64,000 nt of DNA. Source: Parcubacteria bacterium C7867-008 (lineage in GTDB: Bacteria > Patescibacteriota > Minisyncoccia > Phycocordibacterales > Phycocordibacteraceae). The notes below the pieces were generated by a model. It was not told where the DNA came from. It worked only from the letters and a program-made list of their open reading frames with translations, and did not search any database. How positions within the stretch are numbered: position 1 is the stretch's first letter; every line of letters begins with the position of its first letter. Below are positions 1 to 64,000 of the stretch, one piece after another. Made by a program: the position numbers and the translations under genes. The stretch is taken from NCBI GenBank assembly GCA_001189215.1, contig LFCR01000006.1, positions 67,550 through 131,549 of the forward strand, written 5' to 3'.

Positions 1-85
1 GTATTCAGACTCTACGGGCCTCAAAATCTAGTTATCGACCCTCAGACTTCCTAAAGAAATTCATAGTCACACGACGACAAATCTC

Positions 86-268
86 TTGAACAGGAGTGTA
101 GTACCATTAGGACAACAGAGATTCATGAAAAATATTCTTCTCGCCATTTTTATACTTATCGTACTTGGTATATCTGTGGGATATACCTATGAAAAGACTG
201 TTATAAAGGAGGATTTTTCTGTCGTGAATACAGAAGAACCAATGGATATGGATTCTGATGAAATATAA
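86..268 (+). CDS. small hypothetical membrane-anchored protein (60 aa)
   Basis: ORF with a hydrophobic segment (ILLAIFILIVLGISVG) directly upstream of the sensor kinase; no recognisable domain. Confidence 0.3.
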   Translation: MNRSVVPLGQQRFMKNILLAIFILIVLGISVGYTYEKTVIKEDFSVVNTEEPMDMDSDEI

Positions 269-270
269 AT

Positions 271-1929
271 ATGCAGGACATCACCACTAATTTCGCTACG
301 TTTGGCAATAAGCTGTGTTCGGAGGAACTCTCGTGGTTTCTAGGGCTCTTTGATTTCTCCACCGCACCAACCCTCCTGTATTACTCGTATGTACCGATCG
401 TCATCGCGACGTTATTTATTGGTATATTTGTATTCGTAAATAACAAGACTTCCCTCAAGAGTAAATTGATGCTTGCGGTAGCGGTCCTGTTCTCGTTGTG
501 GGTGCTAAATATACTTACGCAGTGGGTTGCCTCATATCACTCTGCTCTCATGTTCGCGTGGCAGATGACTGCACTTATTGAAGTCGCGCTGTATCTCTCT
601 GTTGCATACTTTGCATATGTTTTCTATTTCAGAAAAGATCTTCCATTTACTTGGAAACTAGGATTCAGTGCAATTCTTCTCATGGTTTTAGTAGCGACTC
701 CCACCGAGTTCAACGTGCTTAATTACGACATATATAATTGTCAGGGAAATAACGGTTTGTTGTGGAACATCATTTATGCGCTTGAACCAGCCGTAATTGT
801 ATTTACCGTTTTGCTTGGAATCTTGGCACAAAATAGAGAGAAGGATCATGCATACCGTAAGCAGATTCGTTTGGTTACGGCTGGGTTGGCGGTATTTCTG
901 ACCACATTCTTTCTTTCAAATTATTATGGTGAACTGACCAAGGTATATGAATTCAACTTCTGGGGTCCTCTTGGCATGTTCTTCTTTGTGATGCTTCTCG
1001 GCTACATGATTGTGGAATTGAAAGCATTCAATGTTCAACTACTTGGCGCACAGGCACTGGTGCTTGGAAACATCCTTCTTGTGTTCTCAGAGTTCTTCTT
1101 CATTAAGGATACGATTAATTACATCTTGGTTTCAGGAACGTTGCTTCTTACGATAATATTCGGATTCTTGTTGGTTAAGAGTGTCCAAAGGGAAGTACGT
1201 CAGCGTGAACGTATCGAGTTACTTGCCGTAGATCTTCAAGAAGCAAATAAACAGCAGGTAACCCTTATCCACTTCATCACGCACCAAATTAAAGGCTTCG
1301 TAACTAAGTCACGCAATATTTTCTCAATGGCTCTTGAGGGGGACTTTGGGCCACTTCCCGAACAACTTAAACCAATGATTGAGGAAGGGTTCCGTTCAGA
1401 TACCAAGGGTGTTACCACCATTCAAGAAATCCTCAATGCTGCGAATATCAAGAGCGGTAAGGTGACGTACGCACAAGCGCCTTTCGATCTCAAAGAACTT
1501 GTGGAGGAGATCATCAAAGATCTGAAGCCAGCTGCAGATACAAAGAGCCTTGCACTTAGCTTTGAGACAACAGGCGATTCCTTTACATTCACTGGCGATC
1601 GTCAGCAGATGTATAACGCACTCAAGAATCTCGTTGATAACTCAATCAAGTACACTCCAAGTGGTACGGTATCAGTAGCTCTTGCTAAGGAAACAAATCA
1701 TTTCACCTTCACCATCAAAGACACTGGTATAGGTATCACCCCAGAAGACATGGCACACCTCTTCACAGAAGGTGGTCACGGAAAAGAATCTATAAAGGTG
1801 AACGTTGAATCAACAGGATTCGGTCTATACATCGTGAAGAACATCATTGATGCACACAAAGGAAAGGTATGGGCAGAGTCTGAAGGAGCAGGGAAGGGAT
1901 CGAAGTTCGTTGTTGAGCTTCCTGCGTAG
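271..1929 (+). CDS. membrane-bound sensor histidine kinase (multi-TM N-terminus, HisKA and HATPase_c C-terminus)
   Basis: About 7 predicted TM helices; phospho-acceptor His region (HFITHQIKGF); ATPase G-boxes (DTGIGI, GFGLYIV) at the C-terminus. Confidence 0.8.
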   Translation: MQDITTNFATFGNKLCSEELSWFLGLFDFSTAPTLLYYSYVPIVIATLFIGIFVFVNNKTSLKSKLMLAVAVLFSLWVLNILTQWVASYHSALMFAWQMTALIEVALYLSVAYFAYVFYFRKDLPFTWKLGFSAILLMVLVATPTEFNVLNYDIYNCQGNNGLLWNIIYALEPAVIVFTVLLGILAQNREKDHAYRKQIRLVTAGLAVFLTTFFLSNYYGELTKVYEFNFWGPLGMFFFVMLLGYMIVELKAFNVQLLGAQALVLGNILLVFSEFFFIKDTINYILVSGTLLLTIIFGFLLVKSVQREVRQRERIELLAVDLQEANKQQVTLIHFITHQIKGFVTKSRNIFSMALEGDFGPLPEQLKPMIEEGFRSDTKGVTTIQEILNAANIKSGKVTYAQAPFDLKELVEEIIKDLKPAADTKSLALSFETTGDSFTFTGDRQQMYNALKNLVDNSIKYTPSGTVSVALAKETNHFTFTIKDTGIGITPEDMAHLFTEGGHGKESIKVNVESTGFGLYIVKNIIDAHKGKVWAESEGAGKGSKFVVELPA

Positions 1930-2046
1930 TATTAAAGATCGAGGATAGTAGAAATCTAAATTGGTTATAAAGATTCACCTGAGAATCTAGAGGATGCAAG
2001 ACGTATATACTGCGTCTTTTTCTCTTAATACAGATAGCCTTAGAGT

Positions 2047-2742
2047 ATGGCTAAACCTGAAGAAAAGCAGCGTTCATTTGCATTACGACGAGAAGGTAAA
2101 AGCATTAAGGAGATCGCTGAAATTCTTCACGTAAGTAAAAGTGCTGCTAGTCTCTGGGTGCGCGATATTGAAATGACTCCTGAGCAAAAAGAATCATTAC
2201 GTCAGCGTCAGATCGAAGGAGGGCACATTGGACGCATTCGGGGTTCAGAAGCAAATCACCGTATGCGAATCGAACGAATGGATCTTGCAAAAGAATTGGC
2301 AGTAATAGAAGTACCAACACTTTCTTGCGAGCAACTATTCTTTATTGGTCTTGGTTTGTATTGGGGTGAAGGTACAAAAACAGAATCAAGTAGAAATGTA
2401 TCAATAGCTAATTCTGACCCACGAGTAATACAGCTAATGATTAGATGGTTTATAGAATGTCTCGATGTAGATAAGGAACGACTCCAACCAAAAGTCTTTA
2501 TCAGTGACGTTCACAAAGATAGGGAGGAGAAAATAACTGAATATTGGGAAGAAACTCTCGATATCCCTAGACAGTTCTTTTCCAAGACAATATTCCTTCC
2601 AAAAGGAAAGAAGATTTACGAAAATCACGATATGTATTATGGTGTTCTGGCACTCCGTGTACGCAGAGGTGGGGATATTAGGAACAGAATCCTTGCTACA
2701 ATTTGCCGTATAGCTGAGTTAAGTGCTACCATGCCGGTGTAG
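2047..2742 (+). CDS. HTH-domain protein, possibly nuclease-like
   Basis: N-terminal HTH (SIKEIAEILHVSKSAASLWV); internal GLGLYWGEGTK motif loosely resembling a LAGLIDADG-type box; the stop overlaps tRNA-Met by 10 nt. Confidence 0.35.
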   Translation: MAKPEEKQRSFALRREGKSIKEIAEILHVSKSAASLWVRDIEMTPEQKESLRQRQIEGGHIGRIRGSEANHRMRIERMDLAKELAVIEVPTLSCEQLFFIGLGLYWGEGTKTESSRNVSIANSDPRVIQLMIRWFIECLDVDKERLQPKVFISDVHKDREEKITEYWEETLDIPRQFFSKTIFLPKGKKIYENHDMYYGVLALRVRRGGDIRNRILATICRIAELSATMPV

Positions 2743-2807
2743 TTCAACGGTTAGAACAAGACACTCATAAAGTCTAGACGATGGTTCAACTCCATCCATC
2801 GGCACCA
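2733..2807 (+). tRNA. tRNA-Met (CAT anticodon, elongator or Ile2-type not resolved)
   Basis: Manual cloverleaf: acceptor GCCGGTG/CATCGGC, D-arm GTTC/GAAC, anticodon loop CTCATAA, T-arm GATGG-TTCAACT-CCATC, encoded CCA. Confidence 0.85.
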
Positions 2808-2809
2808 AT

Positions 2810-3508
2810 ATGCAGGTAATCATTCTCGCAGCCGGACGTGGCACTCGTATGGGTACCCTCACAGATGAGGTCCCTAAGCCTATGCTCAAGGTGCATGGGA
2901 AGACCCTGCTTGAACATAAGTTCGATATCCTTCCTGCAGACTGTGAAGAGATCATCCTTATTGTCGGATACAAGGCAGAAGTGATTCGTAATGCATACGG
3001 AGATTCATATAAGGGAATTCCAATCCGATACATTGTTCAGGAAACCCTAGACGGTACCGGTGGGGCGGTATGGCTAGCGCGCCCGTTTATCAAAGATAGG
3101 TTTGCAGTACTCATGGGAGACGATATATATGGTACCGATGATCTAGCCAACACTCTTGCTGCAGCAGACTGGGCACTTCTGGTTGAACGTACAGAGAACA
3201 TGGCTGAGGGTGGAATTATGGTGGTTGATGAGAACAACCATGTGTTGGGTATTGAAGAAGGTGATCATCGTGGAAAGGCAGGGGTGATGAACACCAACCT
3301 GTTTGTTCTGGATACTCGGGTATTTGAATTCCCGCCAGTGCCCAAGACTGCAGGTAGTTCTGAATACGGTCTCCCACAGACCGTTGTGGAGGCTTCAAAG
3401 AAGTTCGGTATTCCCGTACATGCCATAGACTCCGCCTCCTGGATCCAGGTAACGGCTCCGGAAGATGTGGTTCGCGCCGAGTCCTTACTGCCCGCTCCCT
3501 TGAACTAG
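2810..3508 (+). CDS. sugar-phosphate nucleotidyltransferase (NTP_transferase family)
   Basis: N-terminal MQVIILAAGRGTRMG glycine-rich loop typical of G1P thymidylyl/uridylyl/guanylyl-transferases. Confidence 0.7.
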   Translation: MQVIILAAGRGTRMGTLTDEVPKPMLKVHGKTLLEHKFDILPADCEEIILIVGYKAEVIRNAYGDSYKGIPIRYIVQETLDGTGGAVWLARPFIKDRFAVLMGDDIYGTDDLANTLAAADWALLVERTENMAEGGIMVVDENNHVLGIEEGDHRGKAGVMNTNLFVLDTRVFEFPPVPKTAGSSEYGLPQTVVEASKKFGIPVHAIDSASWIQVTAPEDVVRAESLLPAPLN

Positions 3509-3578
3509 CAGGGAAAACAGGCTATATTCGATGAGTTCGCAGTGCCTCAGGCGTGCGCGGTCTGAGGCGCAATATACT

Positions 3579-3652
3579 GCGGTCGTAGCTCAACTGGTTA
3601 GAGCACCCGCCTGTCACGCGGGAGGTTGCGAGTTCAAGTCTCGTCGACCGCG
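3579..3652 (+). tRNA. tRNA-Asp (GTC)
   Basis: Cloverleaf: acceptor GCGGTCG/CGACCGC, anticodon stem-loop CCCGC-CTGTCAC-GCGGG, T-loop TTCAAGT; CCA not encoded. Confidence 0.9.
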
Positions 3653-3666
3653 CAACGTTCAGAAGT

Positions 3667-3700
3667 CTAGAAAGACCGCCCATGTTGGCGGTCTTTCTAG
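3667..3700. terminator. perfect 14-bp palindromic hairpin downstream of tRNA-Asp
   Basis: ctagaaagaccgcc-catgtt-ggcggtctttctag; symmetric, so the hairpin itself cannot indicate orientation. Confidence 0.5.
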
Positions 3701-3728
3701 TTGCAATACAGTGCTAGAATTCCCACAT

Positions 3729-5474
3729 ATGCAGACTGTCGAAATGAAAGAGAGGATAGGGACCTCTTTCGGACCATCATACGCCGTGCTCAATCTATCG
3801 AAGGTAGGATTACGGTATTTCCGCTTTATGATCAAGTCTTCGCCAAAATCTCGATCAAGACTTCTTAAAGTATTCGCTGATCATCCAAATATAGGTTGGA
3901 TATTTTCTGCAACTGGCTGGTTCAATCTGGCAGTGGGAGTTTGGGCAAAAGACAACGCTGAGATTAATGATATCAGCACCTCCATTCGTTCGGTTCTAGG
4001 GAAGGATGACAAGATCGTATACCAATCAGAACTTACCAGTCTATATGGATTTGGAGACAGGCTCATAGGCAAAGACTTTTCACCAATGCCAATTATTGAT
4101 GCGGTATACAGTCCTATAGAACTCACACCTATTGAATTGGATTATATAAAACTCCTGACACTCGATAGCACACAAGACTCGAATGAACTTTCAGAAGTTC
4201 TGGGTATTCCATCTAATGAAGTAGATATACTTACGCAGTCTCTTACCGAGAAGGGAATCATTGTGGGGTATCAAGAGCGTATAAATTACACAGGTATCTA
4301 TTACAAAGTTTTTATAGATACGTTAAGCAAAAAGAATTCCCACGCTGTAGATGTGCTACTGGAAAAGCTTTGGACAGATCCGAAATGTATATATGTAGAG
4401 CGTGCGAATGGTAAATATGATCTAGAGTTCGAACTTATTCTTGCTCGTAAGGGTGATCTTAAGCCGTACCTAAAAGATTTTGGAGAGTATAAAACTGCTA
4501 TCCTAACCGAAAACCTATACACCAATCTCTACCCTCTAAATAAGACTGCCAACTTGCGAGCTATTCAAGAAGCATTGGTAGGGCAGGACGGGCCAGTCAT
4601 TGATTTCCGTAACTCAAAACTATGGTATCTGAACCACCATGGTGCAGACGCGTATCTAAGCATTTATGAGAACCGTGCATACTTTGAGACGATGGAGAAG
4701 AGTGAACTCGATTTGTTCGATGAAGTTGCCTCATACATTCGCACTGGACATGACGATATCAAATACAGCGTAATGGATATTGGTAGTGGCGACGGTCTCA
4801 AGGGAAGGGTATTTATTGAACGACTCGGTGAGAAGGACGTGAAAGGCTATTATCCAATTGATATTCAGCCTATTGAACTTGCGGTGGCACTTCGTACTCA
4901 CCAGGAAGGAGCGTACGCTAAGCATCCTACACTCCTTGATATTGAAAATTTGCCGGCACGTTTTCCGTTAACGCTACTTCCTTCTGAAGAACAGGTGTAC
5001 GTTTTCTTTGGCGGAACGTACGGCAATTTTAAAAGTGCAGAAATAAATCAATACTTAAAACCAATCGTGCAGCCGGGCATAGAGATGCTTATCTCGATGC
5101 CGATCATAACTGAAGGTAAGACGGAAGAAGAGATCATTGCTTCATATACAGGAACAAAATTCCAGGATATGACATTCGGACCACTTGCGCAGATTGGATT
5201 CAAATTAGAAGACTTTGAAACAAGTACGCTACAAGATGATCTACATGTATATATTGCAATGGAGGATCAGCGACTCGTGTCCTCATATATTCTGAAAGAA
5301 GACGTTGTAGTACTTGGACGAACCTTCGATAAAGGGACCACGTTTAAGATGACCTCATCTTGGAAACCTACTCTAGATCAGGTCATCGACGCACTCGCTC
5401 AAGACTTTGACGTTAAGAAGACGTTCCACAATAAGGACATGTCCATTTCATTGGTGTGTGCAAAGACCACCTAA
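3729..5474 (+). CDS. fusion protein: RAM (AsnC_trans-like) domain, full Lrp/AsnC regulator (HTH and RAM), and EgtD-like SAM-dependent methyltransferase (Methyltransf_33-like)
   Basis: The ORF track runs through tRNA-Asp, so the start is taken at ATG 3729 after the tRNA and hairpin. The middle region resembles Lrp/AsnC (ELDYIKLL...LSEVLGIPSNEV...GII.GY). The C-terminus carries MDIGSGDG (SAM motif I) and FFGGTYGNF resembling the EgtD LGSSIGNF motif. Confidence 0.55.
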   Translation: MQTVEMKERIGTSFGPSYAVLNLSKVGLRYFRFMIKSSPKSRSRLLKVFADHPNIGWIFSATGWFNLAVGVWAKDNAEINDISTSIRSVLGKDDKIVYQSELTSLYGFGDRLIGKDFSPMPIIDAVYSPIELTPIELDYIKLLTLDSTQDSNELSEVLGIPSNEVDILTQSLTEKGIIVGYQERINYTGIYYKVFIDTLSKKNSHAVDVLLEKLWTDPKCIYVERANGKYDLEFELILARKGDLKPYLKDFGEYKTAILTENLYTNLYPLNKTANLRAIQEALVGQDGPVIDFRNSKLWYLNHHGADAYLSIYENRAYFETMEKSELDLFDEVASYIRTGHDDIKYSVMDIGSGDGLKGRVFIERLGEKDVKGYYPIDIQPIELAVALRTHQEGAYAKHPTLLDIENLPARFPLTLLPSEEQVYVFFGGTYGNFKSAEINQYLKPIVQPGIEMLISMPIITEGKTEEEIIASYTGTKFQDMTFGPLAQIGFKLEDFETSTLQDDLHVYIAMEDQRLVSSYILKEDVVVLGRTFDKGTTFKMTSSWKPTLDQVIDALAQDFDVKKTFHNKDMSISLVCAKTT

Positions 5475-5520
5475 TACTATTGATGTATGAAACTAAAATA
5501 TTCTTCCCACGACTCTGGAA

Positions 5521-5643
5521 TAATGGTTGGAGCTACGGGTTGGTTCTGGATCCTCATACTATTAATTTTTGTTATTAGTTTCGGCTTTAACTGGATCGTT
5601 GAAGAACATCCAGAGTTTTTTCAGTATCTACATATTATTTAAA
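5521..5643 (+). CDS. possible 40-aa small membrane protein
   Basis: Unlisted short ORF MVGATGWFWILILLIFVISFGFNWIVEEHPEFFQYLHII with weak RBS; speculative. Confidence 0.2.
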
Positions 5644-5733
5644 AAAGTTCCGCAATCCTAATTAAGAGATTGTTTATAGCTTGTTAGCGACAACACCCTA
5701 GACATCTTGTCTGGGGTGTTCTACGTTCATAGT

Positions 5734-6279
5734 ATGAGAAACCCGCAAAACATACTGGTAGCTGTAATCATTATTCTCCTAATCGTAATCATCGGTGGCG
5801 GATATTACATTATTGCTAGTAATCCAATTGCAACCATACCCTCGCCAACAAGTACCTCCACTACTCAAGAGATACAGAAAAGCGATACAAGCGGAAAATC
5901 AGCACAACCTTCTGTATCTCACGTCGATTGGACGGCTCCTGGGTATATTGGAACGCTCGTGACGATTGACAATGATTCGCTTCAGTCCGCATCTCCAAAC
6001 CCAACCATTAGTGGTACTGCACAGGGCTTCGGCTCACTTAATATTGGCGTCATATCAAATGACAGAAGTGGATCAGCCGTATTTAACGTAAAACCGATTC
6101 CGGTGGTAAATGGAAAATGGTCCATCCAGCTTGTTCGAAGTACGTTCGGTGGTTCAGGAAATGTGTTTAATGATACGGGAACCGTGCCGGATGGTAGCTA
6201 CAACATACAGATATCTCCTGGACCAACCTATGTGGCGAATTCTCTGATAAACGCCACCATGATTGTTGATGCGAACTAA
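5734..6279 (+). CDS. secreted or membrane-anchored hypothetical protein (Ser/Thr-rich linker)
   Basis: N-terminal TM (ILVAVIIILLIVIIGGGYYIIA) followed by PSPTSTSTT linker; start chosen at the internal ATG of ORF 5707..6279. Confidence 0.45.
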   Translation: MRNPQNILVAVIIILLIVIIGGGYYIIASNPIATIPSPTSTSTTQEIQKSDTSGKSAQPSVSHVDWTAPGYIGTLVTIDNDSLQSASPNPTISGTAQGFGSLNIGVISNDRSGSAVFNVKPIPVVNGKWSIQLVRSTFGGSGNVFNDTGTVPDGSYNIQISPGPTYVANSLINATMIVDAN

Positions 6280-6306
6280 GATCAGAGAAAGGTTTAGCAA
6301 CACCGT

Positions 6307-6612
6307 ATGAGCTTCGAATCATTCAATCTGGTTGAAGCAGGCTTTTGGGTTGCGTGTGCTGTACTCACACGTACCGCTATCGGTAAGGTAAAGAACATTG
6401 GGCCGTTCTTCTGGAAGTTGCTCAGCATCAATTTCTTTCTATTTGGACTCTCTGATCTTGCAGAGCTTATGTACGGAGAGAGCTTCCTGCTTCCTGGAGG
6501 GGAATGGCTCTATCTTTGGAAAACACTGTGTGTCTTAGGATTTGTAGCACTTACTGCGTATTATCTCTGGGTACGTATATTTAGTGGTACCGTTACTAAA
6601 GCCAGATACTAA
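6307..6612 (+). CDS. hypothetical membrane protein
   Basis: 3-4 hydrophobic helices; no recognisable motif. Confidence 0.4.
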   Translation: MSFESFNLVEAGFWVACAVLTRTAIGKVKNIGPFFWKLLSINFFLFGLSDLAELMYGESFLLPGGEWLYLWKTLCVLGFVALTAYYLWVRIFSGTVTKARY

Positions 6613-6623
6613 GCATCCTACCC

Positions 6624-7250
6624 ATGACTCCACATTCATCTATTTCCCTATATAAGCTAGTGTTAGTAGTTTTTATTGTCTCAGTGGTAACCATTCCGCA
6701 AATGGCTCTAGCAGCTACTGTTGACCTTAAGGTGAATGACTCAGATTCCGCGTTGAGTTATTCAGGAAAAAAGAAACTCAATCTTTCTTGGGTCGGCACA
6801 GGAGTGCAGAATTGTGACATTTATGTGGGTAGGGGCACCTCTTTTAAAGTTAAGAGTACAGGCACCAAGAAGCTCAAGGTTTCTTCTGATGCGCCGTATG
6901 TAAGCTTCAACTGTAACGATGCTGCGACAGGCAAAGCTATAAGTGATTACGTGTATATAACAGATCCAAAAGGAACGAGTGGATTCTCTGTCACCACCAA
7001 TGATACGCATACGGTTACTGCCTATGCCACTGGCAAACGAACCACTCCAGTATGTGTAGGGGAGTACTTTGGAACCATTAAGTGGGGAGACAGAAGTAGT
7101 AATCCTGTTGGTCCAGAACTTAAGAATCAGCAGTGCGGTACCGATGTTACCGATATGCAAACACACTGGTATCAAAAAGCTGGCAAGTATACAGTTACGT
7201 TTACTGACTGGGCAGGACGTACACACAAAGAGAAAGTCACAATTCCCTAG
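6624..7250 (+). CDS. secreted hypothetical protein
   Basis: Signal-peptide-like N-terminus (LVLVVFIVSVVTIPQMALA). Confidence 0.45.
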   Translation: MTPHSSISLYKLVLVVFIVSVVTIPQMALAATVDLKVNDSDSALSYSGKKKLNLSWVGTGVQNCDIYVGRGTSFKVKSTGTKKLKVSSDAPYVSFNCNDAATGKAISDYVYITDPKGTSGFSVTTNDTHTVTAYATGKRTTPVCVGEYFGTIKWGDRSSNPVGPELKNQQCGTDVTDMQTHWYQKAGKYTVTFTDWAGRTHKEKVTIP

Positions 7251-7292
7251 ACTTAGGGAATTGTCCTCGAGAGCCATGCTAGCTTTAATGGC

Positions 7293-9074
7293 ATGAGACA
7301 TCGTCTTGGCTTCATTGCGGTACTGGCAATCATGCTTGCTGCTGCACTCCCAGCTTCAGCACAATATGACGGATATGAAGTAATAACGTCATACGCCTCT
7401 ACTATGACCGTGCGGACAGACGGAACGGTAGCCGTTGCGGAAGATATCGCATACAGCTTTGGTACTCAAGAACGACACGGCATATACAGAGATATTCCAC
7501 AGAAACGAGTACCAGGAGGCGCACTACCCATTGAAATAGCAGATGTACAGGTTACGGATGAACAAGGGAAGCCGTATACCTTCACTCAAGAGCATGAAGG
7601 AGACAATATACGTATTCGTATAGGTGATCCTGATATCTTGATCCGGGGAGTACATACCTATCACATTGAATATATTGCACACAATGCTATTGGTCACTTT
7701 GATGATCGTGATGAGTTGTACTGGAATGCCGTAGGTACCGGATGGGCTGTACCGGTACTTAATGCGGTTTCTACGGTGGTTATTCCAGGAAGCTTTGTGG
7801 AAGGTCAGTTGTACACGGCCTCCTATTGTGGATACGAGGGTAGCAATGATCCTTGTTCGGAGCCACCATACTCATACGATCCATCTAGTAATCAGACGGT
7901 CTTTACCTTTGCACGCGACGAGCTCGGGCCGTATCAAGGAATGACCATTGCTACCGGCTTTCCTTTAGGAATAGTCACACTCCCCACAACAAAAGACATC
8001 ATTTATTATTATGTCCTGCACTACTGGTATGTGCCTCTTATTGGCATACCAGCAACCATTTTTGTTCTGTGGTTCTTCTGGGAAATAATTATCAAAATCA
8101 TAGCGCTAATAAAGCTTCTCACTAGAGAATTAATTGCTTCTATCAAGGAGAGTTTTGCGATACAACAATATGATAGAACGCACGTTGTGGTAGCTGAGTA
8201 TGATGCAGGCGATATAACTCCTTTGGAATCAGGTTTGCTCAGTAAGGGTATTGTGGCTGATAGCTATCTTTCTGCTGAGCTCATTTGGCTTGCGATACAA
8301 GGGTATATTCGAATTGAATATAACGATGGAGACTATCGATTCGCGCGTACTCAAAAGACATCAGACGGATTGTCCTTATACAACAGCATTTTACTTGCAG
8401 GTATAGCAGACCGTACAACATCTTCGTTGAAAGATGAATTCTATACAACAGCAAAACGAGCTAAGGAACTGGTCACCGAGTCTCTCGTAGAGCGCAGGTA
8501 TATGGAAACGGTTGTTGATATGTCACAGATGCTGCGAAGCAGCTTCCAACATATCGTGATTATCATTGTGGTGGCTGCCGTCTTGTTACTAGTTGCAAAC
8601 ATATTCGGTGCAATCTTGGGAATCATTATTATGGTTGCATTGGATTTAATCCACTTTGGACTTCCGCACCTTACTCAAATGGGTATCGAACTACGAAGAC
8701 GCCTTCAGGGACTCAAACTATATATTTCAGTTGCTGAAGTAGAACGAATCAAATTCCATAATGCACCTGCAAAGTCTCCTGAACTCTTTGAGAAATTACT
8801 CCCATACGCCATGGTCTTTGGTCTTGAGAAAGAATGGGCAGCACAGTTCGAAGGTATCTATACACAACCACCAGCATGGTACACAGGAGACAATCGCATG
8901 GATGCATTCTCAGTGGGATTATTTACCTCACATATACAGAGTCTCTCTTCAGAGACCGCACAGGCACTAACCTCACAACCAGCACCTTCAGGTAGTTCAG
9001 GAAGCTTCAGCGGTTCATCAGGTGGCGGTTTCTCCGGAGGCGGAGGCGGCGGTGGTGGAGGGGGAAGTTGGTAG
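7293..9074 (+). CDS. DUF2207-like membrane protein (signal peptide, extracellular domain, TM helices, Gly/Ser-rich C-terminal tail)
   Basis: N-terminal signal peptide, central and distal TM helices, C-terminal SGSSGSFSGSSGGGFSGGGGGGGGGGSW tail characteristic of DUF2207. Confidence 0.55.
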   Translation: MRHRLGFIAVLAIMLAAALPASAQYDGYEVITSYASTMTVRTDGTVAVAEDIAYSFGTQERHGIYRDIPQKRVPGGALPIEIADVQVTDEQGKPYTFTQEHEGDNIRIRIGDPDILIRGVHTYHIEYIAHNAIGHFDDRDELYWNAVGTGWAVPVLNAVSTVVIPGSFVEGQLYTASYCGYEGSNDPCSEPPYSYDPSSNQTVFTFARDELGPYQGMTIATGFPLGIVTLPTTKDIIYYYVLHYWYVPLIGIPATIFVLWFFWEIIIKIIALIKLLTRELIASIKESFAIQQYDRTHVVVAEYDAGDITPLESGLLSKGIVADSYLSAELIWLAIQGYIRIEYNDGDYRFARTQKTSDGLSLYNSILLAGIADRTTSSLKDEFYTTAKRAKELVTESLVERRYMETVVDMSQMLRSSFQHIVIIIVVAAVLLLVANIFGAILGIIIMVALDLIHFGLPHLTQMGIELRRRLQGLKLYISVAEVERIKFHNAPAKSPELFEKLLPYAMVFGLEKEWAAQFEGIYTQPPAWYTGDNRMDAFSVGLFTSHIQSLSSETAQALTSQPAPSGSSGSFSGSSGGGFSGGGGGGGGGGSW

Positions 9075-9082
9075 GTATTTGT

Positions 9083-9682
9083 ATGGAACTCACTGCACTC
9101 GAGCAAGAGGTACTTGAACAATACGAAGCATCGTTATTTGTTCCTCCTCAACCTACACGTAAGCAATTTATCCTGTGTCCGGTTGGAATCGTTGGGGCAG
9201 GAAAGACTACGGTGTTAAAACCGCTTGCAGAGAAACTCGCTCTCGTACGTATTTCAGGTGACGATATTCGTTTCCTTTTAAAACAACGAGGCCTCTCATA
9301 CGATGGAGTAGTATCGATTGGTGCTGCGATAAGTAAGAAGTACCTGTCGGAAGGGTATAGTCTTGCGCTCGATAGTGATGCTGCAAGTCCACGTAGTAAG
9401 GAGGTGATTGAGGACGCTCAGGAAGAATTTGGTGTTATCCCAATTTGGGTACACATTAACCCTCCAGAGGACTTCATTCTCAATAAGCTCCGCACATACA
9501 AACACACCTGGCTGTTTAAGGATGCAGATCAGGCAGTTCAAAACTATATGAATCGAAAGGAACTACATGAGAATCTTGAAGAATATCCCTTTGTATATAC
9601 ATTCGACACCTCCAAAACAGACCTAGCCACCCAGATTGCAGAGGCGGTAGCGATCATTGAACCCTTGACCGTACTTGAATAA
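9083..9682 (+). CDS. P-loop NTPase, AAA_33 or zeta-toxin-like kinase fold
   Basis: Walker A GIVGAGKTT; start moved to the internal ATG with MELTALEQ. Confidence 0.5.
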   Translation: MELTALEQEVLEQYEASLFVPPQPTRKQFILCPVGIVGAGKTTVLKPLAEKLALVRISGDDIRFLLKQRGLSYDGVVSIGAAISKKYLSEGYSLALDSDAASPRSKEVIEDAQEEFGVIPIWVHINPPEDFILNKLRTYKHTWLFKDADQAVQNYMNRKELHENLEEYPFVYTFDTSKTDLATQIAEAVAIIEPLTVLE

Positions 9683-9696
9683 ATCAAGGTATATGC

Positions 9697-10128
9697 ATGC
9701 TAGAATTCCTTCATGAAGAAAGGAATTCTTCGTTATCTATGAAAAATATTATCTCAACCTATCTAGTATCTCTGAAGAAATATGCAGATTTTATGGGTCG
9801 TGCCACCCGTACTGAATATTGGACATTTACGATTGCGAACTGGGCAATCATACTTCTTCTATTAGTACCGTACGCTCTGCTTGGTGAGGATTCAGTATTC
9901 GCGATACTTTGTGGAGCTGTTGATGGCATATTCATCTTCGGTACTGCGATCCCTAATCTTGCTGCTGCGATACGTCGTCTCCATGACACTGGAAAGAGTG
10001 GATGGTGGTTTCTTATACAGTTTGTTCCCTATATAGGTACTCTTGTGCTCATCTACTTCCTTGTTGGACGAACAAAAGTAGAGCCGGTGCCAACACCTCC
10101 TGCTGCCTCGGTACCTCCGGTAGTGTAA
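9697..10128 (+). CDS. DUF805 family inner-membrane protein
   Basis: KKYADFMGRATRTEYWTF matches the DUF805 signature (F.GRA.R.EYW). Confidence 0.6.
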   Translation: MLEFLHEERNSSLSMKNIISTYLVSLKKYADFMGRATRTEYWTFTIANWAIILLLLVPYALLGEDSVFAILCGAVDGIFIFGTAIPNLAAAIRRLHDTGKSGWWFLIQFVPYIGTLVLIYFLVGRTKVEPVPTPPAASVPPVV

Positions 10129-10166
10129 TCAGAGTGCTATCCTTACAACATACGTAATCTAATCTT

Positions 10167-11018
10167 ATGGATCAACAAAACCTTTTAGCTTCTGCTGCCA
10201 CCAGCATAGAGGGACTTCCCACCGAAGTTCTTGCCTCAATCCTTGTTGGAATTCTCGTAGCAATGCTCGTGCTGCTAGCGTTCGGTGTGTTGATGGCTGT
10301 TTCTGCGTGGATCACCTACCGTAAGGCAGGAAGACCAGGATGGGCATCACTTATCCCGTTCTATAACCAGGCGGTGATGCTTGAGTTTACGAATCTCCCA
10401 CTCTGGTGGATCGTGCTTCTCTTCGTGCCAATTGTGAACATTGTAGTGTCGATCATCTTGATGCGTCGTCTTGCAGGCGTGTTTGGAAAAGGGGTTGGAT
10501 TCACCATCGGTCTCATCTTCCTCCCATTCATCTTCTGGCCAATTATCGCCTTTGGACGTTCAACCTACAGCAATACATATCCATCTGCACGCCCAATGTC
10601 TGATGTTACAAAGTGGGCACTTATCGGTCTTACGGCATGTCTGCTCTTCCAGACTGCTTTCACCGTTAAAATAGACTCATTCATTGATAGTCTTGATGAG
10701 ATTGCTCAAGAGTCTATGGAATCTGATACTTCTTATGAAGGTATGGACGATGAAAGCTTTGGATATTGTATAACTGACACCACGGTCTGCTACGACGGTG
10801 AAGTCATTCCTGGTGCAGACCCAAAAACCTTTAAAGATCTAGGTAACGGATACGGTGTTGATGCGAATCATGTATACGATGTGGGATATGTGCTTGAAGG
10901 AGCAGACCCCGCAACCTTCGTAGCGGTTAACGACGGTGGTGCCTACGATGCCAAAGATAAGGATAGCTATTACTACTGGGGTGAGGTAATCAGTGAGGAA
11001 GAAGCGCTCGGTAAATAG
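10167..11018 (+). CDS. membrane protein with DUF5684-like N-terminus and DKNYY-like C-terminal repeats
   Basis: YRKAGRPGWASLIPFYN motif; C-terminal repeated GADPKTF/GADPATF segments and DKDSYYYW resemble DKNYY repeats. Confidence 0.45.
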   Translation: MDQQNLLASAATSIEGLPTEVLASILVGILVAMLVLLAFGVLMAVSAWITYRKAGRPGWASLIPFYNQAVMLEFTNLPLWWIVLLFVPIVNIVVSIILMRRLAGVFGKGVGFTIGLIFLPFIFWPIIAFGRSTYSNTYPSARPMSDVTKWALIGLTACLLFQTAFTVKIDSFIDSLDEIAQESMESDTSYEGMDDESFGYCITDTTVCYDGEVIPGADPKTFKDLGNGYGVDANHVYDVGYVLEGADPATFVAVNDGGAYDAKDKDSYYYWGEVISEEEALGK

Positions 11019-11062
11019 AGGGCTTCCTGGTATGGTAGTAACAGACATGGAAAGGGCTACCA

Positions 11063-11443
11063 ATGCTGATCGGGCTGTTACGTAATGTGATCCTAGGCGA
11101 AGTCTTCTTCGTCCTCCTTGTGAACTTGGGCGCGACGGTTGCTGGCTATACGCTCGCGAAGAAACGTACGCAGACGAGCTATGAAAACATGGAGCGGTGG
11201 GGACGGGCAGCTTTTGCCATCAATACCATCCTGTTCCTAACGGTTTGCGTCTTCAAGAGGAGCGAGAACACGTCCCTGTACTGGTGGTGTGTCTCCCTTA
11301 CGGGCATCACCGTGCTCCTATCTGCAGTGCTCGTGTTCTTGAAGAAATGGGCAGATAAGAACCGCCTACACAGAAAAGTCGCAATTCCTTATGTTCTCAT
11401 CATATTGGGGGGCATCGGCACTGCCGTATTCCTCGCCAATTGA
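11063..11443 (+). CDS. hypothetical membrane protein
   Basis: Four hydrophobic helices. Confidence 0.4.
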   Translation: MLIGLLRNVILGEVFFVLLVNLGATVAGYTLAKKRTQTSYENMERWGRAAFAINTILFLTVCVFKRSENTSLYWWCVSLTGITVLLSAVLVFLKKWADKNRLHRKVAIPYVLIILGGIGTAVFLAN

Positions 11444-11451
11444 CTATGAAG

Positions 11452-11482
11452 GGACCCGTCCGCGCATTGCACGGACGGGTCC
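11452..11482. terminator. bidirectional hairpin between convergent genes
   Basis: ggacccgtccg-cgcattgca-cggacgggtcc, an 11-bp perfect stem. Confidence 0.55.
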
Positions 11483-11494
11483 AATCACTTTTAC

Positions 11495-11893
11495 CTATGC
11501 CTTCTCCTCCTGAGTAACCGGAGCAATGATACCTTCGTTGATCGTCTTACGAAGCTCATTGAACTCATGGGTGAGCATAGCGAGCTTCTCATCAGTACCA
11601 TCTTCAATATCGATGAATTCGTCACGTGCAGGACCACTTGAACGAATGATCTCATCAAGCTTTAGATTGATTGCATGTGCGTCACGATTCTGAGTGTTCT
11701 GAATCAAGAACACCATGAGGAACGTAAGGATGGTGGTTCCAGTGTTTATGACGAGCTGCCAGGTATTCGAGAAATTGAAGAGGGGACCACTCGCTGCCCA
11801 TATAAGGACAAAGAGTATGGCTATTATGAATCCTGTTGGAGATCCAGTAACCCGACTCGTCTTCTGTGCAAGCTTCCGGAAGAGATCATTCAT
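11495..11893 (-). CDS. low-affinity iron permease family protein (pfam04120-like)
   Basis: WQLVINTGTTILTFLMVFLIQNTQNRD matches the conserved core of the bacterial low-affinity Fe permease family. Confidence 0.65.
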   Translation of the reverse strand: MNDLFRKLAQKTSRVTGSPTGFIIAILFVLIWAASGPLFNFSNTWQLVINTGTTILTFLMVFLIQNTQNRDAHAINLKLDEIIRSSGPARDEFIDIEDGTDEKLAMLTHEFNELRKTINEGIIAPVTQEEKA

Positions 11894-11911
11894 GGTGTAC
11901 CTAGAAGAGAA

Positions 11912-12124
11912 CTATGCTCCGCGCTCGTAGCACTTACAGCTGCCTCCAAATAGCTTTGCAACACCGGTCAAGATAATAAGGCTTGGCCATACGATACGAA
12001 TGATGTCTGCCGTAAGGTACCCTGTGTTACCTGCAAGAAAAGCACCACCGAAGAGAATGATAAGTATTGGCTGAACAAGGTGATGCGGACAACGACAAGA
12101 CGAGGAAGTATTAACGTGATTCAT
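11912..12124 (-). CDS. small hypothetical membrane protein
   Basis: 70-aa ORF with two hydrophobic helices; weak support. Confidence 0.25.
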   Translation of the reverse strand: MNHVNTSSSCRCPHHLVQPILIILFGGAFLAGNTGYLTADIIRIVWPSLIILTGVAKLFGGSCKCYERGA

Positions 12125-12276
12125 GTACAGAAATTATATGTGTATAGGATTAAGAATAGCAGGGTATACAGGATGACTGTTGGGGCAGGTGGATAGTCTT
12201 GAAGATTGAAAAAATGACGGAATTGGGTAGGATGAGCAGAACGGACCTGCATAGGTTCGTTGCATGTTCTTAGTTC

Positions 12277-12539
12277 GCCGATGTAGCTCAGGGGTAGAGC
12301 AACTCCATGGTGGGCCGCAAAGCCCTGCCCACGTCTTCTGCGAAGAATTCGTGAATCCCGAATTACGGTTAATAGTCCCACAGGCCAAGACCGTGGCGTT
12401 CTAGATATGGGACGCCCGAACGACTGACAAGGGTATCTCTCGAAGATAAATATACAGTCTAGCCCTTCTCCAAGTGGTACAGGAGAGAAGGTGTAAGCGA
12501 AGGAGTAGGTCGGCAGTTCAATTCTGCCCATCGGCTCCA
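12277..12539 (+). tRNA. intron-containing tRNA, tentatively tRNA-Thr (GGU); exons 12277..12311 and 12500..12539
   Basis: Acceptor GCCGATG/CATCGGC, D-arm GCTC-AGGGGTA-GAGC, anticodon stem ACTCC/GGAGT, T-arm GGCAG-TTCAATT-CTGCC, encoded CCA. The anticodon loop is split AUGGU|AA by a 188-nt insert. Confidence 0.7.
12312..12499 (+). ncRNA. group I-like intron in the tRNA anticodon loop (after position 36)
   Basis: 5' exon ends in U (12311), which can pair with G12327 in a P1 helix (G12310-C12328, G12309-C12329; the intron 5' end GGGC pairs with GCCC). The intron ends in G (12499). Internal P4/P7-like strings (ccaagaccgtgg, acagtctag). No intron ORF. Confidence 0.6.
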
Positions 12540-12540
12540 T

Positions 12541-12861
12541 ATGACAGAGTCTAAAACAAAGGAGCACCCATTTTCCGGTAAGACCGGAAGAATCTTGGTG
12601 CTAGTGTTCACCCTCCTTTATATAGCAGCATCCGGTATTTATTTCTTCACCACGGGTGTGAAGGAATTTACGCTGTATCTTGCTGTACTGTTAGTACTCG
12701 TAGGGCTTGTTGCTTGGACCCTACCGCGCACCAGACTTCCGGTGTGGTCTCTTTGGCTCCTTTCCATTCTCGGCCTCCTCCACGCTCTTGGTGGTGGCGT
12801 ACAGGTGAATGGTGACGTTCTATATAACTTTATTCTGATTCCAATCGTTATAACGGTTTGA
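12541..12861 (+). CDS. hypothetical membrane protein, possibly the N-terminal part of a split gene
   Basis: Three TM helices; overlaps the next ORF by 4 nt in a different frame. Confidence 0.35.
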   Translation: MTESKTKEHPFSGKTGRILVLVFTLLYIAASGIYFFTTGVKEFTLYLAVLLVLVGLVAWTLPRTRLPVWSLWLLSILGLLHALGGGVQVNGDVLYNFILIPIVITV

Positions 12862-13181
12862 ATGGAATCACTCTCTGGCGCTTTGATCAGTTGGTACACC
12901 CATATGGCACTGCAGTGGCTGCACTCATTGCATACTTCTTCATTGCAAGACATGCAAAGCTTCCGCGTATCTGGATGGTTATTCTCGCAGCGTTTGTGGC
13001 AATGGGACTTGGTGCACTCAATGAAGTGATTGAGTTCATTACCAAACTCACTGTTCCTAATACAGACGTAGGTGGATACAACAACACGGCAATAGACCTC
13101 TGTACCAATATGGTCGGTGCAATTATTGGTGCTGCAATTGCTGCACTTAAGTGGGGGAAGAAGCCTCCACTTGATACTTAA
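12858..13181 (+). CDS. hypothetical membrane protein, possibly the C-terminal part of a split gene
   Basis: TTG start; TM helices; LNEVIEF motif. Confidence 0.35.
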   Translation: MNGITLWRFDQLVHPYGTAVAALIAYFFIARHAKLPRIWMVILAAFVAMGLGALNEVIEFITKLTVPNTDVGGYNNTAIDLCTNMVGAIIGAAIAALKWGKKPPLDT

Positions 13182-13217
13182 TCTTTTTGTGGGTACATTG
13201 AGAAACGTATTTAGTTT

Positions 13218-13293
13218 GCCGAGGTAGCTCAGTTGGTAGAGCAATTGCATCGTAAGCAATGGGTCGGGAGTTCAAGTCTCCCCCTCGGCTCCA
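13218..13293 (+). tRNA. tRNA-Thr (CGT)
   Basis: Acceptor GCCGAGG/CCTCGGC, anticodon arm ATTGC-ATCGTAA-GCAAT, T-arm GGGAG-TTCAAGT-CTCCC, CCA encoded. Confidence 0.9.
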
Positions 13294-13296
13294 GAA

Positions 13297-13332
13297 GAAA
13301 AACTGACTCTTACTAAGAGTCAGTTTTTCTTT
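13297..13332 (+). terminator. rho-independent terminator after tRNA-Thr
   Basis: actgactct-tacta-agagtcagt followed by tttttcttt. Confidence 0.7.
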
Positions 13333-13379
13333 ATCAATCTCTTACCGTATCTCTATCACCAAAAAGCTATGCTCACGCA

Positions 13380-13446
13380 GCCGGCGGTTTGGTAACGTGG
13401 AGAGCTTGGTAACTCACCCACAAGGGTTCGATCCCCTTCGTCGGCG
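13380..13446 (+). pseudogene. tRNA-like remnant with intact T-arm and 3' acceptor strand, degenerate 5' half
   Basis: AAGGG-TTCGATC-CCCTT T-arm and acceptor GCCGGCG/CGTCGGC pair well, but no D or anticodon arm can be drawn. Confidence 0.3.
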
Positions 13447-13456
13447 TAGTAGTGTG

Positions 13457-13492
13457 TTGACGATATCTTCCCAAGGCGTAGTATATAGAGGC
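13457..13492 (+). promoter_or_regulatory. candidate sigma70-type promoter (TTGACG, 17 nt, TAGTAT)
   Basis: Sequence motif only. Confidence 0.25.
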
Positions 13493-13530
13493 CAAGCTCG
13501 TGTTTATACCAGACGTGGGTGAGAAGGAAG

Positions 13531-13558
13531 AACGGCCGAAAGGCCGTTTTTCTTTTTT
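13531..13558 (+). terminator. intrinsic-terminator-like hairpin in the prfB 5' leader (possible attenuator)
   Basis: acggcc-gaaa-ggccgt followed by tttttctttttt, 15 nt upstream of the prfB ATG. Confidence 0.45.
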
Positions 13559-13572
13559 GCTATACTCAGCCC

Positions 13573-14454
13573 ATGAGTCCTGAAGACCGTCTCGCAGAAA
13601 TTGAACAGCTCATGATGTCCCCAAACTTCTGGAGTGATAAGGATGCTGCTCAGAAAGTAGTACGTGAATATCAATCTCTTAAAGAAGGAGGCTCTGGAGA
13701 TGGACATGACGGAGGATCAGCTACCCTTGCAATCCTTGCTGGCGCTGGTGGAGACGATGCAGAAGACTTTGCACGCATGCTCCGTGGAATGTACGAAGGA
13801 TATGCCGATGAGAAGGGATGGGCGGCACGAGAACTCCATGCAAATGAAAACAACCATGGAGGCTATCGAAATCTACTCCTAGAAATTGAAGGACGGGGTG
13901 TATACGGACGTATTAAGCATGAGGCAGGGGTACACCGATTGGTGCGCATCTCTCCCTTTAATGCGAATGATAAGCGTCAAACATCTTTTGCATTAGTGGA
14001 AGTCCTCCCAGTGCTTGCACCCAATGAGCAGACCGCACTTAATCCAGAAGAACTTGAGATCACCTTCGCTAAATCAGGTGGAGCAGGTGGACAGAACGTA
14101 AACAAAAGAGAGACCGCTGTGCGCATTACTCACACTCCAACAGGTATTTCTGTACACGTATCCAGTGAACGAAGTCAGCAAGCAAATCGCGATAAAGCCG
14201 TCTCTCTTATCCAGGCGAAGATATTTGCGCGTGAAGAAGAGAAGCGAGATGCAGAAGCAAAGGGGCGATCTATTGCTGCAACCACCGCCAATGAATGGGG
14301 TAGTCAGATACGGTCATATGTATTACATCCGTACAAAATGGTAAAAGATCATGTAACAGGCCACGAATCACATGATCCTGAGGCGGTATTAGCGGGAGAC
14401 CTTGATGATTTCATCGATGCATCCACAAACAGTGGGCAAGACACGGAGGGGTAG
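13573..14454 (+). CDS. prfB: peptide chain release factor 2, N-terminally short, no programmed frameshift site
   Basis: SPF tripeptide (ISPFNAND) and GGQ ([11 protein letters not shown]) motifs; start placed at ATG 13573 after the leader hairpin; no CTTTGAC frameshift heptamer upstream. Confidence 0.8.
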
Positions 14455-14471
14455 GGTATAATGAGCCGGTC

Positions 14472-15152
14472 ATGATCTATTTCGACAAGGTGACGAAACT
14501 CTATCGAGACGGGACTCCCGCTCTTGAAGACATCACCCTCTCGATTGCTCCTAAAGAGTTCGTTTCTATCGTTGGTCACTCAGGTGCTGGCAAGACCACA
14601 CTCCTTAAAATGCTTCTTGCAGAGGATGCACCAACCACCGGTACTGTTTATTTTGAATCAACGGATGTGCACTCCCTCCCTAAGAGCCTCCTCCATCACT
14701 ACCGTCGCAAGATCGGTATGGTCTTCCAAGACTTTCGTCTCATTCCAAATAAGACTGCATACGAAAACATTGCCTTTGCTATGGAAGCAGCAGGTCGTCA
14801 TGATGATGAGATTGCGTCAGACGTACCCCACATCCTTGATCTCGTTGATCTTGGTAGCAAAGGAGGTCATTTCCCGCACCAGCTCTCAGGAGGAGAACAG
14901 CAGCGCGTTGCTATTGGTCGTGCGATTGTGAATCAGCCTGATGTGATTGTTGCTGATGAGCCAACCGGAAACCTTGATCCGGTAAACACGTACGAGATCG
15001 TTGAAATACTTAAGAAGGTTAACGAACTAGGCACGACTGTTCTCATCACCACACACAACAAGGGTGTGGTTGATGCGATGGGCAAGCGTGTTATTACCAT
15101 GGAACGTGGACGCATCACTCGTGACGACGCACACGGACAGTATATTCTTTAG
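14472..15152 (+). CDS. ftsE: cell division ATP-binding protein FtsE
   Basis: Walker A GHSGAGKTT, ABC signature LSGGEQQRVAIGRA, adjacent FtsX. Confidence 0.85.
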   Translation: MIYFDKVTKLYRDGTPALEDITLSIAPKEFVSIVGHSGAGKTTLLKMLLAEDAPTTGTVYFESTDVHSLPKSLLHHYRRKIGMVFQDFRLIPNKTAYENIAFAMEAAGRHDDEIASDVPHILDLVDLGSKGGHFPHQLSGGEQQRVAIGRAIVNQPDVIVADEPTGNLDPVNTYEIVEILKKVNELGTTVLITTHNKGVVDAMGKRVITMERGRITRDDAHGQYIL

Positions 15153-15155
15153 CGT

Positions 15156-16067
15156 ATGATGATGACCTTCAAGCGAATCCTTTCAGCCGGCGCGACATCC
15201 TTCACGCGCAGTGGTCTTGTGTCTTTCGCTACCGTGCTCATCATGACCGTCACACTGATCATCATTGGTGCGCTTGTACTGCTCTCCGCCGTTCTTACCA
15301 ACACCCTCACCTCAATTCAGAACAAGGTGGATGTGAACGTATACTTTGCTACCACTGCGGAAGAGAGTCAGGTACTTGCGGTAAAGACACGCCTCGAACA
15401 GCGTCCCGAGGTTGATGAGGTTACCTATACCTCTCGTGACCAATCTTTACTGACTTTCCGTGAGAAGCATCAAGACGACGTGCTCACTCTTCAGGCACTT
15501 GATCAGTTGGGAGACAATCCACTTGGCGCATCACTTGCTGTTAAGGCAAAGGACCCAACACTCTATGCCGCAGTCGTACAGTTCCTTACGGACGACACGG
15601 CAGCGAGCAGCATCATAGACCGTATTAACTACGCACAGAACAAGGTCGTTATTGAACGTCTGAGTAATGCCATTGATGCAACGCAGCGTGCTGGTCTTGC
15701 GATCGTAATCCTCTTTGTTATTGCTTCAATCATCATCGCGCTAGCAACCGTTCGTCTTGCTATATACAGCGCACGTGATGAGATCTCCGTCATGCGTCTT
15801 GTGGGAGCTTCAAACATGTACATTCGGGGTCCGTTCATTGTTGCTGGGGTTATTGCAGGACTCATATCCGGTCTGATAGCACTGGCGTTCTTCTTCCCCG
15901 TAACCTGGTACGCAGGCTATGCATTCTCAACCTGGCTTGGTGGTTTCAATCTCTTTACGTACTACGTGGTTAATTTCCCATTCCTCTTCATGGTGGTGGT
16001 TGGTTCCGGTCTTGTGCTAGGTTCTATTGCCTCATTCTTAGGAGTCCGTAGGTATCTTCAGGTATAA
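15156..16067 (+). CDS. ftsX: cell division permease-like protein FtsX
   Basis: N-terminal TM, large extracellular loop, 3 C-terminal TM helices; directly downstream of ftsE. Confidence 0.8.
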   Translation: MMMTFKRILSAGATSFTRSGLVSFATVLIMTVTLIIIGALVLLSAVLTNTLTSIQNKVDVNVYFATTAEESQVLAVKTRLEQRPEVDEVTYTSRDQSLLTFREKHQDDVLTLQALDQLGDNPLGASLAVKAKDPTLYAAVVQFLTDDTAASSIIDRINYAQNKVVIERLSNAIDATQRAGLAIVILFVIASIIIALATVRLAIYSARDEISVMRLVGASNMYIRGPFIVAGVIAGLISGLIALAFFFPVTWYAGYAFSTWLGGFNLFTYYVVNFPFLFMVVVGSGLVLGSIASFLGVRRYLQV

Positions 16068-16070
16068 CGT

Positions 16071-17714
16071 ATGGCAATCGAAGGACATAAGTATATATTT
16101 GTGCTCGGGGGCGTCATGTCTGGCGTTGGAAAGGGAGTAGCCGCATCAAGTATGGGTCTTATCCTGCAGCAGCGAGGATACGGAGTTAATCTCGTAAAGA
16201 TTGATCCCTATCTGAACGTAGACGCAGGAACTATGAACCCCACAGAACACGGAGAAGTCTTCGTATTGAAGAGTGGTCTTGAGACTGATCAGGACATGGG
16301 TAACTACGAGCGATTCTTGAATCGTGATCTTGGCCCAGAAGACTATATGACCTCAGGCATGGTGTATCAGAGTGTTATTAACCGTGAGCGTGCACTGGGA
16401 TACCATGGACACACGGTAGAAGCGATCCCACACGTCCGAGATGAGATTCTTGCGCGTATCGAGGAGGCGGCTTCCTACAACGGAAGCCGTATCTCTGTTA
16501 TTGAGATTGGTGGTACGGTGGGAGATTTCCAGAACGCACTCTTTATCGAAGCAGCACGTGTTATGCGTCTGAAGCGTCCCGATGATGTTCGTTTTGTAAT
16601 GGTGTCCTATCTTCCCGTACCTGGAACACTTGGTGAAATGAAGACTAAGCCAACACAGAGTGCGGTACGTGAACTTAACTCCTATGGGGTGCAACCAGAT
16701 TTTATCGTTGCTCGTTCAAAAGGTTCAATGGACGAAAAGCGAAAGGAGAAGCTTGCTATCTGGTGCAATGTACGCCCTGAGCACATTATCTCTGCGCCGG
16801 ATGTAGATTCTATTTATGATGTACCGCTTAACTTCGAGAAGGATAATCTGGGTGATCTGTTACTTGATGCACTCTCACTTCCTAAAGACAAGAAAGCTGA
16901 TTTTGACGAGTGGCAGAAGTTTGTAGACAACACTAAGATTAGTACCCCTGAATTGAAGATTGGCATTGTTGGTAAGTATTTTGATACGGGAGATTTTGTT
17001 CTTTCAGACGCGTATCTTTCAGTTATTGAAGCACTCAAGTTCTCCGGAGCAGCACTTCAAGTTAAGCCAAAGATTGAATGGATTAATGCAAAGAAGCTCG
17101 AAGGTGATGCAGATCTCAGCACTCTAGATGTATACGATGGCATTATCGTTCCAGGTGGCTTCGGGGAGACTGGTATCGAAGGAAAGATTGCTGCAGCTAA
17201 GTATGCTCGTGAAAAGAAGATTCCATACTTTGGGCTCTGCTATGGCATGCATATGCTCGTGATTGAATACGCACGTAATGTGCTTGGCTTCGATGGTGCG
17301 CACACGGTTGAAATCAATGCAGAGACTAAATATCCCGTTGTTGATGTGATGCCCGATCAGAAGGCCCATATATCTGAAGGGAAGTACGGCGGTACGATGC
17401 GTCTTGGTTCATACACCGCAAAGCTTACAGAAGGAACTATTGCGCGTGAAGCATATGGTATTGATTCAGTTGATGAGCGTCATCGCCACCGCTACGAAAT
17501 TAATCCAGAATACATTCCTCAACTTATTCAGAAGGGTCTCGTGTTCTCAGGTACTAGCCCTGATGGTGTCTTAATGGAGATTGCAGAACTTCCTAAGAGT
17601 GAGCACCCATTTATGCTTGGGTGTCAGTTCCACCCAGAACTTCAAGCACGCCCTCTTTCACCGCACCCGCTCTTCACCGCATTTCTTAAAGCATCTATTG
17701 AAAAGAAAGGGTAA
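16071..17714 (+). CDS. pyrG: CTP synthase
   Basis: N-terminal synthetase domain (VLGGVMSGVGKGVAASS) and C-terminal glutamine amidotransferase (GLCYGMHM, HPE). Confidence 0.9.
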   Translation: MAIEGHKYIFVLGGVMSGVGKGVAASSMGLILQQRGYGVNLVKIDPYLNVDAGTMNPTEHGEVFVLKSGLETDQDMGNYERFLNRDLGPEDYMTSGMVYQSVINRERALGYHGHTVEAIPHVRDEILARIEEAASYNGSRISVIEIGGTVGDFQNALFIEAARVMRLKRPDDVRFVMVSYLPVPGTLGEMKTKPTQSAVRELNSYGVQPDFIVARSKGSMDEKRKEKLAIWCNVRPEHIISAPDVDSIYDVPLNFEKDNLGDLLLDALSLPKDKKADFDEWQKFVDNTKISTPELKIGIVGKYFDTGDFVLSDAYLSVIEALKFSGAALQVKPKIEWINAKKLEGDADLSTLDVYDGIIVPGGFGETGIEGKIAAAKYAREKKIPYFGLCYGMHMLVIEYARNVLGFDGAHTVEINAETKYPVVDVMPDQKAHISEGKYGGTMRLGSYTAKLTEGTIAREAYGIDSVDERHRHRYEINPEYIPQLIQKGLVFSGTSPDGVLMEIAELPKSEHPFMLGCQFHPELQARPLSPHPLFTAFLKASIEKKG

Positions 17715-17756
17715 TATTGTATTTAATAAACTTTGTGTTATAGTTTAATTAGAGTA

Positions 17757-17775
17757 CCGTATCAGTTCGATACGG
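17757..17775 (+). promoter_or_regulatory. 7-bp perfect hairpin between pyrG and the XRE regulator gene
   Basis: ccgtatc-agttc-gatacgg; no following U-tract. Confidence 0.3.
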
Positions 17776-17794
17776 ACCACTGGGAGAGACTGTA

Positions 17795-18175
17795 GTGGAC
17801 GAAATTGATATTCATCTTGGACGACGTCTCAGGCGCAGGCGCCATTTGCTGGGACTTTCCCAGCAAGAACTCGCACACGCGTGCGGGTTGCAGTTCCAGC
17901 AGATCCAGAAGTACGAATGCGCTGCGAATCGCATGAGTGCTGCTCGTCTGTGGCAGTTGGCAGAAATTCTAGAAGTACCCGTCAGCTACTTCTATGAAGG
18001 ACTCACCAGGCATCAGCGTGATCGGATTGAAGGGGAGACCGCTTCAAGCACCAACGAGGTCATTGCCAGCAAGGAGACGCAGGATCTGATCCGTGCGTAC
18101 TATCAGCTGAACGAACGCCCTCGTCGCAGGCTCCTGGACCTCGCCAAGGCAATGAACGGAGAAATCGAAGCCTGA
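17795..18175 (+). CDS. XRE-family HTH transcriptional regulator (GC-rich, likely acquired)
   Basis: LGLSQQELAHACGLQFQQIQKYE HTH; codon composition visibly GC-richer than neighbours. Confidence 0.65.
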   Translation: MDEIDIHLGRRLRRRRHLLGLSQQELAHACGLQFQQIQKYECAANRMSAARLWQLAEILEVPVSYFYEGLTRHQRDRIEGETASSTNEVIASKETQDLIRAYYQLNERPRRRLLDLAKAMNGEIEA

Positions 18176-18206
18176 GCTGCAGCAGCTCTACAGATATAAA
18201 GAAAAA

Positions 18207-18243
18207 CACCGGCAGCCCCACTAGGCTGCCGGCTTCTTTTATG
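18207..18243 (+). terminator. rho-independent terminator
   Basis: ccggcagcc-ccactag-gctgccgg followed by cttctttt. Confidence 0.65.
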
Positions 18244-18360
18244 GTAACGAACCTAGAATTCAGACGTCTTATATATAGATCCCGTTAATGGGGGATAATC
18301 AAATCTTCATAGTTCCCATTGCTATACTTACTAGTATTATCGGTTTTAACAGAATCATTC

Positions 18361-18621
18361 ATGTCTCAGAACACGAAGGTAGCAGTGGCGATAGCCGTGG
18401 TTGTCGTTCTCGGCGTAGCTGCCTATTACTGGTACGCAAAAATGATGCCGCAGGAAGATACTACGTTCACCACCGCGTCTAGCACGCTTCCTTCAGGTAA
18501 CAGCACCACAGACACAAGTCTTAACGAAGATACCGCTGCTATAGATGCAGAGCTCAAAGGTCTCATTGCAGATCAAGCAACGGTAAACAGTTCAGTGGAT
18601 GATTCGGAAAAGACCTATTAG
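18361..18621 (+). CDS. small membrane-anchored hypothetical protein
   Basis: Start at ATG 18361 (MSQNTKVAVAIAVVVVLG), one TM, Ser/Thr-rich tail. Confidence 0.35.
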   Translation: MSQNTKVAVAIAVVVVLGVAAYYWYAKMMPQEDTTFTTASSTLPSGNSTTDTSLNEDTAAIDAELKGLIADQATVNSSVDDSEKTY

Positions 18622-18641
18622 CAGTCGCTAAACAACTTTAT

Positions 18642-19547
18642 ATGAAAAACATAACAACACCCGCCATTGCTCTTGCAGTACTTCTCGCAACAGCACCATC
18701 TGCAGCATTTGCAGAATCAATGATGACAGCAGAAAGTCAGGGAGGTGGTGATGTGCAGATTGAGAAGCCACACAAGGGCATTGAATTACGTCTTAATGAT
18801 AAGCCAGTAAATAAAGGGAGTGGACCAACTATCAACGTTCGGAGTATCGAACGTGTAAACAGTGAGGAGGTAATGTCACCAGAGAATCCAAGCATAATGC
18901 TGAAGACGAAAGCTGGAGTATCAGCGGATACTGGCGTAGACATGCGTATCCAGAAGCTCAATGATGTTCTCATCCGTCTTGATAAGACTGAGCGCCTTTC
19001 AGACAGCGCACGCGCTTCTATCAAGGCATCAGTTACAGGACAGATTCAGTCTCTTAAGGATGTGAAGGTGAAGATTCAGGCGAACAGCACCAGCACCGTG
19101 AAGGATAAGATGAACACCACCAATCATCCATTCCGTGCTGCAGCACTCGTTCTTCCTAAGGCAGCAATCACCGCAGCGGCAGATCGCATCATGACGATCG
19201 CTGGTCAGATGGAAGCATTCTCTGCAAAGATCGATGCCCGCATCACTGCAGCATCCACCGCAGGAACTGATGTAACAGCAGCACGTGCTGCTCTCACAGA
19301 CTTCAACGCGAAGGTGGCGGATGCTAAGGTTCAGGCACAGGCAGCTATAACACTTATTGCTACTGTCTCAGCAGACAAGGAGGCCGATGAAACAACCTTC
19401 AAGGCTAATGTAGCAGCACTCAAGGAAGCACGAACAAAGATTGATGCTGCACAGGCAGATCTTAAGGCAGCTCGGGAAGATATCGGTAAGATTCTAAAGA
19501 GCATCAAAGGTAAGGGTGAAGTGAAAGCAGAAGGTTCCGTTCGATAA
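18642..19547 (+). CDS. secreted alpha-helical hypothetical protein
   Basis: Signal peptide ending AFAES; Ala/Lys-rich helical C-terminus. Confidence 0.45.
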   Translation: MKNITTPAIALAVLLATAPSAAFAESMMTAESQGGGDVQIEKPHKGIELRLNDKPVNKGSGPTINVRSIERVNSEEVMSPENPSIMLKTKAGVSADTGVDMRIQKLNDVLIRLDKTERLSDSARASIKASVTGQIQSLKDVKVKIQANSTSTVKDKMNTTNHPFRAAALVLPKAAITAAADRIMTIAGQMEAFSAKIDARITAASTAGTDVTAARAALTDFNAKVADAKVQAQAAITLIATVSADKEADETTFKANVAALKEARTKIDAAQADLKAAREDIGKILKSIKGKGEVKAEGSVR

Positions 19548-19561
19548 TACAAAGATATGCA

Positions 19562-19588
19562 CGCCCCGCCTCACACTGAGGCGGGGCG
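19562..19588 (+). terminator. GC-rich hairpin after the secreted protein gene
   Basis: cgccccgcctca-cac-tgaggcggggcg. Confidence 0.5.
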
Positions 19589-19624
19589 TTGCTATACTTG
19601 CCTCATACTCTCTAATGCTGTGTA

Positions 19625-20068
19625 TTGACTATGGATATCGTTATTAATTACTACGCAGTGCTCGGTGCAGGAATAACCGGAGTGATACTGGGTGTACTTT
19701 GGTACGGTCCAATCTTCGGCAAAGCTTGGACCAAGGAAATGGGTGTTACGCCTGAAGAGGTTGCAGCATTCAGGTCCGATAAGAAGAAGATGGCAGCAAT
19801 GAATCGGAACTATGCCTATGTTGCCATTGCGGCACTTGTCATGGCCTTTGTACTCAATTTAGTGATCATGAGTACTTCTGCCTATGTGAAGCCAGATATT
19901 GCTCTTGGCTTCGCATCAGCATTCTGGGTATGGGTAGGCTTTATTGTCCCAGTAACACTTAATGGCGTGTTGTGGGAGGGGAAGAGCAAGAGGTACTGGC
20001 TTATCACCTCTGGTTACTATCTAGTCTCACTCAGCCTCATGAGCGTGATCCTCACGCACTGGATGTAA
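19625..20068 (+). CDS. DUF1761 family membrane protein
   Basis: N-terminus YYAVLGAGITGVILGVLWYGPIFGKAW matches the DUF1761 signature. Confidence 0.5.
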   Translation: MTMDIVINYYAVLGAGITGVILGVLWYGPIFGKAWTKEMGVTPEEVAAFRSDKKKMAAMNRNYAYVAIAALVMAFVLNLVIMSTSAYVKPDIALGFASAFWVWVGFIVPVTLNGVLWEGKSKRYWLITSGYYLVSLSLMSVILTHWM

Positions 20069-20140
20069 AGGGTGTGCTTGAAAAAGAGGGCTTTTTCAAG
20101 TATCGTCTGTATACCTTCGCGGCTTCGGCCGCGTCGGCAT

Positions 20141-20211
20141 TGCGGGATCGTCTAATGGTAGGACTGCGGTTTCTGGTACCGTATATCTAGGTTCGAGTCC
20201 TAGTCCCGCAG
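20141..20211 (+). tRNA. tRNA-Gln (CTG)
   Basis: U1-A72 acceptor (TGCGGGA/TCCCGCA) typical of bacterial tRNA-Gln, D-arm GTCT/GGAC, anticodon arm GCGGT-TTCTGGT-ACCGT, T-arm CTAGG-TTCGAGT-CCTAG. Confidence 0.8.
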
Positions 20212-21813
20212 CAAGCTAGGATTTTTGGAGTAGATTTCTCCAATATCCTTTGTATTTCCTAGTTGGTTCTCTGGTTCTAACCTTGCAGAAACAGCGCGAG
20301 CTTCTTCTGCCATGTTTCTTATCGGAAATAACAGATTATCCAATGAAATGCTCAGTTTTCCGTTGGTTAGTTTGTAGTCCGAACCTAATGCAGAGAAGAT
20401 CTCCTTTTTAACACCAAGGTTCTTGTCTGTATTCGCTTTAGAGAAAACAATCGGTGCCTTCTCTGCAAAGTTAAATCCTCGCTCTGCGATCTCTAGCCAG
20501 TTCTCAACGCGTTTGTCAGTATCCTTTAAGAAAGACCATAGACGATCCTTCTCTGCGAGCAATACTTCTTTACGGCTTCGGAACTCATGTTCATCAATCT
20601 CAGAGTTTGAGCGCATATCAATCAGATTATCTATCTTCTTGAGACATGCGTCATACTCGCGGCGCTGGTTTCCAAACATCTGCTCTCGGTCTGTAATCTC
20701 CTTAGCGTTCATGTCCTTTAAACGAGCTACTGCCCATGTGGTGAACTCAGGGGGGATCTCTAGCTTGCTAAGCTCCTCAACAATCTGCTTCTGTAGTTCC
20801 TGTTCCTCAATGGCTTTCTGTGAGCAGTTAGGATCTTTCCGCTTTGTGCAGTGATAGTAGGTGTAATGAGCCACACCACCATTAGCAAGCTTCTTCCATT
20901 TCTCCTCGCCCGTTATAAGGGCATTACATTCACCGCATCGGATCGGACCACGGAAGGTAATCTCACGCTTTCCTTTAGGGCGGGGATTACTTCTTCTGCC
21001 TAGTAGGAACTGTATGCGATCAAACTCTTCACGCGTCATGAGCGGTTCGTGCGTACCTTGGTACCAAAGACCACTTCCAACAGGGTACTCAAATTCCCCG
21101 TAGTAGAACGGGCGAGTGAATAAGTTGTAGGCATTGCTACGGCTTATTTTCTTTCCGCTTGCTGCGCGTAGACCCCAGTCATTTGTAGCTATCTCTAGGA
21201 TACGGGGTGGCGTGTAATCGCCTGTCAGCATGAGGTCCACCATTTTGCGTAAGAGTGGTAGGCGTTCCGTATCGGTATAGATCCTTTTCTTACCCCGCTC
21301 TTCAAACTTATCGTTCTTATAGCCCAGCGGTGCTGGGGCAGGGTATACACCCATCTTTGCCTTCTGCTCAAGCCCGCGCTTCACATCACGGCCTTTCTTG
21401 GCACTCTCGTACTGCGATTGCGAAAGAGCCATTTGAAGCATCCAAATGCCCTCTGGGGAGTTGTTCTCAAAGTGATAGGTGGCAAACTTAAGATCGCTTA
21501 TCTCTCCTGTACGGAGTGTGTAGGTTATGGCACTTGCGTCTACCTCATTACGGGATAGGCGGTCAGGATGCCATGCCAGAAGCCCGTTGCGCTCTCCTGA
21601 GCGCATTCGTATAAGCATGTCAGCAAACTTAGGGCGATTGTAAGGAATGAAGGCACTGCGCTCCTCCTCAATAAACTCTATATCCAGATCTGCAAACATT
21701 TCAGAAAGCTTCGCCTTTTGTGCGGGTATGGAGAGTGCCTGCTTCTCCTTATCCTCAGAGGACTTTCGGAGATAGGCGAAGTATTTAGGTTTGCTCGTTT
21801 TAGCCATACTCAT
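20200..21813 (-). CDS. large serine recombinase (resolvase catalytic domain, recombinase domain, zinc ribbon)
   Basis: N-terminal YLRKSSEDKEKQ catalytic-Ser region and C-terminal CGECNA...YYHCTKRKD zinc ribbon, typical of phage and ICE large serine integrases. Confidence 0.85.
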   Translation of the reverse strand: MSMAKTSKPKYFAYLRKSSEDKEKQALSIPAQKAKLSEMFADLDIEFIEEERSAFIPYNRPKFADMLIRMRSGERNGLLAWHPDRLSRNEVDASAITYTLRTGEISDLKFATYHFENNSPEGIWMLQMALSQSQYESAKKGRDVKRGLEQKAKMGVYPAPAPLGYKNDKFEERGKKRIYTDTERLPLLRKMVDLMLTGDYTPPRILEIATNDWGLRAASGKKISRSNAYNLFTRPFYYGEFEYPVGSGLWYQGTHEPLMTREEFDRIQFLLGRRSNPRPKGKREITFRGPIRCGECNALITGEEKWKKLANGGVAHYTYYHCTKRKDPNCSQKAIEEQELQKQIVEELSKLEIPPEFTTWAVARLKDMNAKEITDREQMFGNQRREYDACLKKIDNLIDMRSNSEIDEHEFRSRKEVLLAEKDRLWSFLKDTDKRVENWLEIAERGFNFAEKAPIVFSKANTDKNLGVKKEIFSALGSDYKLTNGKLSISLDNLLFPIRNMAEEARAVSARLEPENQLGNTKDIGEIYSKNPSLLRD

Positions 21814-21817
21814 ATCA

Positions 21818-23053
21818 TTATACGGCGAGAACCCAGGACATGCGCGTCATCAGTTGGTATCGCTCAATCCCTGCCTCAATAAAGGCGATGCTGTTTGAAT
21901 ACGGTAGGCCTTTGGTTAGCTCTGAGGCCTCCACAAGCCGTTTGGTTAGCCGTTCTGGGTGGTCTGCGCTCCAAACCCTAGAAATCACCCGCCGGACCTC
22001 TTTAGCCCCATTGTCGCGGATAGCACTTGCCAGTCCATAGGAGATCAAGGCACGGTTCAAGCTGTGAGCATTCCCATGCTTTCTGGCTTCCGTGATTATG
22101 TGAGAGAGCAGTCCCAGATCATCTACTGGGCCAAGGAGAGCAAGTTGATTTTCAGGCCTTTTGATGAGGTCGCGCCATGATTTTAAGAGAATGTTTTTGC
22201 ACAGGTCAGGGGTGAATAGATCCTTAAATTTCACAGATGTTTTAGGGTCTCTGCCTAGGTGGGCGTTTATCTCAGAAAGAACTGCTTGGCCTTTTTTAAC
22301 CCGATATTCGTACCTAAATACCTCATGCTTATCTAAGCCGCATCGCTCTATTAAGGCACGCTCCCGTTCCAATCGTCCTTTGTCCTTGCGTTTTACCATT
22401 GGCCGCATCGCATCTGCGATTTTGTCGTAAAAAACTCTCTCACGAGTGCCGGAGTAGATATGCAGCGATTGGCCACCATGTTTGTACTCTACTTTGGTTA
22501 TATCAACTACCTTGCTCATATCTACACGTCCCAATTCATCTAGAACTTCTTTCATTCTTATCTCGGGAGGGAGTAGGACGTTTTTGCATAAATGAAAAGC
22601 AGAGACCTTCGCATTAGCTAAAACCTCACTCTCAATCTGGATACCCACATCCTCAAGTGCCTTTCTAAGTTTGTAGAGAACCTTCTCAAAATCTGCATCA
22701 GATACCTCCTGCAAGCTATTTCCAAATAGTAGCTTAGGGACTGAAAAGGTGAGTTGGATTGTATAGACCACCTCGTCTCGGTCCCTATTTAATGCCTCAT
22801 AAATCTCAACCTTTGGGAGATACTGCCCTGCGTAAGGAGGGTGAAAAACGAAATGACGCAGATATATTGAAAGAGAGCGCAGCTCTGTAGGAGATAGATC
22901 GTGTATTCGCCGGTTGGTTAGTTCAGGTACGAACCATGACCTGTTCAGGATTTTGAACTTTCTCGGCCCAGTTATCTTGATAATTACGGTATCCATAGGA
23001 ACTTCGTTGTTGTCGGTGTTTTTCAAGGAACCCTGTAAGGGCGATTGCTGCAT
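21818..23053 (-). CDS. hypothetical protein of the integrated element (possible replication or mobilisation function)
   Basis: 411-aa ORF 4 nt upstream of the recombinase; no recognisable motif. Confidence 0.35.
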   Translation of the reverse strand: MQQSPLQGSLKNTDNNEVPMDTVIIKITGPRKFKILNRSWFVPELTNRRIHDLSPTELRSLSIYLRHFVFHPPYAGQYLPKVEIYEALNRDRDEVVYTIQLTFSVPKLLFGNSLQEVSDADFEKVLYKLRKALEDVGIQIESEVLANAKVSAFHLCKNVLLPPEIRMKEVLDELGRVDMSKVVDITKVEYKHGGQSLHIYSGTRERVFYDKIADAMRPMVKRKDKGRLERERALIERCGLDKHEVFRYEYRVKKGQAVLSEINAHLGRDPKTSVKFKDLFTPDLCKNILLKSWRDLIKRPENQLALLGPVDDLGLLSHIITEARKHGNAHSLNRALISYGLASAIRDNGAKEVRRVISRVWSADHPERLTKRLVEASELTKGLPYSNSIAFIEAGIERYQLMTRMSWVLAV

Positions 23054-23391
23054 CAGCGTGCAGCAATAACAGCTTTAATCGCGCGGATAATTGCCTCGTC
23101 AATCTCAAAAGGATATTCGCTGTAAAATTCGGCGCTCACATCTTGGATCTCATCTTCACTGAGCGTGGTAGTGCAATGCGTTGCACTAAGTTCCTGAAGT
23201 TGGAAGCGGGTATATAGGGCTGCAATGGGGTAGCGTCTGGTTAGGTACTGCTCGCCTGATCTGCTTACCGGAACAAGGTTAATACTCTCCATGTGCTCCT
23301 CAGCGGCTTTGCTTTGGGCGTTTAACTCTTCCCAGTTAATAGAACGTATATCCTCCATTGAGGCCGCTGCTAATTCGTCATGCCTTTCCAT
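23053..23391 (-). CDS. hypothetical protein
   Basis: Overlapping co-oriented ORF in the element. Confidence 0.3.
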   Translation of the reverse strand: MERHDELAAASMEDIRSINWEELNAQSKAAEEHMESINLVPVSRSGEQYLTRRYPIAALYTRFQLQELSATHCTTTLSEDEIQDVSAEFYSEYPFEIDEAIIRAIKAVIAAR

Positions 23392-23567
23392 ACGTGTGGT
23401 GGTTTATTGGTAATGCATTCTTTTCCCGCCACAGCACGGCTCATTGCCTCAATAAGGCGAACTAGACGTAGGCCTTTATCTAGCGCTTGCGCCTTAGTGA
23501 TCTCAGTTCCATAGTGCTTTTTCCAAAGCTCTTGAAACTCTGCGATGTCCTTATCGGTCAAAACCAT
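23370..23567 (-). CDS. small hypothetical protein
   Basis: 65-aa co-oriented ORF. Confidence 0.25.
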   Translation of the reverse strand: MVLTDKDIAEFQELWKKHYGTEITKAQALDKGLRLVRLIEAMSRAVAGKECITNKPPHVWKGMTN

Positions 23568-23626
23568 ACTGTTTGCCCAGTATGGTTTCTATAAAATTCC
23601 CCGTGCGGTTTTCGGACTAAATAGGA

Positions 23627-24367
23627 CTATTTCCGACTATTCCTGATATGAGCACCTTTTAAGTCATGTTCTAAAATCTCAATATCCACGCCACTTTTTT
23701 GAAGTTCAGCTATAGATACAGTTTTTCTAAATGTCAGAGTGCTATGTGCGCGCTCAGGGAAGAAAGCTTTAAGGATCTCCCCAGTAAATCCAAGAGCATA
23801 TAGAACTTTAGAAAAGCTTTCTTTGCCCAGTTCCGTTTTCATCATCTCCGGTAGCTTTTCTCGCTCAATACGCTGTCCCGAACGCTCAAACACATACTCA
23901 AGGAACCCCAGGTTCTTGCCCGCACCATGAGGTCTGCTTAATAGATATTTGTTTATGTAGACATTTCTATCTTGGATAGATATGGAAAACTCATTCGTTT
24001 CTTTTTGGGCAATCGCGGGTTCACTGCTGTACTGCGAGTACTCGGAATACATCTCATCAAATTTAGGGAAAAGTATGTCAACTAAAAAGCCCTTAGGATC
24101 AATGTCATTGAACATACCTAGACCTGGACTATCTACTATGCTCCCACGTCTGGTGATGTAATTTTCCCGCACCACCCTGAGTGCCTTCTCGTGCCCAAGT
24201 TTTTTGATGATCTTTATTTGGTTTTGTGCGGAAGGATAGGTTTGATTTGGGTGTTCATGCGCAACTTCGTAAGTTACATATTGATCTTCCGGCGTAAGCA
24301 GGTAGTCCTCTTTTAGGCGCTCAATTACTAACCATATTTCTCTAGCAATTTTCTCCTCTTGGGACAT
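23627..24367 (-). CDS. hypothetical protein
   Basis: 246-aa co-oriented ORF; no motif recognised. Confidence 0.35.
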   Translation of the reverse strand: MSQEEKIAREIWLVIERLKEDYLLTPEDQYVTYEVAHEHPNQTYPSAQNQIKIIKKLGHEKALRVVRENYITRRGSIVDSPGLGMFNDIDPKGFLVDILFPKFDEMYSEYSQYSSEPAIAQKETNEFSISIQDRNVYINKYLLSRPHGAGKNLGFLEYVFERSGQRIEREKLPEMMKTELGKESFSKVLYALGFTGEILKAFFPERAHSTLTFRKTVSIAELQKSGVDIEILEHDLKGAHIRNSRK

Positions 24368-24486
24368 AGATACTTAAAATCTACGCTGTTCTGGGGTCTT
24401 TTCAAATAGCGCTTTCCTCGTGCTATCGTATTGACACAATTGAATAGGGCGGCCTAAACCTGCAGAAACCTTCTCGGGCATGGCCT

Positions 24487-24604
24487 CAAGACCGATCAAG
24501 CATAGAAGACCCGTCATGGGGTTCGCTTGATCGGCCATATCGGGAAACCGGTATGCCCGTGGCGGGTCTTCTGTGTACCGCCTCGGTTTACAAGACCGAT
24601 CAAG
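24487..24604 (+). repeat. compound repeat: 14-bp direct repeat caagaccgatcaag (x2) flanking a 10-bp inverted repeat agaagacccg / cgggtcttct
   Basis: Read directly from the sequence; lies between the element genes and the OB-fold protein gene. Confidence 0.5.
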
Positions 24605-24615
24605 AAAAACTAAAT

Positions 24616-25095
24616 ATGGATACGCAATCTGCGTCTGTTAAGAAGCCACTTCTCAAGCGGTGGTGGGTGTGGGTACTTATCGTACTCGTAATATTTATCA
24701 TCATTGGTTCAATAGGCGGCTCAGACCAAACCAGCTCAACAGGCGGAAGTTCTGAGGCCGCTGCTGTACCTGAACCTGCATTCACTCTCACAGCCATACA
24801 AATGGCTTCTGAGTACAAGGAGAACGAGGTCGCTGCAGATGCAAAGTACAAAGGTAAACTGGTTGAACTCTCAGGCACCGTAGACACAATAGGAAAGGAT
24901 ATTGCTGACACTCCTTTCATTGCGTTTGAAACAGAAAATCAGTACGAGATCATCAATCGTATTCAGTGCATGTTCAAGACGGGAGATACCGAAGCACTGT
25001 CTGCAGTAAGTAAAGGCCAGAAAATAACCCTTCGTGGAACAGTATCCGGCGCGCTCGGCAACATCATTGTTAAGAACTGCGAGATAGTTCAGTAG
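24616..25095 (+). CDS. membrane-anchored OB-fold protein (tRNA_anti-like domain)
   Basis: TM anchor then AIQMASEYKENEVAADAKYKGKLVELSGTV, matching the tRNA_anti-like OB-fold signature. Confidence 0.55.
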   Translation: MDTQSASVKKPLLKRWWVWVLIVLVIFIIIGSIGGSDQTSSTGGSSEAAAVPEPAFTLTAIQMASEYKENEVAADAKYKGKLVELSGTVDTIGKDIADTPFIAFETENQYEIINRIQCMFKTGDTEALSAVSKGQKITLRGTVSGALGNIIVKNCEIVQ

Positions 25096-25130
25096 ACGGA
25101 GATAATACGTTACCCCTCAGAAATTAGAAG

Positions 25131-25197
25131 CTGCAGCCGCTATTGCTGCAGGTTGTTTCTAGTGCAACGCCTTGCACTGCATACCCCCTAGGGGTAT
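25131..25197 (+). promoter_or_regulatory. three consecutive palindromes upstream of csoR, including a CsoR-type operator ATACCCCCTAGGGGTAT
   Basis: ctgcagc...gctgcag (25131..25153), agtgcaa-cgcc-ttgcact (25161..25178), atacccccta/ggggtat (25181..25197); the last resembles known CsoR operators. Confidence 0.55.
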
Positions 25198-25208
25198 TAT
25201 TACCTCTA

Positions 25209-25475
25209 ATGAATATAGAGACCAAAAAACAGCTTCAAAACCGACTTAAGCGTATTGAAGGGCAAATCCGAGGTCTACAGCAATTGGTAGATAAAGACAC
25301 ATACTGTATTGATGTTATTACTCAAACCTCAGCCATTAAAAGCGCCCTATCAGGGGTTGAGGATCTTCTTCTTGAGAACCACTTGGATACCTGTGCTTCT
25401 AGTCAGATAAAGTCAGGGAATATTGCGAAGGCAAAGCAAGAAATTCTGGCCGTCTACCGCCTAAAGCGTAAATAG
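25209..25475 (+). CDS. csoR: CsoR/RcnR-family metal-sensing transcriptional repressor
   Basis: [16 protein letters not shown] and the conserved C...H...C ligand positions (YCIDVI, HLDTC); start moved to ATG 25209. Confidence 0.75.
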
Positions 25476-25476
25476 T

Positions 25477-27771
25477 ATGAGTAATCATCAGACGTACCGG
25501 ATTAAAGGTATGCATTGCGCTTCGTGCGCAGGCATCATTGAGCGTACCGTTAAGAAAGTTGAGGGTGTAGAACACGTTGAAGTGAACTATGGGACAGAGA
25601 CCGCCAAGATCGCTTTTGATGAAGCTAAGACCAATCCCCACTATCTTTCCGAACAGATAAAACCACTTGGATACACACTGGTTATACCTACGGCTGAAAG
25701 TATGAGCATGTCGGCTGATGAACACGCTGCTCATACTGGTTTACGCCAGTCCAAGACAGAGAAGCTTGCTGAGATTAAGGACATGCGTTGGAGGGTTCTT
25801 TCTGTCCTTCCGCTTGCCGCATTCAGCATTTTCGTTATGGGGTGGGAAATGGCTGCACAGTTCGGCTGGATCAATACCATTCCGGAGATTTGGTATGAGT
25901 TCTTTCATCACCTCCTGCCGATCTTCGCTACCTACACCATGGTGGTTGTCGGTAAGCCCTACCTACTCGGCTTCTATCGCTTTGTTCGCTATGGGAAGGC
26001 GAACATGGATACTCTTATCGGTATTGGTACTTCTGTTGCCTTTCTCTACAGCTTCGTCCTCACTGCCTTTGAGGAACCACTTAGGCAGTTTCTCAATGTT
26101 GACCAGACCTACTATGACGTAACCATAGTGGTAATCGCCTTTATTGCATTCGGTAAGTATCTTGAGGCCAAGTCCAAGCTCAGGACAGGCGATGCCATTC
26201 AGAAGCTTCTTGGCCTGCAGGCAAAGACGGCGCTAGTCATGCGCGATGGTATAGAGGTTGAACTCCCTATAGAACAGGTCGTACATGGCGATCTAATTGT
26301 TGTGAAGCCAGGCGGGAAGATACCGGTTGATGGTGTTCTTACAGAAGGCAGTTCTTATGTGGATGAAGCTATGGTTACGGGTGAACCTCTACCTGTAGAG
26401 AAAAGAATAGGAAATGCCGTTGTTGCCGGAACCTTGAATACAAAAGGCCACTTCATATTTAAGGCAACCAAAGTAGGTTCAGAGACCTTACTTGCCAGCA
26501 TCATCAAAATGGTAAGCGAGGCGCAAGGCAGCAAAGCGCCTATTCAAGGACTTGCAGACAAGATCTCTAGCGTCTTTGTCCCCATCGTTCTCGTATTCGC
26601 AGTTCTTGTATTTGCGGCATGGCTGTTCTTTGGCATCCCTACATTGGGCTTTGCACAGGCGCTTACACTCGGCCTCACGTCTTTCGTAGGCATTCTTGTG
26701 ATTGCTTGCCCGTGTGCGCTCGGACTTGCTACGCCTATCGCCGTTATCGTTGGAGTAGGTAAGGGAGCTAGTGAGGGCATTCTTATCAAAGATGCAGCTA
26801 CCCTTCAGAAGCTTAGAAGTGTGAACACGATAGTCGTAGATAAAACGGGTACGATCACAAAAGGTAAGCCAGAAGTAGTTGCTCTAGAGACCTACGACAA
26901 TCACTCGGAAGGAGAAATACTGAGCATACTTGCTTCCCTTGAGAACAAATCTGAACACCCTCTTGCAAGCGCAATTCTTGCGTACGCAAAAGATAAAGGG
27001 GTATCAGCAAGTCCAACTGATACGTTTGAAATTATTGAGGGCAAAGGTGTTAAGGGGTCAGTAGGGGGTACGGAGTATTTTGCAGGAAACCCTAACCTCA
27101 TTAGTGATCTTAAACTTAGCTTTGATAACCAAGTCCTTGAAAGCCATACGACTAAGGGAAGGACACCCGTTTTGCTAGCTTCAAGTAAGGAGGTTATGGG
27201 GCTGGTATTAATAGCGGATGCTCTTAAGCCGGAAGCGGCCACAGCTATTAAGAAGCTGCATGGCATGGGAATTTCAATCGTTATGCTTACAGGCGATAAC
27301 AAACAAACAGCTCTCTCAATAGCTAAAGAGGTAGGTATTGATGATGTGGTAGCTGAGGCGTTGCCGGACGAGAAGCTTAATAAAATCAAAGAACTACAGG
27401 CAGCAGGTCGTGTGGTTGCTATGGCAGGAGATGGTGTAAATGATGCTCCAGCGCTCGCACAAGCGGATGTAGGTATTGCTATGGGAACTGGTACAGATGT
27501 GGCTATTGAAACTGCAGGCATCACGCTTCTCCATGGAGACATTTCAAAGCTGGTAAAGGCAGTACGCCTCTCACGCTTCACTATGGCAGGCATCAAGCAA
27601 AACCTCTTCTGGGCTTTCATATACAACTTGGTGGGGATACCGATTGCTGCGGGTATTCTCTATCCGTTCTTCGGCCTGCTTCTCTCACCGGTGATTGCTG
27701 GGCTGGCTATGGCGCTCTCAAGCGTATCTGTGGTGCTCAACTCACTCCGATTAAAAACCGTTAAGCTCTAA
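25477..27771 (+). CDS. copA: copper-translocating P-type ATPase
   Basis: N-terminal [17 protein letters not shown] motif, DKTGTIT phosphorylation site, GDGVNDAP. Confidence 0.9.
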
Positions 27772-27773
27772 TC

Positions 27774-28790
27774 ATGGATACCTACACCTTTCACATTCAA
27801 GGTATGCACTGCAAGTCCTGCATTGCTCTCACAGAAGGAGAGCTGATGGATCTGCCCGAGGTTACTCATGCGCAATCCTCACTCAAGACGCATACCGTGG
27901 ACGTTACTGGTGAGTTTGGCGAACGGACGCCTGAGCAGATCGCGCAGCTCCTTACAGAACCTTTGAAGCGCCATGGATACAGTGTCCATTTGGAAAAACA
28001 GGCGCATAAGGTACGGTGGGCTGATTTCACCTATGCCGTTCCAATAGCGGCTATGTTCGTTGCCGTATTTATCATTCTTCAAAAGCTGGGCATCGTGAAC
28101 CTTGTTGGGGCAGGGGAAATGACTTACACCACGGCCTTTGTCATTGGCCTCGTTGCCTCTGTATCAACCTGTATGGCCGTAGTTGGCGGGCTAGTGCTTT
28201 CAATGTCAGCAAGCTACGCAAAGGAGGGGGAAGCAGTACGTCCGCAGGTGTTGTTCCATATAGGTCGCCTCGCCTCGTTCTTCGTGCTTGGCGGCGTAAT
28301 AGGCGCTATAGGATCAGCGTTTCAGCTCGGAGGGACAGGCACATTTGTTCTTAGCTTCTTTGTTGCAATAATCCTTCTTATTCTCGGTCTCAATCTCCTA
28401 GATATTTTCCCTTGGACCAAGAAGCTTATCCCTACGCTGCCAAGCTCTTTTGGAAAGGGTGTTAGGGGTCTTCAGGGGGCTGCGGGTGTCCTCACACCAC
28501 TCCTTATTGGCGCAGCTACCTTCTTCCTGCCATGCGGCTTCACGCAGTCCATGCAGCTCTACACTCTCACCACTGGCAGCTATCTTGAGGGAGCGTTGAC
28601 GATGTTCATATTTGCCCTTGGAACGCTTCCCGTGCTCGCACTCCTAAGCTTCAGCGCCCTAAGCATTAAGAAGATGCAGACAGGCATGTTCTACAAGACG
28701 GCTGGCCTCGTGGTGATATTCTTCGGTCTCTTTAATCTCATGAACAGCTTGGTTGCTGCAGGACTTATCCAACCACTTATTAGCTTCTAA
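27774..28790 (+). CDS. HMA-domain fused polytopic membrane protein (DsbD_2/TauE-like transporter fold)
   Basis: N-terminal GMHCKSCIALTEGEL metal-binding domain followed by about 6 TM helices with FFLPCGF. Confidence 0.5.
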   Translation: MDTYTFHIQGMHCKSCIALTEGELMDLPEVTHAQSSLKTHTVDVTGEFGERTPEQIAQLLTEPLKRHGYSVHLEKQAHKVRWADFTYAVPIAAMFVAVFIILQKLGIVNLVGAGEMTYTTAFVIGLVASVSTCMAVVGGLVLSMSASYAKEGEAVRPQVLFHIGRLASFFVLGGVIGAIGSAFQLGGTGTFVLSFFVAIILLILGLNLLDIFPWTKKLIPTLPSSFGKGVRGLQGAAGVLTPLLIGAATFFLPCGFTQSMQLYTLTTGSYLEGALTMFIFALGTLPVLALLSFSALSIKKMQTGMFYKTAGLVVIFFGLFNLMNSLVAAGLIQPLISF

Positions 28791-28804
28791 CGTATACTTA
28801 ATTT

Positions 28805-29194
28805 ATGAAAAATTTGCCAATGATCCTCTCGGTCCTCGTAGCTGCTCTGGTGATTGGAGGGGCTATTGTATTTAGCCAGAAACCAGATGGTTCAGGTCAG
28901 GTCGTACAGAATGTCTCTATGGAAGGTGAGAAGCAGATAATTGAAATAGATGCTAAGGGTGGGTACTCTCCTAAGCTCACTACTGCAAAGGCCGGAGTGC
29001 CTACCGTACTTCGTTTAAAGACAAATGGTACCTACGATTGTTCATCAGCGGTGACCATTCCTAGCATTGGGTTCCGTAAGACCCTAGATGCAACTGGTGT
29101 AACTGAAGTTGAAGTACCTTCCAATATTGCACAGGGGACGCTAGAGGGACTATGTTCAATGGGTATGTATAACTTCTCAGTCAAGTTTATTTAA
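28805..29194 (+). CDS. secreted cupredoxin-like copper-binding protein
   Basis: Signal peptide; C-terminal EGLCSMGMYNFSVKF resembles the Cupredoxin_1 C...H/M...M ligand region. Confidence 0.5.
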   Translation: MKNLPMILSVLVAALVIGGAIVFSQKPDGSGQVVQNVSMEGEKQIIEIDAKGGYSPKLTTAKAGVPTVLRLKTNGTYDCSSAVTIPSIGFRKTLDATGVTEVEVPSNIAQGTLEGLCSMGMYNFSVKFI

Positions 29195-29200
29195 GACCTT

Positions 29201-29770
29201 ATGACTCTTGAGCAATATTCCATTCTCCTTTCACTGGGACTTCTTGCCATTTTTACCTTGCTAGTGGTAAGCAGCATTCTGTATGCAGCTGTCCCAGCTG
29301 TTAAGGATCATGTCCGTAAACATTCCTATGCTAATTATCTTTCAGCCATGGCGCTTATCTCAGTTGCAGCCATACTTGGTGCTCTCATCTATCAGCTCGC
29401 ATACCTCACGCCTGTTTGCGAGCTGTGCTGGTGGCAACGCATATTCCTATTCCCAATAAGCGTTATTGCGTTAGTAGCCCTATGGTTTAAAAGTAGGGAA
29501 GCACATATTACGATAGCAATCCTTTCTGTATTCGGTCTCTTCTACGCGCTGTATCACTACTATTACCACTTCCAGGGCTTAGTACTTGGGAACACACTCG
29601 CCCTCCCATGCTCTAGCGGAGGTCTTCTTCCGGCTTGTACAGATAGTCCCATACTGACCTTTGGCTTCATAACAATCCCGTTCATGGGTATCTTGGTCTT
29701 CTCAAGCATGCTGATCCTGGCGTTCTTTGCTCATAAGGCAATGAACCGAGAAACTCAGGCAAATGACTAG
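29201..29770 (+). CDS. dsbB: disulfide bond formation protein B (DsbB/BdbC family)
   Basis: TPVCELCWWQRI motif (CxxC in the first periplasmic loop) and a second Cys pair (PCSSGGLLPAC); 4-5 TM helices. Confidence 0.65.
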   Translation: MTLEQYSILLSLGLLAIFTLLVVSSILYAAVPAVKDHVRKHSYANYLSAMALISVAAILGALIYQLAYLTPVCELCWWQRIFLFPISVIALVALWFKSREAHITIAILSVFGLFYALYHYYYHFQGLVLGNTLALPCSSGGLLPACTDSPILTFGFITIPFMGILVFSSMLILAFFAHKAMNRETQAND

Positions 29771-29791
29771 CAATTGGTATAATTGAGCAAT

Positions 29792-30433
29792 ATGAAAAAG
29801 AACTCAGGATTTTGGATATTAGGAGGGTTGGCGGGTGCGGCAATTGTGCTAATTCTGGTTTCTAATTTTCTAAATGCGTCTCCAGTTTCTAATGAAGTTG
29901 CCGCTCCTATTGCTCTCTCGGCTGATGATCACAAGAAAGGGGCAGAAAATAGCCAAGTTATTCTTATTGAGTACTTGGACTTTGAATGCGAAGCGTGTGG
30001 TGCCTACTATCCGCTCGTAAAGAAGATGGAAGCGGAATTTGGCGACAGAATTACATTCGTTGCTCGGTACTTTCCGCTTCAGGGACACAGGAACGGAGTT
30101 CCAGCAGCCCACGCTGTAGAAGCTGCAAGCCGCCAGGGTAAGTTCTGGGAAATGCATGACATTCTCTATGAACGTCAGAAAGATTGGGGAGAGAAGCAGG
30201 TGGCAACCCCTGAAGTATTTGAGGCATACGCCCAAGAACTTGGACTAGATATGGATAAGTTCAAGGCCGATGTTGGTTCACCTGATGTTGCTGCACGAGT
30301 AAAGCGTGATATGGATGAGGGTATTCAGCTTGGCGTTAAATCAACGCCAACCTTTTTCTTGAATGGAAATAAACTAGCTAACCCGCAATCAGAAGAAGCA
30401 TTCCGATCAATACTTCAGAATGCGCTCCAATAA
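29792..30433 (+). CDS. dsbA: thiol-disulfide oxidoreductase, DsbA/BdbD family
   Basis: Signal or TM anchor, thioredoxin-like CEAC active site (DFECEACGAYYP). Confidence 0.7.
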   Translation: MKKNSGFWILGGLAGAAIVLILVSNFLNASPVSNEVAAPIALSADDHKKGAENSQVILIEYLDFECEACGAYYPLVKKMEAEFGDRITFVARYFPLQGHRNGVPAAHAVEAASRQGKFWEMHDILYERQKDWGEKQVATPEVFEAYAQELGLDMDKFKADVGSPDVAARVKRDMDEGIQLGVKSTPTFFLNGNKLANPQSEEAFRSILQNALQ

Positions 30434-30436
30434 TGC

Positions 30437-31309
30437 ATGAGCAAGCACTCGCACGAGAGTAGTGGAAATATACGAACAGCCCTCTTTCTCAATATTGTCT
30501 TTACGATAGTTGAGCTGATTGGCGGTCTCCTTACAAACAGTCTCGCCATTCTTTCGGACGCTCTCCATGACTTTGGAGACACTATTGTTTTGGCACTTGC
30601 GCTGTATGCGGAGAAGAAGTCAAAGCAGGGTGCAGACGAAAAGCGAACCTATGGCTATGCTCGGCTATCGGTATTCTCAGCACTCGTATCAGGAGCAGTT
30701 CTTATAGGTGGTTCCTTGTTCATCATCTCTCAAGCTATTCCTCGGCTCTTAAACCCAGAGGCGGTACATGCGCCTGGCATGATGATACTGGCTGTAGTGG
30801 GCATCGTTTTCAACGGTATAGGAGCGTATCGCCTCAAGAAGGGAGAAGGAATAAATGAACGAGTGCTCTCCTGGCATCTCTTTGAAGATGTGTTCGGCTG
30901 GATGGCAGTATTCATAGGTGGAGCTTTGATTTACTTCTTCGATCTTCCAATTCTTGACCCAATTCTTACGATCGGCTTCACGCTGTTCATTCTCTGGGGA
31001 GTTATCCGCTCAATGGGAGAGGTAAGCAACATCCTTCTTGAAGGAGTGCCTGAGAAAATAAATCTACAGTTGCTAAAGAGTGATATTCAAAAGATAGAAG
31101 GTGTTCTTGGCCTTCACGATGTGCATGTATGGTCTCTAGAAGGAAAGACGAATGTTCTAAGTGGACATATTGTTGTAAACCCACAAAGCGTAGACGATGG
31201 ACACGCGATACAGCAAAAAGTTAAAGAGATGCTGAAGGATAAGCATGATATTGAACATGCCACGATAGAACTTGAGACCGATGCAAAGTGTGCAGAGAAA
31301 AACTGTTAA
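30437..31309 (+). CDS. czcD: cation diffusion facilitator family Zn/Co/Cd efflux transporter
   Basis: HDFGDTIVLALAL and the other CDF TM signature helices, plus the C-terminal cytoplasmic domain. Confidence 0.8.
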   Translation: MSKHSHESSGNIRTALFLNIVFTIVELIGGLLTNSLAILSDALHDFGDTIVLALALYAEKKSKQGADEKRTYGYARLSVFSALVSGAVLIGGSLFIISQAIPRLLNPEAVHAPGMMILAVVGIVFNGIGAYRLKKGEGINERVLSWHLFEDVFGWMAVFIGGALIYFFDLPILDPILTIGFTLFILWGVIRSMGEVSNILLEGVPEKINLQLLKSDIQKIEGVLGLHDVHVWSLEGKTNVLSGHIVVNPQSVDDGHAIQQKVKEMLKDKHDIEHATIELETDAKCAEKNC

Positions 31310-31431
31310 ATGCAGTTTTACATCCTTTAGATAAGCCATATTTTCATCCCCATTTCTTCATGAAAGCAACATTGACCACTCTCATGGGGAAGCTATACTA
31401 GTGGAACTGGTTAGATACGGTTGTACTCAAG

Positions 31432-31455
31432 AAAAGCCTGTTATGGCTTTTTTGT
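31432..31455 (+). terminator. rho-independent terminator downstream of czcD
   Basis: aaagcc-tgttat-ggcttt followed by tttg. Confidence 0.55.
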
Positions 31456-31605
31456 ATTATGAAGAAACGCTGAACGTCCCTTTGTTTTCCTATACTGCCT
31501 TCCAAGTTTTTCTCCCGTTCTATAGCTCGCGCTAAGAAGAGGGGTACATACAAAGTTTATGGTTCGGTAGCAGCGGTATTCGCTCTATCACTTTTTATCC
31601 ATAGC

Positions 31606-32589
31606 GTGTCGCCACAGTCTGTGGACGGCATCTTTCCTTTCCCGCACACAGCTCATGCTCAATCTGATGGTGAGGGCGGCATGATACATGATCCAAGTAT
31701 TGGTCTCCTTGAAGGGGTAAGGGACCCAAGTGTTCTCAATGAACACGAAATGGAAGTTTCTGGAGGAATGGCGCTTATGCCACATGGCGATCTTCCTGAA
31801 GGTGATGAAACTTCTAGTGCTAGTGGAAAGCAAACTAAACCAAAGAAGACAGGTATCGCTATTTACACAGTGAAAGAAGGGGACTCTCTCTCTGAAATTG
31901 CAGAGGAACACGGTGTTTCCACTAAAACTATTCTTTGGGCAAATGACATCCGTGATGCAAGTACTATCCGTATTGGAGATGACCTCATAATCCTTCCAGT
32001 TTCCGGCGTACAGCATAAAGTAGCTAGCGGAGAAACCCTGCAAGCTATCGCTAAGAAGTACGGATCTGACGTTTCTGACATTGCCTTATACAACGGTATA
32101 AGTGAAAGCAAGGGACTTGCTGCAGGTTCTGAAATCATTGTTCCAGGAGGTGCGTTCCCATCAACTCCACCAAAGAGTATTGGAAGTACTGGCTCATCTA
32201 AAAAAAGTACGGCGTCAACCAAATCTTCAAGCTCATCTTCTTCATCTGGTAAGTTTGGCAACCCGCTTCCTGGAAGGCCAATTTCTCAAGCAAATCATGG
32301 ATACAACGCGGTTGATATAGACGGCGAAACAGGAGACCCAATCTACGCTTCAGCTGGCGGTTCAGTTATTATCGCTAAGGGAGGTGGTGGTTATAACGGA
32401 GGATATGGAAATTACATCGTTATTGATAACGGAGGTGGTGTTCAGACGCTGTACGCCCACATGTCGTCTTTGGAGGTCTCAGGTGGAACAGTTGGTAAGG
32501 GAGAAGTTATCGGATATGTAGGTAATACAGGTAAATCAACAGGTTCGCATCTCCACTTTGAAGTGCGTGGTGCAACCAATCCGCTTTAG
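31606..32589 (+). CDS. LysM-domain M23 family metallopeptidase (start probably upstream, near 31522)
   Basis: Two LysM repeats (YTVKEGDSLSEIA, HKVASGETLQAIA), Ser-rich linker, M23 motifs (NHGYNAVDI, YAHMS, GSHLHFEV). The in-frame upstream sequence encodes a signal-peptide-like AVFALSLFIHS but lacks ATG/GTG/TTG. Confidence 0.75.
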   Translation: MSPQSVDGIFPFPHTAHAQSDGEGGMIHDPSIGLLEGVRDPSVLNEHEMEVSGGMALMPHGDLPEGDETSSASGKQTKPKKTGIAIYTVKEGDSLSEIAEEHGVSTKTILWANDIRDASTIRIGDDLIILPVSGVQHKVASGETLQAIAKKYGSDVSDIALYNGISESKGLAAGSEIIVPGGAFPSTPPKSIGSTGSSKKSTASTKSSSSSSSSGKFGNPLPGRPISQANHGYNAVDIDGETGDPIYASAGGSVIIAKGGGGYNGGYGNYIVIDNGGGVQTLYAHMSSLEVSGGTVGKGEVIGYVGNTGKSTGSHLHFEVRGATNPL

Positions 32590-32605
32590 TAAGTTCAACT
32601 CTCTA

Positions 32606-33370
32606 ATGACAGGAGATAAAAAGTTTCTACAAGAACTAAATATATTCAGAAATGAAGTGCAGTCAGCACTAAGGTTTTTATATACGGAATTAGCGATACG
32701 CGAGATGGGGATTACCCGTAAGGGTGTTCTAGAAGCGATGGATAGAACCCCTACTTTTTGGAATACCGTGCTTAGCTCGTTGCAGCACTCTACATTTATT
32801 ACCTTAGGGAGAATATTTGGCACTGGAAGGCATGACTTTAATAAGCTTTTACGATCTATTCAGGACAATAAAGTAATGTTCACCAAGGCAGCATTTTCTG
32901 AAAGATGGGAGAACAATCCTGATAAGGGGCAGTTAGGTAATTACCTGCAAACCTACCTTAAGCATGTATATGAACCATCCCAGCAGGACTTTGACGACTT
33001 GGTGGCGCATTTCCAAAAGCAGAGAGACCAGTATGAAAGTATCTACAGGGACATCAGGCACCATTTTGGCCATCGTCTCTATATACGCAATGAGGAAATT
33101 GAGAAGTTATTTAATGCGGTCAATATTGTTGAACTGGAGAAGTTTTGCGTGAACCTTGAGGCGCTATGGGATGCTCTCTGGAACCAATATCATAATGGAA
33201 GGGGACCCATGCTCCCGCTTAAACGAAAGAGATATTCAACACGCAATATTCTGAAGGGTAAGACATCGCCATATAAGACACCTCCGAGCAATGCTCAATA
33301 TATTTATGAGGCACAGACAGCCCTAAAGATGCTTGAGAAAGGTAAGCCAAAGAAACCTAAATTGCGCTAG
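32606..33370 (+). CDS. hypothetical protein, possible HEPN/Abi-like defence protein
   Basis: RHHFGH (R-x4-H) near the C-terminus and an all-helical character; weak inference. Confidence 0.3.
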   Translation: MTGDKKFLQELNIFRNEVQSALRFLYTELAIREMGITRKGVLEAMDRTPTFWNTVLSSLQHSTFITLGRIFGTGRHDFNKLLRSIQDNKVMFTKAAFSERWENNPDKGQLGNYLQTYLKHVYEPSQQDFDDLVAHFQKQRDQYESIYRDIRHHFGHRLYIRNEEIEKLFNAVNIVELEKFCVNLEALWDALWNQYHNGRGPMLPLKRKRYSTRNILKGKTSPYKTPPSNAQYIYEAQTALKMLEKGKPKKPKLR

Positions 33371-33480
33371 CAAGTTCAAGATCCGGTAAGAGTTTATAGG
33401 CAAAGTTTGATTTACCAGCCAATAAAACGGTTCTAACTTCGTCCAGTCCCCGCAGCTAATAAATTTGCTAGTATTAGTCT

Positions 33481-34431
33481 ATGAAAATAGCCGTACTAAG
33501 CTTCTCATTTCTTAAGCCAAAACACCTCGAAAAACTGCGGAGTTTCGGAGAGGTGATTGAGTACCAGTCAACCAATAACGCCCCAGACGCAACAGAGCGA
33601 GTAAAGAGTATCGAAATAGCTATTGCTGATTGTTGGGACGTACCGATGGATAAAACCTTCTTTGAGAGTTCCCCAGATCTTAAATACGTCAGTCTGAACT
33701 CCACTGGGTTTAATCAGGTAGATATTGAAGCAGCCAAGGCTCATGGTGTTGCGATTTCTAATGTCCCTGGATACTCAACAGAAGGTGTTGCGGAGCAGAC
33801 CCTTGGCCTCATGCTCGCGGTTGCTAGACACATACCGAAAGCTAATCAAGAGATGATGAAGGCCCCGTTTCAGATCGATCCAGCTAATAGGAATCATGAT
33901 GTATATCAAGGAGTTGAATTGAGAGGAAAGACCCTTGGAGTCTTTGGACTCGGTCAGATTGGTCTTCGCGTAGCTGAGCTGGGGAATGCTCTAGGCATGC
34001 GAGTCATAGGTTGTACGAGATCCCCTAAACAGATGCCGAATATTGAAATTGTTGATTTCTATACTCTGCTTGAGGAAAGCGATTTCCTCGCCATAACCTC
34101 CGCTTTCAGTGCCGAAATGAAAGGCCTCTTCAATGAGAATACCTTCTCCAAAATGAAACCAAGCGCAATCCTTATTAATACTGCCCGAGGAGATTTCGTA
34201 GAAGAAACAGCGCTCAGCAATGCGCTCAAGAGCAATAAGATCTATGGATATGGTGCGGATGTACTTACAGACTGGTCTGTGAATAATCCGATTCTCGGAA
34301 TGGAAAGAGTAGTGCTTAGTCCTCACTCAGCATTCTTTACCCAGGAGTCCGCAGACCGGCTTGCAGATAGCGTAATTGCGAACGTGGAAGCATATATTCA
34401 AGGTAAACCAATAAATGTCATAACTATTTAG
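33481..34431 (+). CDS. D-isomer-specific 2-hydroxyacid dehydrogenase family protein
   Basis: NAD-binding GLGQIGLRVAELG, catalytic region with ARGDFVEE and HSAFFT. Confidence 0.8.
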   Translation: MKIAVLSFSFLKPKHLEKLRSFGEVIEYQSTNNAPDATERVKSIEIAIADCWDVPMDKTFFESSPDLKYVSLNSTGFNQVDIEAAKAHGVAISNVPGYSTEGVAEQTLGLMLAVARHIPKANQEMMKAPFQIDPANRNHDVYQGVELRGKTLGVFGLGQIGLRVAELGNALGMRVIGCTRSPKQMPNIEIVDFYTLLEESDFLAITSAFSAEMKGLFNENTFSKMKPSAILINTARGDFVEETALSNALKSNKIYGYGADVLTDWSVNNPILGMERVVLSPHSAFFTQESADRLADSVIANVEAYIQGKPINVITI

Positions 34432-34438
34432 TTAGTAA

Positions 34439-34477
34439 GGTTCCCACGTCGTACCAAACCCCCAGCAATTGACTTTT
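34439..34477 (+). repeat. island repeat, subfamily A, copy A1 (ends in TTGACT -35; TATTTT -10 at 34491..34496)
   Basis: ggttcccacgtcgtaccaaacccccagcaattgactttt. Confidence 0.8.
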
Positions 34478-34573
34478 ATAATTTAAATAGTATTTTGCAT
34501 ACAGACGATCTTATGGTGAGGTCGTTGTAAACCATAGCCGATGCCTTAAATGGATAGGCGATTGGAGGATCCC

Positions 34574-35116
34574 ATGCACATGAACAAAGCCGAGCTTGCC
34601 CATCTGGAACATGAGCTGAATCCCGTCCTGAAAAATCAGGTAGTGGTGCGTTACGAGACGATTGGAGGTACTCAATTCAGCGGCGATGTCTTGACCTTCT
34701 ATCCCTACGAGGACGAGTGTTGCCTAATCGCCCAGGTTACGGTGAATGCTACACTCAGTCATACGGTGGAAGTGAAAGTGGGCGCCACGCTCACGACTTT
34801 GGACATGGTTCTCAAAGACTGGAACCAACGCCGCTGCAACGACTGGCTGAATCCCGAAGCTTTTGTGGCCAATATTCCTGTATTCCGCGACGGACAGCTC
34901 TGTACGTCGCTCAAAACTGGAATCGATAGTGGCTGCTGGGACTTTTGGTCGGGCTTGATGGCAGGCGTAGTGAACGGGCATTACGATGCCGTTATCACCA
35001 ATCACCGCCCAGATCCAGAAGAGATCGCAGCCGCAACCGCGCTTTGGAAGCGCTTCTCGGCGTTCACAGCGCAGAACCAGCGTAAATGGGCTCAAAGGGT
35101 AATGTCCCACTATTAA
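34574..35116 (+). CDS. hypothetical protein (island gene 1)
   Basis: Start at ATG 34574 with GGAGGA RBS; no recognisable domain. Confidence 0.45.
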   Translation: MHMNKAELAHLEHELNPVLKNQVVVRYETIGGTQFSGDVLTFYPYEDECCLIAQVTVNATLSHTVEVKVGATLTTLDMVLKDWNQRRCNDWLNPEAFVANIPVFRDGQLCTSLKTGIDSGCWDFWSGLMAGVVNGHYDAVITNHRPDPEEIAAATALWKRFSAFTAQNQRKWAQRVMSHY

Positions 35117-35186
35117 GAAAAGGGCCGCCTAGTACTCTACGGAGGAATGGCGGCTTTTCTTTATATGGCTTTAAATAGGCATTTGG

Positions 35187-35213
35187 GTTCGAATATCGTC
35201 CCAGACTGCCAGC
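35187..35213 (+). repeat. island repeat, subfamily B, copy B1 (lacks the TTGACT tail)
   Basis: gttcgaatatcgtcccagactgccagc. Confidence 0.7.
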
Positions 35214-35265
35214 TAATGAAATTGGAAAACCGCATGAACGATTTTCCGTTACGCGGTTCTGAAAA

Positions 35266-35649
35266 CTAGACTGACACCACATCGACGACGCCTTGCGGGT
35301 ACGTGTGACCGGGCTTGGCGAAGTTGTCTCGGTCGAGAATCATGCTGACCGCGCCACCGAGCGAGATGTGATAGGGGAGCGTGCGGACGAAGATGACCTC
35401 AGTGCGATCGCAGAAGAATCCGGAAAGGATCTTTCCTTCTTCCTCCTTGTCCATCTGCGTGTACACGGCGCCACATTTGAAGTTCATGCAGATGGCGACC
35501 ATGCGCTTGATCTCGGTGCACGACCCACCGTTCCGCCGGATAGTCTTCCGGTCTGTCCACAGGACATTCCCGTAATGACAGCTCAGGCAGAGTTTCGGAA
35601 GCGATTCGATGAACGCACGCCGCGTCCATTTTGGGCGATTCTGGTCCAT
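35266..35649 (-). CDS. Cys-rich hypothetical protein
   Basis: Strong RBS (AAGGAGGG) 6 nt upstream on the minus strand; 8 Cys; preferred over overlapping + strand ORFs. Confidence 0.5.
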   Translation of the reverse strand: MDQNRPKWTRRAFIESLPKLCLSCHYGNVLWTDRKTIRRNGGSCTEIKRMVAICMNFKCGAVYTQMDKEEEGKILSGFFCDRTEVIFVRTLPYHISLGGAVSMILDRDNFAKPGHTYPQGVVDVVSV

Positions 35650-35697
35650 ATGACCCTCCTTCTGTATCTAGGTGGAGTGTACCTCTGATTCCAAAAA

Positions 35698-35728
35698 GGT
35701 TCCAACGTCGTACCAAACCCCCAGCAAT
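35698..35728 (+). repeat. island repeat, subfamily A, copy A2 (no TTGACT tail)
   Basis: ggttccaacgtcgtaccaaacccccagcaat. Confidence 0.75.
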
Positions 35729-35759
35729 GTTTAAATTAAGCCGTATCTGAAGTAAAGAA

Positions 35760-35788
35760 TAAGCGCCCGACCAAGGGCCGGGCGCCGC
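35760..35788 (-). terminator. terminator hairpin downstream of the M16 peptidase gene
   Basis: gcgcccg-accaagggc-cgggcgc; a T-rich tract follows on the minus strand. Confidence 0.5.
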
Positions 35789-35802
35789 TCACTGCCGAAT
35801 GG

Positions 35803-37050
35803 TTACGGCTTAATGAGAAGATCGAATCTTCGCTCAGGCATCAGATACTGAGCTATTTCTTTGAGATCAGAATAGTCCATGCGCGATATGGTATCAATGT
35901 CATCCTGACCGCTTTCAATTGCGCCCATGATCCAAAGCATGTCTTGGGCAAGATCGCAGATTTTTGAGCTGTTATGATCTCGCATCATAACGTCAGCGAT
36001 CTCGATTCGTTTCTGGCGCTCGAACCCTTCCTGGTCTTCGACCACAAGCTTTACGCACTCAGTCACAAGGTCGCTAGACTGCTCAAGGGCTTCACGGACC
36101 ATTACATTGCTTGTGATACTTAGGTCGGTGAAAGAAGGTCGCGCATCCATAGATGCACTAATACCATAAGTCCAGGCATGTTTCTCCCGGAACTCGGCGT
36201 TGAGTTGTCGACTCAGCAGAGCCCTGAACACGTTAACGTGCTCTGGATGAATCGAACTGGGAAGCAATGCATGCACTTCCAAGCCCGAGCCTGTAAAGCC
36301 GCGTGAATATTCCCCTATGGACATGACTTTCCGAGTGGAAGTTGGCAACCGTACTTCTGTTGCTGGTGCTTCTCCGCGTGTGCGCCTACCCGCTTTTTCT
36401 TGAGCGAACGGGCTTCCCGAAAGGATACTAACGACTTCATCGATCGTCTTCCCGCCGACGCAGACGATAGCGGTGTTCTGAGGCGTGTAATGAAGGTCGT
36501 AGAACGTCTGAAGATCCGTCGTGCTGATGGCCTCGATAGTCTCAGGCAATCCAAGCGCTCGTGAATGGGCCATGCGAGTATTAGGCATGAGCGCGTTTCG
36601 TATCGACTGGAACTGCTCAAGCGCTAGATCGTTTGGGAAGCGCCGCTTGAATTCTTGATGGATCACTCCTCGCTCTCGTTCATAATTGTTCACGAGCGAG
36701 CCGTTGAACAGCATCTCGCCGAAGACTTCAAAGCTCTTCGCCAGGTTACGTGTTTCAGCAGGAGCGAAGAACCCGTATCGAGTCCAGTGATACGAAGTTA
36801 CACCGAGGGTCGCCTCGCCGCCATTTTCTAAGAAGAAATCCTCTAGCTGTTGTTTCGAGACATTCGTATTCTCGCTCACCATGTGTTCGACAAAGTGAGC
36901 GACACCTTCGCGACCAGGAGGATCCTGATTAGCGCCGCTGTAGATTTGGAAACCAACGCGTACCCAGGGCCGGCCAGGCAAATGGAGGATGTGCACTTCA
37001 AGATCGTTCGAAAGGGTAGTTGATTCGAAGTTAGCATACGGATCCCACAT
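35803..37050 (-). CDS. M16-family (pitrilysin/insulinase-like) zinc peptidase
   Basis: Inverted zincin motif HFVEH (HxxEH) near the N-terminus; about 415 aa; AGGAG RBS. Confidence 0.65.
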   Translation of the reverse strand: MWDPYANFESTTLSNDLEVHILHLPGRPWVRVGFQIYSGANQDPPGREGVAHFVEHMVSENTNVSKQQLEDFFLENGGEATLGVTSYHWTRYGFFAPAETRNLAKSFEVFGEMLFNGSLVNNYERERGVIHQEFKRRFPNDLALEQFQSIRNALMPNTRMAHSRALGLPETIEAISTTDLQTFYDLHYTPQNTAIVCVGGKTIDEVVSILSGSPFAQEKAGRRTRGEAPATEVRLPTSTRKVMSIGEYSRGFTGSGLEVHALLPSSIHPEHVNVFRALLSRQLNAEFREKHAWTYGISASMDARPSFTDLSITSNVMVREALEQSSDLVTECVKLVVEDQEGFERQKRIEIADVMMRDHNSSKICDLAQDMLWIMGAIESGQDDIDTISRMDYSDLKEIAQYLMPERRFDLLIKP

Positions 37051-37172
37051 TGGGGTTACTCCTGTTTGATTTGAAAGGATCGTTCTTGAGAATTATACTA
37101 TATAAATATATTTTATCAAATATTACAGCAAACCATCGACCCTACGTAATCATGCTTTAATTTTCCATAAAA

Positions 37173-37200
37173 GTTCCCATGTCGTACCAAACCCCCAGCA
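37173..37200 (+). repeat. island repeat, subfamily A, copy A3
   Basis: gttcccatgtcgtaccaaacccccagca. Confidence 0.75.
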
Positions 37201-37274
37201 CTCAAATAACCTCCGGGGGAACTTTTTCCAAAGTGAAGGATCATTAAAGTTAGAAACAGCGTTATACTTACCGT

Positions 37275-37805
37275 ATGCCGAAGCAAGTACTCATTCTGAC
37301 CGGAGGTATACTTCTTGTCGGTGTCTTAGGTGGTGTCTGGTATTTCAATGAAAGAATAGTCGAAGATGTAAGCGACACGCATCCGCCCGTGGAAGTACAG
37401 TCTGCTGAAATCTCGAAGGAGGTACGGAAGACCTCTGAAACTTCAGCAAATACTACCGTCTCGAAATACTCAGCTGCGAAGGACGTACTACCTACAACGG
37501 TTGGTCAATGTTCAGTAACGAAGGTGGAAATCGTTACTAATAGGCTTGAGGCCGAGGATGGATCACCACAAGCAGGGAGTGGTAGTGTCATCGGATACAC
37601 GAACCATGGCGGACAAGTCCTATACGAGCAACTTTTGGAAATAGATAACTCGAAGCCGGGTGACGAGGTTACCCTGTGTCTGTTGTCCATTCCTCAGGAT
37701 TGTCCAGAAGGGGACGAACGAGGGAAGATCTATCGTGCAACCAATCTAAGGACAGGAGCAAGCTGGGTAGCACCTGATGCACAGCATTTTTGCGGAGGTG
37801 CATGA
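37275..37805 (+). CDS. membrane-anchored secreted hypothetical protein
   Basis: N-terminal TM (VLILTGGILLVGVLGGVWYF); no domain recognised. Confidence 0.4.
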   Translation: MPKQVLILTGGILLVGVLGGVWYFNERIVEDVSDTHPPVEVQSAEISKEVRKTSETSANTTVSKYSAAKDVLPTTVGQCSVTKVEIVTNRLEAEDGSPQAGSGSVIGYTNHGGQVLYEQLLEIDNSKPGDEVTLCLLSIPQDCPEGDERGKIYRATNLRTGASWVAPDAQHFCGGA

Positions 37806-37856
37806 TATTTAGAGTTTGCAAGGATTTCAAGGACAAGTCTGTAAAACCTTGACTGT

Positions 37857-37884
37857 GGTTCCCACGTCGTACCAAACCCCCAGC
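37857..37884 (+). repeat. island repeat, subfamily A, copy A4
   Basis: ggttcccacgtcgtaccaaacccccagc. Confidence 0.75.
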
Positions 37885-37894
37885 TCGCTAACTT

Positions 37895-37936
37895 TAGTCT
37901 ACAAACAGAAAACCCACCGACTAGATGGGTAATCCG
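37895..37936 (-). terminator. rho-independent terminator for the small minus-strand peptide gene
   Basis: cccacc...ggtggg hairpin followed on the minus strand by ttttctgttt. Confidence 0.5.
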
Positions 37937-37952
37937 TAGGTGGGTGATGTGC

Positions 37953-38099
37953 TCAGGTGAGCTTATCCATCTTCTTGAAGAACCAATCCAGGCCGAGGAG
38001 AGAGGCGAAGATCAGTCCATAGCTCCCAGCGAAGATTGCGATTTCAGCTGGTGTTGCACGCGACTGCTGGTTTGCGAGAACGAGGAGCCCGAAGATCAT
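37953..38099 (-). CDS. 48-aa hydrophobic peptide (MIFGLLVLANQQSRATPAEIAIFAGSYGLIFASLLGLDWFFKKMDKLT)
   Basis: Not in the ORF track (under 60 aa); GAAGGGA RBS, two predicted TM helices, own terminator. Preferred over the low-complexity + ORF 37944..38162. Confidence 0.35.
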   Translation of the reverse strand: MIFGLLVLANQQSRATPAEIAIFAGSYGLIFASLLGLDWFFKKMDKLT

Positions 38100-38180
38100 T
38101 TGTTTGTCCCTTCTGATCTGTCTAGCAATAATTTACTTCTATTATTGCAAATGTCAACTTGAGTAAAGCTTTAAATTTCG

Positions 38181-38218
38181 GTTCGAATATCGTCCCAGAC
38201 GGCCAGCAATTGACTTTT
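38181..38218 (+). repeat. island repeat, subfamily B, copy B2 (TTGACT -35; extended -10 TGcTATTTT at 38231..38239)
   Basis: gttcgaatatcgtcccagacggccagcaattgactttt. Confidence 0.8.
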
Positions 38219-38270
38219 AATACATAGTGTGCTATTTTAATTTCAGGAATCACAGCTCTGGGAGAAGGGT

Positions 38271-38573
38271 ATGGCTCAAGCGGAAGGCGGCGCAAAGCGT
38301 CAGCTGACGGTCCGTCTCAAACCGGCAAATCGTGCCGGACTGGACCAACTGGCAGAGCGAGGGAATGGCAACATCTCCGCGCTCGTCGATCAGGCGGTTG
38401 AGGAATTCCTCGCCCGTCGCTCAGGTACGCCGATTGCGGCACAAGGCCCGTTCGCCTTGGACAGCGCCGACATCGAACGTATCGCACCCGTCGTGAAGGC
38501 GATCGGGGCGCCCATTTCGCTCCAAGTCTTTACCGACATCATCGAGGCTCAACGGACACAGTCCAAAGCCTGA
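38271..38573 (+). CDS. ribbon-helix-helix (CopG/Arc/ParD-like) DNA-binding protein
   Basis: KRQLTVRLKPANRAGLDQLAERGNGNISALVDQAVEEFLARR fits an RHH N-terminal beta-strand plus two helices. Confidence 0.5.
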   Translation: MAQAEGGAKRQLTVRLKPANRAGLDQLAERGNGNISALVDQAVEEFLARRSGTPIAAQGPFALDSADIERIAPVVKAIGAPISLQVFTDIIEAQRTQSKA

Positions 38574-38575
38574 AT

Positions 38576-38628
38576 CAATCCACCATGCAGAAGGACAGAA
38601 GGTCCACTTGCGGGTGGATTTTCTGTTA
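38576..38628 (+). terminator. possible terminator (long-loop hairpin with U-tract)
   Basis: atccacc...ggtggat followed by tttctgtt. Confidence 0.3.
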
Positions 38629-38650
38629 TATGAGGCTATATCGCAAATTT

Positions 38651-38688
38651 GTTCGAATATCGTCCCAGACTGCCAGCAATTGACTTTT
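38651..38688 (+). repeat. island repeat, subfamily B, copy B3 (TTGACT -35; TATATT -10 at 38702..38707)
   Basis: gttcgaatatcgtcccagactgccagcaattgactttt. Confidence 0.8.
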
Positions 38689-38743
38689 TCATATTTGAAT
38701 ATATATTCACATCAGATTGAAACTCGAAAGCGAGGAATTCCTC

Positions 38744-39337
38744 ATGATTCGCAACCTGATACGGCCCAATGCCCACTTCGTGGTGGGTGAGCATGAAGGC
38801 CGAAAAGTCTTCACGCTCGGCAACATCCGGTTCCCATTACTGCCGGTCGAAACCGTTCTGGAGTCAGAACGCACCTTTGTGAACATCGACGTATTCCGCA
38901 GGGACGGTTCGAAGCTGTCGGGTATGATTCGGGTGTCTACGGATTTCCCGAATGGTGTCGCTGGCACGCCGCCGTATTTCGACATGTACGACATGAAGCT
39001 ACGGCGCGAGACCGAACTTCAGGCCGAGAGCTTCGAGGAAGGGGATCTGCTCTACCTGACGAATCTTCCGTTCAGGTTCGGGGAATCCCTTCTCAAGCAG
39101 CTCGGCGAGCAGGCTGACGTCTGCAGGGAATACATCGAGCGACACAAGCTATTGCTCGATGATGTCTTCCGAAGATGCGAAGCGATCAGGACTGATAACG
39201 GAGCTGAGCTCACGGACGATCAGACCAACATGATCTTCGGGCAGTTCTACCGATCGGTCGGCGAATTGTTTCAGGAGCTGAAAGAGCGCACCGACCTGCC
39301 CGAGCTGTTCGAGCTTCGGGAGACGGAACCGGCCTGA
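38744..39337 (+). CDS. hypothetical protein (island gene)
   Basis: Start at ATG 38744 with GAGGAA RBS; no recognisable domain. Confidence 0.45.
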   Translation: MIRNLIRPNAHFVVGEHEGRKVFTLGNIRFPLLPVETVLESERTFVNIDVFRRDGSKLSGMIRVSTDFPNGVAGTPPYFDMYDMKLRRETELQAESFEEGDLLYLTNLPFRFGESLLKQLGEQADVCREYIERHKLLLDDVFRRCEAIRTDNGAELTDDQTNMIFGQFYRSVGELFQELKERTDLPELFELRETEPA

Positions 39338-39358
39338 TCGCTCTTCACGAACCTTAAG

Positions 39359-39397
39359 AGACCCTGTCCAGATCTGATCTGGCAGGGTCTTTCTTTA
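39359..39397 (+). terminator. rho-independent terminator
   Basis: agaccctg-tccagatctgatctgg-cagggtct followed by ttcttt. Confidence 0.7.
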
Positions 39398-39402
39398 TAA
39401 AA

Positions 39403-39440
39403 GTTCCCACGTCGTACCAAACCCTCAGCAATTGACTTTT
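39403..39440 (+). repeat. island repeat, subfamily A, copy A5 (TTGACT -35; extended -10 TGTATTAT at 39452..39459)
   Basis: gttcccacgtcgtaccaaaccctcagcaattgactttt. Confidence 0.8.
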
Positions 39441-39533
39441 TATAATATAAGTGTATTATACATTTACTAACCATGTGGTTAGCTTTCAGACCCGGATGGG
39501 TTCAGAGAGACGGATGTCTCAGAAAGATCAAAC

Positions 39534-39956
39534 ATGTTCTCTAGAAAAGCAAAGAAGCCAGGCTCAAATCTTGAGCGAATCTTAAGTGAGTTTCCATGGC
39601 TTTGGGCAGTTCGCCAGCAGTGGGTAGAGCCCGAAGAAGGACATTTCCTTCACATTAGTGCTGGTGACGCCAATCTACATTTTCTCAAATTTGGGATCCT
39701 TGGACGAAGAGGATCCTTCAAGCAGGGGGGAGTCTGGATCGTCTCACGCTCGGGAAAGACGACCTCCATCGACCAGGTTAACGTCGTTGAATATCGTCAG
39801 TGGTTCACTGATCAGATGTTTGAGGCCCGTCCTGACGAAACCTTCCAGATCACCCATCTGGTGCTTGATAGCAGGGAGTGGAATCAGGTTCAGATATTCC
39901 GTATGCCACCCCAGTTCGATCCTGAACACGTCTCATGGTTTAGTGGAAACTACTGA
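39534..39956 (+). CDS. hypothetical protein (island gene)
   Basis: 140-aa ORF following a repeat with promoter; no domain recognised. Confidence 0.4.
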   Translation: MFSRKAKKPGSNLERILSEFPWLWAVRQQWVEPEEGHFLHISAGDANLHFLKFGILGRRGSFKQGGVWIVSRSGKTTSIDQVNVVEYRQWFTDQMFEARPDETFQITHLVLDSREWNQVQIFRMPPQFDPEHVSWFSGNY

Positions 39957-39971
39957 CCATACACGCATGTT

Positions 39972-40002
39972 GGCCGCCTCAATCCTGGGGCGGCCTTTTA
40001 AT
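39972..40002 (+). terminator. rho-independent terminator
   Basis: ggccgcc-tcaatcctggg-gcggcc followed by ttttaatt. Confidence 0.65.
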
Positions 40003-40013
40003 TACACAAATTT

Positions 40014-40039
40014 GTTCGAATATCGTCCCAGACGGCCAG
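40014..40039 (+). repeat. island repeat, subfamily B, copy B4 (truncated after gccag; marks the right edge of the island)
   Basis: gttcgaatatcgtcccagacggccag. Confidence 0.7.
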
Positions 40040-40161
40040 GGCTCCTGGAAGCTGGTCGAGATCTCGATAATCCCAGCCGGAGTCCCATCCTTTTCTACGA
40101 TGAGGTGAACGAAGCCGATGAAACGCAAAAAAGTAGATCATATGCACGTATGCAAATAAAT

Positions 40162-40190
40162 GAAAAACCGCCGTACGGCGGCTTTTCATT
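40162..40190. terminator. bidirectional terminator hairpin
   Basis: aaaaaccgccg-ta-cggcggctttt with A/T tracts on both sides. Confidence 0.6.
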
Positions 40191-40221
40191 TCATCGCAGT
40201 TTGATGCGTGCGAGTACGTAA

Positions 40222-41070
40222 CTAATCTTGAACCAAGACCGTAGTGCCAAGCGGAGTCCACTCATACAGCTTCTTAGCTATATCAGGAGGGAGGTTCACA
40301 CACCCATGAGACCATTGTTTCCCAAACATTGTGTGCCAGTAAGCACCGTGTATGGCTCCTCCTTCTTTCGTGAAGTATATATTCCATGGCACCCCGGGCA
40401 GATCATAATACTGATCCGATATACCCGGAAGAGGTCCTTGCATGTAGCGGCTCGGCGTCTTTCGATACACCGTAAAGATACCTCGAGGGGTAGGTGTAAG
40501 ATCAAGCCCTGTCGAGATTGATGCTTGCAGGAAAAGCGAGCCCCCATCATAGGCATACAAGACCTGTTCGGAACGATCAATAAGGATTCGTTTCGTAGTG
40601 CTGGAAACAGTTGCGGGAGAGTGTTCTTCAGTCGGTATATCGAAAACTGGGCCCGTAACCTCGGAAGCTACATACCAGGTGTCATGTATGCGCTCTGGAT
40701 ACCGTACCCATTCGTTGAAGACAACCTCATGCCATTCTCGGCCCGTAGTGTCGATAACTGTAGTCGTACCGACTGCAAGCACGATCCCTGAACGAAGCTT
40801 GGCAACTATAGGAGCCGTGGTGGTCGGTGCTGAACGGGCATTCGCACATGAGCCGACAAGGTATGGATCGCACCCTTCGATAATCTCCACGTAGTGAACC
40901 GAAGAAACAGGAGTTTCTTGGATTTGCGATACATCCGGCACTATGTCTATCAGGGTTGATTCACTTGAGAGAGTTGGAAAGGAAAGCGAGAGAGCGATAA
41001 TCCCTAAACAAAATAAAGCCAACCCCACCAGAGGCTTCGCTCTGCGAATTTGTGCCAGAAACGCGTGCAT
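40222..41070 (-). CDS. L,D-transpeptidase (YkuD/ErfK family)
   Basis: Signal or TM N-terminus; catalytic SHGCVNL motif near the C-terminus. Confidence 0.7.
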   Translation of the reverse strand: MHAFLAQIRRAKPLVGLALFCLGIIALSLSFPTLSSESTLIDIVPDVSQIQETPVSSVHYVEIIEGCDPYLVGSCANARSAPTTTAPIVAKLRSGIVLAVGTTTVIDTTGREWHEVVFNEWVRYPERIHDTWYVASEVTGPVFDIPTEEHSPATVSSTTKRILIDRSEQVLYAYDGGSLFLQASISTGLDLTPTPRGIFTVYRKTPSRYMQGPLPGISDQYYDLPGVPWNIYFTKEGGAIHGAYWHTMFGKQWSHGCVNLPPDIAKKLYEWTPLGTTVLVQD

Positions 41071-41197
41071 ATTCAGACTATATACCCTTAAGGAAGTTTT
41101 TAGCTAAATGTACAATTTCAAATATGAATCACATATCTAAACTTATTTCTGTTGGTACAGCCAATAGAAGGTTTCTAAACCTCACTGATATAATTAC

Positions 41198-41605
41198 TTG
41201 ATGGAGAATTATTTGAGGTATAAGGAATATCGAAAGCCTACATGGGCTCCTCCTTCTTGGGTGTTCGCACCTGTATGGACGATTCTGTACCTACTGATCG
41301 GAATTTCTTTTGGGTATGTATTTTTCTTGTATCTTAACAAAACTCTTCCTTTCATCGTGCTACTCCCATTTCTTTTGAATTTGCTCTTCAATTTCTCCTA
41401 TACTCCTATACAGTTCCGATTACGAAATTTCTCCCTCGCACTTATAGATATAGTTCTTGTGGACATTACCCTAGTCTGGGCACTTTTGTCTGTACACACA
41501 CATGTACCTTGGGTTGTCTATATAAACCTTCCGTATCTCGCATGGGTGTTGTTTGCTACTGTTCTTCAGATTTCAGTAACCGTATTGAATAGCAAAAGAA
41601 GGTAA
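41198..41605 (+). CDS. tspO: TspO/MBR family tryptophan-rich sensory protein (paralogue 1)
   Basis: RKPTWAPPSWVFAPVWTILYLLIGIS and downstream LPYLAWVLFATVL match TspO conserved helices. Confidence 0.6.
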   Translation: MMENYLRYKEYRKPTWAPPSWVFAPVWTILYLLIGISFGYVFFLYLNKTLPFIVLLPFLLNLLFNFSYTPIQFRLRNFSLALIDIVLVDITLVWALLSVHTHVPWVVYINLPYLAWVLFATVLQISVTVLNSKRR

Positions 41606-41639
41606 TATCGTTAGGCTCTGGTGGTCTTGTACTCTCTAA

Positions 41640-42128
41640 TTACGTGTCGCTTTGCAACACACTAGAGAAAGCTTCCTTTGAGGCATTTGTTTCACTGAAG
41701 TCACCAAAACGAATCCACGTTGGAACGAGCTTGAAGAGTAATGGTTTTGCTGCATCCATGTGTGTTATCGGTGCTGATGGTTTTCCTTCAGGGAAGAGTC
41801 GTGAGGTGAGCTCAGAGAGCATCGGACCAAAGGTGGCCGTGTCTGTGATTTCTTCAAACACACCTTCGATCTGCAGCGTCTGATTCTTTTCAGTGTCGGT
41901 TACTACGAATGCTGCCTGAGGATGTGAATGCATATCACTCACCTTGCGTGTGTTTGCAAGAGTGAGGAGATATACAGATAGGGAATCATCGCATGAGTAA
42001 TAAAGCGTTCGAACGCGTGGAGTTCCTTCCGCAGATACTGTTGCAAGAGAGCCGCAGGAATGCGCTTTAAGAAAGGTCAAAGCATCAGATCTTTGCATTT
42101 GTGGTGTATTCATTGCATAAGTATACAC
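41640..42128 (-). CDS. pyridoxamine 5'-phosphate oxidase-like FMN-binding protein (paralogue 1)
   Basis: Split-barrel PNPOx-like pattern (GSLATVSAEGTPRVRTLYY...VYLLT); paralogous to 47100..47630. Confidence 0.55.
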   Translation of the reverse strand: MYTYAMNTPQMQRSDALTFLKAHSCGSLATVSAEGTPRVRTLYYSCDDSLSVYLLTLANTRKVSDMHSHPQAAFVVTDTEKNQTLQIEGVFEEITDTATFGPMLSELTSRLFPEGKPSAPITHMDAAKPLLFKLVPTWIRFGDFSETNASKEAFSSVLQSDT

Positions 42129-42218
42129 GCTGTAAGAATGTTCGATATCCTCTTAAATAACGAGCGAGGGCGGACAAGGTACCCTCCAATAGGTAAAGGT
42201 TGATGCTACCATTTCAAT

Positions 42219-42818
42219 ATGTTTGATCTGAGGATATATATAGTCATAGTTGCTTCTGTCCTGGCAGTCATTGGCAACGTCTCCTATCTTAGGGATGTCC
42301 TTACCGAGAAGGTAAAACCGCATCCGTACACCTGGTTTATATGGTCAATAGTGTCTATGACAACATTCTTCGGTGGACTCGCAAAAGGTGCGGGTATTGG
42401 AGTTATACCCACAGGTATCGCTGAATGCTTTACGATCATCATCTTCCTTCTCTCGCTCAAGTATGTATTTAAGGATCGTGCCCTGCATATTCGAGCCATC
42501 GATACGTACTTTCTTGTTGCTGCGTTGTTGGGGCTTATTCCGTGGTTCCTTACCAAGGACCCAACTATTTCTGTAGTCATTGTGGTTGTGATAGATATCA
42601 TTGCCTTCATTCCAACACTTCGAAAGACTTGGGAGCATCCTGAAACGGAGAAGCCGCTTCTCTATGGTATGAATGTCGGACGCCACGTACTCACTCTACT
42701 GTCCCTAAGTTCATACAATATCGCCACCACTATTCATTCGATTGCGATGATTGTTACGAATACGCTTATGGTGTTTTTCATTCGAAGAAAAGGGTTAAGA
42801 ATAACAGAGTCCACCTGA
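42219..42818 (+). CDS. hypothetical membrane protein
   Basis: 5-6 TM helices. Confidence 0.4.
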   Translation: MFDLRIYIVIVASVLAVIGNVSYLRDVLTEKVKPHPYTWFIWSIVSMTTFFGGLAKGAGIGVIPTGIAECFTIIIFLLSLKYVFKDRALHIRAIDTYFLVAALLGLIPWFLTKDPTISVVIVVVIDIIAFIPTLRKTWEHPETEKPLLYGMNVGRHVLTLLSLSSYNIATTIHSIAMIVTNTLMVFFIRRKGLRITEST

Positions 42819-42927
42819 AAGAAATATATTCACCTTAAACGGTGTACTAGATAGGGAATAGCATAGTGAAATATTTATAAAAATCTACCATTTAAACCCA
42901 TGAGCGATATCAGACTCATCTTTCTGC

Positions 42928-43539
42928 GTGGAGAGGGGTCTGCGCTACCTGCGCTACACTAGACCTATGCACGACCAAGTTTCAACAGACGAAGAGCTTG
43001 CAGCGCTCGTGCAGCGTGGTGATGTTGAACGATTCGGTATGCTTATGGTTCGGTATGAGCCAAAGTTGATGAGATACGGTTCACGCTTCCTTGCGCAAAC
43101 CGATGACATTCGAGAGATCGTTCAAGACGTCTTTATTAAGACGTACCAGGATATACAGTCCTTTGATACCACTCAAAGATTTTCACCGTGGATTTATCGC
43201 ATAGCGCATAATACGTTTGCAAATGAATTACGACGAAAGAGTCGTAACCCTATACGCCTTCCTGATTTCGACATATTACTAAGTCATTCTGCTGCGATAG
43301 AATCGTCTGATAGTGAAAGCGAACGGGCCAGTCTGGCTCGCATGGTAGAAAGAGGGTTGAATAGTATCTCACCTAAATATCGGGAAGTCCTGGTACTCTA
43401 TTTTATGGAAGAACTCTCCTATAAGGAGATAGCCGATGTTCTCCGAGTGCCCGTTAATACCGTTGGTGTGCGGCTTGCTCGAGCAAAATCGGCTCTTAAA
43501 GCTTCTTATACGGAGCGCAACATATCCTATGAACAATAA
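42928..43539 (+). CDS. ECF-family RNA polymerase sigma factor
   Basis: Sigma-70 region 2 (FSPWIYRIAHNTFANELRRKSR) and region 4 (YREVLVLYFMEELSYKEIADVLRVPVNTVGVRLARAK). Confidence 0.75.
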   Translation: MERGLRYLRYTRPMHDQVSTDEELAALVQRGDVERFGMLMVRYEPKLMRYGSRFLAQTDDIREIVQDVFIKTYQDIQSFDTTQRFSPWIYRIAHNTFANELRRKSRNPIRLPDFDILLSHSAAIESSDSESERASLARMVERGLNSISPKYREVLVLYFMEELSYKEIADVLRVPVNTVGVRLARAKSALKASYTERNISYEQ

Positions 43540-44251
43540 TTCACAACATGATCAGTTTCAGAACGAAGTCTTGGAACGTATTCGTTCTGGACAGCTTCAG
43601 ATGAAGCCACGGTTATTTTTTGTGCTCAAGTCAGTATGTATCATTTTGATTACAGTATTCATTCTCCTTATATCAGTGTGGCTCGTAAGTTTCATATCAT
43701 TTGGTCTCCGTCTTACCGGTAATGAGTCTTTGCTCGGTTTCGGAGCGAAAGGGTCACTTATCTTCCTAGTACTCTTCCCATGGTGGCTTGCGCTCCTGGA
43801 TCTTGGATTGGTCGCGTTGTTAGCGTGGCTGGTGCGTCGCTTTTCATTCGGATACCGAAGACCTCTCTTATATCTCTTAATAGCTTTGACAGTCTGTGGC
43901 GCAGCTTCAGGTCTCTTGTTCGATCGGGAGACGCGATTCCACGATGATCGTTTTGAAGAAGCTGAGGCCGGAGAATTATTCGGTCCTCTAGAGTCCTTAT
44001 ATGAGAGCGCTCATTTGAAAGCACCTGAAGAGCATGGTGTGTATCGTGGATTTGTTCTGGATATTGGTGAACGATCCTTCACACTCACTCATGATGATAA
44101 CGATAATGATGAAGATGACGGAGAATGGACGGTGCTACCGCCAACCAATTTCGATATGAAGATGATACGAATTGGGGATAGGGTATATGTTGCAGGGGAG
44201 CGTGAAGATCAAGAAATAGAGGCGTACGGTCTACGTATCCTAGACCGTTAG
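43529..44251 (+). CDS. putative anti-sigma factor or membrane protein co-transcribed with the ECF sigma
   Basis: Start overlaps the sigma-gene stop (ATGAACAATAA); two TM helices, then an acidic D/E-rich C-terminus. Confidence 0.45.
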   Translation: MNNNSQHDQFQNEVLERIRSGQLQMKPRLFFVLKSVCIILITVFILLISVWLVSFISFGLRLTGNESLLGFGAKGSLIFLVLFPWWLALLDLGLVALLAWLVRRFSFGYRRPLLYLLIALTVCGAASGLLFDRETRFHDDRFEEAEAGELFGPLESLYESAHLKAPEEHGVYRGFVLDIGERSFTLTHDDNDNDEDDGEWTVLPPTNFDMKMIRIGDRVYVAGEREDQEIEAYGLRILDR

Positions 44252-44291
44252 CAGAATGAAATAAAAGAGTGCTGTCAGGTGTACTACGAGT

Positions 44292-44486
44292 ATGTCTACA
44301 CAAACTCTTACCTACGCGCTGTATGTCTGTCTCGAATGCGGATGGATATATGACGAAACGCTCGGCATGCCTGAGCGCGGTATCCCACCAGGAACTAAAT
44401 GGGAGACTCTCCCTGATGATTTTAAATGTGGTGACTGTGATATTCAGAAGCGCGATACCCATATGTGGCAGAAACTTCCCGTATGA
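44292..44486 (+). CDS. rubredoxin
   Basis: YVCLECGWIYDE...PGTKWETLPDDFKCGDCD: two CxxC(G) knuckles with typical rubredoxin spacing. Confidence 0.7.
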   Translation: MSTQTLTYALYVCLECGWIYDETLGMPERGIPPGTKWETLPDDFKCGDCDIQKRDTHMWQKLPV

Positions 44487-44848
44487 AAAAGGATACCAAG
44501 ATATTTTTCTCCACCGTTTTGGGTATACCGTTATTTTTGAGTGCAGTATGGGGAGTACATGCCGCCGACGAAAGGAGTACTGTGGTCTTTCAACGTGATG
44601 AGACTATAGAAGTTACCCCTGAAATTCCTGAGCCAATCGAAGCACCTAAGCAGGTGGCTATCGCAACAGTGACCCCAAAAGCTCCTGTTCAAAAACCTAA
44701 GGCAGTAAAGGTTGCAGTGCAGCCTGTGGTAGTTCCACCGCCAGAAGTTGCACCTGTCGTTGCTGTGGTTATTGAGCCATCATCTCCGGAGCCAGCTCCT
44801 AAGAAGCCAGTCGCTGTGAAGAAGTCTCGTCGTACACGCGCAAGTTAA
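44465..44848 (+). CDS. secreted Pro/Val/Lys-rich hypothetical protein
   Basis: Signal peptide; low-complexity PVQKPKAVKVAVQPVVVPPPEVAPVV. Confidence 0.35.
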   Translation: MAETSRMKKDTKIFFSTVLGIPLFLSAVWGVHAADERSTVVFQRDETIEVTPEIPEPIEAPKQVAIATVTPKAPVQKPKAVKVAVQPVVVPPPEVAPVVAVVIEPSSPEPAPKKPVAVKKSRRTRAS

Positions 44849-44852
44849 TGCC

Positions 44853-45779
44853 ATGGAGGAATTCGACTATGAAAAGAGAGTGATGGGTTCAGAGGCTAGT
44901 ATCAGTATCGTTGCTGATGATCGTGCCACCTCTGATGTCCTTGCTAGAACTCTCTTTGAGATTGCGGAAAAAGAGGAGGCGCGGTTCTCACGATTCCGAA
45001 AAGACAGTGAGCTTTCACGGCTCAATAGTGAACGTGCAATTAAAGTTTCCGCAGAGTTCATGGATGCACTTCTGCTTGGGAGAGAGCTATACCGTAAATC
45101 TTCAGGGGTATTTAATCCGCTCGTTGATATATCACGTTTCGGATACGACGCAGATATAAGTGTAATAAAAGGTACGGAACGTACGGGCAATGATGGTGCA
45201 CCATACAACACAGACATGGAGGCTATCCATATTGACCAAGAGACCATGAGTGTTTCTCTTCAGGTAGGACAGAATCTCGATTTCGGTGGCTTCATAAAAG
45301 CGCACACCGCAGAGAAGATGGCGATGGCTGCATTAAATTGCCAAGGGGTTCTTGTGAATCTTGGGGGAGACATATATGCTCGTGGACTTGATGCAGAGGG
45401 TAAGCCTTTCGTCTTCATGGTGCAACACCCAACTGACCCAAACGTTGATCTCTCATTCATCGCGACTAATGTAGGAATCGCAACGAGTGGATCATATAAC
45501 CGTCACTGGAAGTATCGAGGTACTCCGTTCTTTCACATACTCGACAGCACAGGAAGTAAGAATCCAATAACCGAAATCCTATCAGCAACCATTATCTCCA
45601 GGACAGGAGCGGAAGCTGACGCATATGCGACCGCAGCTCTCGCCCTTGGTGCCGAGGCTGGTGGGGAATTCCTGACAGAGAATGGATGCGAGTACTGTTT
45701 CATCTTAACGGATGGGAGTTCTATATGTTCTCGTTCGTTCCCAATGATTCAACAATCTACTGTAAATTCTTATGCCTAG
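44853..45779 (+). CDS. apbE: FAD:protein FMN transferase (ApbE family)
   Basis: NLGGDIY and ATSGSYNRHWKYRGTPFFHILD resemble ApbE signature regions (TSG.YER...HHIIDP). Confidence 0.6.
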   Translation: MEEFDYEKRVMGSEASISIVADDRATSDVLARTLFEIAEKEEARFSRFRKDSELSRLNSERAIKVSAEFMDALLLGRELYRKSSGVFNPLVDISRFGYDADISVIKGTERTGNDGAPYNTDMEAIHIDQETMSVSLQVGQNLDFGGFIKAHTAEKMAMAALNCQGVLVNLGGDIYARGLDAEGKPFVFMVQHPTDPNVDLSFIATNVGIATSGSYNRHWKYRGTPFFHILDSTGSKNPITEILSATIISRTGAEADAYATAALALGAEAGGEFLTENGCEYCFILTDGSSICSRSFPMIQQSTVNSYA

Positions 45780-46398
45780 CAAAACCTTCTTCGCATTCAC
45801 CGCATCACTTCAAGAGTTATTGCTTGTAATAAGTATTGGAATACTGCTGATACTACCGGTAACTCTTGCATACATTCCTTCGTACCTGCCAACATGGTCA
45901 TACACGGCGCTATTCGGTGTCTCACTTTTTGCAGTATTTCTGGTACTAGCTATACGACCTCTCGCGGATTTACTACCGAACATCACATGGATTCGGCCAC
46001 TGGTGATCCTGCGTAAAGGGTTTGGTGTACTGTCTGCCTCCATAATCGTTGGAATAATGCTTTCAAAGTTTATGACTGACGGAGTCTACTATGCACTGGA
46101 TTTCTTTAGCCTAGAACATTGGTCCCTTCAGGGAGCTTCGATTCTTGCCCCTATAGGCGATCTATCGGCCCTCATACTTCTTGTGACATCAAATAAGTTC
46201 TCAAAGCGCGTGCTTGGTACGGATTGGAAACGAATCCAGAAGCTAGCGTACGTGTATTTCTATGCAGGCGCACTATACGAATATCTTCTGCTCGGCCAAA
46301 TTCTCGCGCTCATTGCAATGATTATTGTCACTATTTTAGTTCTCGCCGCGTATAGGAAGAATCATCCGGTATATAAACCAATCCTTCAATCGGTATGA
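45772..46398 (+). CDS. ferric-reductase-like transmembrane component (6 TM, putative heme-binding)
   Basis: 6 hydrophobic helices, overlaps the downstream FNR-like gene by 4 nt (split NOX/FRE-like arrangement); heme His ligands not verified. Confidence 0.4.
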   Translation: MPSKTFFAFTASLQELLLVISIGILLILPVTLAYIPSYLPTWSYTALFGVSLFAVFLVLAIRPLADLLPNITWIRPLVILRKGFGVLSASIIVGIMLSKFMTDGVYYALDFFSLEHWSLQGASILAPIGDLSALILLVTSNKFSKRVLGTDWKRIQKLAYVYFYAGALYEYLLLGQILALIAMIIVTILVLAAYRKNHPVYKPILQSV

Positions 46399-47096
46399 AT
46401 ATAAAACGTATGACCGCTCATATAGCTGCAGCGAATGATATCTCGCCCACGGCACGGGAAGTCGTCCTTGATTTGCCAGAACCGTTAAACTTTATACCTG
46501 GTGCGTTTGTAAATGTGTTTATGGAAATTGAAGGAGTCCGTGCGCGTCGTGCGTACTCGATTTCTTCAGATGAAACTATTCAGGACGTCATTACACTAAC
46601 TATACGTAAGGGAAGTCTTGGTGGTATGAGCGAACGCTTCTGGGATGAATCAATAACTGCAATTCCTGTTGAAATAATGGGACCGCTTGGGCTTAATACA
46701 TCTGACAAAATCTCAGGCACGAGAGTGTTTCTCTTTGGATTCGGCATAGGTGTTTCCGTGATAAAGGGATTACTACCGCATCTTCTTCGAAGGAAAAATC
46801 TCAAAGAGATAACAGTCATGATCGCAAGCAGGAATGAGGAGGAGGCTTTGTACAAGGAATTCTTTGAAGAGCAGCTAATACATAACCCTCATCTCAAACT
46901 GAAGATGGTCCTTTCACAGCCGTTTGATCCTAAGTACCCATATAAGGGACACCTACAAGATCATATTAATGGCTTAGATTTTACCGATGCATCGATATAC
47001 ATTTGTGGCTCAAAAGTTGCTACGGAATCTTTAAGAGATGCGATAGAGAATGAGGGTAAGAAAGTGGGTGAATTCTTTCTCGAAGCATTTGATTAA
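46395..47096 (+). CDS. FNR-like FAD/NAD(P)-binding oxidoreductase domain protein
   Basis: RRAYSISS (RxYS FAD-binding motif), GxGxxP-like NAD-binding region (FLFGFGIGVSVI). Confidence 0.55.
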   Translation: MNIKRMTAHIAAANDISPTAREVVLDLPEPLNFIPGAFVNVFMEIEGVRARRAYSISSDETIQDVITLTIRKGSLGGMSERFWDESITAIPVEIMGPLGLNTSDKISGTRVFLFGFGIGVSVIKGLLPHLLRRKNLKEITVMIASRNEEEALYKEFFEEQLIHNPHLKLKMVLSQPFDPKYPYKGHLQDHINGLDFTDASIYICGSKVATESLRDAIENEGKKVGEFFLEAFD

Positions 47097-47099
47097 TGA

Positions 47100-47630
47100 T
47101 TACGAATCCTCTGCGATTAGTTCGGAAAGTACATCACTCGTATGTTTTCCAGAAGTGAAATCACCCCAGCGGATCCATGTAGGTGTTATGCGGAACAGTT
47201 TCACCACAGCTGCATCAAAGTGAGTAAGGGGAGCCTGATATGTTGTATTAGATTGTAGTTGTCTAAATACAGACTGCACGGTCTCGTCTGAGACTGGAAT
47301 GTCAGAGACATCTTTTGCAATACCTTCGATCTCGACTGCTTGTGGTACGTTTTCGTTTGACACACTAAAAGCAACTTCTGCACGGTGTTTAATATCCTCG
47401 ACCTTACGTGTGCTTATAAGTGTGAGGAAATAGATAGAAAAATCCTCACCGCAGACGTAATAGACCATACGGGAGCGTGGAGTTCCGTCAGGTGAAAGTG
47501 TCGAAAGTACACCGGTATTGTTTGACTTCAGGAAAGAAAGGGCCGCGGCCTTTTTGGTGTTCGATGTATCCATGCCACAAGTATACTCCTTGGCACTAAT
47601 TCTGCGATATACTTTATGCAACCAGATCAC
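47100..47630 (-). CDS. pyridoxamine 5'-phosphate oxidase-like FMN-binding protein (paralogue 2)
   Basis: Alignable by eye to 41640..42128 (VLSTLSPDGTPRSRMVYY / FRITPTWIRWGDF). Confidence 0.55.
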   Translation of the reverse strand: MIWLHKVYRRISAKEYTCGMDTSNTKKAAALSFLKSNNTGVLSTLSPDGTPRSRMVYYVCGEDFSIYFLTLISTRKVEDIKHRAEVAFSVSNENVPQAVEIEGIAKDVSDIPVSDETVQSVFRQLQSNTTYQAPLTHFDAAVVKLFRITPTWIRWGDFTSGKHTSDVLSELIAEDS

Positions 47631-47655
47631 TGGCTAGTAAAGAACATCAGAAACT

Positions 47656-48135
47656 ATGGATAATGATACAAAACTAACGCGTTCGTTCACTGGATACGTT
47701 GCCACGCTCCTATTCTTCGGTGTTGGAGCGATAACTACGATCGGCATGGCATGGTACTCAAGCCTTAATCTTCCTTCTTGGACACCACCAGAACTGCTCG
47801 TTGCATTAATATGGTTCGTACTATTTGTTCTTACTGCCTGCTCTGTAGCGGTGTTTTGGGAGAGGTCTAAGAGAAGCGAACGATCTTTCGCTTGGATACT
47901 CAACCTATACATGGAAAATGCCATGCTCGTTCTCCTTTGGAACTACGTTTTCTTCGGTCTGCACAATCTAACTCTAGCCTTTGGCGTAGCGATCCTTATT
48001 GGTGTCATGGTACTGATTATTGTGATAAAGCTCTGGAAAGAAGTTCGCCTCGCCGCATTGCTACTCCTCCCATACTTACTATGGATGTTAGTTGCGCTGA
48101 TGCTTACCTATCAGATCATGATTCTAAATCCTTAA
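47656..48135 (+). CDS. tspO: TspO/MBR family protein (paralogue 2)
   Basis: LNLPSWTPP and LLLPYLLWMLVALMLTYQI conserved TspO helices. Confidence 0.6.
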   Translation: MDNDTKLTRSFTGYVATLLFFGVGAITTIGMAWYSSLNLPSWTPPELLVALIWFVLFVLTACSVAVFWERSKRSERSFAWILNLYMENAMLVLLWNYVFFGLHNLTLAFGVAILIGVMVLIIVIKLWKEVRLAALLLLPYLLWMLVALMLTYQIMILNP

Positions 48136-48145
48136 GACCTATCAT

Positions 48146-48553
48146 ATGAAGGGATTCGTAACGAACATAGAACAAGTTTCTTTGGAGAATGAAAACTTCA
48201 GGCAAGTTCTCTATACCGCGAGGAACTGCCAGCTTGTGCTGATGGCTCTACCAGCAGGCGAGGAGATCGGAGAGGAAGTACATGATGGCGACCAGTTCAT
48301 CCGTGTTGAAGAAGGGGAGGGTCAATCAATCCTGGATGGAGTAGAACGTGATCTTACTGATGGCTCAGTGGTGATTATTCCTGCCGGAGTACGGCACAAC
48401 ATTAAGAACACCTCGGTGAGTGATTCTTTAAAGCTCTACTCTATTTACGCTCCACCGCACCATAAAGATTGTGTGGTACATGCCACTAAGGAAGAAGCTG
48501 AGGCAGATGATGAGCACTACGATGGTCAGACTACAGATGACCTCGATCTATAG
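48146..48553 (+). CDS. cupin-domain protein (paralogue of 61602..61997)
   Basis: Cupin motif region (GEEIGEEVHDGDQFIRVEEGEG...VIIPAGVRHN); shares the N-terminus and core with 61602..61997. Confidence 0.55.
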   Translation: MKGFVTNIEQVSLENENFRQVLYTARNCQLVLMALPAGEEIGEEVHDGDQFIRVEEGEGQSILDGVERDLTDGSVVIIPAGVRHNIKNTSVSDSLKLYSIYAPPHHKDCVVHATKEEAEADDEHYDGQTTDDLDL

Positions 48554-48562
48554 TTCCCAGTC

Positions 48563-49039
48563 TTAGCCTTTTCGTGCTGCATCAATAGCAGCTATATCGA
48601 TCTTCTGCATGGTCATCATTGCTTTGAATGCGCGTTCTGCTTCTTCGCCACCAACGGCAAGTGCCTCGAGTAGAGTGCGTGGTGTAATCTGCCATGATAC
48701 TCCCCAGCGATCCTTACACCATCCGCAGTCACTCTCCTTACCACCATTTCCAACAATGGCGTTCCAATAGCGATCAGTCTCTTCCTGATCTTCTGTTGTG
48801 ATCTGGAATGAGAATGACTCACTTTGCGTAAAGATGGGGCCACCGTTAAGACCAACACAAGGAATTCCACAAACAGTAAATTCCACCGTTAATGCGTCAC
48901 CCTTTTCACCACCTGGAAATTCAGTTGGCGCATAAAAAACAGCCCCTACTTTGCTATCAGGGAAGGTTGCAGCATAAAAGTTTGCCGCATCTTCCGCGTC
49001 CTTATTAAACCAGAGGCAAATGGTGTTTTTAGGTATCAT
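48563..49039 (-). CDS. PhnB-like protein (3-demethylubiquinone-9 3-methyltransferase domain family)
   Basis: LWFNKDAEDAANFY...LTVEF...GLNGGP...CGWCKDRWGVSWQI conserved blocks of the pfam06983-like family. Confidence 0.55.
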   Translation of the reverse strand: MIPKNTICLWFNKDAEDAANFYAATFPDSKVGAVFYAPTEFPGGEKGDALTVEFTVCGIPCVGLNGGPIFTQSESFSFQITTEDQEETDRYWNAIVGNGGKESDCGWCKDRWGVSWQITPRTLLEALAVGGEEAERAFKAMMTMQKIDIAAIDAARKG

Positions 49040-49072
49040 ATTTTTTTATGTTCCTTTAAGTATATCAAATGT

Positions 49073-49091
49073 GTTTCCACGTCGTAGCAAA
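49073..49091 (+). repeat. distant partial copy (A6) of island subfamily-A repeat
   Basis: gtttccacgtcgtagcaaa versus consensus gttcccacgtcgtaccaaa. Confidence 0.4.
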
Positions 49092-49149
49092 TTTCTAGTC
49101 AATCTCGTCAGGGATAATAATGAGTGTTAAAAGTTGATACACTGTAAAT

Positions 49150-49785
49150 ATGAAGAGCACAAAGGCAGATCATATTGGGAAGGTGATAATAGTTACTGTA
49201 GTAGTGGCTTTCGGACTAGTATGGCTAGCCATGCGCGCAATACCACAAATAAAACAACCTGAAACGGTTACTACTATTGCCACCTCGACTTCAGCATCTA
49301 CAACAAGCAGTATCCGGATGACTGCTAAAACGAGTAATCGCTGGGAATCATTTGTGAAGCCATCTGATTCCGAACTCCGTACCATGCTTACACCACTGCA
49401 GTATCAGGTGACTCAAGAGCAAGGAACGGAAGAACCATTTACAAATGAGTATTTTGAGACTCATTCCTCAGGTATTTATGTGGATCGTGTTTCAGGAGAA
49501 CCTCTCTTTTCCTCAAACGATAAATATGATTCTGGTACAGGATGGCCTTCGTTTGTCCGGCCCATATCGAATGAGAGTGTGGTACTCAAGACCGATAGCA
49601 ATCTTTTGTTTCCTCGTACAGAAGTTCGATCACGTTACGCTGATTCGCATCTGGGACATGTCTTTGATGATGGGCCATCTGGTCGTGGAGGTAAGCGGTA
49701 CTGTATGAATTCTGCAGCACTGAAGTTTGTGCCAAAAGATGACATGGAAACAGAAGGATACGGACAGTATTTAACTAGCTTGTAG
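49150..49785 (+). CDS. msrB: membrane-anchored, likely extracytoplasmic peptide-methionine (R)-S-oxide reductase MsrB
   Basis: N-terminal TM anchor plus Ser/Thr linker; SelR domain with GTGWPSF and [11 protein letters not shown] motifs. Confidence 0.75.
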
Positions 49786-49825
49786 GAAGAATAACACCCA
49801 ACACACTAGTGATACCATTACACCA

Positions 49826-50326
49826 ATGGAACGTTTTGAGGCGTACGAGAAATTAGTCATATCCATTGAGGAAGCTTCTGAAGCAGATATAGAGGTACTT
49901 ATCGATATAGAAAAGAGTCTCCCACAAACAAATACATATTCAGCAATGTATACGGAGGATGAATGGAAGCAAGAATTGGCAGAGAATAAAATATACCTAA
50001 TTAAAGATCGAGAAGTACCAATAGGTAGTGTCGCCTATGTAGAGAGATCTCTAGAACATATATACATAAGTGGCATTGTTGTTCGTCCGGAATATCAAGG
50101 TAAAGGTATTGCAACCAATGCGATAAAAGGAGTGCTAGAAAAGTACCGAAATGCAACCCGGTTTGACCTGGCTACACACCCAGACAATCCTGCGCTCAAA
50201 CTGTATGAATCGCTTGGATTCAAAGTAGAGGAGCGAAAAGAGAACTATTTTGGAGATGGTGAACCTCGCTTGATTCTTGCCCTGACAAACACGCATGGTC
50301 CTAGCGCCGTATCAAGCTTTGAATAA
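49826..50326 (+). CDS. GNAT family N-acetyltransferase
   Basis: VRPEYQGKGIATNAIK acetyl-CoA binding motif. Confidence 0.6.
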   Translation: MERFEAYEKLVISIEEASEADIEVLIDIEKSLPQTNTYSAMYTEDEWKQELAENKIYLIKDREVPIGSVAYVERSLEHIYISGIVVRPEYQGKGIATNAIKGVLEKYRNATRFDLATHPDNPALKLYESLGFKVEERKENYFGDGEPRLILALTNTHGPSAVSSFE

Positions 50327-50337
50327 TAATAATTCAT

Positions 50338-50772
50338 ATGGCAGAGCTAAAAACAAAGCTTACTAAAGCAAACGTCGAGAAGTTTTTGAAAACAATCAAA
50401 GACGAACAGAAGCGCAAGGATTGTTTTGTAATCGCAGAAATAATGGAAAGGGCCACAAAGTCTAAGCCAGAAATGTGGGGTGCATCAATCGTTGGTTTTG
50501 GTCGTAGGAAGTATACCTATGCAAATGGCAAAGAGGGGGAGTGGATGGTGATTGGTTTTGCTCCCCGCAAACAAAATATTGCACTCTATGGGTTAAAGAT
50601 CTTCAAGATGACAACCAGTGGTTTGAAAGAAGATAAAGGAGAAAACGATTTCCTCCTAAAACTGGGTAAGTATAAGGAGGGAGGTGGGTGTCTCTATATA
50701 AACAGGCTTTCCGATATCAATACAAAGGAGCTTGAGAAAATAATTAAGCTTGCGCTGAAGCGTCAAACATAG
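50338..50772 (+). CDS. DUF1801/YdhG-like protein
   Basis: Overall similarity pattern only. Confidence 0.3.
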   Translation: MAELKTKLTKANVEKFLKTIKDEQKRKDCFVIAEIMERATKSKPEMWGASIVGFGRRKYTYANGKEGEWMVIGFAPRKQNIALYGLKIFKMTTSGLKEDKGENDFLLKLGKYKEGGGCLYINRLSDINTKELEKIIKLALKRQT

Positions 50773-50864
50773 CTGTTCCAGACGACGTATATAAAAAGAA
50801 AGCCGCCCGGAGCGTCACGGAGTGTTCCGGGCAGCTTCGAGCGACTGGTCGCAGTGCTTTTGTA

Positions 50865-51593
50865 TCACCGTCGGCAGATGTGAATGTAGTCACCATACCC
50901 GGAATCGCTATCCGGCCATGGCTGAGTTGTCGTCACACTTGCGAAGTGTCGCTCAAGGAGAGCGAGACGCTTCGGAAGCGATGGTTTGAACTCTTCCATC
51001 ATCACATCATTTTCTAGTATGCCGATTGTCCATGCGATAACTCGGTCAGGAGCCCCATTAGTGATCGTGTTAATGAGATACTCGTACCCAAGCTTCGCTG
51101 CAGCAAGCTTTCGCTCCGTCTCATTCGTATAGTCGTCTACATAGCAATCCGAAAGGACGACGACTCCTCCTTGCTTCACCAGCGACGCAATGTTCGCAAT
51201 TGCTGCTTCTTGTTGGTCATACGGTACATGATGCAGAGCACCAGTGCAGACGACGACGTCGAATTGCTCAGATGCCTTCCAGTCCAGAACATCTCCTAAT
51301 TGGAAATCAATTTCTTCTGGATAGACAGCCTTACCGTGCCCCACATACCGCTCGTCTATGTCGACGCCGGTAAGCCGTAGGTCCATACGCCTTTTACTGA
51401 TGAGTCCGAGCAGGTAGCCAGGACCACACATGATATCGAGCAGCGTCCCACCAATCGGGGCAAGTGCACTGATACGGTTGAGAACGGTCTCAAGTGAATA
51501 TTTGTATGGCCAGAAAAGAAGGCCTTCTTCGTAGGTTTCAGATTCCGGTAGTTCTCTCATTTCGCGCACTCCTGTATGTGCTGTATACCCCAA
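50865..51593 (-). CDS. class I SAM-dependent methyltransferase
   Basis: LLDIMCGPGYL (motif I), TGVDIDERYV (motif II). Confidence 0.65.
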   Translation of the reverse strand: MGYTAHTGVREMRELPESETYEEGLLFWPYKYSLETVLNRISALAPIGGTLLDIMCGPGYLLGLISKRRMDLRLTGVDIDERYVGHGKAVYPEEIDFQLGDVLDWKASEQFDVVVCTGALHHVPYDQQEAAIANIASLVKQGGVVVLSDCYVDDYTNETERKLAAAKLGYEYLINTITNGAPDRVIAWTIGILENDVMMEEFKPSLPKRLALLERHFASVTTTQPWPDSDSGYGDYIHICRR

Positions 51594-51645
51594 TACGTAT
51601 TCTAGACAGAACCTAGCATAGATTGCATAAAGACTCCAACCCTAG

Positions 51646-51945
51646 TTACTGCACACTTACCAAAATAAGTACAACAAACGTTATAGCACCGAACACACCT
51701 AGTGTTTTTAGAAAATATGATAGCGCCTCAGCTCTCTTGTTTTCTATGAGTTTACGTAATGGTTGATAGAAGAATAAGAACGCCATAACTGCTGCAGAAA
51801 ATACAAACAACGAGATGAATCCCATACCATCAAGCAGGGTATCTGGAGTGTCATGTCGGAATGACTCAAGGAAGCGCATGAATAGTGCTACAGCAGCAAT
51901 ATAGATAGTTGCAGCAACTGCATTGATAAATGGACTCCATTTCAT
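51646..51945 (-). CDS. hypothetical membrane protein
   Basis: Three TM helices. Confidence 0.35.
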   Translation of the reverse strand: MKWSPFINAVAATIYIAAVALFMRFLESFRHDTPDTLLDGMGFISLFVFSAAVMAFLFFYQPLRKLIENKRAEALSYFLKTLGVFGAITFVVLILVSVQ

Positions 51946-52001
51946 GTACCAGATATAACCCCACTGAATGGTTCTTGGTTACTTATAGTGACTGATATAC
52001 T

Positions 52002-52895
52002 TTGAACATGTCTGATGAAACCCTCCGCCCGGAACTAGCTGATTCAACGTCGATAGATGGGTCAATGCATGCTGAAAGTTCAGCAACAAATCTCTCAACT
52101 GCCAATCGTCGGGACATGTGGTGGTACGGTATTATCCTTATTTTATTGCTTGTCTGTGTCGGGGCATGGCTTGCATATAGCAATTTGAGTAGCGAATCAC
52201 CAAAGCAAGAAGTCTCTGCTGAGAGGAAAATCGCGCAGGCATGCAAGCAACTTATTGCGGGAAATGAGGTGCACGGAGATGTGCCTCTACCCATTACCTG
52301 TGAACTCATAGTGAATAAAAATGAGCCAGCACTATCCATGACGATCCTTCCCGATGGAAGCGTAAAGTTCGCACGTGATGGAGTAATACTTTCTGAGTTC
52401 CGTAATGATACCTATGAACCTGAATTAGACTCAGATTCAATAGTGAGCATCGTGTCCTATTACGATGACAAAGTAATCCTGGATTTTGAACCATTCTATC
52501 TTAATGACTTCAACTACGACGGCTATCTAGATATCGTTATGCTTGCGGGAAGGGGAGCCTATCAAGCTTCATATAAGTTATTTGCATACAACACGAAGAG
52601 TCATACGTTCGATACCAAACCTACCTTAGAGTTAACAGATCCAGTCATAGATGAGAAAACCAAAGAGATATACTCGCACGCCAAGGGAAGAGGACTCAAC
52701 GATATATATAGCAACGAAACATATCGCTTTGAAAAAGGAGAGTACGTCCTAGTACGACTTGAAACACAAGATATGGTGGATTTCAATGATCTAGATTCAG
52801 ACTACGTTTATATTGAATATGAGAGAAAGAACGGGGAAATGTTAGAAGTGAAGCGTGAGATTATTACTGCCTCAGAAATCTTTGGAGAACAGTAA
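52002..52895 (+). CDS. membrane-anchored hypothetical protein
   Basis: Single N-terminal TM; no motif. Confidence 0.4.
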   Translation: MNMSDETLRPELADSTSIDGSMHAESSATNLSTANRRDMWWYGIILILLLVCVGAWLAYSNLSSESPKQEVSAERKIAQACKQLIAGNEVHGDVPLPITCELIVNKNEPALSMTILPDGSVKFARDGVILSEFRNDTYEPELDSDSIVSIVSYYDDKVILDFEPFYLNDFNYDGYLDIVMLAGRGAYQASYKLFAYNTKSHTFDTKPTLELTDPVIDEKTKEIYSHAKGRGLNDIYSNETYRFEKGEYVLVRLETQDMVDFNDLDSDYVYIEYERKNGEMLEVKREIITASEIFGEQ

Positions 52896-52907
52896 TTTTA
52901 TAAAACT

Positions 52908-53651
52908 ATGGAACGGATTTTCATTGTCACGGGAGCTTCAGGTAAGCTTGGCGCTTCTTTTATTGAGAATCTGAAAGAAAAGAGTAACCATGTCTTTGCT
53001 CTCGCACGAAGGCAGACGGAGACGGAAGCTGATATAACGCTAGCTGCTGATCTACTTGATGAGAATCAGGTTGAAGCAATTTTCAACACGATCAATGTAA
53101 GTGATGCTACAGAGATCGTTCTAATACACACCGTTGGTAAGTTTAAATTTGAGAGTAATGATTCTATTGGAACTCATAAGAATGAGGAGGGCATAGACGA
53201 TGAAGTGTATACGACCAACGTCATTACCACGAAGAACATACTTAAGCAGCTCCTTTCAAACATGAAACCGCAAGCTACAGTAAGCGTAGTCGCCTTTGCT
53301 TCAGTGAGTGATAAGCACGATATACCATTTTGGTCTTCATATACTCGAGCAAAGAATATTCTACGAGGGTATCTTCAGACACTATCTGAAGCAAACCAAA
53401 TATCAGCACTCATGGTTAATGTCAGTACTGTTGATACCGGTAATGAGAATCTCCTTCGTCCTAATGCGGACAAGACCTATTGGTTGCAGCCCCAGGAAAT
53501 TGTTGAAAGAGTCCTGCCTGAACTCAGTACTTTAAATGGCTATAAGGAAATAGACGTAGTTAAGGAACGACCAGATTTCGATGAAAAGTACTATATAGAT
53601 CACGAGGCTCTTCTAGGGAAGTGGAAAAGAGAGATGGATATTAAAGAGTAA
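52908..53651 (+). CDS. NAD(P)-binding Rossmann-fold protein (atypical SDR-like)
   Basis: IVTGASGKLG glycine-rich N-terminus. Confidence 0.45.
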   Translation: MERIFIVTGASGKLGASFIENLKEKSNHVFALARRQTETEADITLAADLLDENQVEAIFNTINVSDATEIVLIHTVGKFKFESNDSIGTHKNEEGIDDEVYTTNVITTKNILKQLLSNMKPQATVSVVAFASVSDKHDIPFWSSYTRAKNILRGYLQTLSEANQISALMVNVSTVDTGNENLLRPNADKTYWLQPQEIVERVLPELSTLNGYKEIDVVKERPDFDEKYYIDHEALLGKWKREMDIKE

Positions 53652-53676
53652 TATTCTGGCAGGATATACTTTAGGT

Positions 53677-54207
53677 ATGAAAGAGCACCTAGATTTTAAA
53701 CCTGTAGAAGAATGCCAAGATATCGTAAGTGAATCGGTATATGCCGTAGCAACAGGGAAAGGAATACTGGCAGGTGCCATCAATCCCGAATACATGAATG
53801 GGCATGCGCTTTCAGATCATTATGATATTGATCCTGATAACGGTGTAAATTGCATTATTGTACGTGGAAAGCGAGGCGAGGATCGTGTGACCGCAGCAGT
53901 CCTTGTCCCTGTTGGATATCGGGCAGATCTAAATGGTTTGGTATGCGAGAAGTTGAATGCAAAGAAAGTATCCATGGCACCTTTAGATGATGTGATTCAA
54001 GAATCAGGAATGGAATACGGAAGCATCACCCCCATAGGGCTCCCTCTATCTTGGAAGATATTGATAGACAGCAGACTTATGGAAAAGGAAACGGTCATTG
54101 TTGGTGGAGGTAAGCAAGTATCAAAACTCCTCGTTCCAATGAGTGTTCTTGCGGCACTCCCGAATACAGAGATTGTTGAGAATCTATCTACTAGAATTCC
54201 CGACTAA
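53677..54207 (+). CDS. YbaK/ProX-like aminoacyl-tRNA editing domain protein
   Basis: Length and conserved GSITPIGLP plus Lys/Gly-rich core resemble tRNA_edit domain. Confidence 0.45.
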   Translation: MKEHLDFKPVEECQDIVSESVYAVATGKGILAGAINPEYMNGHALSDHYDIDPDNGVNCIIVRGKRGEDRVTAAVLVPVGYRADLNGLVCEKLNAKKVSMAPLDDVIQESGMEYGSITPIGLPLSWKILIDSRLMEKETVIVGGGKQVSKLLVPMSVLAALPNTEIVENLSTRIPD

Positions 54208-54218
54208 AGATAGTACCC

Positions 54219-54548
54219 ATGAACATCGATAAACCACCGTCAGCAGAACGAAAACCCGAAGTATCACGAGAGAAAGTAATCGCTGTGTTTACAGAGGGCG
54301 GTTTATGTGAAGAATCAGTTGGACTCTACAGTACTTGGATGGAACAACTCGAAGTAAAGCGTAACGCCGGTGAAATTACAGACTTCGATGTTTTCTCGCA
54401 GTCTATCGAGATTAAGATTGAAGCAGGACTTATTAGAGAAGCCGTAGAAGAATGTGAAGAAGTACTCGAACAGTTTGGAAGCACTTATGGCACCGGTGAA
54501 ATGGAAGTATTCTGTCAACGAATTATTAGTGCCCATCAATTCTCGTAA
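54219..54548 (+). CDS. hypothetical protein
   Basis: ORF only. Confidence 0.3.
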   Translation: MNIDKPPSAERKPEVSREKVIAVFTEGGLCEESVGLYSTWMEQLEVKRNAGEITDFDVFSQSIEIKIEAGLIREAVEECEEVLEQFGSTYGTGEMEVFCQRIISAHQFS

Positions 54549-54556
54549 GTATCAGT

Positions 54557-54949
54557 ATGGAAACTATCCCTGCAGATCTTCGCAAGGTACTTGCAGCCAA
54601 CGCTAAGGCAAAAGTAATTTGGAATGATCTTACTCCCATTTCACGACGTGATTTTATTAGTTGGATAGAATCTCCAAAACAACCAGAGACACGCATCAGA
54701 AGAGTGGGGAGAGTATGCGACATGCTTATAAGTGGTAAGCGTCGTCCTTGCTGTTATGCCATAGTGCCAATGAATTTGTATAAGTCTCTCAACGGACTTC
54801 CCAAAGCAAAAGCACATTGGAAAACTCTCACTCCAGACGAGCGGCGAGATTTCGTAGATTGGATAGAATCAGCAAAAGATACAGCTATGCATGTTGGTCG
54901 TATTGAGAAAGTTTGTGTATTACTGTTGAAAGGTAAACGTCATCTATGA
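54557..54949 (+). CDS. YdeI/OmdA-family protein (internal tandem duplication)
   Basis: Two repeats of LTP.xRRDFxxWIES.K...R..R..KVC.ML..GKR. Confidence 0.5.
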   Translation: METIPADLRKVLAANAKAKVIWNDLTPISRRDFISWIESPKQPETRIRRVGRVCDMLISGKRRPCCYAIVPMNLYKSLNGLPKAKAHWKTLTPDERRDFVDWIESAKDTAMHVGRIEKVCVLLLKGKRHL

Positions 54950-55374
54950 AAGAGCAAGATTTTACCAAACGACTAACCATTGTGGTGCGTAGCGATCTAG
55001 AGTCGTGGCAGGTGGCTAATGCCATTGCTCACATATCGGCATATATAGGAAATAAACTAGAAGGAGATTTTGATACAGGAACATACTTCACTTCCGTAGA
55101 TAACGTTACATTCCCAAGAAATTCTCAATACCCAATCATCATAAAAGCTGCATCTGATACGAATGTCCTCAAACAAGCTTTTGACATAGTTCGTGCAGAA
55201 GGGCTGCTCCATATCGCCTTCATGCGTGAAATGATTGAATCCAGTGATGATGCAGAAATAGAGAGGATTCTAAAGGATAAGAAGTGTGATGATATTGAAC
55301 TACTGGGATTCGGTGTCTTTGGTGAGAATGAAAAGGTAAAAACACTTACCAAGCAATTCGGATTGTGGAAGTAG
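54946..55374 (+). CDS. hypothetical protein (DUF2000-like)
   Basis: Weak resemblance only. Confidence 0.3.
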   Translation: MKEQDFTKRLTIVVRSDLESWQVANAIAHISAYIGNKLEGDFDTGTYFTSVDNVTFPRNSQYPIIIKAASDTNVLKQAFDIVRAEGLLHIAFMREMIESSDDAEIERILKDKKCDDIELLGFGVFGENEKVKTLTKQFGLWK

Positions 55375-55378
55375 CTAG

Positions 55379-55966
55379 GTGCTACCATATTCTTATATGA
55401 ACTGGATACAGAGCATTTTTACCGCACTCGCTCTCTTCTTTGGAAATCTTCTCGGTCTGTATCCAGAGAAGCCTCTGCAAGACCTACCGCCTATGCACCC
55501 CATTCAGGCAGCGACAACTTCTACACCAGTAGTACCGCAATCTAAACCAACTGTTCCCGCAAACTCTTTTGATCCACTAACGGTTAAGGTTGGAGATGTT
55601 GTTGGTAGATTCACCGTTGTTAGTGTTGAACCAGTGCGTGCAGAGCAACCATATGGTGAATCAAATAGTCGCGTAACATTCAGTGCAAACATACCAACCA
55701 AGGGACTTATTGTTGCTAGTGATAGGGGAGGGTATTTCTACCAACCAGAAGATAAGACACTTTATCCTCGTTTTAAAGAAGAAGACCGTTATATATTTAT
55801 GGGCACTGCATTGAACGGTTCCCTCACCGATAATGGACTTGATGATCGAACGTATGTGTATGGAAGTGAATTTCCTGTCGAAGGTGTAATTACGAAACTG
55901 GAATTCATCCGATATGGAGAGGCAGATTCCAAAGTCACTATAAAAGCCCTTAGAGAAATTAAGTAA
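55379..55966 (+). CDS. secreted hypothetical protein
   Basis: Signal or TM N-terminus. Confidence 0.4.
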   Translation: MLPYSYMNWIQSIFTALALFFGNLLGLYPEKPLQDLPPMHPIQAATTSTPVVPQSKPTVPANSFDPLTVKVGDVVGRFTVVSVEPVRAEQPYGESNSRVTFSANIPTKGLIVASDRGGYFYQPEDKTLYPRFKEEDRYIFMGTALNGSLTDNGLDDRTYVYGSEFPVEGVITKLEFIRYGEADSKVTIKALREIK

Positions 55967-56020
55967 AGGAAAACCGCCACATACTGGAAGCGCAACGGCT
56001 TCCTAGTATGCGACGGTCCA

Positions 56021-56587
56021 TTACCCCCTAATGAGCTCAGCGAGAAGTGCAGGATAGAGAGCTCGTTCTCCCTCTTTGATTCTTCCATGCAGACTTTCTC
56101 GAGTATCTCCCGGAAGAACTTTCACAGACTCCTGAGTCATGATGGGGCCTGCGTCGAGATCGGCCGTTGCCCAGTGGATCGTGAACCCAGAGACTTTCAC
56201 ACCGTAGTCGAGCGCATCCTGTACCGCATTGTCACCGGTAAACGATGGCAGTAGCGAAGGATGTGTATTCAGAATCCTCATCCTAAACGCATCTGGTTCG
56301 AACATGCAGGGCGAGAACACGGTCATGAATCCGGCCATGGCGACCAGATCAATCCGATGTTCTTTAAGAATTGCGATAGTGCGCCTGGTGTACGCTTCAC
56401 GACCAGTGACGTCCTTCTTCCTGAATGTCCGATCTTGATGTACACACGAAAGGTTAGCCCGTCTCGCGATATCGAACGCGCGACAGGAACGATCAACTAG
56501 TACGAGCTCTATTGGAAGAGACTGTTCGATCATTGCCTCCAAGAGCGAGCCTGTGCCAGAGGCTAAGACAGCAAGACGCAAAGTCAT
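56021..56587 (-). CDS. purN: phosphoribosylglycinamide formyltransferase
   Basis: LAVLASGTGSLLEAMIE N-terminus, HPSLLPSF and D(x)GPI active-site region. Confidence 0.8.
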   Translation of the reverse strand: MTLRLAVLASGTGSLLEAMIEQSLPIELVLVDRSCRAFDIARRANLSCVHQDRTFRKKDVTGREAYTRRTIAILKEHRIDLVAMAGFMTVFSPCMFEPDAFRMRILNTHPSLLPSFTGDNAVQDALDYGVKVSGFTIHWATADLDAGPIMTQESVKVLPGDTRESLHGRIKEGERALYPALLAELIRG

Positions 56588-56676
56588 TCTCGTGCTCCAT
56601 GTTGAGATTTCCTGTCTGAACGTACCATGCCCAGGGAAAACATTCGAGTTTCCTTAAAATAGGCTATAGTGCACCT

Positions 56677-57312
56677 ATGATAAAAGCAGTCATATTTGAT
56701 TCAGACGGCATGCTCTCACATGGCCCCCGATTTAGTGACACCTACGCTAAAGAGAGAAACATCCCGATTGAGGATATGATCCCTTTCTTTAAAGGACCTT
56801 TTAACGACTGCATTGTTGGAAAGACAGACCTTAAAGAAGAACTTGAGAACGGAGGATGGCTACAGAAATGGGGGTGGATTGATTCTGTAGAGGAGTTTCT
56901 AGAGTATTGGTTTTCTGTTGGTGATCAGTTAGATGCGAATGTATTTGCAACTGTCACTGAACTACGCGAGAAAGGAACCATTGTGGTACTTGCAACAAAT
57001 CAAGAGAAATATCGCACGGCATATCTATCTGAGAAGTTTGGATATGAGAATGCGTTCGATAAGATCTTCTCCTCTGCACGCACTGGCCATAAGAAACCAA
57101 ATGCTGATTTCTTTCAAAAGATTCTCGAATATCTACAAGAACAAGATCCTTCAATCACCAAAGAGAATGTACTCTTCTGGGATGATGATATGGAGAACGT
57201 TGATGGCGCACATGCATTTGGCATTAAGTCTGAACAGTTCACGAACGAACAGAGCTATAGAGAGAAAATGGCTGAGTATAGCTTACTTAGAAGCTCCATT
57301 TCAGCGCTCTAA
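56677..57312 (+). CDS. HAD-superfamily hydrolase
   Basis: Motif I FDSDGML, motif III K, motif IV WDDDMENV. Confidence 0.6.
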   Translation: MIKAVIFDSDGMLSHGPRFSDTYAKERNIPIEDMIPFFKGPFNDCIVGKTDLKEELENGGWLQKWGWIDSVEEFLEYWFSVGDQLDANVFATVTELREKGTIVVLATNQEKYRTAYLSEKFGYENAFDKIFSSARTGHKKPNADFFQKILEYLQEQDPSITKENVLFWDDDMENVDGAHAFGIKSEQFTNEQSYREKMAEYSLLRSSISAL

Positions 57313-57913
57313 GTGCAGGTTTCTTAATAAGGTATATAACTGCGAGTCCGCTAAGTACTCCAACGACACATCCCGCAACCATATCTGAAGGATAGTGTAC
57401 TCCTGCGGCAATACGCGCAATGCAAACCAGTACGGTGCATACATAAAATGCGATACCTAGTTTGCGGTTATAGAAGAACACTATCGTTGAGAATCCAAAT
57501 AAGAATGACGCGTGACCGGAAGGGAAGGAAGGTGCATCTATGGTAAGGAGATGGCTAATATCCATCGCAGCGAGAGGACGCAGTCGAGGAAAGAAGAATC
57601 GTATGGGGCTTGTTACCAGGAATCGAGCAATGCTTCCCGCTACAAACGCGAACACAACACCCATAACCTTTGATCTGTGTGAGAGGTCTTTACGGTATGC
57701 CAGATAGAGTACAAACCAACCAACCAGTATGAATGGGAGATACGTAGCGAAAAACACAATCACTATATCCAATATAGGACCCTGGCCGGCAAATGAATTT
57801 AGAACCGAGAAAAGATAGAGATCCAAGGACATGTACCCCAGCGTACTACACATTCTGCAGGACTCAGCCTCAAACGGTATACTGACCGTATGAAGATCAC
57901 CAAATTCCCGCAT
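57287..57913 (-). CDS. PAP2 (acid phosphatase/undecaprenyl-PP phosphatase type 2) family membrane protein
   Basis: PSGHASFLFG and RIAAGVHYPSD PAP2 motifs. Confidence 0.65.
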   Translation of the reverse strand: MREFGDLHTVSIPFEAESCRMCSTLGYMSLDLYLFSVLNSFAGQGPILDIVIVFFATYLPFILVGWFVLYLAYRKDLSHRSKVMGVVFAFVAGSIARFLVTSPIRFFFPRLRPLAAMDISHLLTIDAPSFPSGHASFLFGFSTIVFFYNRKLGIAFYVCTVLVCIARIAAGVHYPSDMVAGCVVGVLSGLAVIYLIKKPALRALKWSF

Positions 57914-58537
57914 TCCTGTCTGCTTATCGAAACCAAGGCCAGACGCATCCTCATTGATCCTGGTTCCTGGAATACCGCATTACCAGAGCTTACCGATCTC
58001 AATGCCATCCTCATCACGCATGAGCATCAGGACCATTTTGACCTCGGGGTTATGAAGCCTATCCTTGCAAAGAATCCTGGGGTGCAAATCATCACACACA
58101 GCGCGGTGGGGCAAAAATTAGATGAAGCTGAAATTGCGTATACACTTATCGAACCAGGGCAGACTATAGATATATCAGGTGTTTCTATTGAAAGCTGTGG
58201 CACTGAGCACGCTATTATCTATGGCAGCACGTCACCATGTCGTAACACAGGATATCTGATTGATGAGAAGTTATTCGTTCCTGGAGATGCTGTGCATGAC
58301 ATGCCAGCAAAACAAGTAGAGATACTCGCTCTCCCTACAGGAGGTCCTTGGTACAAGACCTCAGAAAGTATTGATTATGCTAAAGCAGTAAAGCCGAACG
58401 TGGTGTTCCCGATCCACGACGCTATGTATACCAATGAGTACAAAAAGAGTAGTGTGCCGAGGTGGTTCGTTGCACAACTGGAACCTGCGGGTATTCGCTT
58501 TGAAAACCTACAAGACGGAATGTCACAGGAGTTCTAG
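57890..58537 (+). CDS. MBL-fold metallo-hydrolase
   Basis: THEHQDHFD (HxHxDH) motif. Confidence 0.65.
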   Translation: MKITKFPHSCLLIETKARRILIDPGSWNTALPELTDLNAILITHEHQDHFDLGVMKPILAKNPGVQIITHSAVGQKLDEAEIAYTLIEPGQTIDISGVSIESCGTEHAIIYGSTSPCRNTGYLIDEKLFVPGDAVHDMPAKQVEILALPTGGPWYKTSESIDYAKAVKPNVVFPIHDAMYTNEYKKSSVPRWFVAQLEPAGIRFENLQDGMSQEF

Positions 58538-58540
58538 ATA

Positions 58541-58580
58541 TAACAAAACACCCCGCATAGACGGGGTGTTTTGTTATACG
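58541..58580. terminator. bidirectional terminator
   Basis: aacaaaacaccccg-cataga-cggggtgttttgtt. Confidence 0.7.
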
Positions 58581-58783
58581 TCTGCTGGCTTACGAACACT
58601 TGTTGCGTATGGTCCTTTCAGACTTTTGGTAACAAGGAAGGCAAGTCGGTCTCCGATGCGTAGATCAGTCATGGATACTCCCACAAGATCACTGGCATCA
58701 AAGAACAGTTCTTCGTCCGTACCCTCCTGCTTTATAAAGCCTGAGCCACGATCATTGAAGCTGGTTATGATTCCTACACGCAT
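58574..58783 (-). CDS. cold-shock protein (CspA family)
   Basis: GFGFI RNP1 motif, 69 aa. Confidence 0.85.
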   Translation of the reverse strand: MRVGIITSFNDRGSGFIKQEGTDEELFFDASDLVGVSMTDLRIGDRLAFLVTKSLKGPYATSVRKPADV

Positions 58784-58839
58784 GTGATGAGTGTTACCTG
58801 ATAAGAGAACAAAAAGCGCCCCAAAAGGGACGCTGATTG

Positions 58840-59067
58840 TTAGACCTTGCTAACGTTTACCGCGTTCATGCGGCTTGGGTCCTTCTGGCTCGGAGCGATC
58901 TCGAATTCGAGAGTGTCTCCTGGCTTAAGATCCTCAATGCTTACGTTGACGAGCTCCTTAGCGTGAAAGAATAGGTCATCCTGTCCTTCAATCTTGATGA
59001 AGCCGAAGCCTTTCTCGTTAATACCTGCGATGATTCCTGTTTGCATAAATATATATGGGCGATGCAC
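58840..59067 (-). CDS. cold-shock protein (CspA family), second tandem copy
   Basis: KGFGFI RNP1 motif, 75 aa. Confidence 0.85.
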   Translation of the reverse strand: MHRPYIFMQTGIIAGINEKGFGFIKIEGQDDLFFHAKELVNVSIEDLKPGDTLEFEIAPSQKDPSRMNAVNVSKV

Positions 59068-59204
59068 CTGATAACAATCAAGTGCCGATGGTTCAACATG
59101 ACGTTGTCCACCGCTACGATTGATACAACCAATCTACCATTTCATGTATAGATTGTCAATTTAGGGTCGTATTGGGGGACTTCTTTTGCTATAGTGTTCG
59201 CATT

Positions 59205-60089
59205 ATGACCTATCAGGTGCTGCTTTTCTATAAATACATCACCATCGAAGATCCGGCGCAGCTGGCAGCGTCCGTCCGTGCTCTTGCAGAGAAACATGCG
59301 CTATTAGGACGTGCACTTATAGCGGAAGAGGGTATTAATGCAACACTCGAAGGTGAGCTGGAGGCAACAGAGGCCTTTGCCTCAGAATTTCTGAACGATC
59401 CACGCTTTGCGGATATGCAAATAAAACGTAGTGAAGGAGATGGTGAAGCTTTTGGAAAGCTGGTAGTGAAAGTACGTGACCAAATCGTAGGTACACGATT
59501 TCCTAAAGAGAAAGTAGATCCACGAGTACAGACTGCACCTCGTATTCAGCCAGAAGAACTAAAGCGTTGGTTTGAGGAAGGGGAAGATTTCACTATTGTT
59601 GATATGCGTAACGATTATGAATATCGTTCCGGACACTTTAAGGGCTCTGTAAACCCTGGCCTTGAAAACTCGCGTGATCTTCCAGAAGCAATACCCGAAC
59701 TTATGCCTTTAAAGAATAAGAAAGTATTAACCGTCTGTACGGGAGGTGTCCGCTGCGAATCTATGAGTGCGTATCTTATGAGTGAGGGGTTCACGGATGT
59801 GTATCAGCTTGAGAATGGTATGCATGGATACATGGAGAAGTACCCTGGAGAGGATTTTCTTGGCACACTCTATACGTTTGATCGTCGTAAGGTGATGGAC
59901 TTTGGTGGAGATCGAGAAGTGATTGGTCGCTGTCATCGCTGTGAGGGAGCTACAGAAACCTACGCAAACTGCGCTAACGATCTGTGCCACCTACATTTCC
60001 TGGTGTGTGACACCTGTTCTCATGAAGAGGGGACCTTTTGTTCAGACGCGTGTGAAGCAACGAAGAGTACTGCGTTAATACAGGACTAG
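59205..60089 (+). CDS. trhO: rhodanese-domain protein with C-terminal Cys cluster (UPF0176/TrhO-like tRNA U34 hydroxylase)
   Basis: Rhodanese active-site Cys loop (CTGGVRCE) and C-terminal CHRCEG...C...C...CDTCSHEEGTFCSDAC. Confidence 0.6.
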   Translation: MTYQVLLFYKYITIEDPAQLAASVRALAEKHALLGRALIAEEGINATLEGELEATEAFASEFLNDPRFADMQIKRSEGDGEAFGKLVVKVRDQIVGTRFPKEKVDPRVQTAPRIQPEELKRWFEEGEDFTIVDMRNDYEYRSGHFKGSVNPGLENSRDLPEAIPELMPLKNKKVLTVCTGGVRCESMSAYLMSEGFTDVYQLENGMHGYMEKYPGEDFLGTLYTFDRRKVMDFGGDREVIGRCHRCEGATETYANCANDLCHLHFLVCDTCSHEEGTFCSDACEATKSTALIQD

Positions 60090-60851
60090 AAAGAAGAATG
60101 TGATTGCAAGAATGATTCGGTATACACCGAACGGTATAAAGGTGTATCGCTTAATAAAGGCCAGGAAGATACGAAGTACGATCAATGCCGTAATGAACGC
60201 CGTTGCCATACCTATTAGGAGGATTCCTATATCTGCATCTGCAAATAACTCGTAGTTCTTGAGAAGGTCATAGCTAGTAGCGGCACCCATAGTTGGTACC
60301 GCAAGAAGGAAGGAGAATTCTACGATCGCAGCACGACGGATACCAAGGAGAAGACCTCCCATAATGGTTGCGGCAGATCGTGATACGCCCGGGATCACCG
60401 CAATAGATTGGAAGAGTCCAATAAGGAATGCTTTCTTGTATGGAATAGTGGCAAACGTATCTGTCTCAACTTCTCGTGCCTCTTCCTTGTGGAGTAGTTC
60501 AAACAGAATAAGAAGGACACCTCCTACAAATAGCGCAATCACCACCGTAAGCTCGCTCTTAAGGAGCACTCCTTTAATAAGTGGATAGAGTGTAAAACCA
60601 ATGATAGCGGTAGGGAGGAACGCTACGAACAACCGTTTTAATACTGCAATGTTTAGAAATGAACGCCAGTACGTGAGAAGTACTGCTCCAATTGCACCAA
60701 ATTGAATCGCAATGATAAAGCTTGTAAGGAATGCAGACTCTGGAATGGCCAGAAGATCACTCGCAAGTATGAGATGTCCTGTTGAAGAAACAGGAAGGAA
60801 TTCAGCAGCACCCTCAAGGAGTCCCAGAACAATGGCATCAAGCGGAGTCAT
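60075..60851 (-). CDS. uppP: undecaprenyl-diphosphatase
   Basis: LEGAAEFLPVSSTGHLIL N-terminal signature and 8 TM helices. Confidence 0.8.
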   Translation of the reverse strand: MTPLDAIVLGLLEGAAEFLPVSSTGHLILASDLLAIPESAFLTSFIIAIQFGAIGAVLLTYWRSFLNIAVLKRLFVAFLPTAIIGFTLYPLIKGVLLKSELTVVIALFVGGVLLILFELLHKEEAREVETDTFATIPYKKAFLIGLFQSIAVIPGVSRSAATIMGGLLLGIRRAAIVEFSFLLAVPTMGAATSYDLLKNYELFADADIGILLIGMATAFITALIVLRIFLAFIKRYTFIPFGVYRIILAITFFFLVLY

Positions 60852-60872
60852 GCAGGTATTCTAAGATACACC

Positions 60873-61571
60873 TTAGTTGGCACAAGATGTAGCACCACTA
60901 GAGAGTGGCTTAGTAATAAGACCCGAATAATTCGTTGAATCAGCGCAGAGATATTTCTCTTCTGAAAACTTTATTTGTACAACATATGCCGTTGCGTTAC
61001 TGCGACAGATAGGAACTGAGCGGGTATCATTCGCTATTTTTGATAGAGCGTTTCGCACTGATGCATCGCCAAACATACCACCTGAATCACAGCTTGAAGA
61101 CATGCCGTAGGATCCTGATTGATCACGATAGGCTTCTGCGGATGCTTGGACTGTACGCAACTCAACCTGGGCCGTTGCAGCAGCTGCGGCATTTATAGGA
61201 GCAGTAATTGGATTCTTCCCTGCACTATTCTCATTAGAGGTTGATTGAGCAGGTAAAAACTTAGAACCAAGGAAAAATATACCGCCCATAACAGCAATAA
61301 CCACCAGTATCATAAAGTACCCCCAGTAGGAGTTTTTGACAGATTGTCTTTCACTCGTATGTATCTCTGGACGAGGTGTCTCAGAATTCTCCACTACCGG
61401 AGCAATACCACCCTCTACCGCAACCAATACTTCTGCAATCTGCGCTTCGTCCATGCCTTGCGCAGTAAGTGTTGCACGAATGGCTTCATCCGTCTGGCCC
61501 TGTGCTCGTGCATTTTTAATAAAATTGAATATTCCTAGATCAATCATGTGCTTATTAAAGCACATAACCAA
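60873..61571 (-). CDS. membrane-anchored hypothetical protein
   Basis: Central TM, Cys-containing C-terminal region. Confidence 0.35.
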   Translation of the reverse strand: MVMCFNKHMIDLGIFNFIKNARAQGQTDEAIRATLTAQGMDEAQIAEVLVAVEGGIAPVVENSETPRPEIHTSERQSVKNSYWGYFMILVVIAVMGGIFFLGSKFLPAQSTSNENSAGKNPITAPINAAAAATAQVELRTVQASAEAYRDQSGSYGMSSSCDSGGMFGDASVRNALSKIANDTRSVPICRSNATAYVVQIKFSEEKYLCADSTNYSGLITKPLSSGATSCAN

Positions 61572-61601
61572 AACTTCAGAATCTATTGATATAGTTTATG
61601 T

Positions 61602-61997
61602 ATGAAAGGATATATCGAAAACATCGAGAAATTGAGTCTAGAGAACGACTTGTTCCGGAAGGTACTCTATACATCAAAACATATACAGCTAGTGCTTATG
61701 AGTATTCCTGTTGGAGAAGAGATTGGTGCAGAAAAGCATGAGCTTGATCAATTCATCCGTATTGAAGAAGGAGAAGGGAAAGCGGTACTTGATGGAGTTG
61801 AACATGATCTTGAAGATGGCAGTGCGGTAGTCATTCCTGCAGGCACACTCCACAACGTCATCAATACCTCTACGGATGCAGCACTTAAACTCTATAGTCT
61901 TTACGGTCCGCCTGAACACAAGGATGGAACGATACATGCCACTAAGGAAGAAGCAGAAGCACATGAAGATCATTTCGATGGAGTCACCAGCGAGTAA
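61602..61997 (+). CDS. cupin-domain protein (paralogue of 48146..48553)
   Basis: Alignable to 48146..48553 across its length. Confidence 0.55.
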   Translation: MKGYIENIEKLSLENDLFRKVLYTSKHIQLVLMSIPVGEEIGAEKHELDQFIRIEEGEGKAVLDGVEHDLEDGSAVVIPAGTLHNVINTSTDAALKLYSLYGPPEHKDGTIHATKEEAEAHEDHFDGVTSE

Positions 61998-62250
61998 TCC
62001 ATACTTCGTATACATACTGGAGTGTGCAGACGGAACCCTCTATGTCGGAAGTACCAATGATCTTAAGAAGAGATTGAAAGCTCACAATGGTGAATTACCG
62101 GGGGGTGCACGATACACCAGTGGAAGAAGACCAGTCCAGGTACGGTATGCAGAAGAGTGCACTGGGCGTGGCGCAGCACTTACACGTGAACACGAACTTA
62201 AGAAGTTATCTCGTGCTAATAAATTGGATCTATTGTCTGTTAGGAAATAA
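61978..62250 (+). CDS. GIY-YIG nuclease family protein (UPF0213-like)
   Basis: YFVYILECADGTLYVGSTNDLKKRLKAHN matches the GIY...YIG core; overlaps the cupin gene by 20 nt. Confidence 0.65.
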   Translation: MESPASNPYFVYILECADGTLYVGSTNDLKKRLKAHNGELPGGARYTSGRRPVQVRYAEECTGRGAALTREHELKKLSRANKLDLLSVRK

Positions 62251-62307
62251 GAGAATATATTTAGGAAGTAATGGGCTTAGGCCTCACCCCTTCGGGGGAG
62301 AAAGAAA

Positions 62308-62658
62308 TTAGCTGCCAAAGATGTATTCTGAGGCAGCTTTTTTCGTTAACTCAAATTTATCTTGAGCTAACATACCGACTTTGTATATAAGTCTTTTGGA
62401 ACTAAGAGGACGTGTCTGTGAAAGTATGGCTGTACTATTTTCTTCGCCAATAATTCCAATCGGAAAATAAAAAGGGAATGGCTTTACCTTTTTGGTTAAC
62501 GGAATACCAATAAATAAATGTAGATTCCATTTCCTAATATTAAGTATTAGTCTCCAAAACCTGTCGCTTCTTCCATCTTGCTCGTATCCAATATTGCACC
62601 CCATATAGCAAAACAAAACTTCTCTTTCTTTGAAGAATGGAATAGATTCAGGCTCCAA
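62308..62658 (-). CDS. hypothetical protein (doubtful)
   Basis: ORF whose 3' end is encoded by the terminator hairpin of the opposite strand. Confidence 0.2.
   Translation of the reverse strand: MEPESIPFFKEREVLFCYMGCNIGYEQDGRSDRFWRLILNIRKWNLHLFIGIPLTKKVKPFPFYFPIGIIGEENSTAILSQTRPLSSKRLIYKVGMLAQDKFELTKKAASEYIFGS
62309..62345 (+). terminator. rho-independent terminator
   Basis: agctgcc-aaagatgtattctga-ggcagct followed by tttttt. Confidence 0.65.
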
Positions 62659-62843
62659 TGCGTCAATTCTTTTCTTTAACGGGTGCCAATTATCAAAATC
62701 TTTTCATATGACATCGTTCCTAAATCCTACTCCTGTAAGTAAATAGATGCTCATTTGCCTTCAGTTTTTCTTTATCTCCACCTTACGTTCCTCATATCAC
62801 GTAATTCGTATAGTACGTATGTTCCTACTAAATACTTTCACCT

Positions 62844-63578
62844 ATGGAACGAACCTACGTAATGACGAATAACGATCTGGTGCTTGATAGCAACGGCAAG
62901 CGGTATGAATTGCGTGTCCGTGATTTACCCCAGCAAGATAAACCACGAGAACGTCTCGCTGCAGAAGGTCCAGCGGCCCTGACTGTTCAAGAACTTCTCG
63001 CGATAGTCCTCACCACAGGAACAAGGAAGGAAGAAGTTCTCTCTATGGCATCTCGTATTGTGAACGAGTATGGAGACCGCAATGCATTGATGGCAACAGA
63101 TCCAAAAGCACTTGCTGCAGATCTTGATATACCGCTCATTAAAGCGATGCAGATTGTTGCAGCAGGAGAGCTTGGGCGGCGTTTCTTCCGAAAGCAGAAG
63201 AATGGTGCTGCCATAATCCGTACTGCACGGGATGTGTATGACTACACGGTAGAGATGCGAGCACTCCCGAAGGAACACCTACGCGGTCTGTACCTAGATT
63301 CCCACTATCAAGTGATACATGATGAGACACTCTCGATAGGAACCATTGATGCAAATCTTATTCATCCTCGGGAAGTGTTCCGTCCAGCGCTTGCGCATGC
63401 GGCCGCTGCCGTGGTGCTCGTACACAATCATCCGTCCGGCATTGTTACGCCAAGTCAGGCAGATTGTCTGGTAACCGAACAAATCGCAGCAGCTGGAAGA
63501 ATCTTAGGAATTGATCTTGTGGATCATGTCGTCATTACGGAGGATAGCTTTACTAGCATATCTACTGAATTCTCATGA
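62844..63578 (+). CDS. radC: RadC-family JAB/MPN domain protein
   Basis: HNHPSG metalloprotease-like motif and HhH-like N-terminal region. Confidence 0.75.
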   Translation: MERTYVMTNNDLVLDSNGKRYELRVRDLPQQDKPRERLAAEGPAALTVQELLAIVLTTGTRKEEVLSMASRIVNEYGDRNALMATDPKALAADLDIPLIKAMQIVAAGELGRRFFRKQKNGAAIIRTARDVYDYTVEMRALPKEHLRGLYLDSHYQVIHDETLSIGTIDANLIHPREVFRPALAHAAAAVVLVHNHPSGIVTPSQADCLVTEQIAAAGRILGIDLVDHVVITEDSFTSISTEFS

Positions 63579-63877
63579 CGATTCATCCACCAGTAACTTC
63601 TCAGTCTCGAACCTATCAATATAGCCCAAATTCACAAGCCTCTGTTACGGCGCTACATCCAAGTATTCAGTTCTTCGTCCGTGATCGTGCCACATGGGAA
63701 TCCTTCGATCGCACAGATCTAACCGCTTATCTCTTTGATGGTGCAGTAAAAGCTGCAGCACAGATAGAGCGCATCGCGTATATGGATCAGCCGTATACGA
63801 AACAAGATCAGGAAAATCTTGCATTTATGGTTGAATCCTTATTGCACGCACGTGGTATCGCAGACGAAATTAAGTGA
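63575..63877 (+). CDS. hypothetical protein
   Basis: ORF overlapping the radC stop by 4 nt. Confidence 0.4.
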   Translation: MTIHPPVTSQSRTYQYSPNSQASVTALHPSIQFFVRDRATWESFDRTDLTAYLFDGAVKAAAQIERIAYMDQPYTKQDQENLAFMVESLLHARGIADEIK

Positions 63878-63887
63878 TGGGGTGTTC

Positions 63888-63918
63888 AATGAAAACAACC
63901 TGTCTCGGACAGGCTGTT
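63888..63918. terminator. bidirectional terminator
   Basis: aacaacctgtc-tcg-gacaggctgtt followed by tttc. Confidence 0.6.
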
Positions 63919-64000
63919 TTTCATTCTTCCATCCGGTATCCACGTCCGGGAACGGTATAGATAAGCTTCTTCCATTCTGGTCTCTCAATCTTCTTTCGGA
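63913..64000 (-). CDS. 3' end of an OmpR-family response regulator (partial; continues beyond the window)
   Basis: Minus-strand translation ...RKKIERPEWKKLIYTVPGRGYRMEE* is the characteristic winged-helix C-terminus. Confidence 0.5.

Follow-up and report, generated by a model that had tools for sequence, protein, structure and literature searches.

A conserved gene of Parcubacteria bacterium C7867-008 encodes a 581-amino-acid protein in which a module descended from tandem Lrp/AsnC regulators, with a decayed helix-turn-helix (HTH), precedes a methyltransferase domain of the EgtD fold that retains its SAM motifs and the counterparts of the residues by which EgtD contacts the backbone of its substrate. 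The explanation that we favour, with slightly less than even confidence, is that the protein is a SAM-dependent N-alpha-methyltransferase of an amino acid other than histidine, controlled directly by the pseudo-dimer of its two RAM domains (RAM1 and RAM2). The window referred to below is the whole stretch of 64,000 nucleotides that was analysed, and all features described lie on its plus strand.

The fusion gene and its surroundings

The coding sequence (3729..5474, with the stop codon at 5472-5474) starts at the first ATG downstream of a tRNA-Asp gene, an alternative ATG being present at 3744, and its product is identical to the 'hypothetical protein AB203_02360' of Parcubacteria bacterium C7867-008. 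The upstream extension of the open reading frame, whose listed start at 3531 runs through the tRNA, is an artefact, as the sequence-only reading had concluded. The tRNA-Asp (GTC; 3579..3653) was identified by ARAGORN and scored 71 bits in Rfam; it is upstream context and lies outside the gene. The gene had been described as beginning immediately after this tRNA, but the two are separated by a gap of 75 nt, inside which the palindromic hairpin noticed earlier was recovered as a perfect 14-bp stem with a 6-nt loop (3667..3700). Fold computation gave -26.5 kcal/mol for this hairpin (z = -5.4 compared to shuffled sequences). It is not followed by a T-run, and the consensus terminator scan made no terminator call; the hairpin is probably the terminator or a processing stem of the tRNA transcript. 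The promoter scan detected no convincing sigma-70 promoter in the stretch that separates the tRNA from the start codon. A functional tie between the gene and the tRNA was considered and dropped, as a tRNA scan of 13 related loci showed that the adjacency is not kept at orthologous loci and as no Rfam elements other than tRNAs were found in the 1-12 kb region.

The fusion gene is genuine and is widely conserved among ultra-small (CPR) bacteria. The protein has 113 homologues, nearly all of 565-600 amino acids and with a query coverage of 97-100%; more than 100 of them are full-length, with 34-76% identity, and belong mostly to the CPR/Patescibacteria. All homologues carry PF10017. An artefact of assembly, gene calling or fusion was ruled out, since the 113 homologues come from independent assemblies and have the same full length. 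The AlphaFold2 (AF2) model of the 581-amino-acid protein has a mean pLDDT of 88.7 and a pTM of 0.78, and the three-part order that had been read from the sequence (a RAM domain, an HTH plus RAM unit and a methyltransferase) is borne out by Pfam, profile and fold matches. When the ORFs surrounding 14 orthologues were clustered by BLAST, no conserved gene neighbour was found. Because the gene has no operon partners, yet is kept at 45-76% identity across many CPR lineages, this points to a self-contained small-molecule function. Several homologues are named 'L-histidine N(alpha)-methyltransferase' by NCBI; the evidence presented below supports neither this automatic name nor that of 'Lrp family regulator'.

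Origin of the N-terminal module

RAM1 (residues 14-110; 3768..4058) has no HTH before it and shows, in the AF2 secondary structure, the beta-alpha-beta-beta-alpha-beta fold of the Lrp/AsnC ligand-binding domain. Positions 13-83 of its profile match residues 75-146 of the FL11/PH1519 chain, within the RAM domain of that protein, and its conservation (0.71) is the highest of any domain in the protein. It is followed by a winged HTH (residues 134-187; 4128..4289; recognition helix 162-174), which is acidic and has kept its fold, and by RAM2 (residues 188-266; 4290..4526), which contains the conserved family turn NGKYDxEFE. Together, the winged HTH and RAM2 (about residues 134-266) match solved AsnC/Lrp regulators with E = 8e-7, and residues about 124-247 align over HTH and RAM with the AsnC regulator 8Q90 (E = 7.7e-7), PH0061 and FL11. 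The order of a winged HTH and then a beta-alpha-beta-beta-alpha-beta RAM also agrees with the AF2 secondary structure. RAM1 has the conserved turn GW(F)N and RAM2 the conserved turn GKYD, and RAM1-HTH-RAM2 adopts a tandem pseudo-dimer fold that can be superimposed on NirDL, a tandem Lrp-like protein. Single-sequence Pfam searches remained below threshold for the Lrp parts (AsnC_trans_reg, E = 0.04; HTH, E = 0.03; 14-16 bits for HTH and RAM against a cut-off of 25), so that the assignment of the N-terminal part is based on profiles and folds, by which both segments match Lrp/AsnC proteins. The RAM1-RAM2 pseudo-dimer is predicted to bind a small-molecule ligand.

A profile of the N-terminal module was searched against 1.84 billion proteins and matched 319 proteins outside the fusion family at E <= 1e-10. 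Among the matches listed, nearly all are proteins of about 320 amino acids aligned over residues about 53-295, and those examined contain two strong HTH_24/HTH_AsnC matches each. Two of these tandem Lrp proteins were traced to an organism, one to a member of the Nanoarchaeota and one to a member of the Woesearchaeota (DPANN archaea). Another tandem Lrp gene lies on a contig (L028) that also carries recO and is probably bacterial. The tandem proteins are homologous to the module over RAM1-HTH2-RAM2 (E = 1e-27 to 1e-13) and share with it the motifs P.VGW...G.(F/Y)(N/D)L...WAKD and GKYDLEFE, and the fusion protein starts at the point where their first HTH ends. The N-terminal 270 residues derive from such tandem Lrp/AsnC proteins of about 320 amino acids (HTH-RAM-HTH-RAM), of which the first HTH was lost. 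RAM1 had earlier been viewed as a stand-alone domain; it does indeed lack an HTH, but is more aptly seen as what remains of a tandem Lrp protein than as a RAM domain acquired separately. Both HTHs of the tandem proteins are canonical and basic (HTH_24/HTH_AsnC, E = 1e-17 to 1e-27), whereas in the fusion protein HTH1 is cleanly gone, HTH2 is acidic and a methyltransferase has been added.

Decay of the remaining HTH

The sequence-only reading had described the protein as a DNA-binding amino-acid sensor. Such a bifunctional one-component system, in which the HTH would bind DNA and amino-acid-responsive regulation would be combined with methylation in the manner of BirA or PutA, agrees with the origin of the module from genuine regulators and with the long retention of the HTH fold, the first helix and the wing (GVIVGYQER) of which are conserved. 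However, the HTH of the window protein contains 3 K/R vs 10 D/E (net charge -7), and the mean net charge of this HTH is -1.2 in the fusion family compared to +5.4 for HTH2 of the tandem Lrp proteins. Conservation falls to its minimum for the whole protein in the recognition helix (0.33), and the basic 'VxYRIKrL' helix that is kept in the free-standing relatives is lost in the fusion HTH. Moreover, the fusion protein has one HTH only per RAM pseudo-dimer, whereas the smallest Lrp unit that binds DNA is a dimer with two HTHs (PMC2995911), and neither a conserved neighbour nor a conserved upstream region able to hold an operator was found. Judged from these sequence features, DNA binding by the fusion protein is doubtful and the surviving HTH is probably a structural relic; the description as a DNA-binding sensor is not upheld.

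A subclade of the family (P0048, P0079 and P0120) carries an additional basic winged HTH at the N-terminus (HTH_24, E = 1e-11), which suggests that nucleic-acid binding matters in at least part of the family. This speaks for the bifunctional system, although it is also what would be seen if the resident HTH were no longer sufficient. An unusual mode of DNA or RNA binding by the resident HTH is also conceivable. On balance, we regard a bifunctional regulator as unlikely, with perhaps one chance in several of being correct.

The methyltransferase domain and its relation to EgtD

The remainder of the protein (residues about 267-581; 4527..5471) is a SAM-dependent methyltransferase domain of the Methyltransf_33 family (PF10017; 60.2 bits vs a cut-off of 23; residues 298-579 on profile positions 19-303/304), with the Rossmann methyltransferase core and the substrate-binding lobe of the EgtD-type fold. 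EgtD is its best structural match in the fold search, at 16-20% identity, whereas the matches to NTM1/NRMT1 are at the level of a generic class I methyltransferase and well below EgtD; the domain thus belongs with Methyltransf_33/EgtD and not with the generic class I folds. A phmmer search of the C-terminal domain against the PDB gave no match, and the fusion-family profile does not reach EgtD either, so that the EgtD link rests on Pfam, hhalign and the fold searches. The EgtD profile used with hhalign consisted only of mycobacterial sequences at least 85% identical, and the comparison was barely better for it.

The SAM motif I and the FFGGTYGNF block on which the initial assignment was based are both present. 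The former, DIGSGDG (residues 350-356; 4776..4796), aligns with ELGSGTS of EgtD, and its residues D350, G352, G354 and G356, as well as D378 at the end of strand 2 (the post-I strand), which aligns with EgtD D113, are invariant in 39 homologues. The latter lies at residues 426-434 and includes GGTYGN (residues 428-433; 5010..5027), the last residue of which, N433, is aligned to EgtD Asn166. N433 is invariant in the family, as are Y318 and Y473, and the three align with confidence to EgtD N166, Y56 and Y206, respectively. In EgtD crystal structures, the alpha-carboxylate and alpha-amine of histidine are bound by Tyr56, Asn166, Tyr206 and Ser284, with Asn166 hydrogen-bonding the substrate alpha-amino group and Ser284 contacting the carboxylate (PMC8593015). 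The invariant SWKP (residues 544-547; 5358..5369) was aligned to S284-C-K-F of EgtD by motif and through a bridging Methyltransf_33 protein of Nanoarchaeota, with a register uncertain by one residue; over its C-terminal third, the domain aligns to EgtD with low confidence. From these residues, the methyltransferase is predicted to be active and its substrate to be an amino acid.

The invariance of the counterparts of the residues that hold the alpha-carboxylate and alpha-amine also bears on a different proposal, namely that the domain methylates a protein or peptide N-terminus or some other amine, the Lrp module serving as an oligomerisation scaffold or substrate adaptor. Identity to EgtD that does not exceed 16-20% leaves room for such a substrate, and Lrp folds are known in non-regulatory roles, as in the sirohaem decarboxylase AhbAB/NirDL (PMC4145669). 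The conserved counterparts of the backbone-contact residues and the generic level of similarity to NTM1/NRMT1 speak against it, and we rate this proposal slightly below the bifunctional regulator.

The C-terminal domain was originally likened to the EgtD/histidine N-alpha-methyltransferase family. The fold and the SAM motifs sustain the likeness, but not the histidine specificity. At the position of EgtD Glu282, which we take to be the imidazole-binding, histidine-selective residue, the window protein has T542 (motif register) or S543 (hhalign register), and the family has T/V/I/L or S/T/Q/V/C, never D/E, so that an acidic residue is missing in both possible registers. A selectivity role for Glu282 is supported by the engineered tryptophan-binding EgtD E282A/M252V (PDB 4PIP). 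The EgtD equivalog TIGR03438 scores 36.3 bits vs a cut-off of 290.9, and residues 299-459 alone match it. No egtB- or eanB-like gene (FGE-sulfatase/DinB, EanB) was found within 5 kb at the 14 orthologous loci or, by Pfam, in the 64-kb window (main ORFs in the first 11 kb, all ORFs of at least 250 amino acids from 12 to 64 kb), where the sole rhodanese is of the UPF0176 type. Finally, a search with the methyltransferase-domain profile reached only members and fragments of the fusion family. A plain EgtD with a regulatory N-terminal extension, making hercynine for ergothioneine or as a compatible solute, would explain the NCBI names, the best structural match and the conserved backbone-contact residues; against the above, it appears improbable.

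Still less probable, to the point that we give it very little weight, is a catalytically silent methyltransferase-like domain acting as a sensor of SAM/SAH or of an amino acid, comparable to the aminotransferase-like domain of MocR/GabR. Enzyme-derived sensor domains likewise keep their ligand-binding residues, and the family is linked to Lrp-type regulators. However, with its HTH decayed, the protein lacks a convincing output domain, and the strong constraint extends over the whole methyltransferase domain, including the counterpart of EgtD Asn166.

Unfused genes and a proposed course of events

On a contig of Nanoarchaeota, a gene for a tandem Lrp protein (P0126; E = 1.6e-25 to the N-terminal module) adjoins two Methyltransf_33 genes. 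One of these two neighbours was compared, and its product aligns to the methyltransferase domain with an hhalign probability of 96% (E = 2.7e-9), as against 22-41% for EgtD. These nearest unfused Methyltransf_33 relatives were found by inspection of the neighbourhood, without the help of the methyltransferase-domain profile. Three more tandem Lrp genes (L019, L024 and one on a JGI contig with a SET-domain gene) adjoin genes for other SAM methyltransferases. A methyltransferase neighbour is therefore present in 4 of the 9 tandem-Lrp contexts examined, a Methyltransf_33 gene in 1 of those 4. Metagenome scans for further unfused loci found none. As regulators often adjoin their targets, this arrangement of the free-standing relatives is a further point for the bifunctional system discussed above.

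According to the explanation that we favour, the protein would be an enzyme rather than a classical transcription factor, its EgtD-fold domain acting as an N-alpha-methyltransferase on a free amino acid or a close analogue, not histidine. The ancestor of its N-terminal module would be a tandem Lrp/AsnC regulator (HTH-RAM-HTH-RAM) such as the one that a DPANN archaeon encodes beside Methyltransf_33 genes. Regulator and methyltransferase would then have been fused in CPR bacteria, the first HTH lost and the second left to decay, so that the probable control of a neighbouring gene would have become control inside one polypeptide. Since the regulator is fused to the enzyme and has seemingly lost DNA binding, it probably controls the enzyme directly: the RAM1-RAM2 pseudo-dimer would bind a small-molecule effector and set the activity or the assembly of the enzyme. 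A change in activity or oligomeric state upon ligand binding, as well as the allosteric link and the inter-domain contacts that it implies, is what we infer from this architecture. The most specific version is more speculative, and we hold it to be about as unlikely as the bifunctional regulator: in genome-reduced CPR bacteria, a transcription factor would have turned into a built-in allosteric sensor, and the former regulator of a neighbouring Methyltransf_33 gene would now gate the formation of an N-methylated amino acid or a betaine found only in ultra-small symbiotic prokaryotes. In a stronger variant of this version, sensing and methylation would concern one and the same ligand, which would make the protein a genuine 'sense-and-modify' one-component system.

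In CPR bacteria, biosynthetic enzymes are very scarce and regulators are few. The fusion protein is thus of interest as a metabolic lead to a small-molecule function that is missing from current CPR metabolic reconstructions. It also provides a clear and testable case of a regulator family taken over as the regulatory module of an enzyme, the unfused state with its gene neighbours surviving in at least one DPANN archaeon. As to enzymology, knowing the substrate would extend the known EgtD-family chemistry past the aromatic amino-acid betaines.

Comparison with known systems

No characterised example had been known to the sequence-only reading, and our literature searches likewise found none; in particular, they yielded nothing on EgtD homologues of CPR bacteria or on Lrp-methyltransferase fusions. 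EgtD of M. smegmatis and M. tuberculosis (PDB 4PIM, 4PIO, 4UY5-7 and 7SCF) shares with the fusion protein the SAM motif I, the acidic post-I residue and the backbone-holding residues, the counterparts of Tyr56, Asn166, Tyr206 and probably Ser284 being conserved. However, EgtD is a single domain of 321 amino acids, to which the fusion adds an Lrp-derived N-terminal module of 270 amino acids, and the fusion protein has Thr or Ser in the place of Glu282 and no egtA/B/C/E neighbours.

In NirDL and AhbA-AhbB (PDB 4CH7 and 4CZC), the Lrp-like fold is itself the enzyme and both HTHs are kept, whereas in the fusion protein the catalytic domain is a different one, to which the Lrp-like part is joined, the identity between the two being about 10-12%. 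The NirdL-like_HTH model matches 1 of 17 fusion-family members (E = 0.012), and no haem-pathway genes were found near the fusion gene, either among the ORFs of the window or at 14 orthologous loci.

BirA, PutA, NadR and Ada likewise join a domain of DNA-binding type to an enzyme for the small molecule that is sensed, but theirs are proven basic DNA-binding domains with defined operators. To our knowledge, the combination of Lrp/RAM and Methyltransf_33 does not occur among them. The pairing of an HTH-less RAM with an HTH-RAM unit has a parallel in the Pyrococcus FL11-DM1 system, which consists of a full-length Lrp and a stand-alone RAM protein, and in which amino acids bind between RAM dimers and alter the assembly state. 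The fusion protein represents a covalent version of this arrangement, whereas FL11 and DM1 are two polypeptides with a role in transcription, neither of which carries an enzyme.

The fusion gene, its surroundings and its family

The coding sequence of the fusion protein (3729-5474, plus strand, 581 aa) starts at the first ATG after a tRNA-Asp(GTC) gene detected by ARAGORN and Rfam (3579-3653, plus strand) and a perfect 14-bp hairpin (3667-3700, plus strand; -26.5 kcal/mol, z = -5.4). An alternative start ATG lies at 3744, and the first 13 residues are not conserved among the homologues. The listed ORF, 3531-5474, reads through the tRNA-Asp, and its upstream extension is an artefact, as had been noted from the sequence alone. 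The 581-aa sequence exactly matches 'hypothetical protein AB203_02360' (Parcubacteria bacterium C7867-008). Its neighbours in the window are unrelated (histidine kinase, HTH_23 protein, NTP-transferase, DUF2207 and DUF805 membrane proteins), and the ORFs around 14 orthologues have nothing in common except the fusion gene itself. Similarly, adjacency to a tRNA gene was not conserved at the related loci.

A tRNA-Met gene (2733-2807) is tightly flanked by protein genes on both sides: the end of the HTH_23 gene (2047-2742), stop codon included, overlaps it by 10 nt, and the NTP-transferase gene begins 3 nt past its end, at 2810. The DUF2207 protein (7293-9074) ends in a glycine-rich tail (…SGSSGGGFSGGGGGGGGGGSW). 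Elsewhere in the window, a tRNA-Gln gene (20141-20212) shares its 3' end with a minus-strand gene for a large serine recombinase (20200-21813), and downstream of both lie genes for an HMA P-type ATPase (25477-27771), an HMA-DsbD_2 protein (27774-28790), a cation-efflux protein (30437-31309) and an AbiU2 HEPN protein (32558-33370). The region 20141-33370 looks like a metal-resistance island integrated at a tRNA; GC content showed no clear step across it.

The fusion genes form a real family, with 113 homologues, nearly all of 565-600 aa, at 97-100% query coverage and 34-76% identity, to which the sources give inconsistent names. In a scan of species-representative genomes, MAGs labelled Kaiserbacteria, Uhrbacteria, Moranbacteria, Paceibacterota, Peregrinibacteria/Peribacteria and Saccharibacteria carried the gene. 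Single MAGs labelled Bacillota (33% identity), Micrarchaeota and Pseudobdellovibrionaceae also have it; in the Pseudobdellovibrionaceae MAG it lies on a contig of 3 kb, which could be a binning error. One variant, P0387 (476 aa), lacks RAM2. In a Peregrinibacteria MAG (L015, 5001-6713) and a Moraniibacteriota MAG (L018, 5140-6288) the gene is split into two ORFs, which could reflect a frameshift, pseudogenisation or an assembly error.

Domain architecture and origin of the N-terminal module

The three-part anatomy proposed in the sequence-only reading, a RAM domain without HTH, a complete Lrp/AsnC module and a methyltransferase, was confirmed. Pfam placed Methyltransf_33 at residues 298-579 (60.2 bits, cut-off 23), so that the C-terminus was not assigned to a generic methyltransferase. 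With the single sequence, AsnC_trans_reg (34-89, E = 0.04) and HTH (139-184, E = 0.03) were matched weakly. A profile of 39 homologues, however, matched solved AsnC/Lrp regulators over HTH and RAM, namely 8Q90 (E 7.7e-7), PH0061 and FL11, and a profile of the N-terminal 288 residues matched FL11 in two stretches, one of which pairs residues 13-83 with the FL11 RAM domain. The AlphaFold2 model (pLDDT 88.7, pTM 0.78) showed a beta-alpha-beta-beta-alpha-beta RAM fold (RAM1, residues 29-107), a three-helix winged HTH (134-187), a second RAM fold (RAM2, 190-265) and then the methyltransferase. As profiles and folds agree, the N-terminal Lrp/AsnC assignment is settled despite the weak Pfam signals.

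Among 1.84 billion representative proteins searched with the N-module profile, the fusion family accounted for 15 at E <= 1e-30, and beyond it 319 proteins matched at E <= 1e-10, most of those listed being of ~320 aa, with profile positions about 12-250 pairing with their residues about 53-295. The ~320-aa members examined are tandem Lrp/AsnC proteins, each with two strong HTH_24/HTH_AsnC-type matches (E 1e-17 to 1e-27); two are on contigs from Nanoarchaeota and Woesearchaeota, and the annotation assigns P0126 to Nanoarchaeota. The fusion protein starts at the exact end of the HTH1 wing of these relatives ('...GIIQGFHAVIDISKIGY' corresponding to 'FGPSYAVLNLSKVGL'). The RAM1 domain, read earlier as stand-alone, is therefore a RAM fold without HTH that remained of a tandem Lrp protein after loss of HTH1.

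Nine tandem-Lrp neighbourhoods were examined, L026 being too short to count. On a Nanoarchaeota contig (L023, JBHPGL010000012.1, 3001-6975), P0126, the second-best N-module match outside the family (E 1.6e-25), adjoins two paralogous Methyltransf_33 genes (62 and 60 bits), tail-to-tail with both. Their products, of ~490-510 aa, carry N-terminal extensions of ~150 aa without Pfam match, and the one compared is far closer than EgtD to the fusion methyltransferase domain (hhalign E 2.7e-9 versus about 1e-3). Another single Lrp gene lies 2.3 kb upstream. Genes adjacent in one lineage are known to be fused in another, and this adjacency fits that pattern, although in this small sample of nine PF10017 is involved only once. 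At L019 (4866-6940, Nanoarchaeota) the tandem Lrp gene overlaps a Methyltransf_25/11 gene by 4 nt, and the tandem Lrp genes at L024 (2208-4002) and on a JGI contig are divergent from a UbiE-type gene and a SET-domain gene, respectively; to judge from these three, such pairing of regulator and methyltransferase may recur in DPANN archaea. At L028 (504-4981), probably bacterial because the contig also has recO, a four-gene operon divergent from the tandem Lrp gene (DAO, SO_alpha_A3/Fer2_BFD, Fer4, Pyr_redox_2) resembles heterotetrameric sarcosine oxidase or proline dehydrogenase. No such neighbour was present at the other four (L020, L021, L027 and a second JGI contig).

The surviving HTH

Over residues 134-190, the mean net charge is -1.2 in the fusion family versus +5.4 in the free tandem Lrp relatives, with 7.0 versus 11.1 K/R; the HTH of the window protein has 3 K/R and 10 D/E (net -7). 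The recognition helix 'VxYRIKrL', kept in the relatives, is lost. Measured as the frequency of the commonest residue per column, conservation is highest in RAM1 (0.71; methyltransferase 0.63) and lowest in the recognition helix (0.33), whereas HTH helix 1 (0.69) and the wing (0.68) are still conserved. Each RAM pseudo-dimer has a single HTH, whereas the minimal DNA-binding unit is an Lrp dimer with two (PMC2995911). From its sequence the HTH looks decayed, and the pattern fits retention for packing rather than for reading DNA.

These features argue against the DNA-binding sensor first envisaged, and a genuine DNA-binding enzyme-regulator is unlikely. In its favour, P0048 (648 aa; L022, 1108-3054), P0079 (633 aa) and P0120 carry an extra N-terminal basic wHTH of ~65 residues, HTH_24/IclR-like, with a linker unlike that of the Lrp HTH1 position. 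This DNA-binding domain seems to have been acquired secondarily, and for some family members the binding of nucleic acids may still be important.

The methyltransferase domain

The Mycobacterium smegmatis EgtD sequence, verified against the PDB, was aligned to the family by hhalign, confidently over EgtD residues 36 to 208. Histidine is held in EgtD crystal structures through its alpha-carboxylate by Tyr56, Tyr206 and Ser284 and through its alpha-amine by Asn166 (PMC8593015). In the alignment Y318 and Y473 correspond to Y56 and Y206, N433 to N166, W299 to W37, Y309 to F47 (in van der Waals contact with a bound inhibitor in EgtD), D378 to the acidic post-I residue D113, and DIGSGDG (350-356) to SAM motif I, ELGSGTS. 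All six single residues and D350/G352/G354/G356 of motif I are invariant in 39 homologues. The invariance of the residues aligned with the backbone contacts argues against a non-amino-acid substrate with the Lrp module as scaffold or adaptor, which we consider decidedly unlikely. The C-terminal third aligned to EgtD with low confidence, the register being uncertain by one residue; bridging through a Nanoarchaeota Methyltransf_33 protein (96% probability to the family) paired the invariant S544-W-K-P with S284-C-K-F, and in either register the Glu282 position is Thr or Ser, never acidic.

The EgtD-like label holds for Methyltransf_33 membership and the aligned backbone contacts, but not for the histidine type: the EgtD equivalog model gave 36 bits (cut-off 291). 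Among the larger window ORFs scanned with Pfam, none encoded an EgtB- or EanB-like protein, the sole rhodanese being of UPF0176 type, and a plain EgtD is very unlikely. Since a profile of the methyltransferase domain alone retrieved only fusion-family members, the domain represents a separate, divergent branch within PF10017.

Proposed function

Beyond what the analysis shows, namely the architecture and its conservation, the ancestry, the HTH decay and the conserved active site, we tentatively propose, at slightly less than even likelihood, an active SAM-dependent enzyme under effector control. Judging from the aligned residues, it would most likely N-alpha-methylate a free amino acid or near analogue other than histidine; the RAM1-RAM2 pair would probably bind a small effector and, once bound, probably set enzyme activity or assembly state, the HTH remaining as a structural piece. 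That the domain is instead a silent methyltransferase-like sensor is highly improbable.

Both parts belong to known families, and no described example of an Lrp/AsnC module combined with Methyltransf_33 was found in the literature searched, in agreement with the sequence-only reading. The protein is of interest because it is well conserved in organisms of minimal metabolism and its current annotation is probably wrong, and also because the proposed conversion from regulator to sensor is directly testable. RAM1-RAM2 may be likened to NirDL, a covalent pseudo-dimer, and forms a pseudo-dimer similar to the FL11-DM1 pair, but covalent.

Follow-up and report, generated by a model that had tools for sequence, protein, structure and literature searches.

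A stretch of 64,000 nucleotides from Parcubacteria bacterium C7867-008 (hereafter the window) contains, at 12277-12539, the two halves of a tRNA gene with extra sequence between them. The locus raises the question of what this insertion is and whether a normal tRNA can be obtained across it. An initial annotation, made from the letters alone, had proposed a group I intron of the self-splicing type. The analysis described here makes it very probable that the locus is a tRNA-Thr(GGU) gene interrupted, at the junction of position 36 with A37, by a small and divergent group I intron that has no ORF, belongs to a family widespread in Patescibacteria and would splice in the manner proposed below.

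Results

The interrupted gene and its surroundings

Removal of 188 nt (12312-12499) from the anticodon loop had been suggested to restore a complete cloverleaf. The joined exons, 75 nt in length, are called as a full tRNA-Thr(ggt) by ARAGORN, with 17 of 17 pairs formed in the acceptor, anticodon and T stems. The letters of the upstream exon (12277-12311) are GCCGATG-TA-GCTC-AGGGGTA-GAGC-A-ACTCC-ATGGT and those of the downstream exon (12500-12539) are AA-GGAGT-AGGTC-GGCAG-TTCAATT-CTGCC-CATCGGC-T-CCA. G is the first base of the insert and G12499 its last, and U12311 closes the upstream exon. After splicing the anticodon GGU is followed by A37. The acceptor stem is GCCGATG/CATCGGC, and it contains both G1-C72 and C2-G71, which we take to be identity elements of tRNA-Thr. 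An intron-less tRNA-Thr(CGU), noticed earlier downstream of the locus, was found at 13218-13293. The spliced tRNA is identical to it at 63 of 76 positions (83%) but agrees with the other tRNAs of the window, for Met, Asp and Gln, at no more than 45-51. The identification of the host as tRNA-Thr(GGU), which had been tentative, is borne out by this identity and by the ARAGORN call.

Default ARAGORN and Rfam runs on the window did not report the split gene. Two antisense ORFs that had been set aside as artefacts (12121..12567 and 12134..12388) are indeed present, have no Pfam match and overlie the conserved RNA gene, and they are best regarded in the same way here. Scanning for promoters and terminators gave matches at chance level, which are uninformative.

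The genes of the window are those of a bacterium of the candidate-phyla type and include a bacterial release factor, CTP synthase and an FtsE/FtsX-like pair, besides a LOOT RNA (Rfam RF03000; 24451-24566, plus strand; 70 bits against a gathering score of 46.4). A gene for a DUF2238-like membrane protein (12541-13181, plus strand) lies next to the split tRNA as two overlapping ORFs, 12541-12861 and 12858-13181, the first of which begins 2 nt past the CCA; its apparent division may be due to a frameshift or a sequencing error. A tRNA-like remnant is present at 13380-13446 (plus strand), in the interval from the terminator that follows tRNA-Thr(CGU) to the release-factor gene. It has a 7-bp acceptor stem, a GGGTTCGATCCCC T-arm and degenerate D and anticodon arms, it is scored by RF00005 at 16.4 bits (E 0.8), and a terminator-like hairpin (13530-13557) stands 3' of it. 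Further along, tRNA-Gln (20141-20212) is adjoined by the gene of a large serine recombinase (20200-21813, minus strand), and the two together (20141-21813) could be the mark of an integrated mobile element.

Table 1. Exons, intron and structural elements of the split tRNA-Thr(GGU) gene (positions in the window).
Feature	Position	Strand	Remarks
5' exon, tRNA-Thr(GGU) positions 1-36	12277..12311	+	ends in U36 = U12311; spliced product called tRNA-Thr(ggt)
Group I intron (very probable), 188 nt, without ORF	12312..12499	+	R1 covariance model, 180.5 bits (copy in seed); family covariation
P1 and P1 extension	12309..12329	+	RNAalifold unaided; extension covaries
L1 bases complementary to last three intron bases (12497-12499)	12316..12318	+	alternative partner to J7/9
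P2 hairpin with GNRA tetraloop L2 (GCGA, 12340-12343)	12330..12353	+	both-side changes in 31-48 sequences per pair
P3 5' strand, CCC, with 12431-12433	12357..12359	+	98.2% paired
P4 (12365-12370/12389-12394) enclosing P5 (12375-12377/12383-12385), A-rich J4/5 and J5/4	12365..12394	+	covariation on A1
P6 hairpin (12395-12400/12411-12416)	12395..12416	+	compensation at 5/6 pairs, e.g. GG/CC to CC/GG, G-C to A-U
P7 5' strand: A12420, bulged C12421, G12422-G12426	12420..12426	+	99.8% paired
P3 3' strand, GGG	12431..12433	+	partner of 12357-12359
P8 hairpin	12434..12448	+	compensation at 5/5 pairs
J8/7 (12449-12454) and P7 3' strand (C12455-U12460)	12449..12460	+	near-invariant AAgAUACAGUCU block
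J7/9 dinucleotide, P9.0 partner of G12497 and C12498	12462..12463	+	97.2% paired
P9 hairpin (12464-12470/12485-12491)	12464..12491	+	compensation at 6/7 pairs
3' tail: G12497, C12498, terminal G12499	12497..12499	+	terminal G in 106/106 among the matches listed
3' exon, tRNA positions 37-76	12500..12539	+	encoded CCA at 12537-12539

Distribution of the split gene

One genome per GTDB species was scanned with a pattern consisting of the tRNA D-arm and an anticodon loop xUGGU followed by G, which constrains the exon and leaves the intron free. At least 119 loci were obtained. It was found that a tRNA-Thr(GGU) split by an insert at the same site is present in at least 106 GTDB species genomes, the 3' half of the tRNA lying 176-266 nt downstream and forming 16-17 of the 17 stem pairs. 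This recurrence places the split gene far beyond chance. The earlier reading that the insertion lies after anticodon position 36, at site 36/37, is supported. The last base of the insert is G in 106 of 106 split genes among the matches listed, in agreement with the earlier reading of the terminal G (G12499) as a feature of group I introns. Introns of the same family as that of the window, 176-266 nt in size, are carried by at least 104 of these genes. One match (L094) was an artefact of neighbouring tRNA-Thr gene copies and was rejected.

Among the matches listed, nearly all hosts of the family are Patescibacteria, with Kaiser-, Wolfe-, Jorgensen-, Moranii-, Harrison-, Azam-, Pacei- and Saccharibacteria represented among other lineages, and the close relatives of the interrupted tRNA of the window are all in genome bins of Patescibacteria. 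A few hosts are bins labelled Gammaproteobacteria or Bdellovibrionales, and one is a cultured member of the Bacteroidota, Niastella populi. The copy in N. populi CCTCC AB 208238 (contig NZ_LWBP01000002.1, L034:5234-5414) is a family member at 189.7 bits and could have been acquired by horizontal transfer.

A second lineage of introns, 218 nt long, occupies the same site of tRNA-Thr(GGU) outside the Patescibacteria, in Crenalkalicoccus roseus (L101:2505-2722) and in a Bacillaceae MAG (L007:4081-4298). Its sequence, with the core GUAGAGACUGGACGG ... GGGACAGUCC, is unrelated to the family of the window; it lacks the core motifs and has the 3' end ...GGGAUG. The covariance model of the Thr family (R1, see below) gave no match on L007 and Rfam at gathering score gave none on L007 or L101; RF00028 scored this lineage at only 20.5 bits (E 0.004).

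Secondary structure of the intron

The tRNA is split, the insertion belongs to a conserved family and its helices show covariation. The alignment used (A1) was made with MAFFT from 73 copies less than 80% identical. An invariant core is broken in it by variable hairpins, and this core reads GAAUCCCGAAUaACGGUuAA ... AAGACCGUgGCg ... cGCcCGAACGACUGACAAGGG ... AAgAUACAGUCUAg. The layout, and the R- and S-like blocks GAACGACUGACA and AAAUAUACAGUC, agree with the classical consensus of the group I core. RNAalifold, run on A1 unaided, gave P1, P2, P4, P5, P6, P7, P8 and P9. To this fold the full P1-P9 model adds the P3 pseudoknot and the outer pair of P7 with bulged C12421. With the pseudoknots included, 92.9% of the cells of A1 are paired, as against 77.3% after shuffling of columns (0 of 500 shuffles reach the observed value), and compensatory changes on both sides are seen in 36 of 54 model pairs. 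Pairing falls to 29-46% when the partner columns are slid by 1-3. The P3-P9 core expected of a group I intron can be folded, therefore, and it is accompanied by covariation.

In P1 the exon bases G12309, G12310 and U12311 pair with C12329, C12328 and G12327, the U12311·G12327 pair standing at the 5' splice site. The extension of P1 joins 12312-12315 (GGGC) to 12322-12325 (GCCC), with U12326 bulged and 12316-12321 as the loop L1. The P1 of the initial annotation, with its wobble at G12327 and its GGGC/GCCC strands, was right in substance; the bulge at U12326 and the pairing of exon G12309 and G12310 are to be added to it. The U·G pair is present in 73 of 73 copies of A1; as the search pattern itself demanded the exon U and the anticodon GGU, their invariance is not independent evidence. 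The guide sequence GCC, which lay outside the pattern, is also invariant in A1. A bulged pyrimidine adjoining the U·G pair is unusual. P10 amounts to at most about one pair, as A12500 can pair with U12326 and A12501 faces C12325.

The three pairs of P3 all show compensation from CG to UA (in 1, 7 and 1 sequences of A1), and the middle pair is UA in 12 sequences on the model-based alignment. P4 is near-invariant and 100% paired, and P5 is compensated at 3 of 3 pairs (A1). The inner pairs of P7 are invariant in A1, and its outer pair, A12420-U12460, changes once from A-U to G-C. The helix has the same bulged form as in tRNA-Tyr introns that are positive with RF00028, and G12422-C12459, the pair beside the bulge, is the predicted guanosine-binding pair. 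A canonical P9.0 (G12462-C12498 and C12463-G12497) was found by a mutual-information scan and by counts. Its pairing stands at 97.2%, both sides have changed in 42 cells and no slid control exceeds 49%; the counts are GC 51, AU 21 and GU 1 at one pair and CG 39, UA 21 and UG 8 at the other. P3 and P9.0 are both absent from model R1, yet both hold on the model-based alignment.

The same type of scan revealed that the second base of the GNRA loop L2 covaries with the P8 pair 12436/12446. L2 of the form GAAA co-occurs with a GCUAA...UAUGC motif resembling the 11-nt receptor. This suggests a tertiary contact between L2 and P8, and such docking in the Thr family would presumably resemble that of the Azoarcus intron.

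Several other pairings were considered and rejected. A first guess for P7, CUAGAU (12402-07) with GUCUAG (12457-62), and one for P3, GUCCC (12376-80) with GGGAC (12409-13), left no room for P4-P6, and the segments concerned proved to belong to P6 and P5. GCCCU or UGCCC (12322-12330) as partners in P3 were discarded, as this block is the invariant guide sequence of P1. RNAalifold also placed a nested pairing of U12356, C12357 and C12358 with exon G12502, G12503 and A12504, which shows zero compensatory change. In the 8 cases with U in place of C12358 the exon base is still G, while 7 of them have A at 12432, the partner in P3.

Covariance models

A covariance model, R1, was built from A1 (206 positions, 48 pairs). 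On the 64-kb window it gave a single match, 12307-12506, at 180.5 bits (E ~1e-53), a score that is partly by construction as the copy of the window is in the seed. Run on the window and 99 loci, it recovered family members from the loci, 87 in full length and 5 truncated by the contig. Five weaker matches (21.7-34.9 bits, E 3e-8 to 3e-4) are introns in tRNA-Tyr(GUA) genes, at L013:7668-7864, L046:7202-7405, L076:7037-7260, L053:949-1162 and L059:11-216, in Patescibacteria genomes that also carry the Thr family. With RF00028 three of these introns reach 61.7, 54.6 and 47 bits, and two of the values exceed its cutoff of 50. The alignment with R1 spans P2, P4, P6, P7, P8, J8/7 and P9. RF00028 thus works on such introns, and the Thr family can be matched to bona fide group I introns one helix after another.

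RF00028 itself gave no group I match on 12200-12620 of the window, either at gathering score or with E up to 10; only YrlA and tRNA fragments appeared, at chance level. No Thr-family copy among those tested was matched at gathering score, and the copy in L076 reached a sub-threshold 26.9 bits. Absence of a score from the covariance model, which had been named beforehand as part of a refutation, is literally what RF00028 gives for the copy of the window; the fold of the family covaries and is linked by R1 to tRNA-Tyr introns, three of which RF00028 does detect. RF00028 is a detection tool and not a defining property, and its silence does not refute group I identity. It was not taken as a refutation because a P3-P9 core folds with covariation, because RF00028 works on the tRNA-Tyr introns and because the same miss is documented (PMC13011429).

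Two partners for the 3' tail

The tail of the intron can also pair with L1, through G12317-C12498 and C12318-G12497, with C12316 opposite G12499. This pairing is formed in 92.0% of cases and both of its sides have changed in 26 cells; the controls, in which phylogeny is ignored, stay at or below 36% when slid. In 63 of 87 introns the dinucleotide of L1 is also that of J7/9. Read as L1, J7/9 and tail, the combinations are GC/GC/GC in 39, GU/GU/AC in 14, AC/AC/GU in 6 and AU/AU/AU in 4, and the state of the tail changes about 16 times on a neighbour-joining tree. The L1-tail and P9.0 pairings are mutually exclusive. We tentatively suggest, from this pattern of covariation, that the tail may act as a switch, in which, ahead of the first step, a 3-bp pseudoknot with L1 would bar G12499 from the guanosine site and P9.0 would deliver it after 5' cleavage, thereby ordering splicing; it is an idea that we hold to be possible and still rather doubtful. 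Such dual pairing was not found described in the literature checked, by a search that was not exhaustive.

Discussion

Proposed course of splicing

From the established chemistry of group I introns, we infer catalysis, the use of guanosine and the order of events as follows. The intron would fold to a group I core in which the P3-P8 and P4-P6 domains are joined through the P3/P7 pseudoknot. GGU, the last three bases of the exon, would pair with the guide G12327, C12328 and C12329, setting U12311·G12327 at the 5' splice site, and a free guanosine bound at G12422-C12459 of P7 would attack after U12311. P9.0 (G12462 and C12463 with G12497 and C12498) would then bring the terminal G12499 into the same site. 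The freed 3'-OH of U12311 would attack after G12499 and join U36 to A37, leaving a normal tRNA-Thr. Because P10 gives at most about one pair, the exons would be kept together mainly by the 5-bp anticodon stem of the tRNA itself, which probably substitutes for P10. In the Anabaena pre-tRNA the anticodon stem is reported to do so (reference 29 in PMC13011429).

Relationship to published tRNA introns

Introns at 36/37 of tRNA-Thr(GGU) are listed for three complete genomes of Patescibacteria in Table 1 of Nakagawa et al., mSystems 2026 (PMC13011429). The idea that tRNA-Thr was a novel host of introns in bacteria must accordingly be given up. In that account these introns are named 'divergent group I introns' and are detected by the gpI_bact_tRNA model of tFind; RF00028 and ARAGORN fail on them, ARAGORN calling two as Arg(GCG) 34/35 (PMC13011429). 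tFind, with 21 intron settings, is described in a preprint (Williams 2020). The classification given by Nakagawa et al. places the Thr introns in the IA clade, on a long branch, and assigns zero tRNA introns of Patescibacteria to IC (PMC13011429). The subgroup IC3 that the initial annotation had expected does not agree with this classification. The published introns resemble that of the window in host tRNA, site, phylum, the RF00028 miss, the ARAGORN miscall as Arg(GCG) and similar size, the match being one of description. The intron of the window is another member of this published family, and the identity of its host tRNA is not new. L031 (CP011209.1), a complete genome of Wolfebacteria, may be among the three published genomes.

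The introns at 35/36 of tRNA-Asn, tRNA-Asp and tRNA-Tyr in Patescibacteria, which belong to IA, share with the Thr family the architecture and the core motifs ACGGU...ACCGUGG, GACU.A.A and AUA.AGUC. In both, P2 and P9 carry GNRA loops and a P9.0 is present, and R1 cross-matches the tRNA-Tyr copies. They differ in being inserted one base earlier, in being matched by RF00028 (47-62 bits) and in having a short P1 that lacks an extension loop pairing to the 3' tail. The tRNA-Ile(CAU) intron of Azoarcus and the bacterial tRNA-Arg(CCU) introns are like that of the window in their site (36/37), in their length of about 200 nt, in the lack of an ORF and in a minimal P1-P9 core; they are IC3, whereas the Thr family is published as IA and not IC.

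Alternative explanations

The intron could be derived from group I and yet need a protein partner, or could splice poorly in vivo. It is very small, 188 nt in a family of 176-266, its periphery is minimal, P10 is all but absent, and its sequence is divergent enough to escape RF00028; the splicing assays reported by Nakagawa et al. were on the Asn and Asp introns at 35/36 only (PMC13011429). Yet the elements of the catalytic core are all conserved and covarying, the tetraloop/receptor covariation between L2 and P8 suggests a self-sufficient fold and the intron encodes no gene. Moreover the related Asn and Asp introns, similar in size, both self-splice in vitro (PMC13011429). Dependence on a protein, or poor splicing, is on these grounds unlikely, and self-splicing of the intron of the window is a well-grounded expectation. 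A different placing of the boundaries would give tRNA-Arg(GCG) with an intron at 34/35 (12310-12497). With the option -i ARAGORN does report tRNA-Arg(gcg), placing an intron of 188 nt at position 34, and the G on both sides makes the boundary formally ambiguous. This reading was rejected because the tail varies among homologues, because it covaries with J7/9 and because the exon would not end in U. In homologues the insert ends in GCG, ACG, AUG or GUG, which would put Arg or His anticodons on one and the same tRNA body, and the 34/35 boundary would often make the intron end in A. The two disputed bases covary with J7/9 as intron bases, and an exon ending in G would leave no U·G pair. The body of the tRNA is, besides, 83% identical to tRNA-Thr(CGU), and the same ARAGORN miscall is corrected in Table 1 of PMC13011429. 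A tRNA-Arg(GCG) is hardly credible here.

A tRNA pseudogene disrupted by a decayed or unrelated insertion might also be missed by standard annotation tools, as this gene is. Its exons and intron core are conserved over about 100 species-level genomes, however, with compensation in every variable helix, and a pseudogene would not keep base pairing. A tRNA-Thr(GGU) is, in addition, probably needed for the ACC and ACU codons. We therefore hold a pseudogene to be very improbable. An archaeal-type bulge-helix-bulge intron or a group II intron was raised only for the silence of RF00028, and nothing specific speaks for either. The junctions of bulge-helix-bulge tRNA introns lie in 3-nt bulges flanking a 4-bp helix, and their usual site is 37/38. 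Here the 5' junction is inside P1, the 3' junction comes after P9.0 instead of in 3-nt bulges, and insertion is at 36/37; the gene content of the window is that of a bacterium, and the close relatives among the matches listed are all Patescibacteria. A group II intron would be far larger than 188 nt. The probability left to these two types is negligible. A group I intron in tRNA-Thr(GGU) is the reading that we retain.

Significance

To the published family the present study adds a wider distribution, a covariation-backed structure with coordinates in the window, a cultured host and the dual pairing of the 3' tail. The published Thr(GGU) introns are given for three genomes, in a listing that carries no structural detail (PMC13011429), whereas here the family is seen in at least 104 species-level genomes, including that of one cultured member of the Bacteroidota. 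Its distribution is far wider than the three genomes and covers Parcubacteria, Saccharibacteria and other Patescibacteria. Niastella populi, being cultured, offers an experimental handle on splicing in this family. As the split tRNA-Thr(GGU) goes unseen by default ARAGORN and Rfam, genomes that have it seem short of a threonine isoacceptor or get a false tRNA-Arg(GCG), and a missed or miscalled tRNA of this kind distorts the completeness estimates of candidate-phyla genomes. Should the dual pairing of the 3' tail be real, it would have a bearing on the way in which group I introns keep their two steps in sequence; a switch of the tail, if true, would be a built-in RNA device ordering the two steps in the most widespread tRNA intron of Patescibacteria. 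If the interrupted gene is the sole source of the GGU isoacceptor, as would appear to be the case, these reduced genomes would rely on the activity of a ribozyme.

Follow-up and report, generated by a model that had tools for sequence, protein, structure and literature searches.

A 13.25-kb integrative element at a tRNA-Gln gene of Parcubacteria bacterium C7867-008, with a recombinase gene apparently split by integration

The window, the 64,000-nt stretch of the Parcubacteria bacterium C7867-008 genome that was analysed, contains a tRNA-Gln(CTG) gene at 20141..20212 on the plus strand (ARAGORN; Rfam tRNA, 57.2 bits) that is the integration target discussed here. On the minus strand, a 537-aa large serine recombinase (LSR) is encoded at 20200..21813. 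Its stop codon, TAG (CTA at 20200-20202), lies inside the T-stem of the tRNA, and the final LSR codons and stop are contributed by the antisense strand of the tRNA gene. A preliminary description of this DNA had noted that overlap, which is confirmed and measures 13 nt, and had assigned resolvase, recombinase and zinc ribbon domains; the Pfam matches to Resolvase (E 5e-19), Recombinase and Zn_ribbon_recom all exceed their cut-offs. The protein also matches the PHROG integrase family phrog_95 (E 6e-60), and NCBIfam models reveal weak likeness to XisF, CcrB, CcrA and CcrC, all below cut-off and the Ccr scores far below. The proposal of an integrative element driven by this recombinase at the tRNA-Gln 3′-end is supported.

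Four ORFs co-oriented with the LSR gene (21818..23053, 23053..23391, 23370..23567 and 23627..24367, all minus strand) had been listed as lacking recognisable functions and, consistent with this, none has a match in Pfam, PHROG, NCBIfam or PADLOC. The first, a 411-aa ORF suspected to encode a Rep protein, has its start at M20 and so a true length of about 392 aa (21818..22996). By structural comparison, its predicted fold is that of rolling-circle Rep proteins, with RepD-type initiators (4cij, 4cwc) as top matches at 12% identity. An invariant Y-D-K (Y209, D210, K211) resembles the R-x-Y-N/D-K active-site signature of pT181/MobT-type initiators and relaxases. There is no match to Pfam Rep_trans, and no origin or nick site was identified for this protein, which is a candidate rolling-circle replication initiator or relaxase. 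The 65-aa ORF (23370..23567) is retained directly upstream of Rep in most related loci (blastp, about 20 loci), and the 112-aa ORF (23053..23391) has homologues at the same position in loci L004 and L005. One small ORF may encode a recombination directionality factor, and we infer that the 112-aa ORF is one of two candidates. The 246-aa ORF (23627..24367), the first gene of the core operon, is divergent from a structured RNA described below; it has homologues in L004 and L030 and a weak partial match in L019. A 54-aa ORF beneath that RNA (24374..24538, minus strand) is probably spurious.

The window element belongs to a family that is widespread in Patescibacteria. Searching with a Rep profile returned 36 genome loci, in 25 of which the order is Rep, LSR and tRNA 3′-end; about 30 Patescibacteria loci share this arrangement. 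The target tRNAs are Gln-CTG, Gln-TTG, Asn, Asp, Glu-CTC, Glu-TTC and His, the LSR clades broadly follow tRNA identity and, in all 25 related loci, the LSR ORF extends 10-62 nt into the tRNA. One locus (L029), near a tRNA-Met, has Rep alone, with no LSR match. Cargo in the relatives consists of type III restriction-modification or metal-resistance genes, and L021 is a cargo-free version of about 5.2 kb located between two host tRNAs, with its distal site 66 nt from the next tRNA. The same genes are not found in the same place in all relatives, as L042, with the same upstream synteny, and L044, with a 94% identical flank and an identical tRNA, are without the LSR and Rep genes.

The preliminary description ended the element at 24620 and reported no visible duplication of the tRNA end, with the explanation that serine integrases leave a 2-bp crossover and no long direct repeat. 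When both strands of the window are compared with the tRNA 3′-end, the strongest match other than the tRNA itself is a degenerate copy at 33432-33457. It contains an 8-bp core, CCCGCAGC (attR; 33450..33457, plus strand), identified by the tRNA-end match and by in-silico excision. The tRNA gene finishes with these same 8 nt (attL; 20205..20212, plus strand), and no longer block is shared by its end and the distal site. The earlier statement that no duplication is visible therefore stands only in part, its explanation is not supported, since this family retains a 5-8 bp core at both ends, and the boundary at 24620 is replaced by a distal att site at 33429-33457. In 10 of 14 loci tested, the block shared by tRNA end and distal site stops where the tRNA does (offset 0 to +2). 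Directly adjacent to the attR core, on the minus strand at 33357..33449, is the severed 3′-terminal part of the LSR gene. It doubles as the P arm of attP, and its translation gives GLDEVRTVLLAGKSNFAYKLLPDLELASAI followed by a stop. Within it, at 33429-33446, is a conserved site, GGTTCTAACTTCGTCCAG, a motif that is on the distal side in about 15 related loci.

When the two cores are joined in silico, the LSR ORF runs in frame into this conserved 29-aa tail, as it does in 13 of 14 related loci. The resulting junction peptide aligns, ungapped and with 69% identity, with the contiguous natural protein P0125, one of the unsplit proteins of metagenome contigs L069 and L070, in which the LSR gene is uninterrupted, contains the site and has no associated tRNA. 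LSR proteins in the databases likewise have two forms, ending either in antisense-tRNA tails or in tails of the type ...LDGVRTHLLEGKSEF.Y. Given the in-frame tail at the joined cores and the unsplit genes on L069 and L070, attP is placed within the LSR coding sequence, and the element spans window 20205..33457 (13.25 kb). Crossover is inferred to occur at the attL core or its 3′ edge; the exact dinucleotide is ambiguous because one extra C precedes the core at attR (CCCCGCAGC, versus TCCCGCAGC in the tRNA). Ungapped dyad symmetry in the reconstructed attP is not significant.

These boundaries leave very little room for a short element of about 20.2-24.6 kb that consists of the LSR and four ORFs, uses a compound repeat near 24.6 kb as distal att site and is followed, from the metal genes onward, by host DNA. 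The small size of the L021 element between its two tRNAs is in keeping with such an arrangement, as is the location of the repeat at the edge of the conserved core module, but the LSR tail and 8-bp core are located at 33357-33457, scanning the window from 20.2 to 33.4 kb revealed no copy of the distal site, and the repeats belong to an RNA structure that covaries and is linked to the start codon of the next gene. We therefore regard the short element as barely tenable.

In the 13.25-kb element, attP would be within the recombinase gene, about 30 codons upstream of the natural stop codon, and integration therefore splits that gene. The LSR would insert a circular form at the 3′-terminus of the tRNA gene; the tRNA would remain whole, with the 5-8 bp core at its terminus as the common sequence, and the integrated LSR copy would have 537 aa, with the tail (33357..33449) left at the opposite end of the element. 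Excision would restore a 566-aa LSR gene, and the predicted junction of the excised circle is ...GTTCTAACTTCGTCCAGTCCCCGCAGC joined directly to AAGCTAGGATTTTTGG... The Rep_trans-like protein would then replicate the circle by the rolling-circle mechanism or nick it for transfer. Neither a circular junction nor an empty site was found for the source genome, two independent assemblies of the population having only the integrated form, and no relative was found in which tRNA-Gln is joined directly to DNA resembling the distal flank in the window. Both assemblies break near 31.4 kb, within the element. The exclusively integrated form could also indicate a fixed relic, immobilised by truncation of its LSR on integration and with sites that persist through recent common ancestry alone; the integrated LSR is without its natural 29-aa tail, and one cargo gene, for an M23 peptidase, is without a canonical start codon. 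Such a relic is, however, unlikely. Neither the LSR ORF nor the tail ORF is broken and both cores are undamaged; the tail, free of stop codons and frameshifts, shares 69% identity with full-length proteins found in nature. Members of the family are present at several tRNAs, unsplit forms occur in metagenomes, and presence varies between relatives.

The cargo occupies the interval that separates the core module from the distal att site. The first cargo gene (24616..25095, plus strand) encodes an OB-fold membrane protein (tRNA_anti-like; Pfam PF12869, E 2.5e-24) that resembles phage superinfection-exclusion proteins (phrog_8545, Sie-like, E 2e-26). A copper/zinc/disulfide module follows at 25209..31309 (plus strand), encoding CsoR, a CopA P-type ATPase, an HMA/DsbD_2 protein, a cupredoxin, DsbB, DsbA and a CDF efflux protein, as documented by a Pfam match for CsoR and by precomputed Pfam families on an identical Logan contig. 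The earlier suggestion that this module is cargo is borne out by its location inside the att cores and by similar modules within the elements of L012, L015, L030 and L067. The next gene (31606..32589, plus strand) encodes the M23 peptidase, which has LysM domains (Pfam; NCBIfam matches below cut-off); its frame is open upstream, and a plausible N-terminus is obtained only from a non-canonical ATA at 31522. An AbiU2-type HEPN protein (32606..33370, plus strand; Pfam PF18734, E 1.9e-9; JGI gene call) is a candidate abortive-infection cargo. There are no conjugation genes within the element.

The compound repeat that had been offered as an att site or operator is, instead, a structured RNA. A LOOT RNA (Rfam RF03000; 24451-24566) with a 3′-extension occupies 24451..24615 on the plus strand, scoring 70 bits over the full Rfam model (gathering score 46.4) and 102 bits with our own covariance model. 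The 14-nt direct repeats reported previously are present, CAAGACCGATCAAG at 24487-24500 and again at 24591-24604, and a repeat of such length occurred in 0 of 500 shuffles, but the inverted repeat (24501-24520 versus 24556-24575) has 20 nt, with 85% complementarity, rather than 10 bp. The 3′-extension, to which the last hairpin of the Rfam model belongs in the window, forms a covarying long-range helix (24501-24515 with 24561-24575) that is 81.7% paired, versus 41-53% when the partner is slid, with compensatory change in 9 of 15 pairs. The second 14-nt copy (24591-24604) repeats the 5′-strand of helix P2 and ends 11 nt ahead of the ATG at 24616; in the window, the duplex has a z of -4.0 and the anti-start-region pairing a z of -3.6.

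The covariance model located LOOT in 13 loci, in 12 of which it is upstream of Rep on the opposite strand (L009 is the exception). LOOT was not detected in family members L002, L011, L021 and L033. A co-oriented gene always follows, at 45-70 nt where its start is clear and at 146 nt in L009; in L004 and L030 this gene is, as in the window, from the family of 24616..25095. A 9-16 nt repeat adjoins the start codon in 9 of 12 LOOT loci and was equalled in at most 13 of 500 shuffles in eight of these and in 30 of 500 in L003. Anti-start-region pairing has z values of -2.2 to -6.7 in 10 of the 12 and is absent from L004 and L030; L007 has no repeat, and its pairing coincides with a terminator hairpin located about 30 nt past LOOT. 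Since the sequence of the 14-nt repeat imitates that around the start of the following gene, these features point to a cis-acting translational switch and not to an att site. The 3′-strand of P2 can pair with its 5′-strand or with the identical copy just before the start codon, and these alternative pairings would switch translation of the first cargo gene. We consider it possible, though doubtful, that LOOT is instead a trans-acting small RNA or an sso, a folded single-stranded DNA for lagging-strand synthesis of a rolling-circle replicon. Rfam types it as ‘Gene; sRNA’, it has several hairpins with GAAA loops, a terminator-like hairpin is present at its 3′-end in the window (24555-24567), a terminator hairpin follows it in L007, and a Rep_trans-like protein is encoded nearby. 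Weinberg et al. (2017), who defined LOOT, do not discuss it in their main text and remark that the motifs described could be single-stranded DNA structures. Neither a replication origin nor a trans-acting RNA, however, requires an invariably co-oriented downstream gene or a locus-variable copy of the P2 5′-strand adjoining its start codon. As now documented, LOOT resides in Patescibacteria LSR-Rep elements, at a fixed place ahead of the first cargo gene, and a covarying 3′-extension continues it past the end of the Rfam model.

Beyond attR, from 33458 to 40041 on the plus strand, regex scanning, alignment and ORF inspection identified the distal site nine more times in the same orientation (starts at 34440, 35187, 35699, 37173, 37858, 38181, 38651, 39403 and 40014), each time preceded by one ORF. 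All ten sites in the window are on the plus strand, between 33430 and 40014, versus 0.72 expected. They are linear motifs of about 27 nt, homologous to the LSR attP arm; five continue with an identical AATTGACTTTT, and the antisense strand of each site subtype retains the LSR-tail peptide pattern. Their location just past the 3′-ends of plus-strand ORFs, and the sequence common to five of them, could suggest a genome-wide intergenic repeat, terminator- or REP-like and unrelated to recombination, with the first copy near the element end by coincidence. This is highly improbable, given that none of the ten in the 64-kb window is outside 33.4-40.0 kb, that the LSR ORF continues through the first site for 29 conserved codons, that the peptide pattern is preserved in every subtype and that, in other genomes, the site marks the distal edge of an LSR element. 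In our interpretation, the nine segments are cassettes or relics that lack an LSR and have accumulated at this one tRNA, with putative mobility. Such one-gene segments, each closed by a related site, would stretch the island to about 40.04 kb. Serine integrases, by their canonical rules, should make no further insertions at attL, and simple repeated integration therefore fails to explain the array. Overall, a 13.25-kb tRNA-Gln element with a split LSR gene, cargo, a LOOT switch and accreted cassettes is, in our judgement, the probable and best explanation of the locus.

Circular staphylococcal SCC elements are inserted by LSRs (CcrAB or CcrC) at the very 3′-end of a housekeeping gene that is conserved and stays functional, short integration-site repeats are present at their ends, and recombinase-less cassettes accumulate in tandem alongside. 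The island in the window resembles SCC/SCCmec composite islands in its 3′-end insertion by an LSR, in its bounding short repeats and in its tandem segments, the LSR-less members of the array being comparable to ccr-less cassettes. The target here is, however, a tRNA gene rather than rlmH, there is one recombinase gene rather than a ccrA/ccrB pair, and attP within the recombinase ORF, a Rep-like gene, a structured RNA leader and a Patescibacteria host are further differences; sequence similarity of the LSR to Ccr proteins is far below family level. In the myxophage Mx8 (intP/attP) and the fusellovirus SSV1, attP is inside the integrase gene, which is changed or split by integration and restored by excision; both enter tRNA genes, using tyrosine recombinases. 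The window element has in common with these an attachment site in integrase coding sequence and a tRNA target but, in this case, the enzyme is an LSR and about 29 C-terminal residues are exchanged. A full-text literature search returned no example of a natural serine integrase with attP inside its own gene.

The Resolvase-Recombinase-zinc ribbon architecture and the site-specific integration of a circle are features of phiC31, Bxb1, A118, SPbeta SprA, TnpX and XisF. Mageeney et al. 2020 (PMC7192596) stated that serine integrases had not previously been reported to use tRNA genes; they predicted 14 such cases among 297 and considered that proof was needed. Unlike the serine integrases of phages and ICEs, a whole family here targets at least five tRNA identities. 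In its RepD-type structural matches and its Y-D-K, the Rep-like protein resembles the RepC/RepD initiators of pT181/pC221, to which the MobT/NicK relaxases of Tn916/ICEBs1 are related, but it has no Pfam Rep_trans match, and its element has no conjugation genes. In ICEBs1, excision is followed by rolling-circle replication. As in integrons, co-oriented one-ORF cassettes closed by recombination-site-like repeats are located near a site-specific recombinase gene; integrons, however, work with a tyrosine recombinase and attC sites folded into hairpins, whereas the array described here has linear motifs of about 27 nt, a tRNA-gene anchor and putative cassette mobility.

The tRNA-Gln(CTG) gene at 20141..20212 (+) is identified by both ARAGORN and Rfam, scores normally and is intact. 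On the opposite strand, the 537-aa large serine recombinase (LSR) ORF (20200..21813, -) has Pfam Resolvase, Recombinase and Zn_ribbon_recom matches above the cut-offs, and matches phrog_95, an integrase family of PHROG. Its N-terminus has the motif YLRKSSED, the resolvase catalytic domain (PF00239) extends over residues 12-156 with 69 bits versus a cut-off of 23.3, and PF07508 (28.8 bits; cut-off 21.1) and PF13408 (34.7 bits; cut-off 25.3) are located C-terminal of it. Judged by these domains, the protein is a large serine recombinase (serine integrase). Its stop codon falls in the T-stem of tRNA-Gln, giving a 13-nt overlap of ORF and tRNA, and is followed in the direction of the cargo by the LSR gene itself and then by four co-oriented minus-strand ORFs that reach 24367. 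Both features had been noted in a preliminary description based on the sequence alone and are confirmed here; the four ORFs have no match in Pfam, PHROG, NCBIfam or PADLOC. A hairpin (GGAGTAGATTTCTCC) is present at 20224-20242, in the 3′ coding end of the LSR gene just past the tRNA, and also at the same place in five related loci (L003, L004, L006, L034 and L035), with compensatory changes that keep it and encoded residues that differ. It is a candidate for part of attP, a tRNA terminator or a nick site.

The preliminary description was right in kind in proposing an integrative element driven by the LSR, but the end that it tentatively placed near 24620 is wrong: a core copy and the LSR tail put the distal end at 33457. 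Exact and ungapped searches of the window for a second tRNA 3′ end yielded no convincing candidate; the real copy, which has two indels, was revealed only by cross-locus blastn, with the window and its closest relatives all set in tRNA orientation. One conserved non-coding block far from the tRNA was so detected, at 33390-33458 in the window and at matching distal positions in the related loci L002, L003, L004 and L033. An exact motif search added L011, and with a looser search the site was located distally in about 15 loci. The block has GTTCTAACWTCGTCCA as its core, and the few bases after it are similar to the acceptor 3′ strand of whichever tRNA is occupied. In L021, only 66 nt separate the distal site from the next host tRNA, so that this element is limited to 5.2 kb. 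The tRNA end and the distal site have a longest common string of 5-8 bp, which stops at the tRNA terminus in 10 of 14 tested loci; the crossover would then be at the very tip of the tRNA gene. In the window, this core is CCCGCAGC, present at 20205-20212 and 33450-33457.

When the two cores are joined in silico, the LSR ORF runs in frame into the distal site and gains a conserved tail in 13 of the 14 loci, at the level of sequence the decisive result for the boundaries. The rebuilt tail reads ...NPSLLR followed by GLDEVRTVLLAGKSNFAYKLLPDLELASAI and a stop codon in the window, ...MLR followed by ALDEVRTLLLEGKSVFSYNFAN and a stop codon in L003, and ...LR followed by DLVDEV(R/G)TA...YIYIPNL... in the Asp and His clades, so that the conserved DNA site is the antisense strand of (L)DEVRT codons. 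Both forms of the LSR are found in public protein sets, with antisense-tRNA tails (...LRDLESNQD...) or with the natural tail (...LLRELDGVRTHLLEGKSEFFYR...). Contigs L069 and L070 have the natural form, with the site within a contiguous LSR gene and no tRNA, and the rebuilt junction of the window aligns, ungapped, with a natural-form protein from these contigs at 69% identity. We conclude from these comparisons that attP most likely lies inside the LSR gene and that the element in the window extends from 20205 to 33457 (13.25 kb). The LSR is 537 aa long in the integrated form and would be 566 aa long after excision. The attP junction of the excised circle is predicted to be ...AAAACGGTTCTAACTTCGTCCAGTCCCCGCAGC joined to AAGCTAGGATTTTTGGAG..., and the attB junction ...GGTTCGAGTCCTAGTCCCGCAGC joined to TAATAAATTTGCTAG.... 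Dyad symmetry of the rebuilt attP was not significant in an ungapped test, and so no claim is made on arm symmetry or on the exact crossover base. As in Islander-type islands, the insertion is in the 3′ part of a tRNA gene that is left intact, and a copy of the target segment is present at the far end, but the only recombinase of the element is of the serine type rather than the tyrosine integrase of such islands. A literature search turned up no natural serine integrase reported to have attP in its own ORF, a feature that is new relative to the families checked and that may interest engineers of serine integrases. The two LSR forms, 537 aa integrated versus 566 aa free, could constitute a simple genetic directionality switch.

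Two other placements of the ends were considered. A right end at ~31.4 kb, taken from contig ends, was rejected as this position has neither site nor core and the LSR tail is found at 33.4 kb. Boundaries of Logan contigs fall at 20120, 20105 and 31421 (contig L001 corresponds to 20105..31421 of the window), and JGI contigs end at 31470 and start at 31397; the breaks are shared by two independent assemblies of the same population, and neither 20105-20120 nor 31397-31470 matches the att core. Perfect 13-23 nt copies of the 3′ end of the occupied tRNA are present in the related loci L010 (at 6075), L012 (1546), L015 (3601) and L029 (771 and 581). In L010, L012 and L015 they are positioned 150-190 nt past the conserved distal site, and the surroundings of the L012 copy look like a tRNA with its middle deleted. 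The perfect copies of 14-23 nt in these four loci were considered as candidates for attR, but those in L010, L012 and L015 do not fit the LSR core; the copies may be relics of another integrase. A search of IMG/VR with the 16-mer distal site returned chance matches only, plus one real terminal copy in L050.

The island is flanked by prfB, ftsE, ftsX, CTP synthase and several tRNA genes, and homologues point to Patescibacteria. There are more than 257 homologues of the 411-aa ORF (Rep, 21818..23053, -), nearly all unnamed metagenome proteins, and the sole taxon-bearing name is Patescibacteria. A Rep profile built from 20 homologues (alignment A1) identified 36 loci in species-representative genomes, including Adlerbacteria, Kaiserbacteria, Nomurabacteria, Paceibacteria and others. 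In 25 of these the order is small ORF, Rep, LSR and a tRNA 3′ end, the tRNA being on the opposite strand, with the LSR ORF always overlapping the tRNA, by 10-62 nt. The occupied tRNAs are Gln-CTG, Gln-TTG, Asn, Asp, Glu-CTC, Glu-TTC and His, and their identity is broadly matched by LSR clusters; L029 has Rep without an LSR match, near tRNA-Met. According to a survey of integrative elements, targeting of tRNA genes by serine integrases was not known, and the cases that it observed, 14 of 297 candidates, "will require experimental proof" (PMC7192596). In the loci described here, tRNA genes are targeted by a whole family, with at least five tRNA identities, and such systematic targeting is also new relative to the families checked.

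The comparison with relatives, which the preliminary description had proposed, shows loci that lack the LSR and Rep genes. In L042, the upstream synteny (prfB to DUF1761 to tRNA-Gln) is the same and the downstream region has neither LSR nor Rep; in the closely related L044, the tRNA-Gln is identical, the upstream flank is 94% identical and there is no LSR. Four more contigs with the same 41-nt 5′ tRNA segment likewise have no LSR or Rep. L021, L022 and L026 have an element at tRNA-Asp with tRNA-Gln unoccupied, and there is no LSR adjoining the tRNA-Asp (3579-3653) of the window itself. In the related locus L020, two LSR genes (11336-13048 and 16468-18102) are 5 kb apart and the second abuts tRNA-Glu, possibly a tandem pair of elements. 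In L002, a group I intron (12877-13200, -; Rfam, 84.7 bits) occupies the exact position at which the target tRNA would be expected to adjoin the LSR gene, and no tRNA is predicted there by ARAGORN. Intron-containing tRNAs have recently been described in Patescibacteria (PMC13011429), and the L002 target is probably one of them; if so, tRNA genes with introns are also among the targets of the LSR family.

The true start of Rep is M20 of the 411-aa ORF, giving a protein of about 392 aa. Its modelled fold resembles that of Rep_trans proteins (pT181-type rolling-circle initiators and MobT relaxases), with no match to the Pfam Rep_trans family (PF02486). Phage_CRI (G2P N-terminal domain) was matched in only 2 of the 20 homologues (best E 8.7e-6), a sequence-only PDB search with the Rep profile returned noise, no relatives were found in IMG/VR and no origin was identified. 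In the motif RVFYDK, Y209 and K211 are invariant and D210 is nearly so; it resembles what we take to be the active-site signature of the Rep_trans/MobT family, a resemblance that serves as a lead only. The protein may serve as a MobT-type relaxase. Excision and replication of the element, as well as the switching and cassette mobility considered below, are what we infer beyond the sequence-level facts.

Upstream of the first cargo gene (ATG at 24616), the region 24451-24566 (+) matches the Rfam motif LOOT (RF03000) with 70 bits versus a gathering score of 46.4, over the whole model (positions 1-121). The preliminary description drew attention to a compound repeat at 24487..24604 as a candidate attachment site or operator. 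The repeat exists: the 14-mer CAAGACCGATCAAG is present at 24487 and 24591, and 24501-24520 forms a 20-nt inverted repeat with 24556-24575 (85% complementary). The proposed function does not hold, as the repeat is LOOT together with two flanking features, and the 14-bp direct and 10-bp inverted repeats originally described are exactly the start-region mimic and the long-range helix documented here. A covariance model made from six LOOT matches and run on the collected loci detected LOOT in 13, of which 12 have it opposite to the Rep strand and upstream of Rep; the exception, L009, has no LSR nearby. None was found in L002, L011, L021 and L033 at E values up to 1 and, being undetected in several family members, LOOT is not needed for the element to move. 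A co-oriented gene follows LOOT in every case, starting 45-70 nt downstream where this is clear and 146 nt downstream in L009. In 12 loci, this gene encodes a type III Mod methylase (7), an OB-fold membrane protein (3) or another membrane protein (2).

The segment immediately after the Rfam model forms a long-range helix with the apical part of the 5′ half of P2, and what Rfam matches in the window as the "last hairpin" is this segment. The duplex is far stronger than in shuffled sequences in all 12 loci (z -2.5 to -5.2). On a structure-blind MAFFT alignment, 81.7% of cells are paired versus 41-53% with a slid partner, 9 of the 15 pairs have compensatory changes, and the observed score is attained by none of 500 shuffles. 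Just before the next start codon, 9 of 12 loci have an exact 9-16 nt copy of the basal P2 5′ strand, the sequence of which varies between loci. As column-based covariation lost register on the MAFFT alignment, pairing of this start region was evaluated by per-locus duplex tests, and in 10 of 12 loci the P2 3′ strand shows complementarity to the 38 nt that precede the start codon (z -2.2 to -6.7). The simplest reading of these sequences is that LOOT is a leader RNA in which the P2 3′ strand is held in P2 or pairs with the start region. Such alternative pairing would make LOOT a cis-acting translational switch that frees or masks the start region of a defence or cargo gene, a testable mechanism, and an orphan motif that Rfam types as a stand-alone small RNA gene gains a genomic home; home and proposed mechanism are both new relative to the families checked. 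Rivas reported 28 "cross-covariations" in LOOT (PMC7657543), and we infer that competing helices would yield them, so that the alternative pairing may be their explanation. A 54-aa ORF (24374-24538, -) with a weak AraR_C match lies wholly under LOOT and its promoter-side flank and is most likely not a gene.

The cargo between the core module and the distal site encodes an OB-fold, Sie-like membrane protein, a metal and disulfide set (CsoR, CopA, an HMA/DsbD_2 protein, cupredoxin, DsbB, DsbA and a CDF transporter), an M23/LysM peptidase and an AbiU2 HEPN protein; the copper module is thus cargo, as originally suggested. The M23/LysM reading frame is open upstream of its first canonical start (GTG 31606), and a normal signal-anchor N-terminus (ARAKKRGTYKVYGSVAAVF...) is obtained only if the start is ATA 31522, which would be a mutated ATG or else a non-canonical start. 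In relatives, the same place is occupied by a type III restriction-modification pair or, in L012, L015, L030 and L067, by other metal modules. The restriction-modification pair (N6_N4_Mtase Mod and ResIII Res) is the commonest cargo of the family, found distal to LOOT or the core module in L003, L006, L011, L033 and L062. No virion structural or packaging genes were found in the element, with PHROG matches limited to the integrase and the Sie-like protein, as is not expected of a prophage, and no conjugation genes. Patescibacteria have reduced genomes and few known mobile elements; this family carries type III restriction-modification, abortive-infection and metal-resistance genes, and may build cassette arrays at tRNA genes.

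The distal-site motif (GTTC-N5-TCGT...CAGC) occurs as types A, B and C. The pattern GTTC-N5-TC[GA]T[ACT]C has ten matches in the 64-kb window versus 0.72 expected, all on the plus strand between 33430 and 40014 and spaced 0.3-1.5 kb apart, with none elsewhere. Site 1 belongs to the LSR element, five sites are type B (GTTCCCACGTCGTACCAAACCCCCAGC) and four are type C (GTTCGAATATCGTCCCAGACKGCCAGC). Read on the antisense strand, types B and C retain the pattern of the LSR tail (LGVWYDVGT and LAVWDDIRT). Each interval has one ORF; among the products are a 2-hydroxyacid dehydrogenase and an M16 peptidase, and several others are unknowns. In L042, one type C site is present, 4.6 kb past tRNA-Gln, and the DNA after it resembles that after site 10 of the window, so that host sequence probably resumes near 40.04 kb. 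In L044 (JGI11643J12802_12237542, 1248 nt), the tRNA-Gln is followed by one 217-aa HNH-like ORF and a type B site; it was rejected as an empty attB and, by this organization, is a one-cassette state of the same locus. From its sequence, the locus looks like a composite island of one full LSR element and nine LSR-less one-gene segments with related sites, a possible cassette array that would also be new relative to the families checked. Among known arrangements, the SCC composite island of staphylococci comes closest: there, as here, tandem cassettes that lack a recombinase are bounded by integration-site repeats. SCC differs in having Ccr-family recombinases and rlmH as the target, whereas the LSR in the window is far below the CcrB cut-off (57.7 bits versus 900, NCBIfam) and its target is a tRNA gene. 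The pattern of one ORF plus one site also recalls integrons. Further insertions into attL are not explained by canonical serine-integrase rules.

One joint reading, in our judgement a rather unlikely one, would make the tRNA-Gln locus a serine-recombinase analogue of an integron, with cassettes captured and released by the LSR. The LSR element would be the platform and the nine segments (33458-40041) mobile cassettes with minimal attP-like sites, moved in trans; LOOT would be a riboswitch that responds to a ligand or state and controls how strongly the first cargo or defence gene is expressed, and the exchange of the LSR C-terminus on integration a built-in directionality switch.
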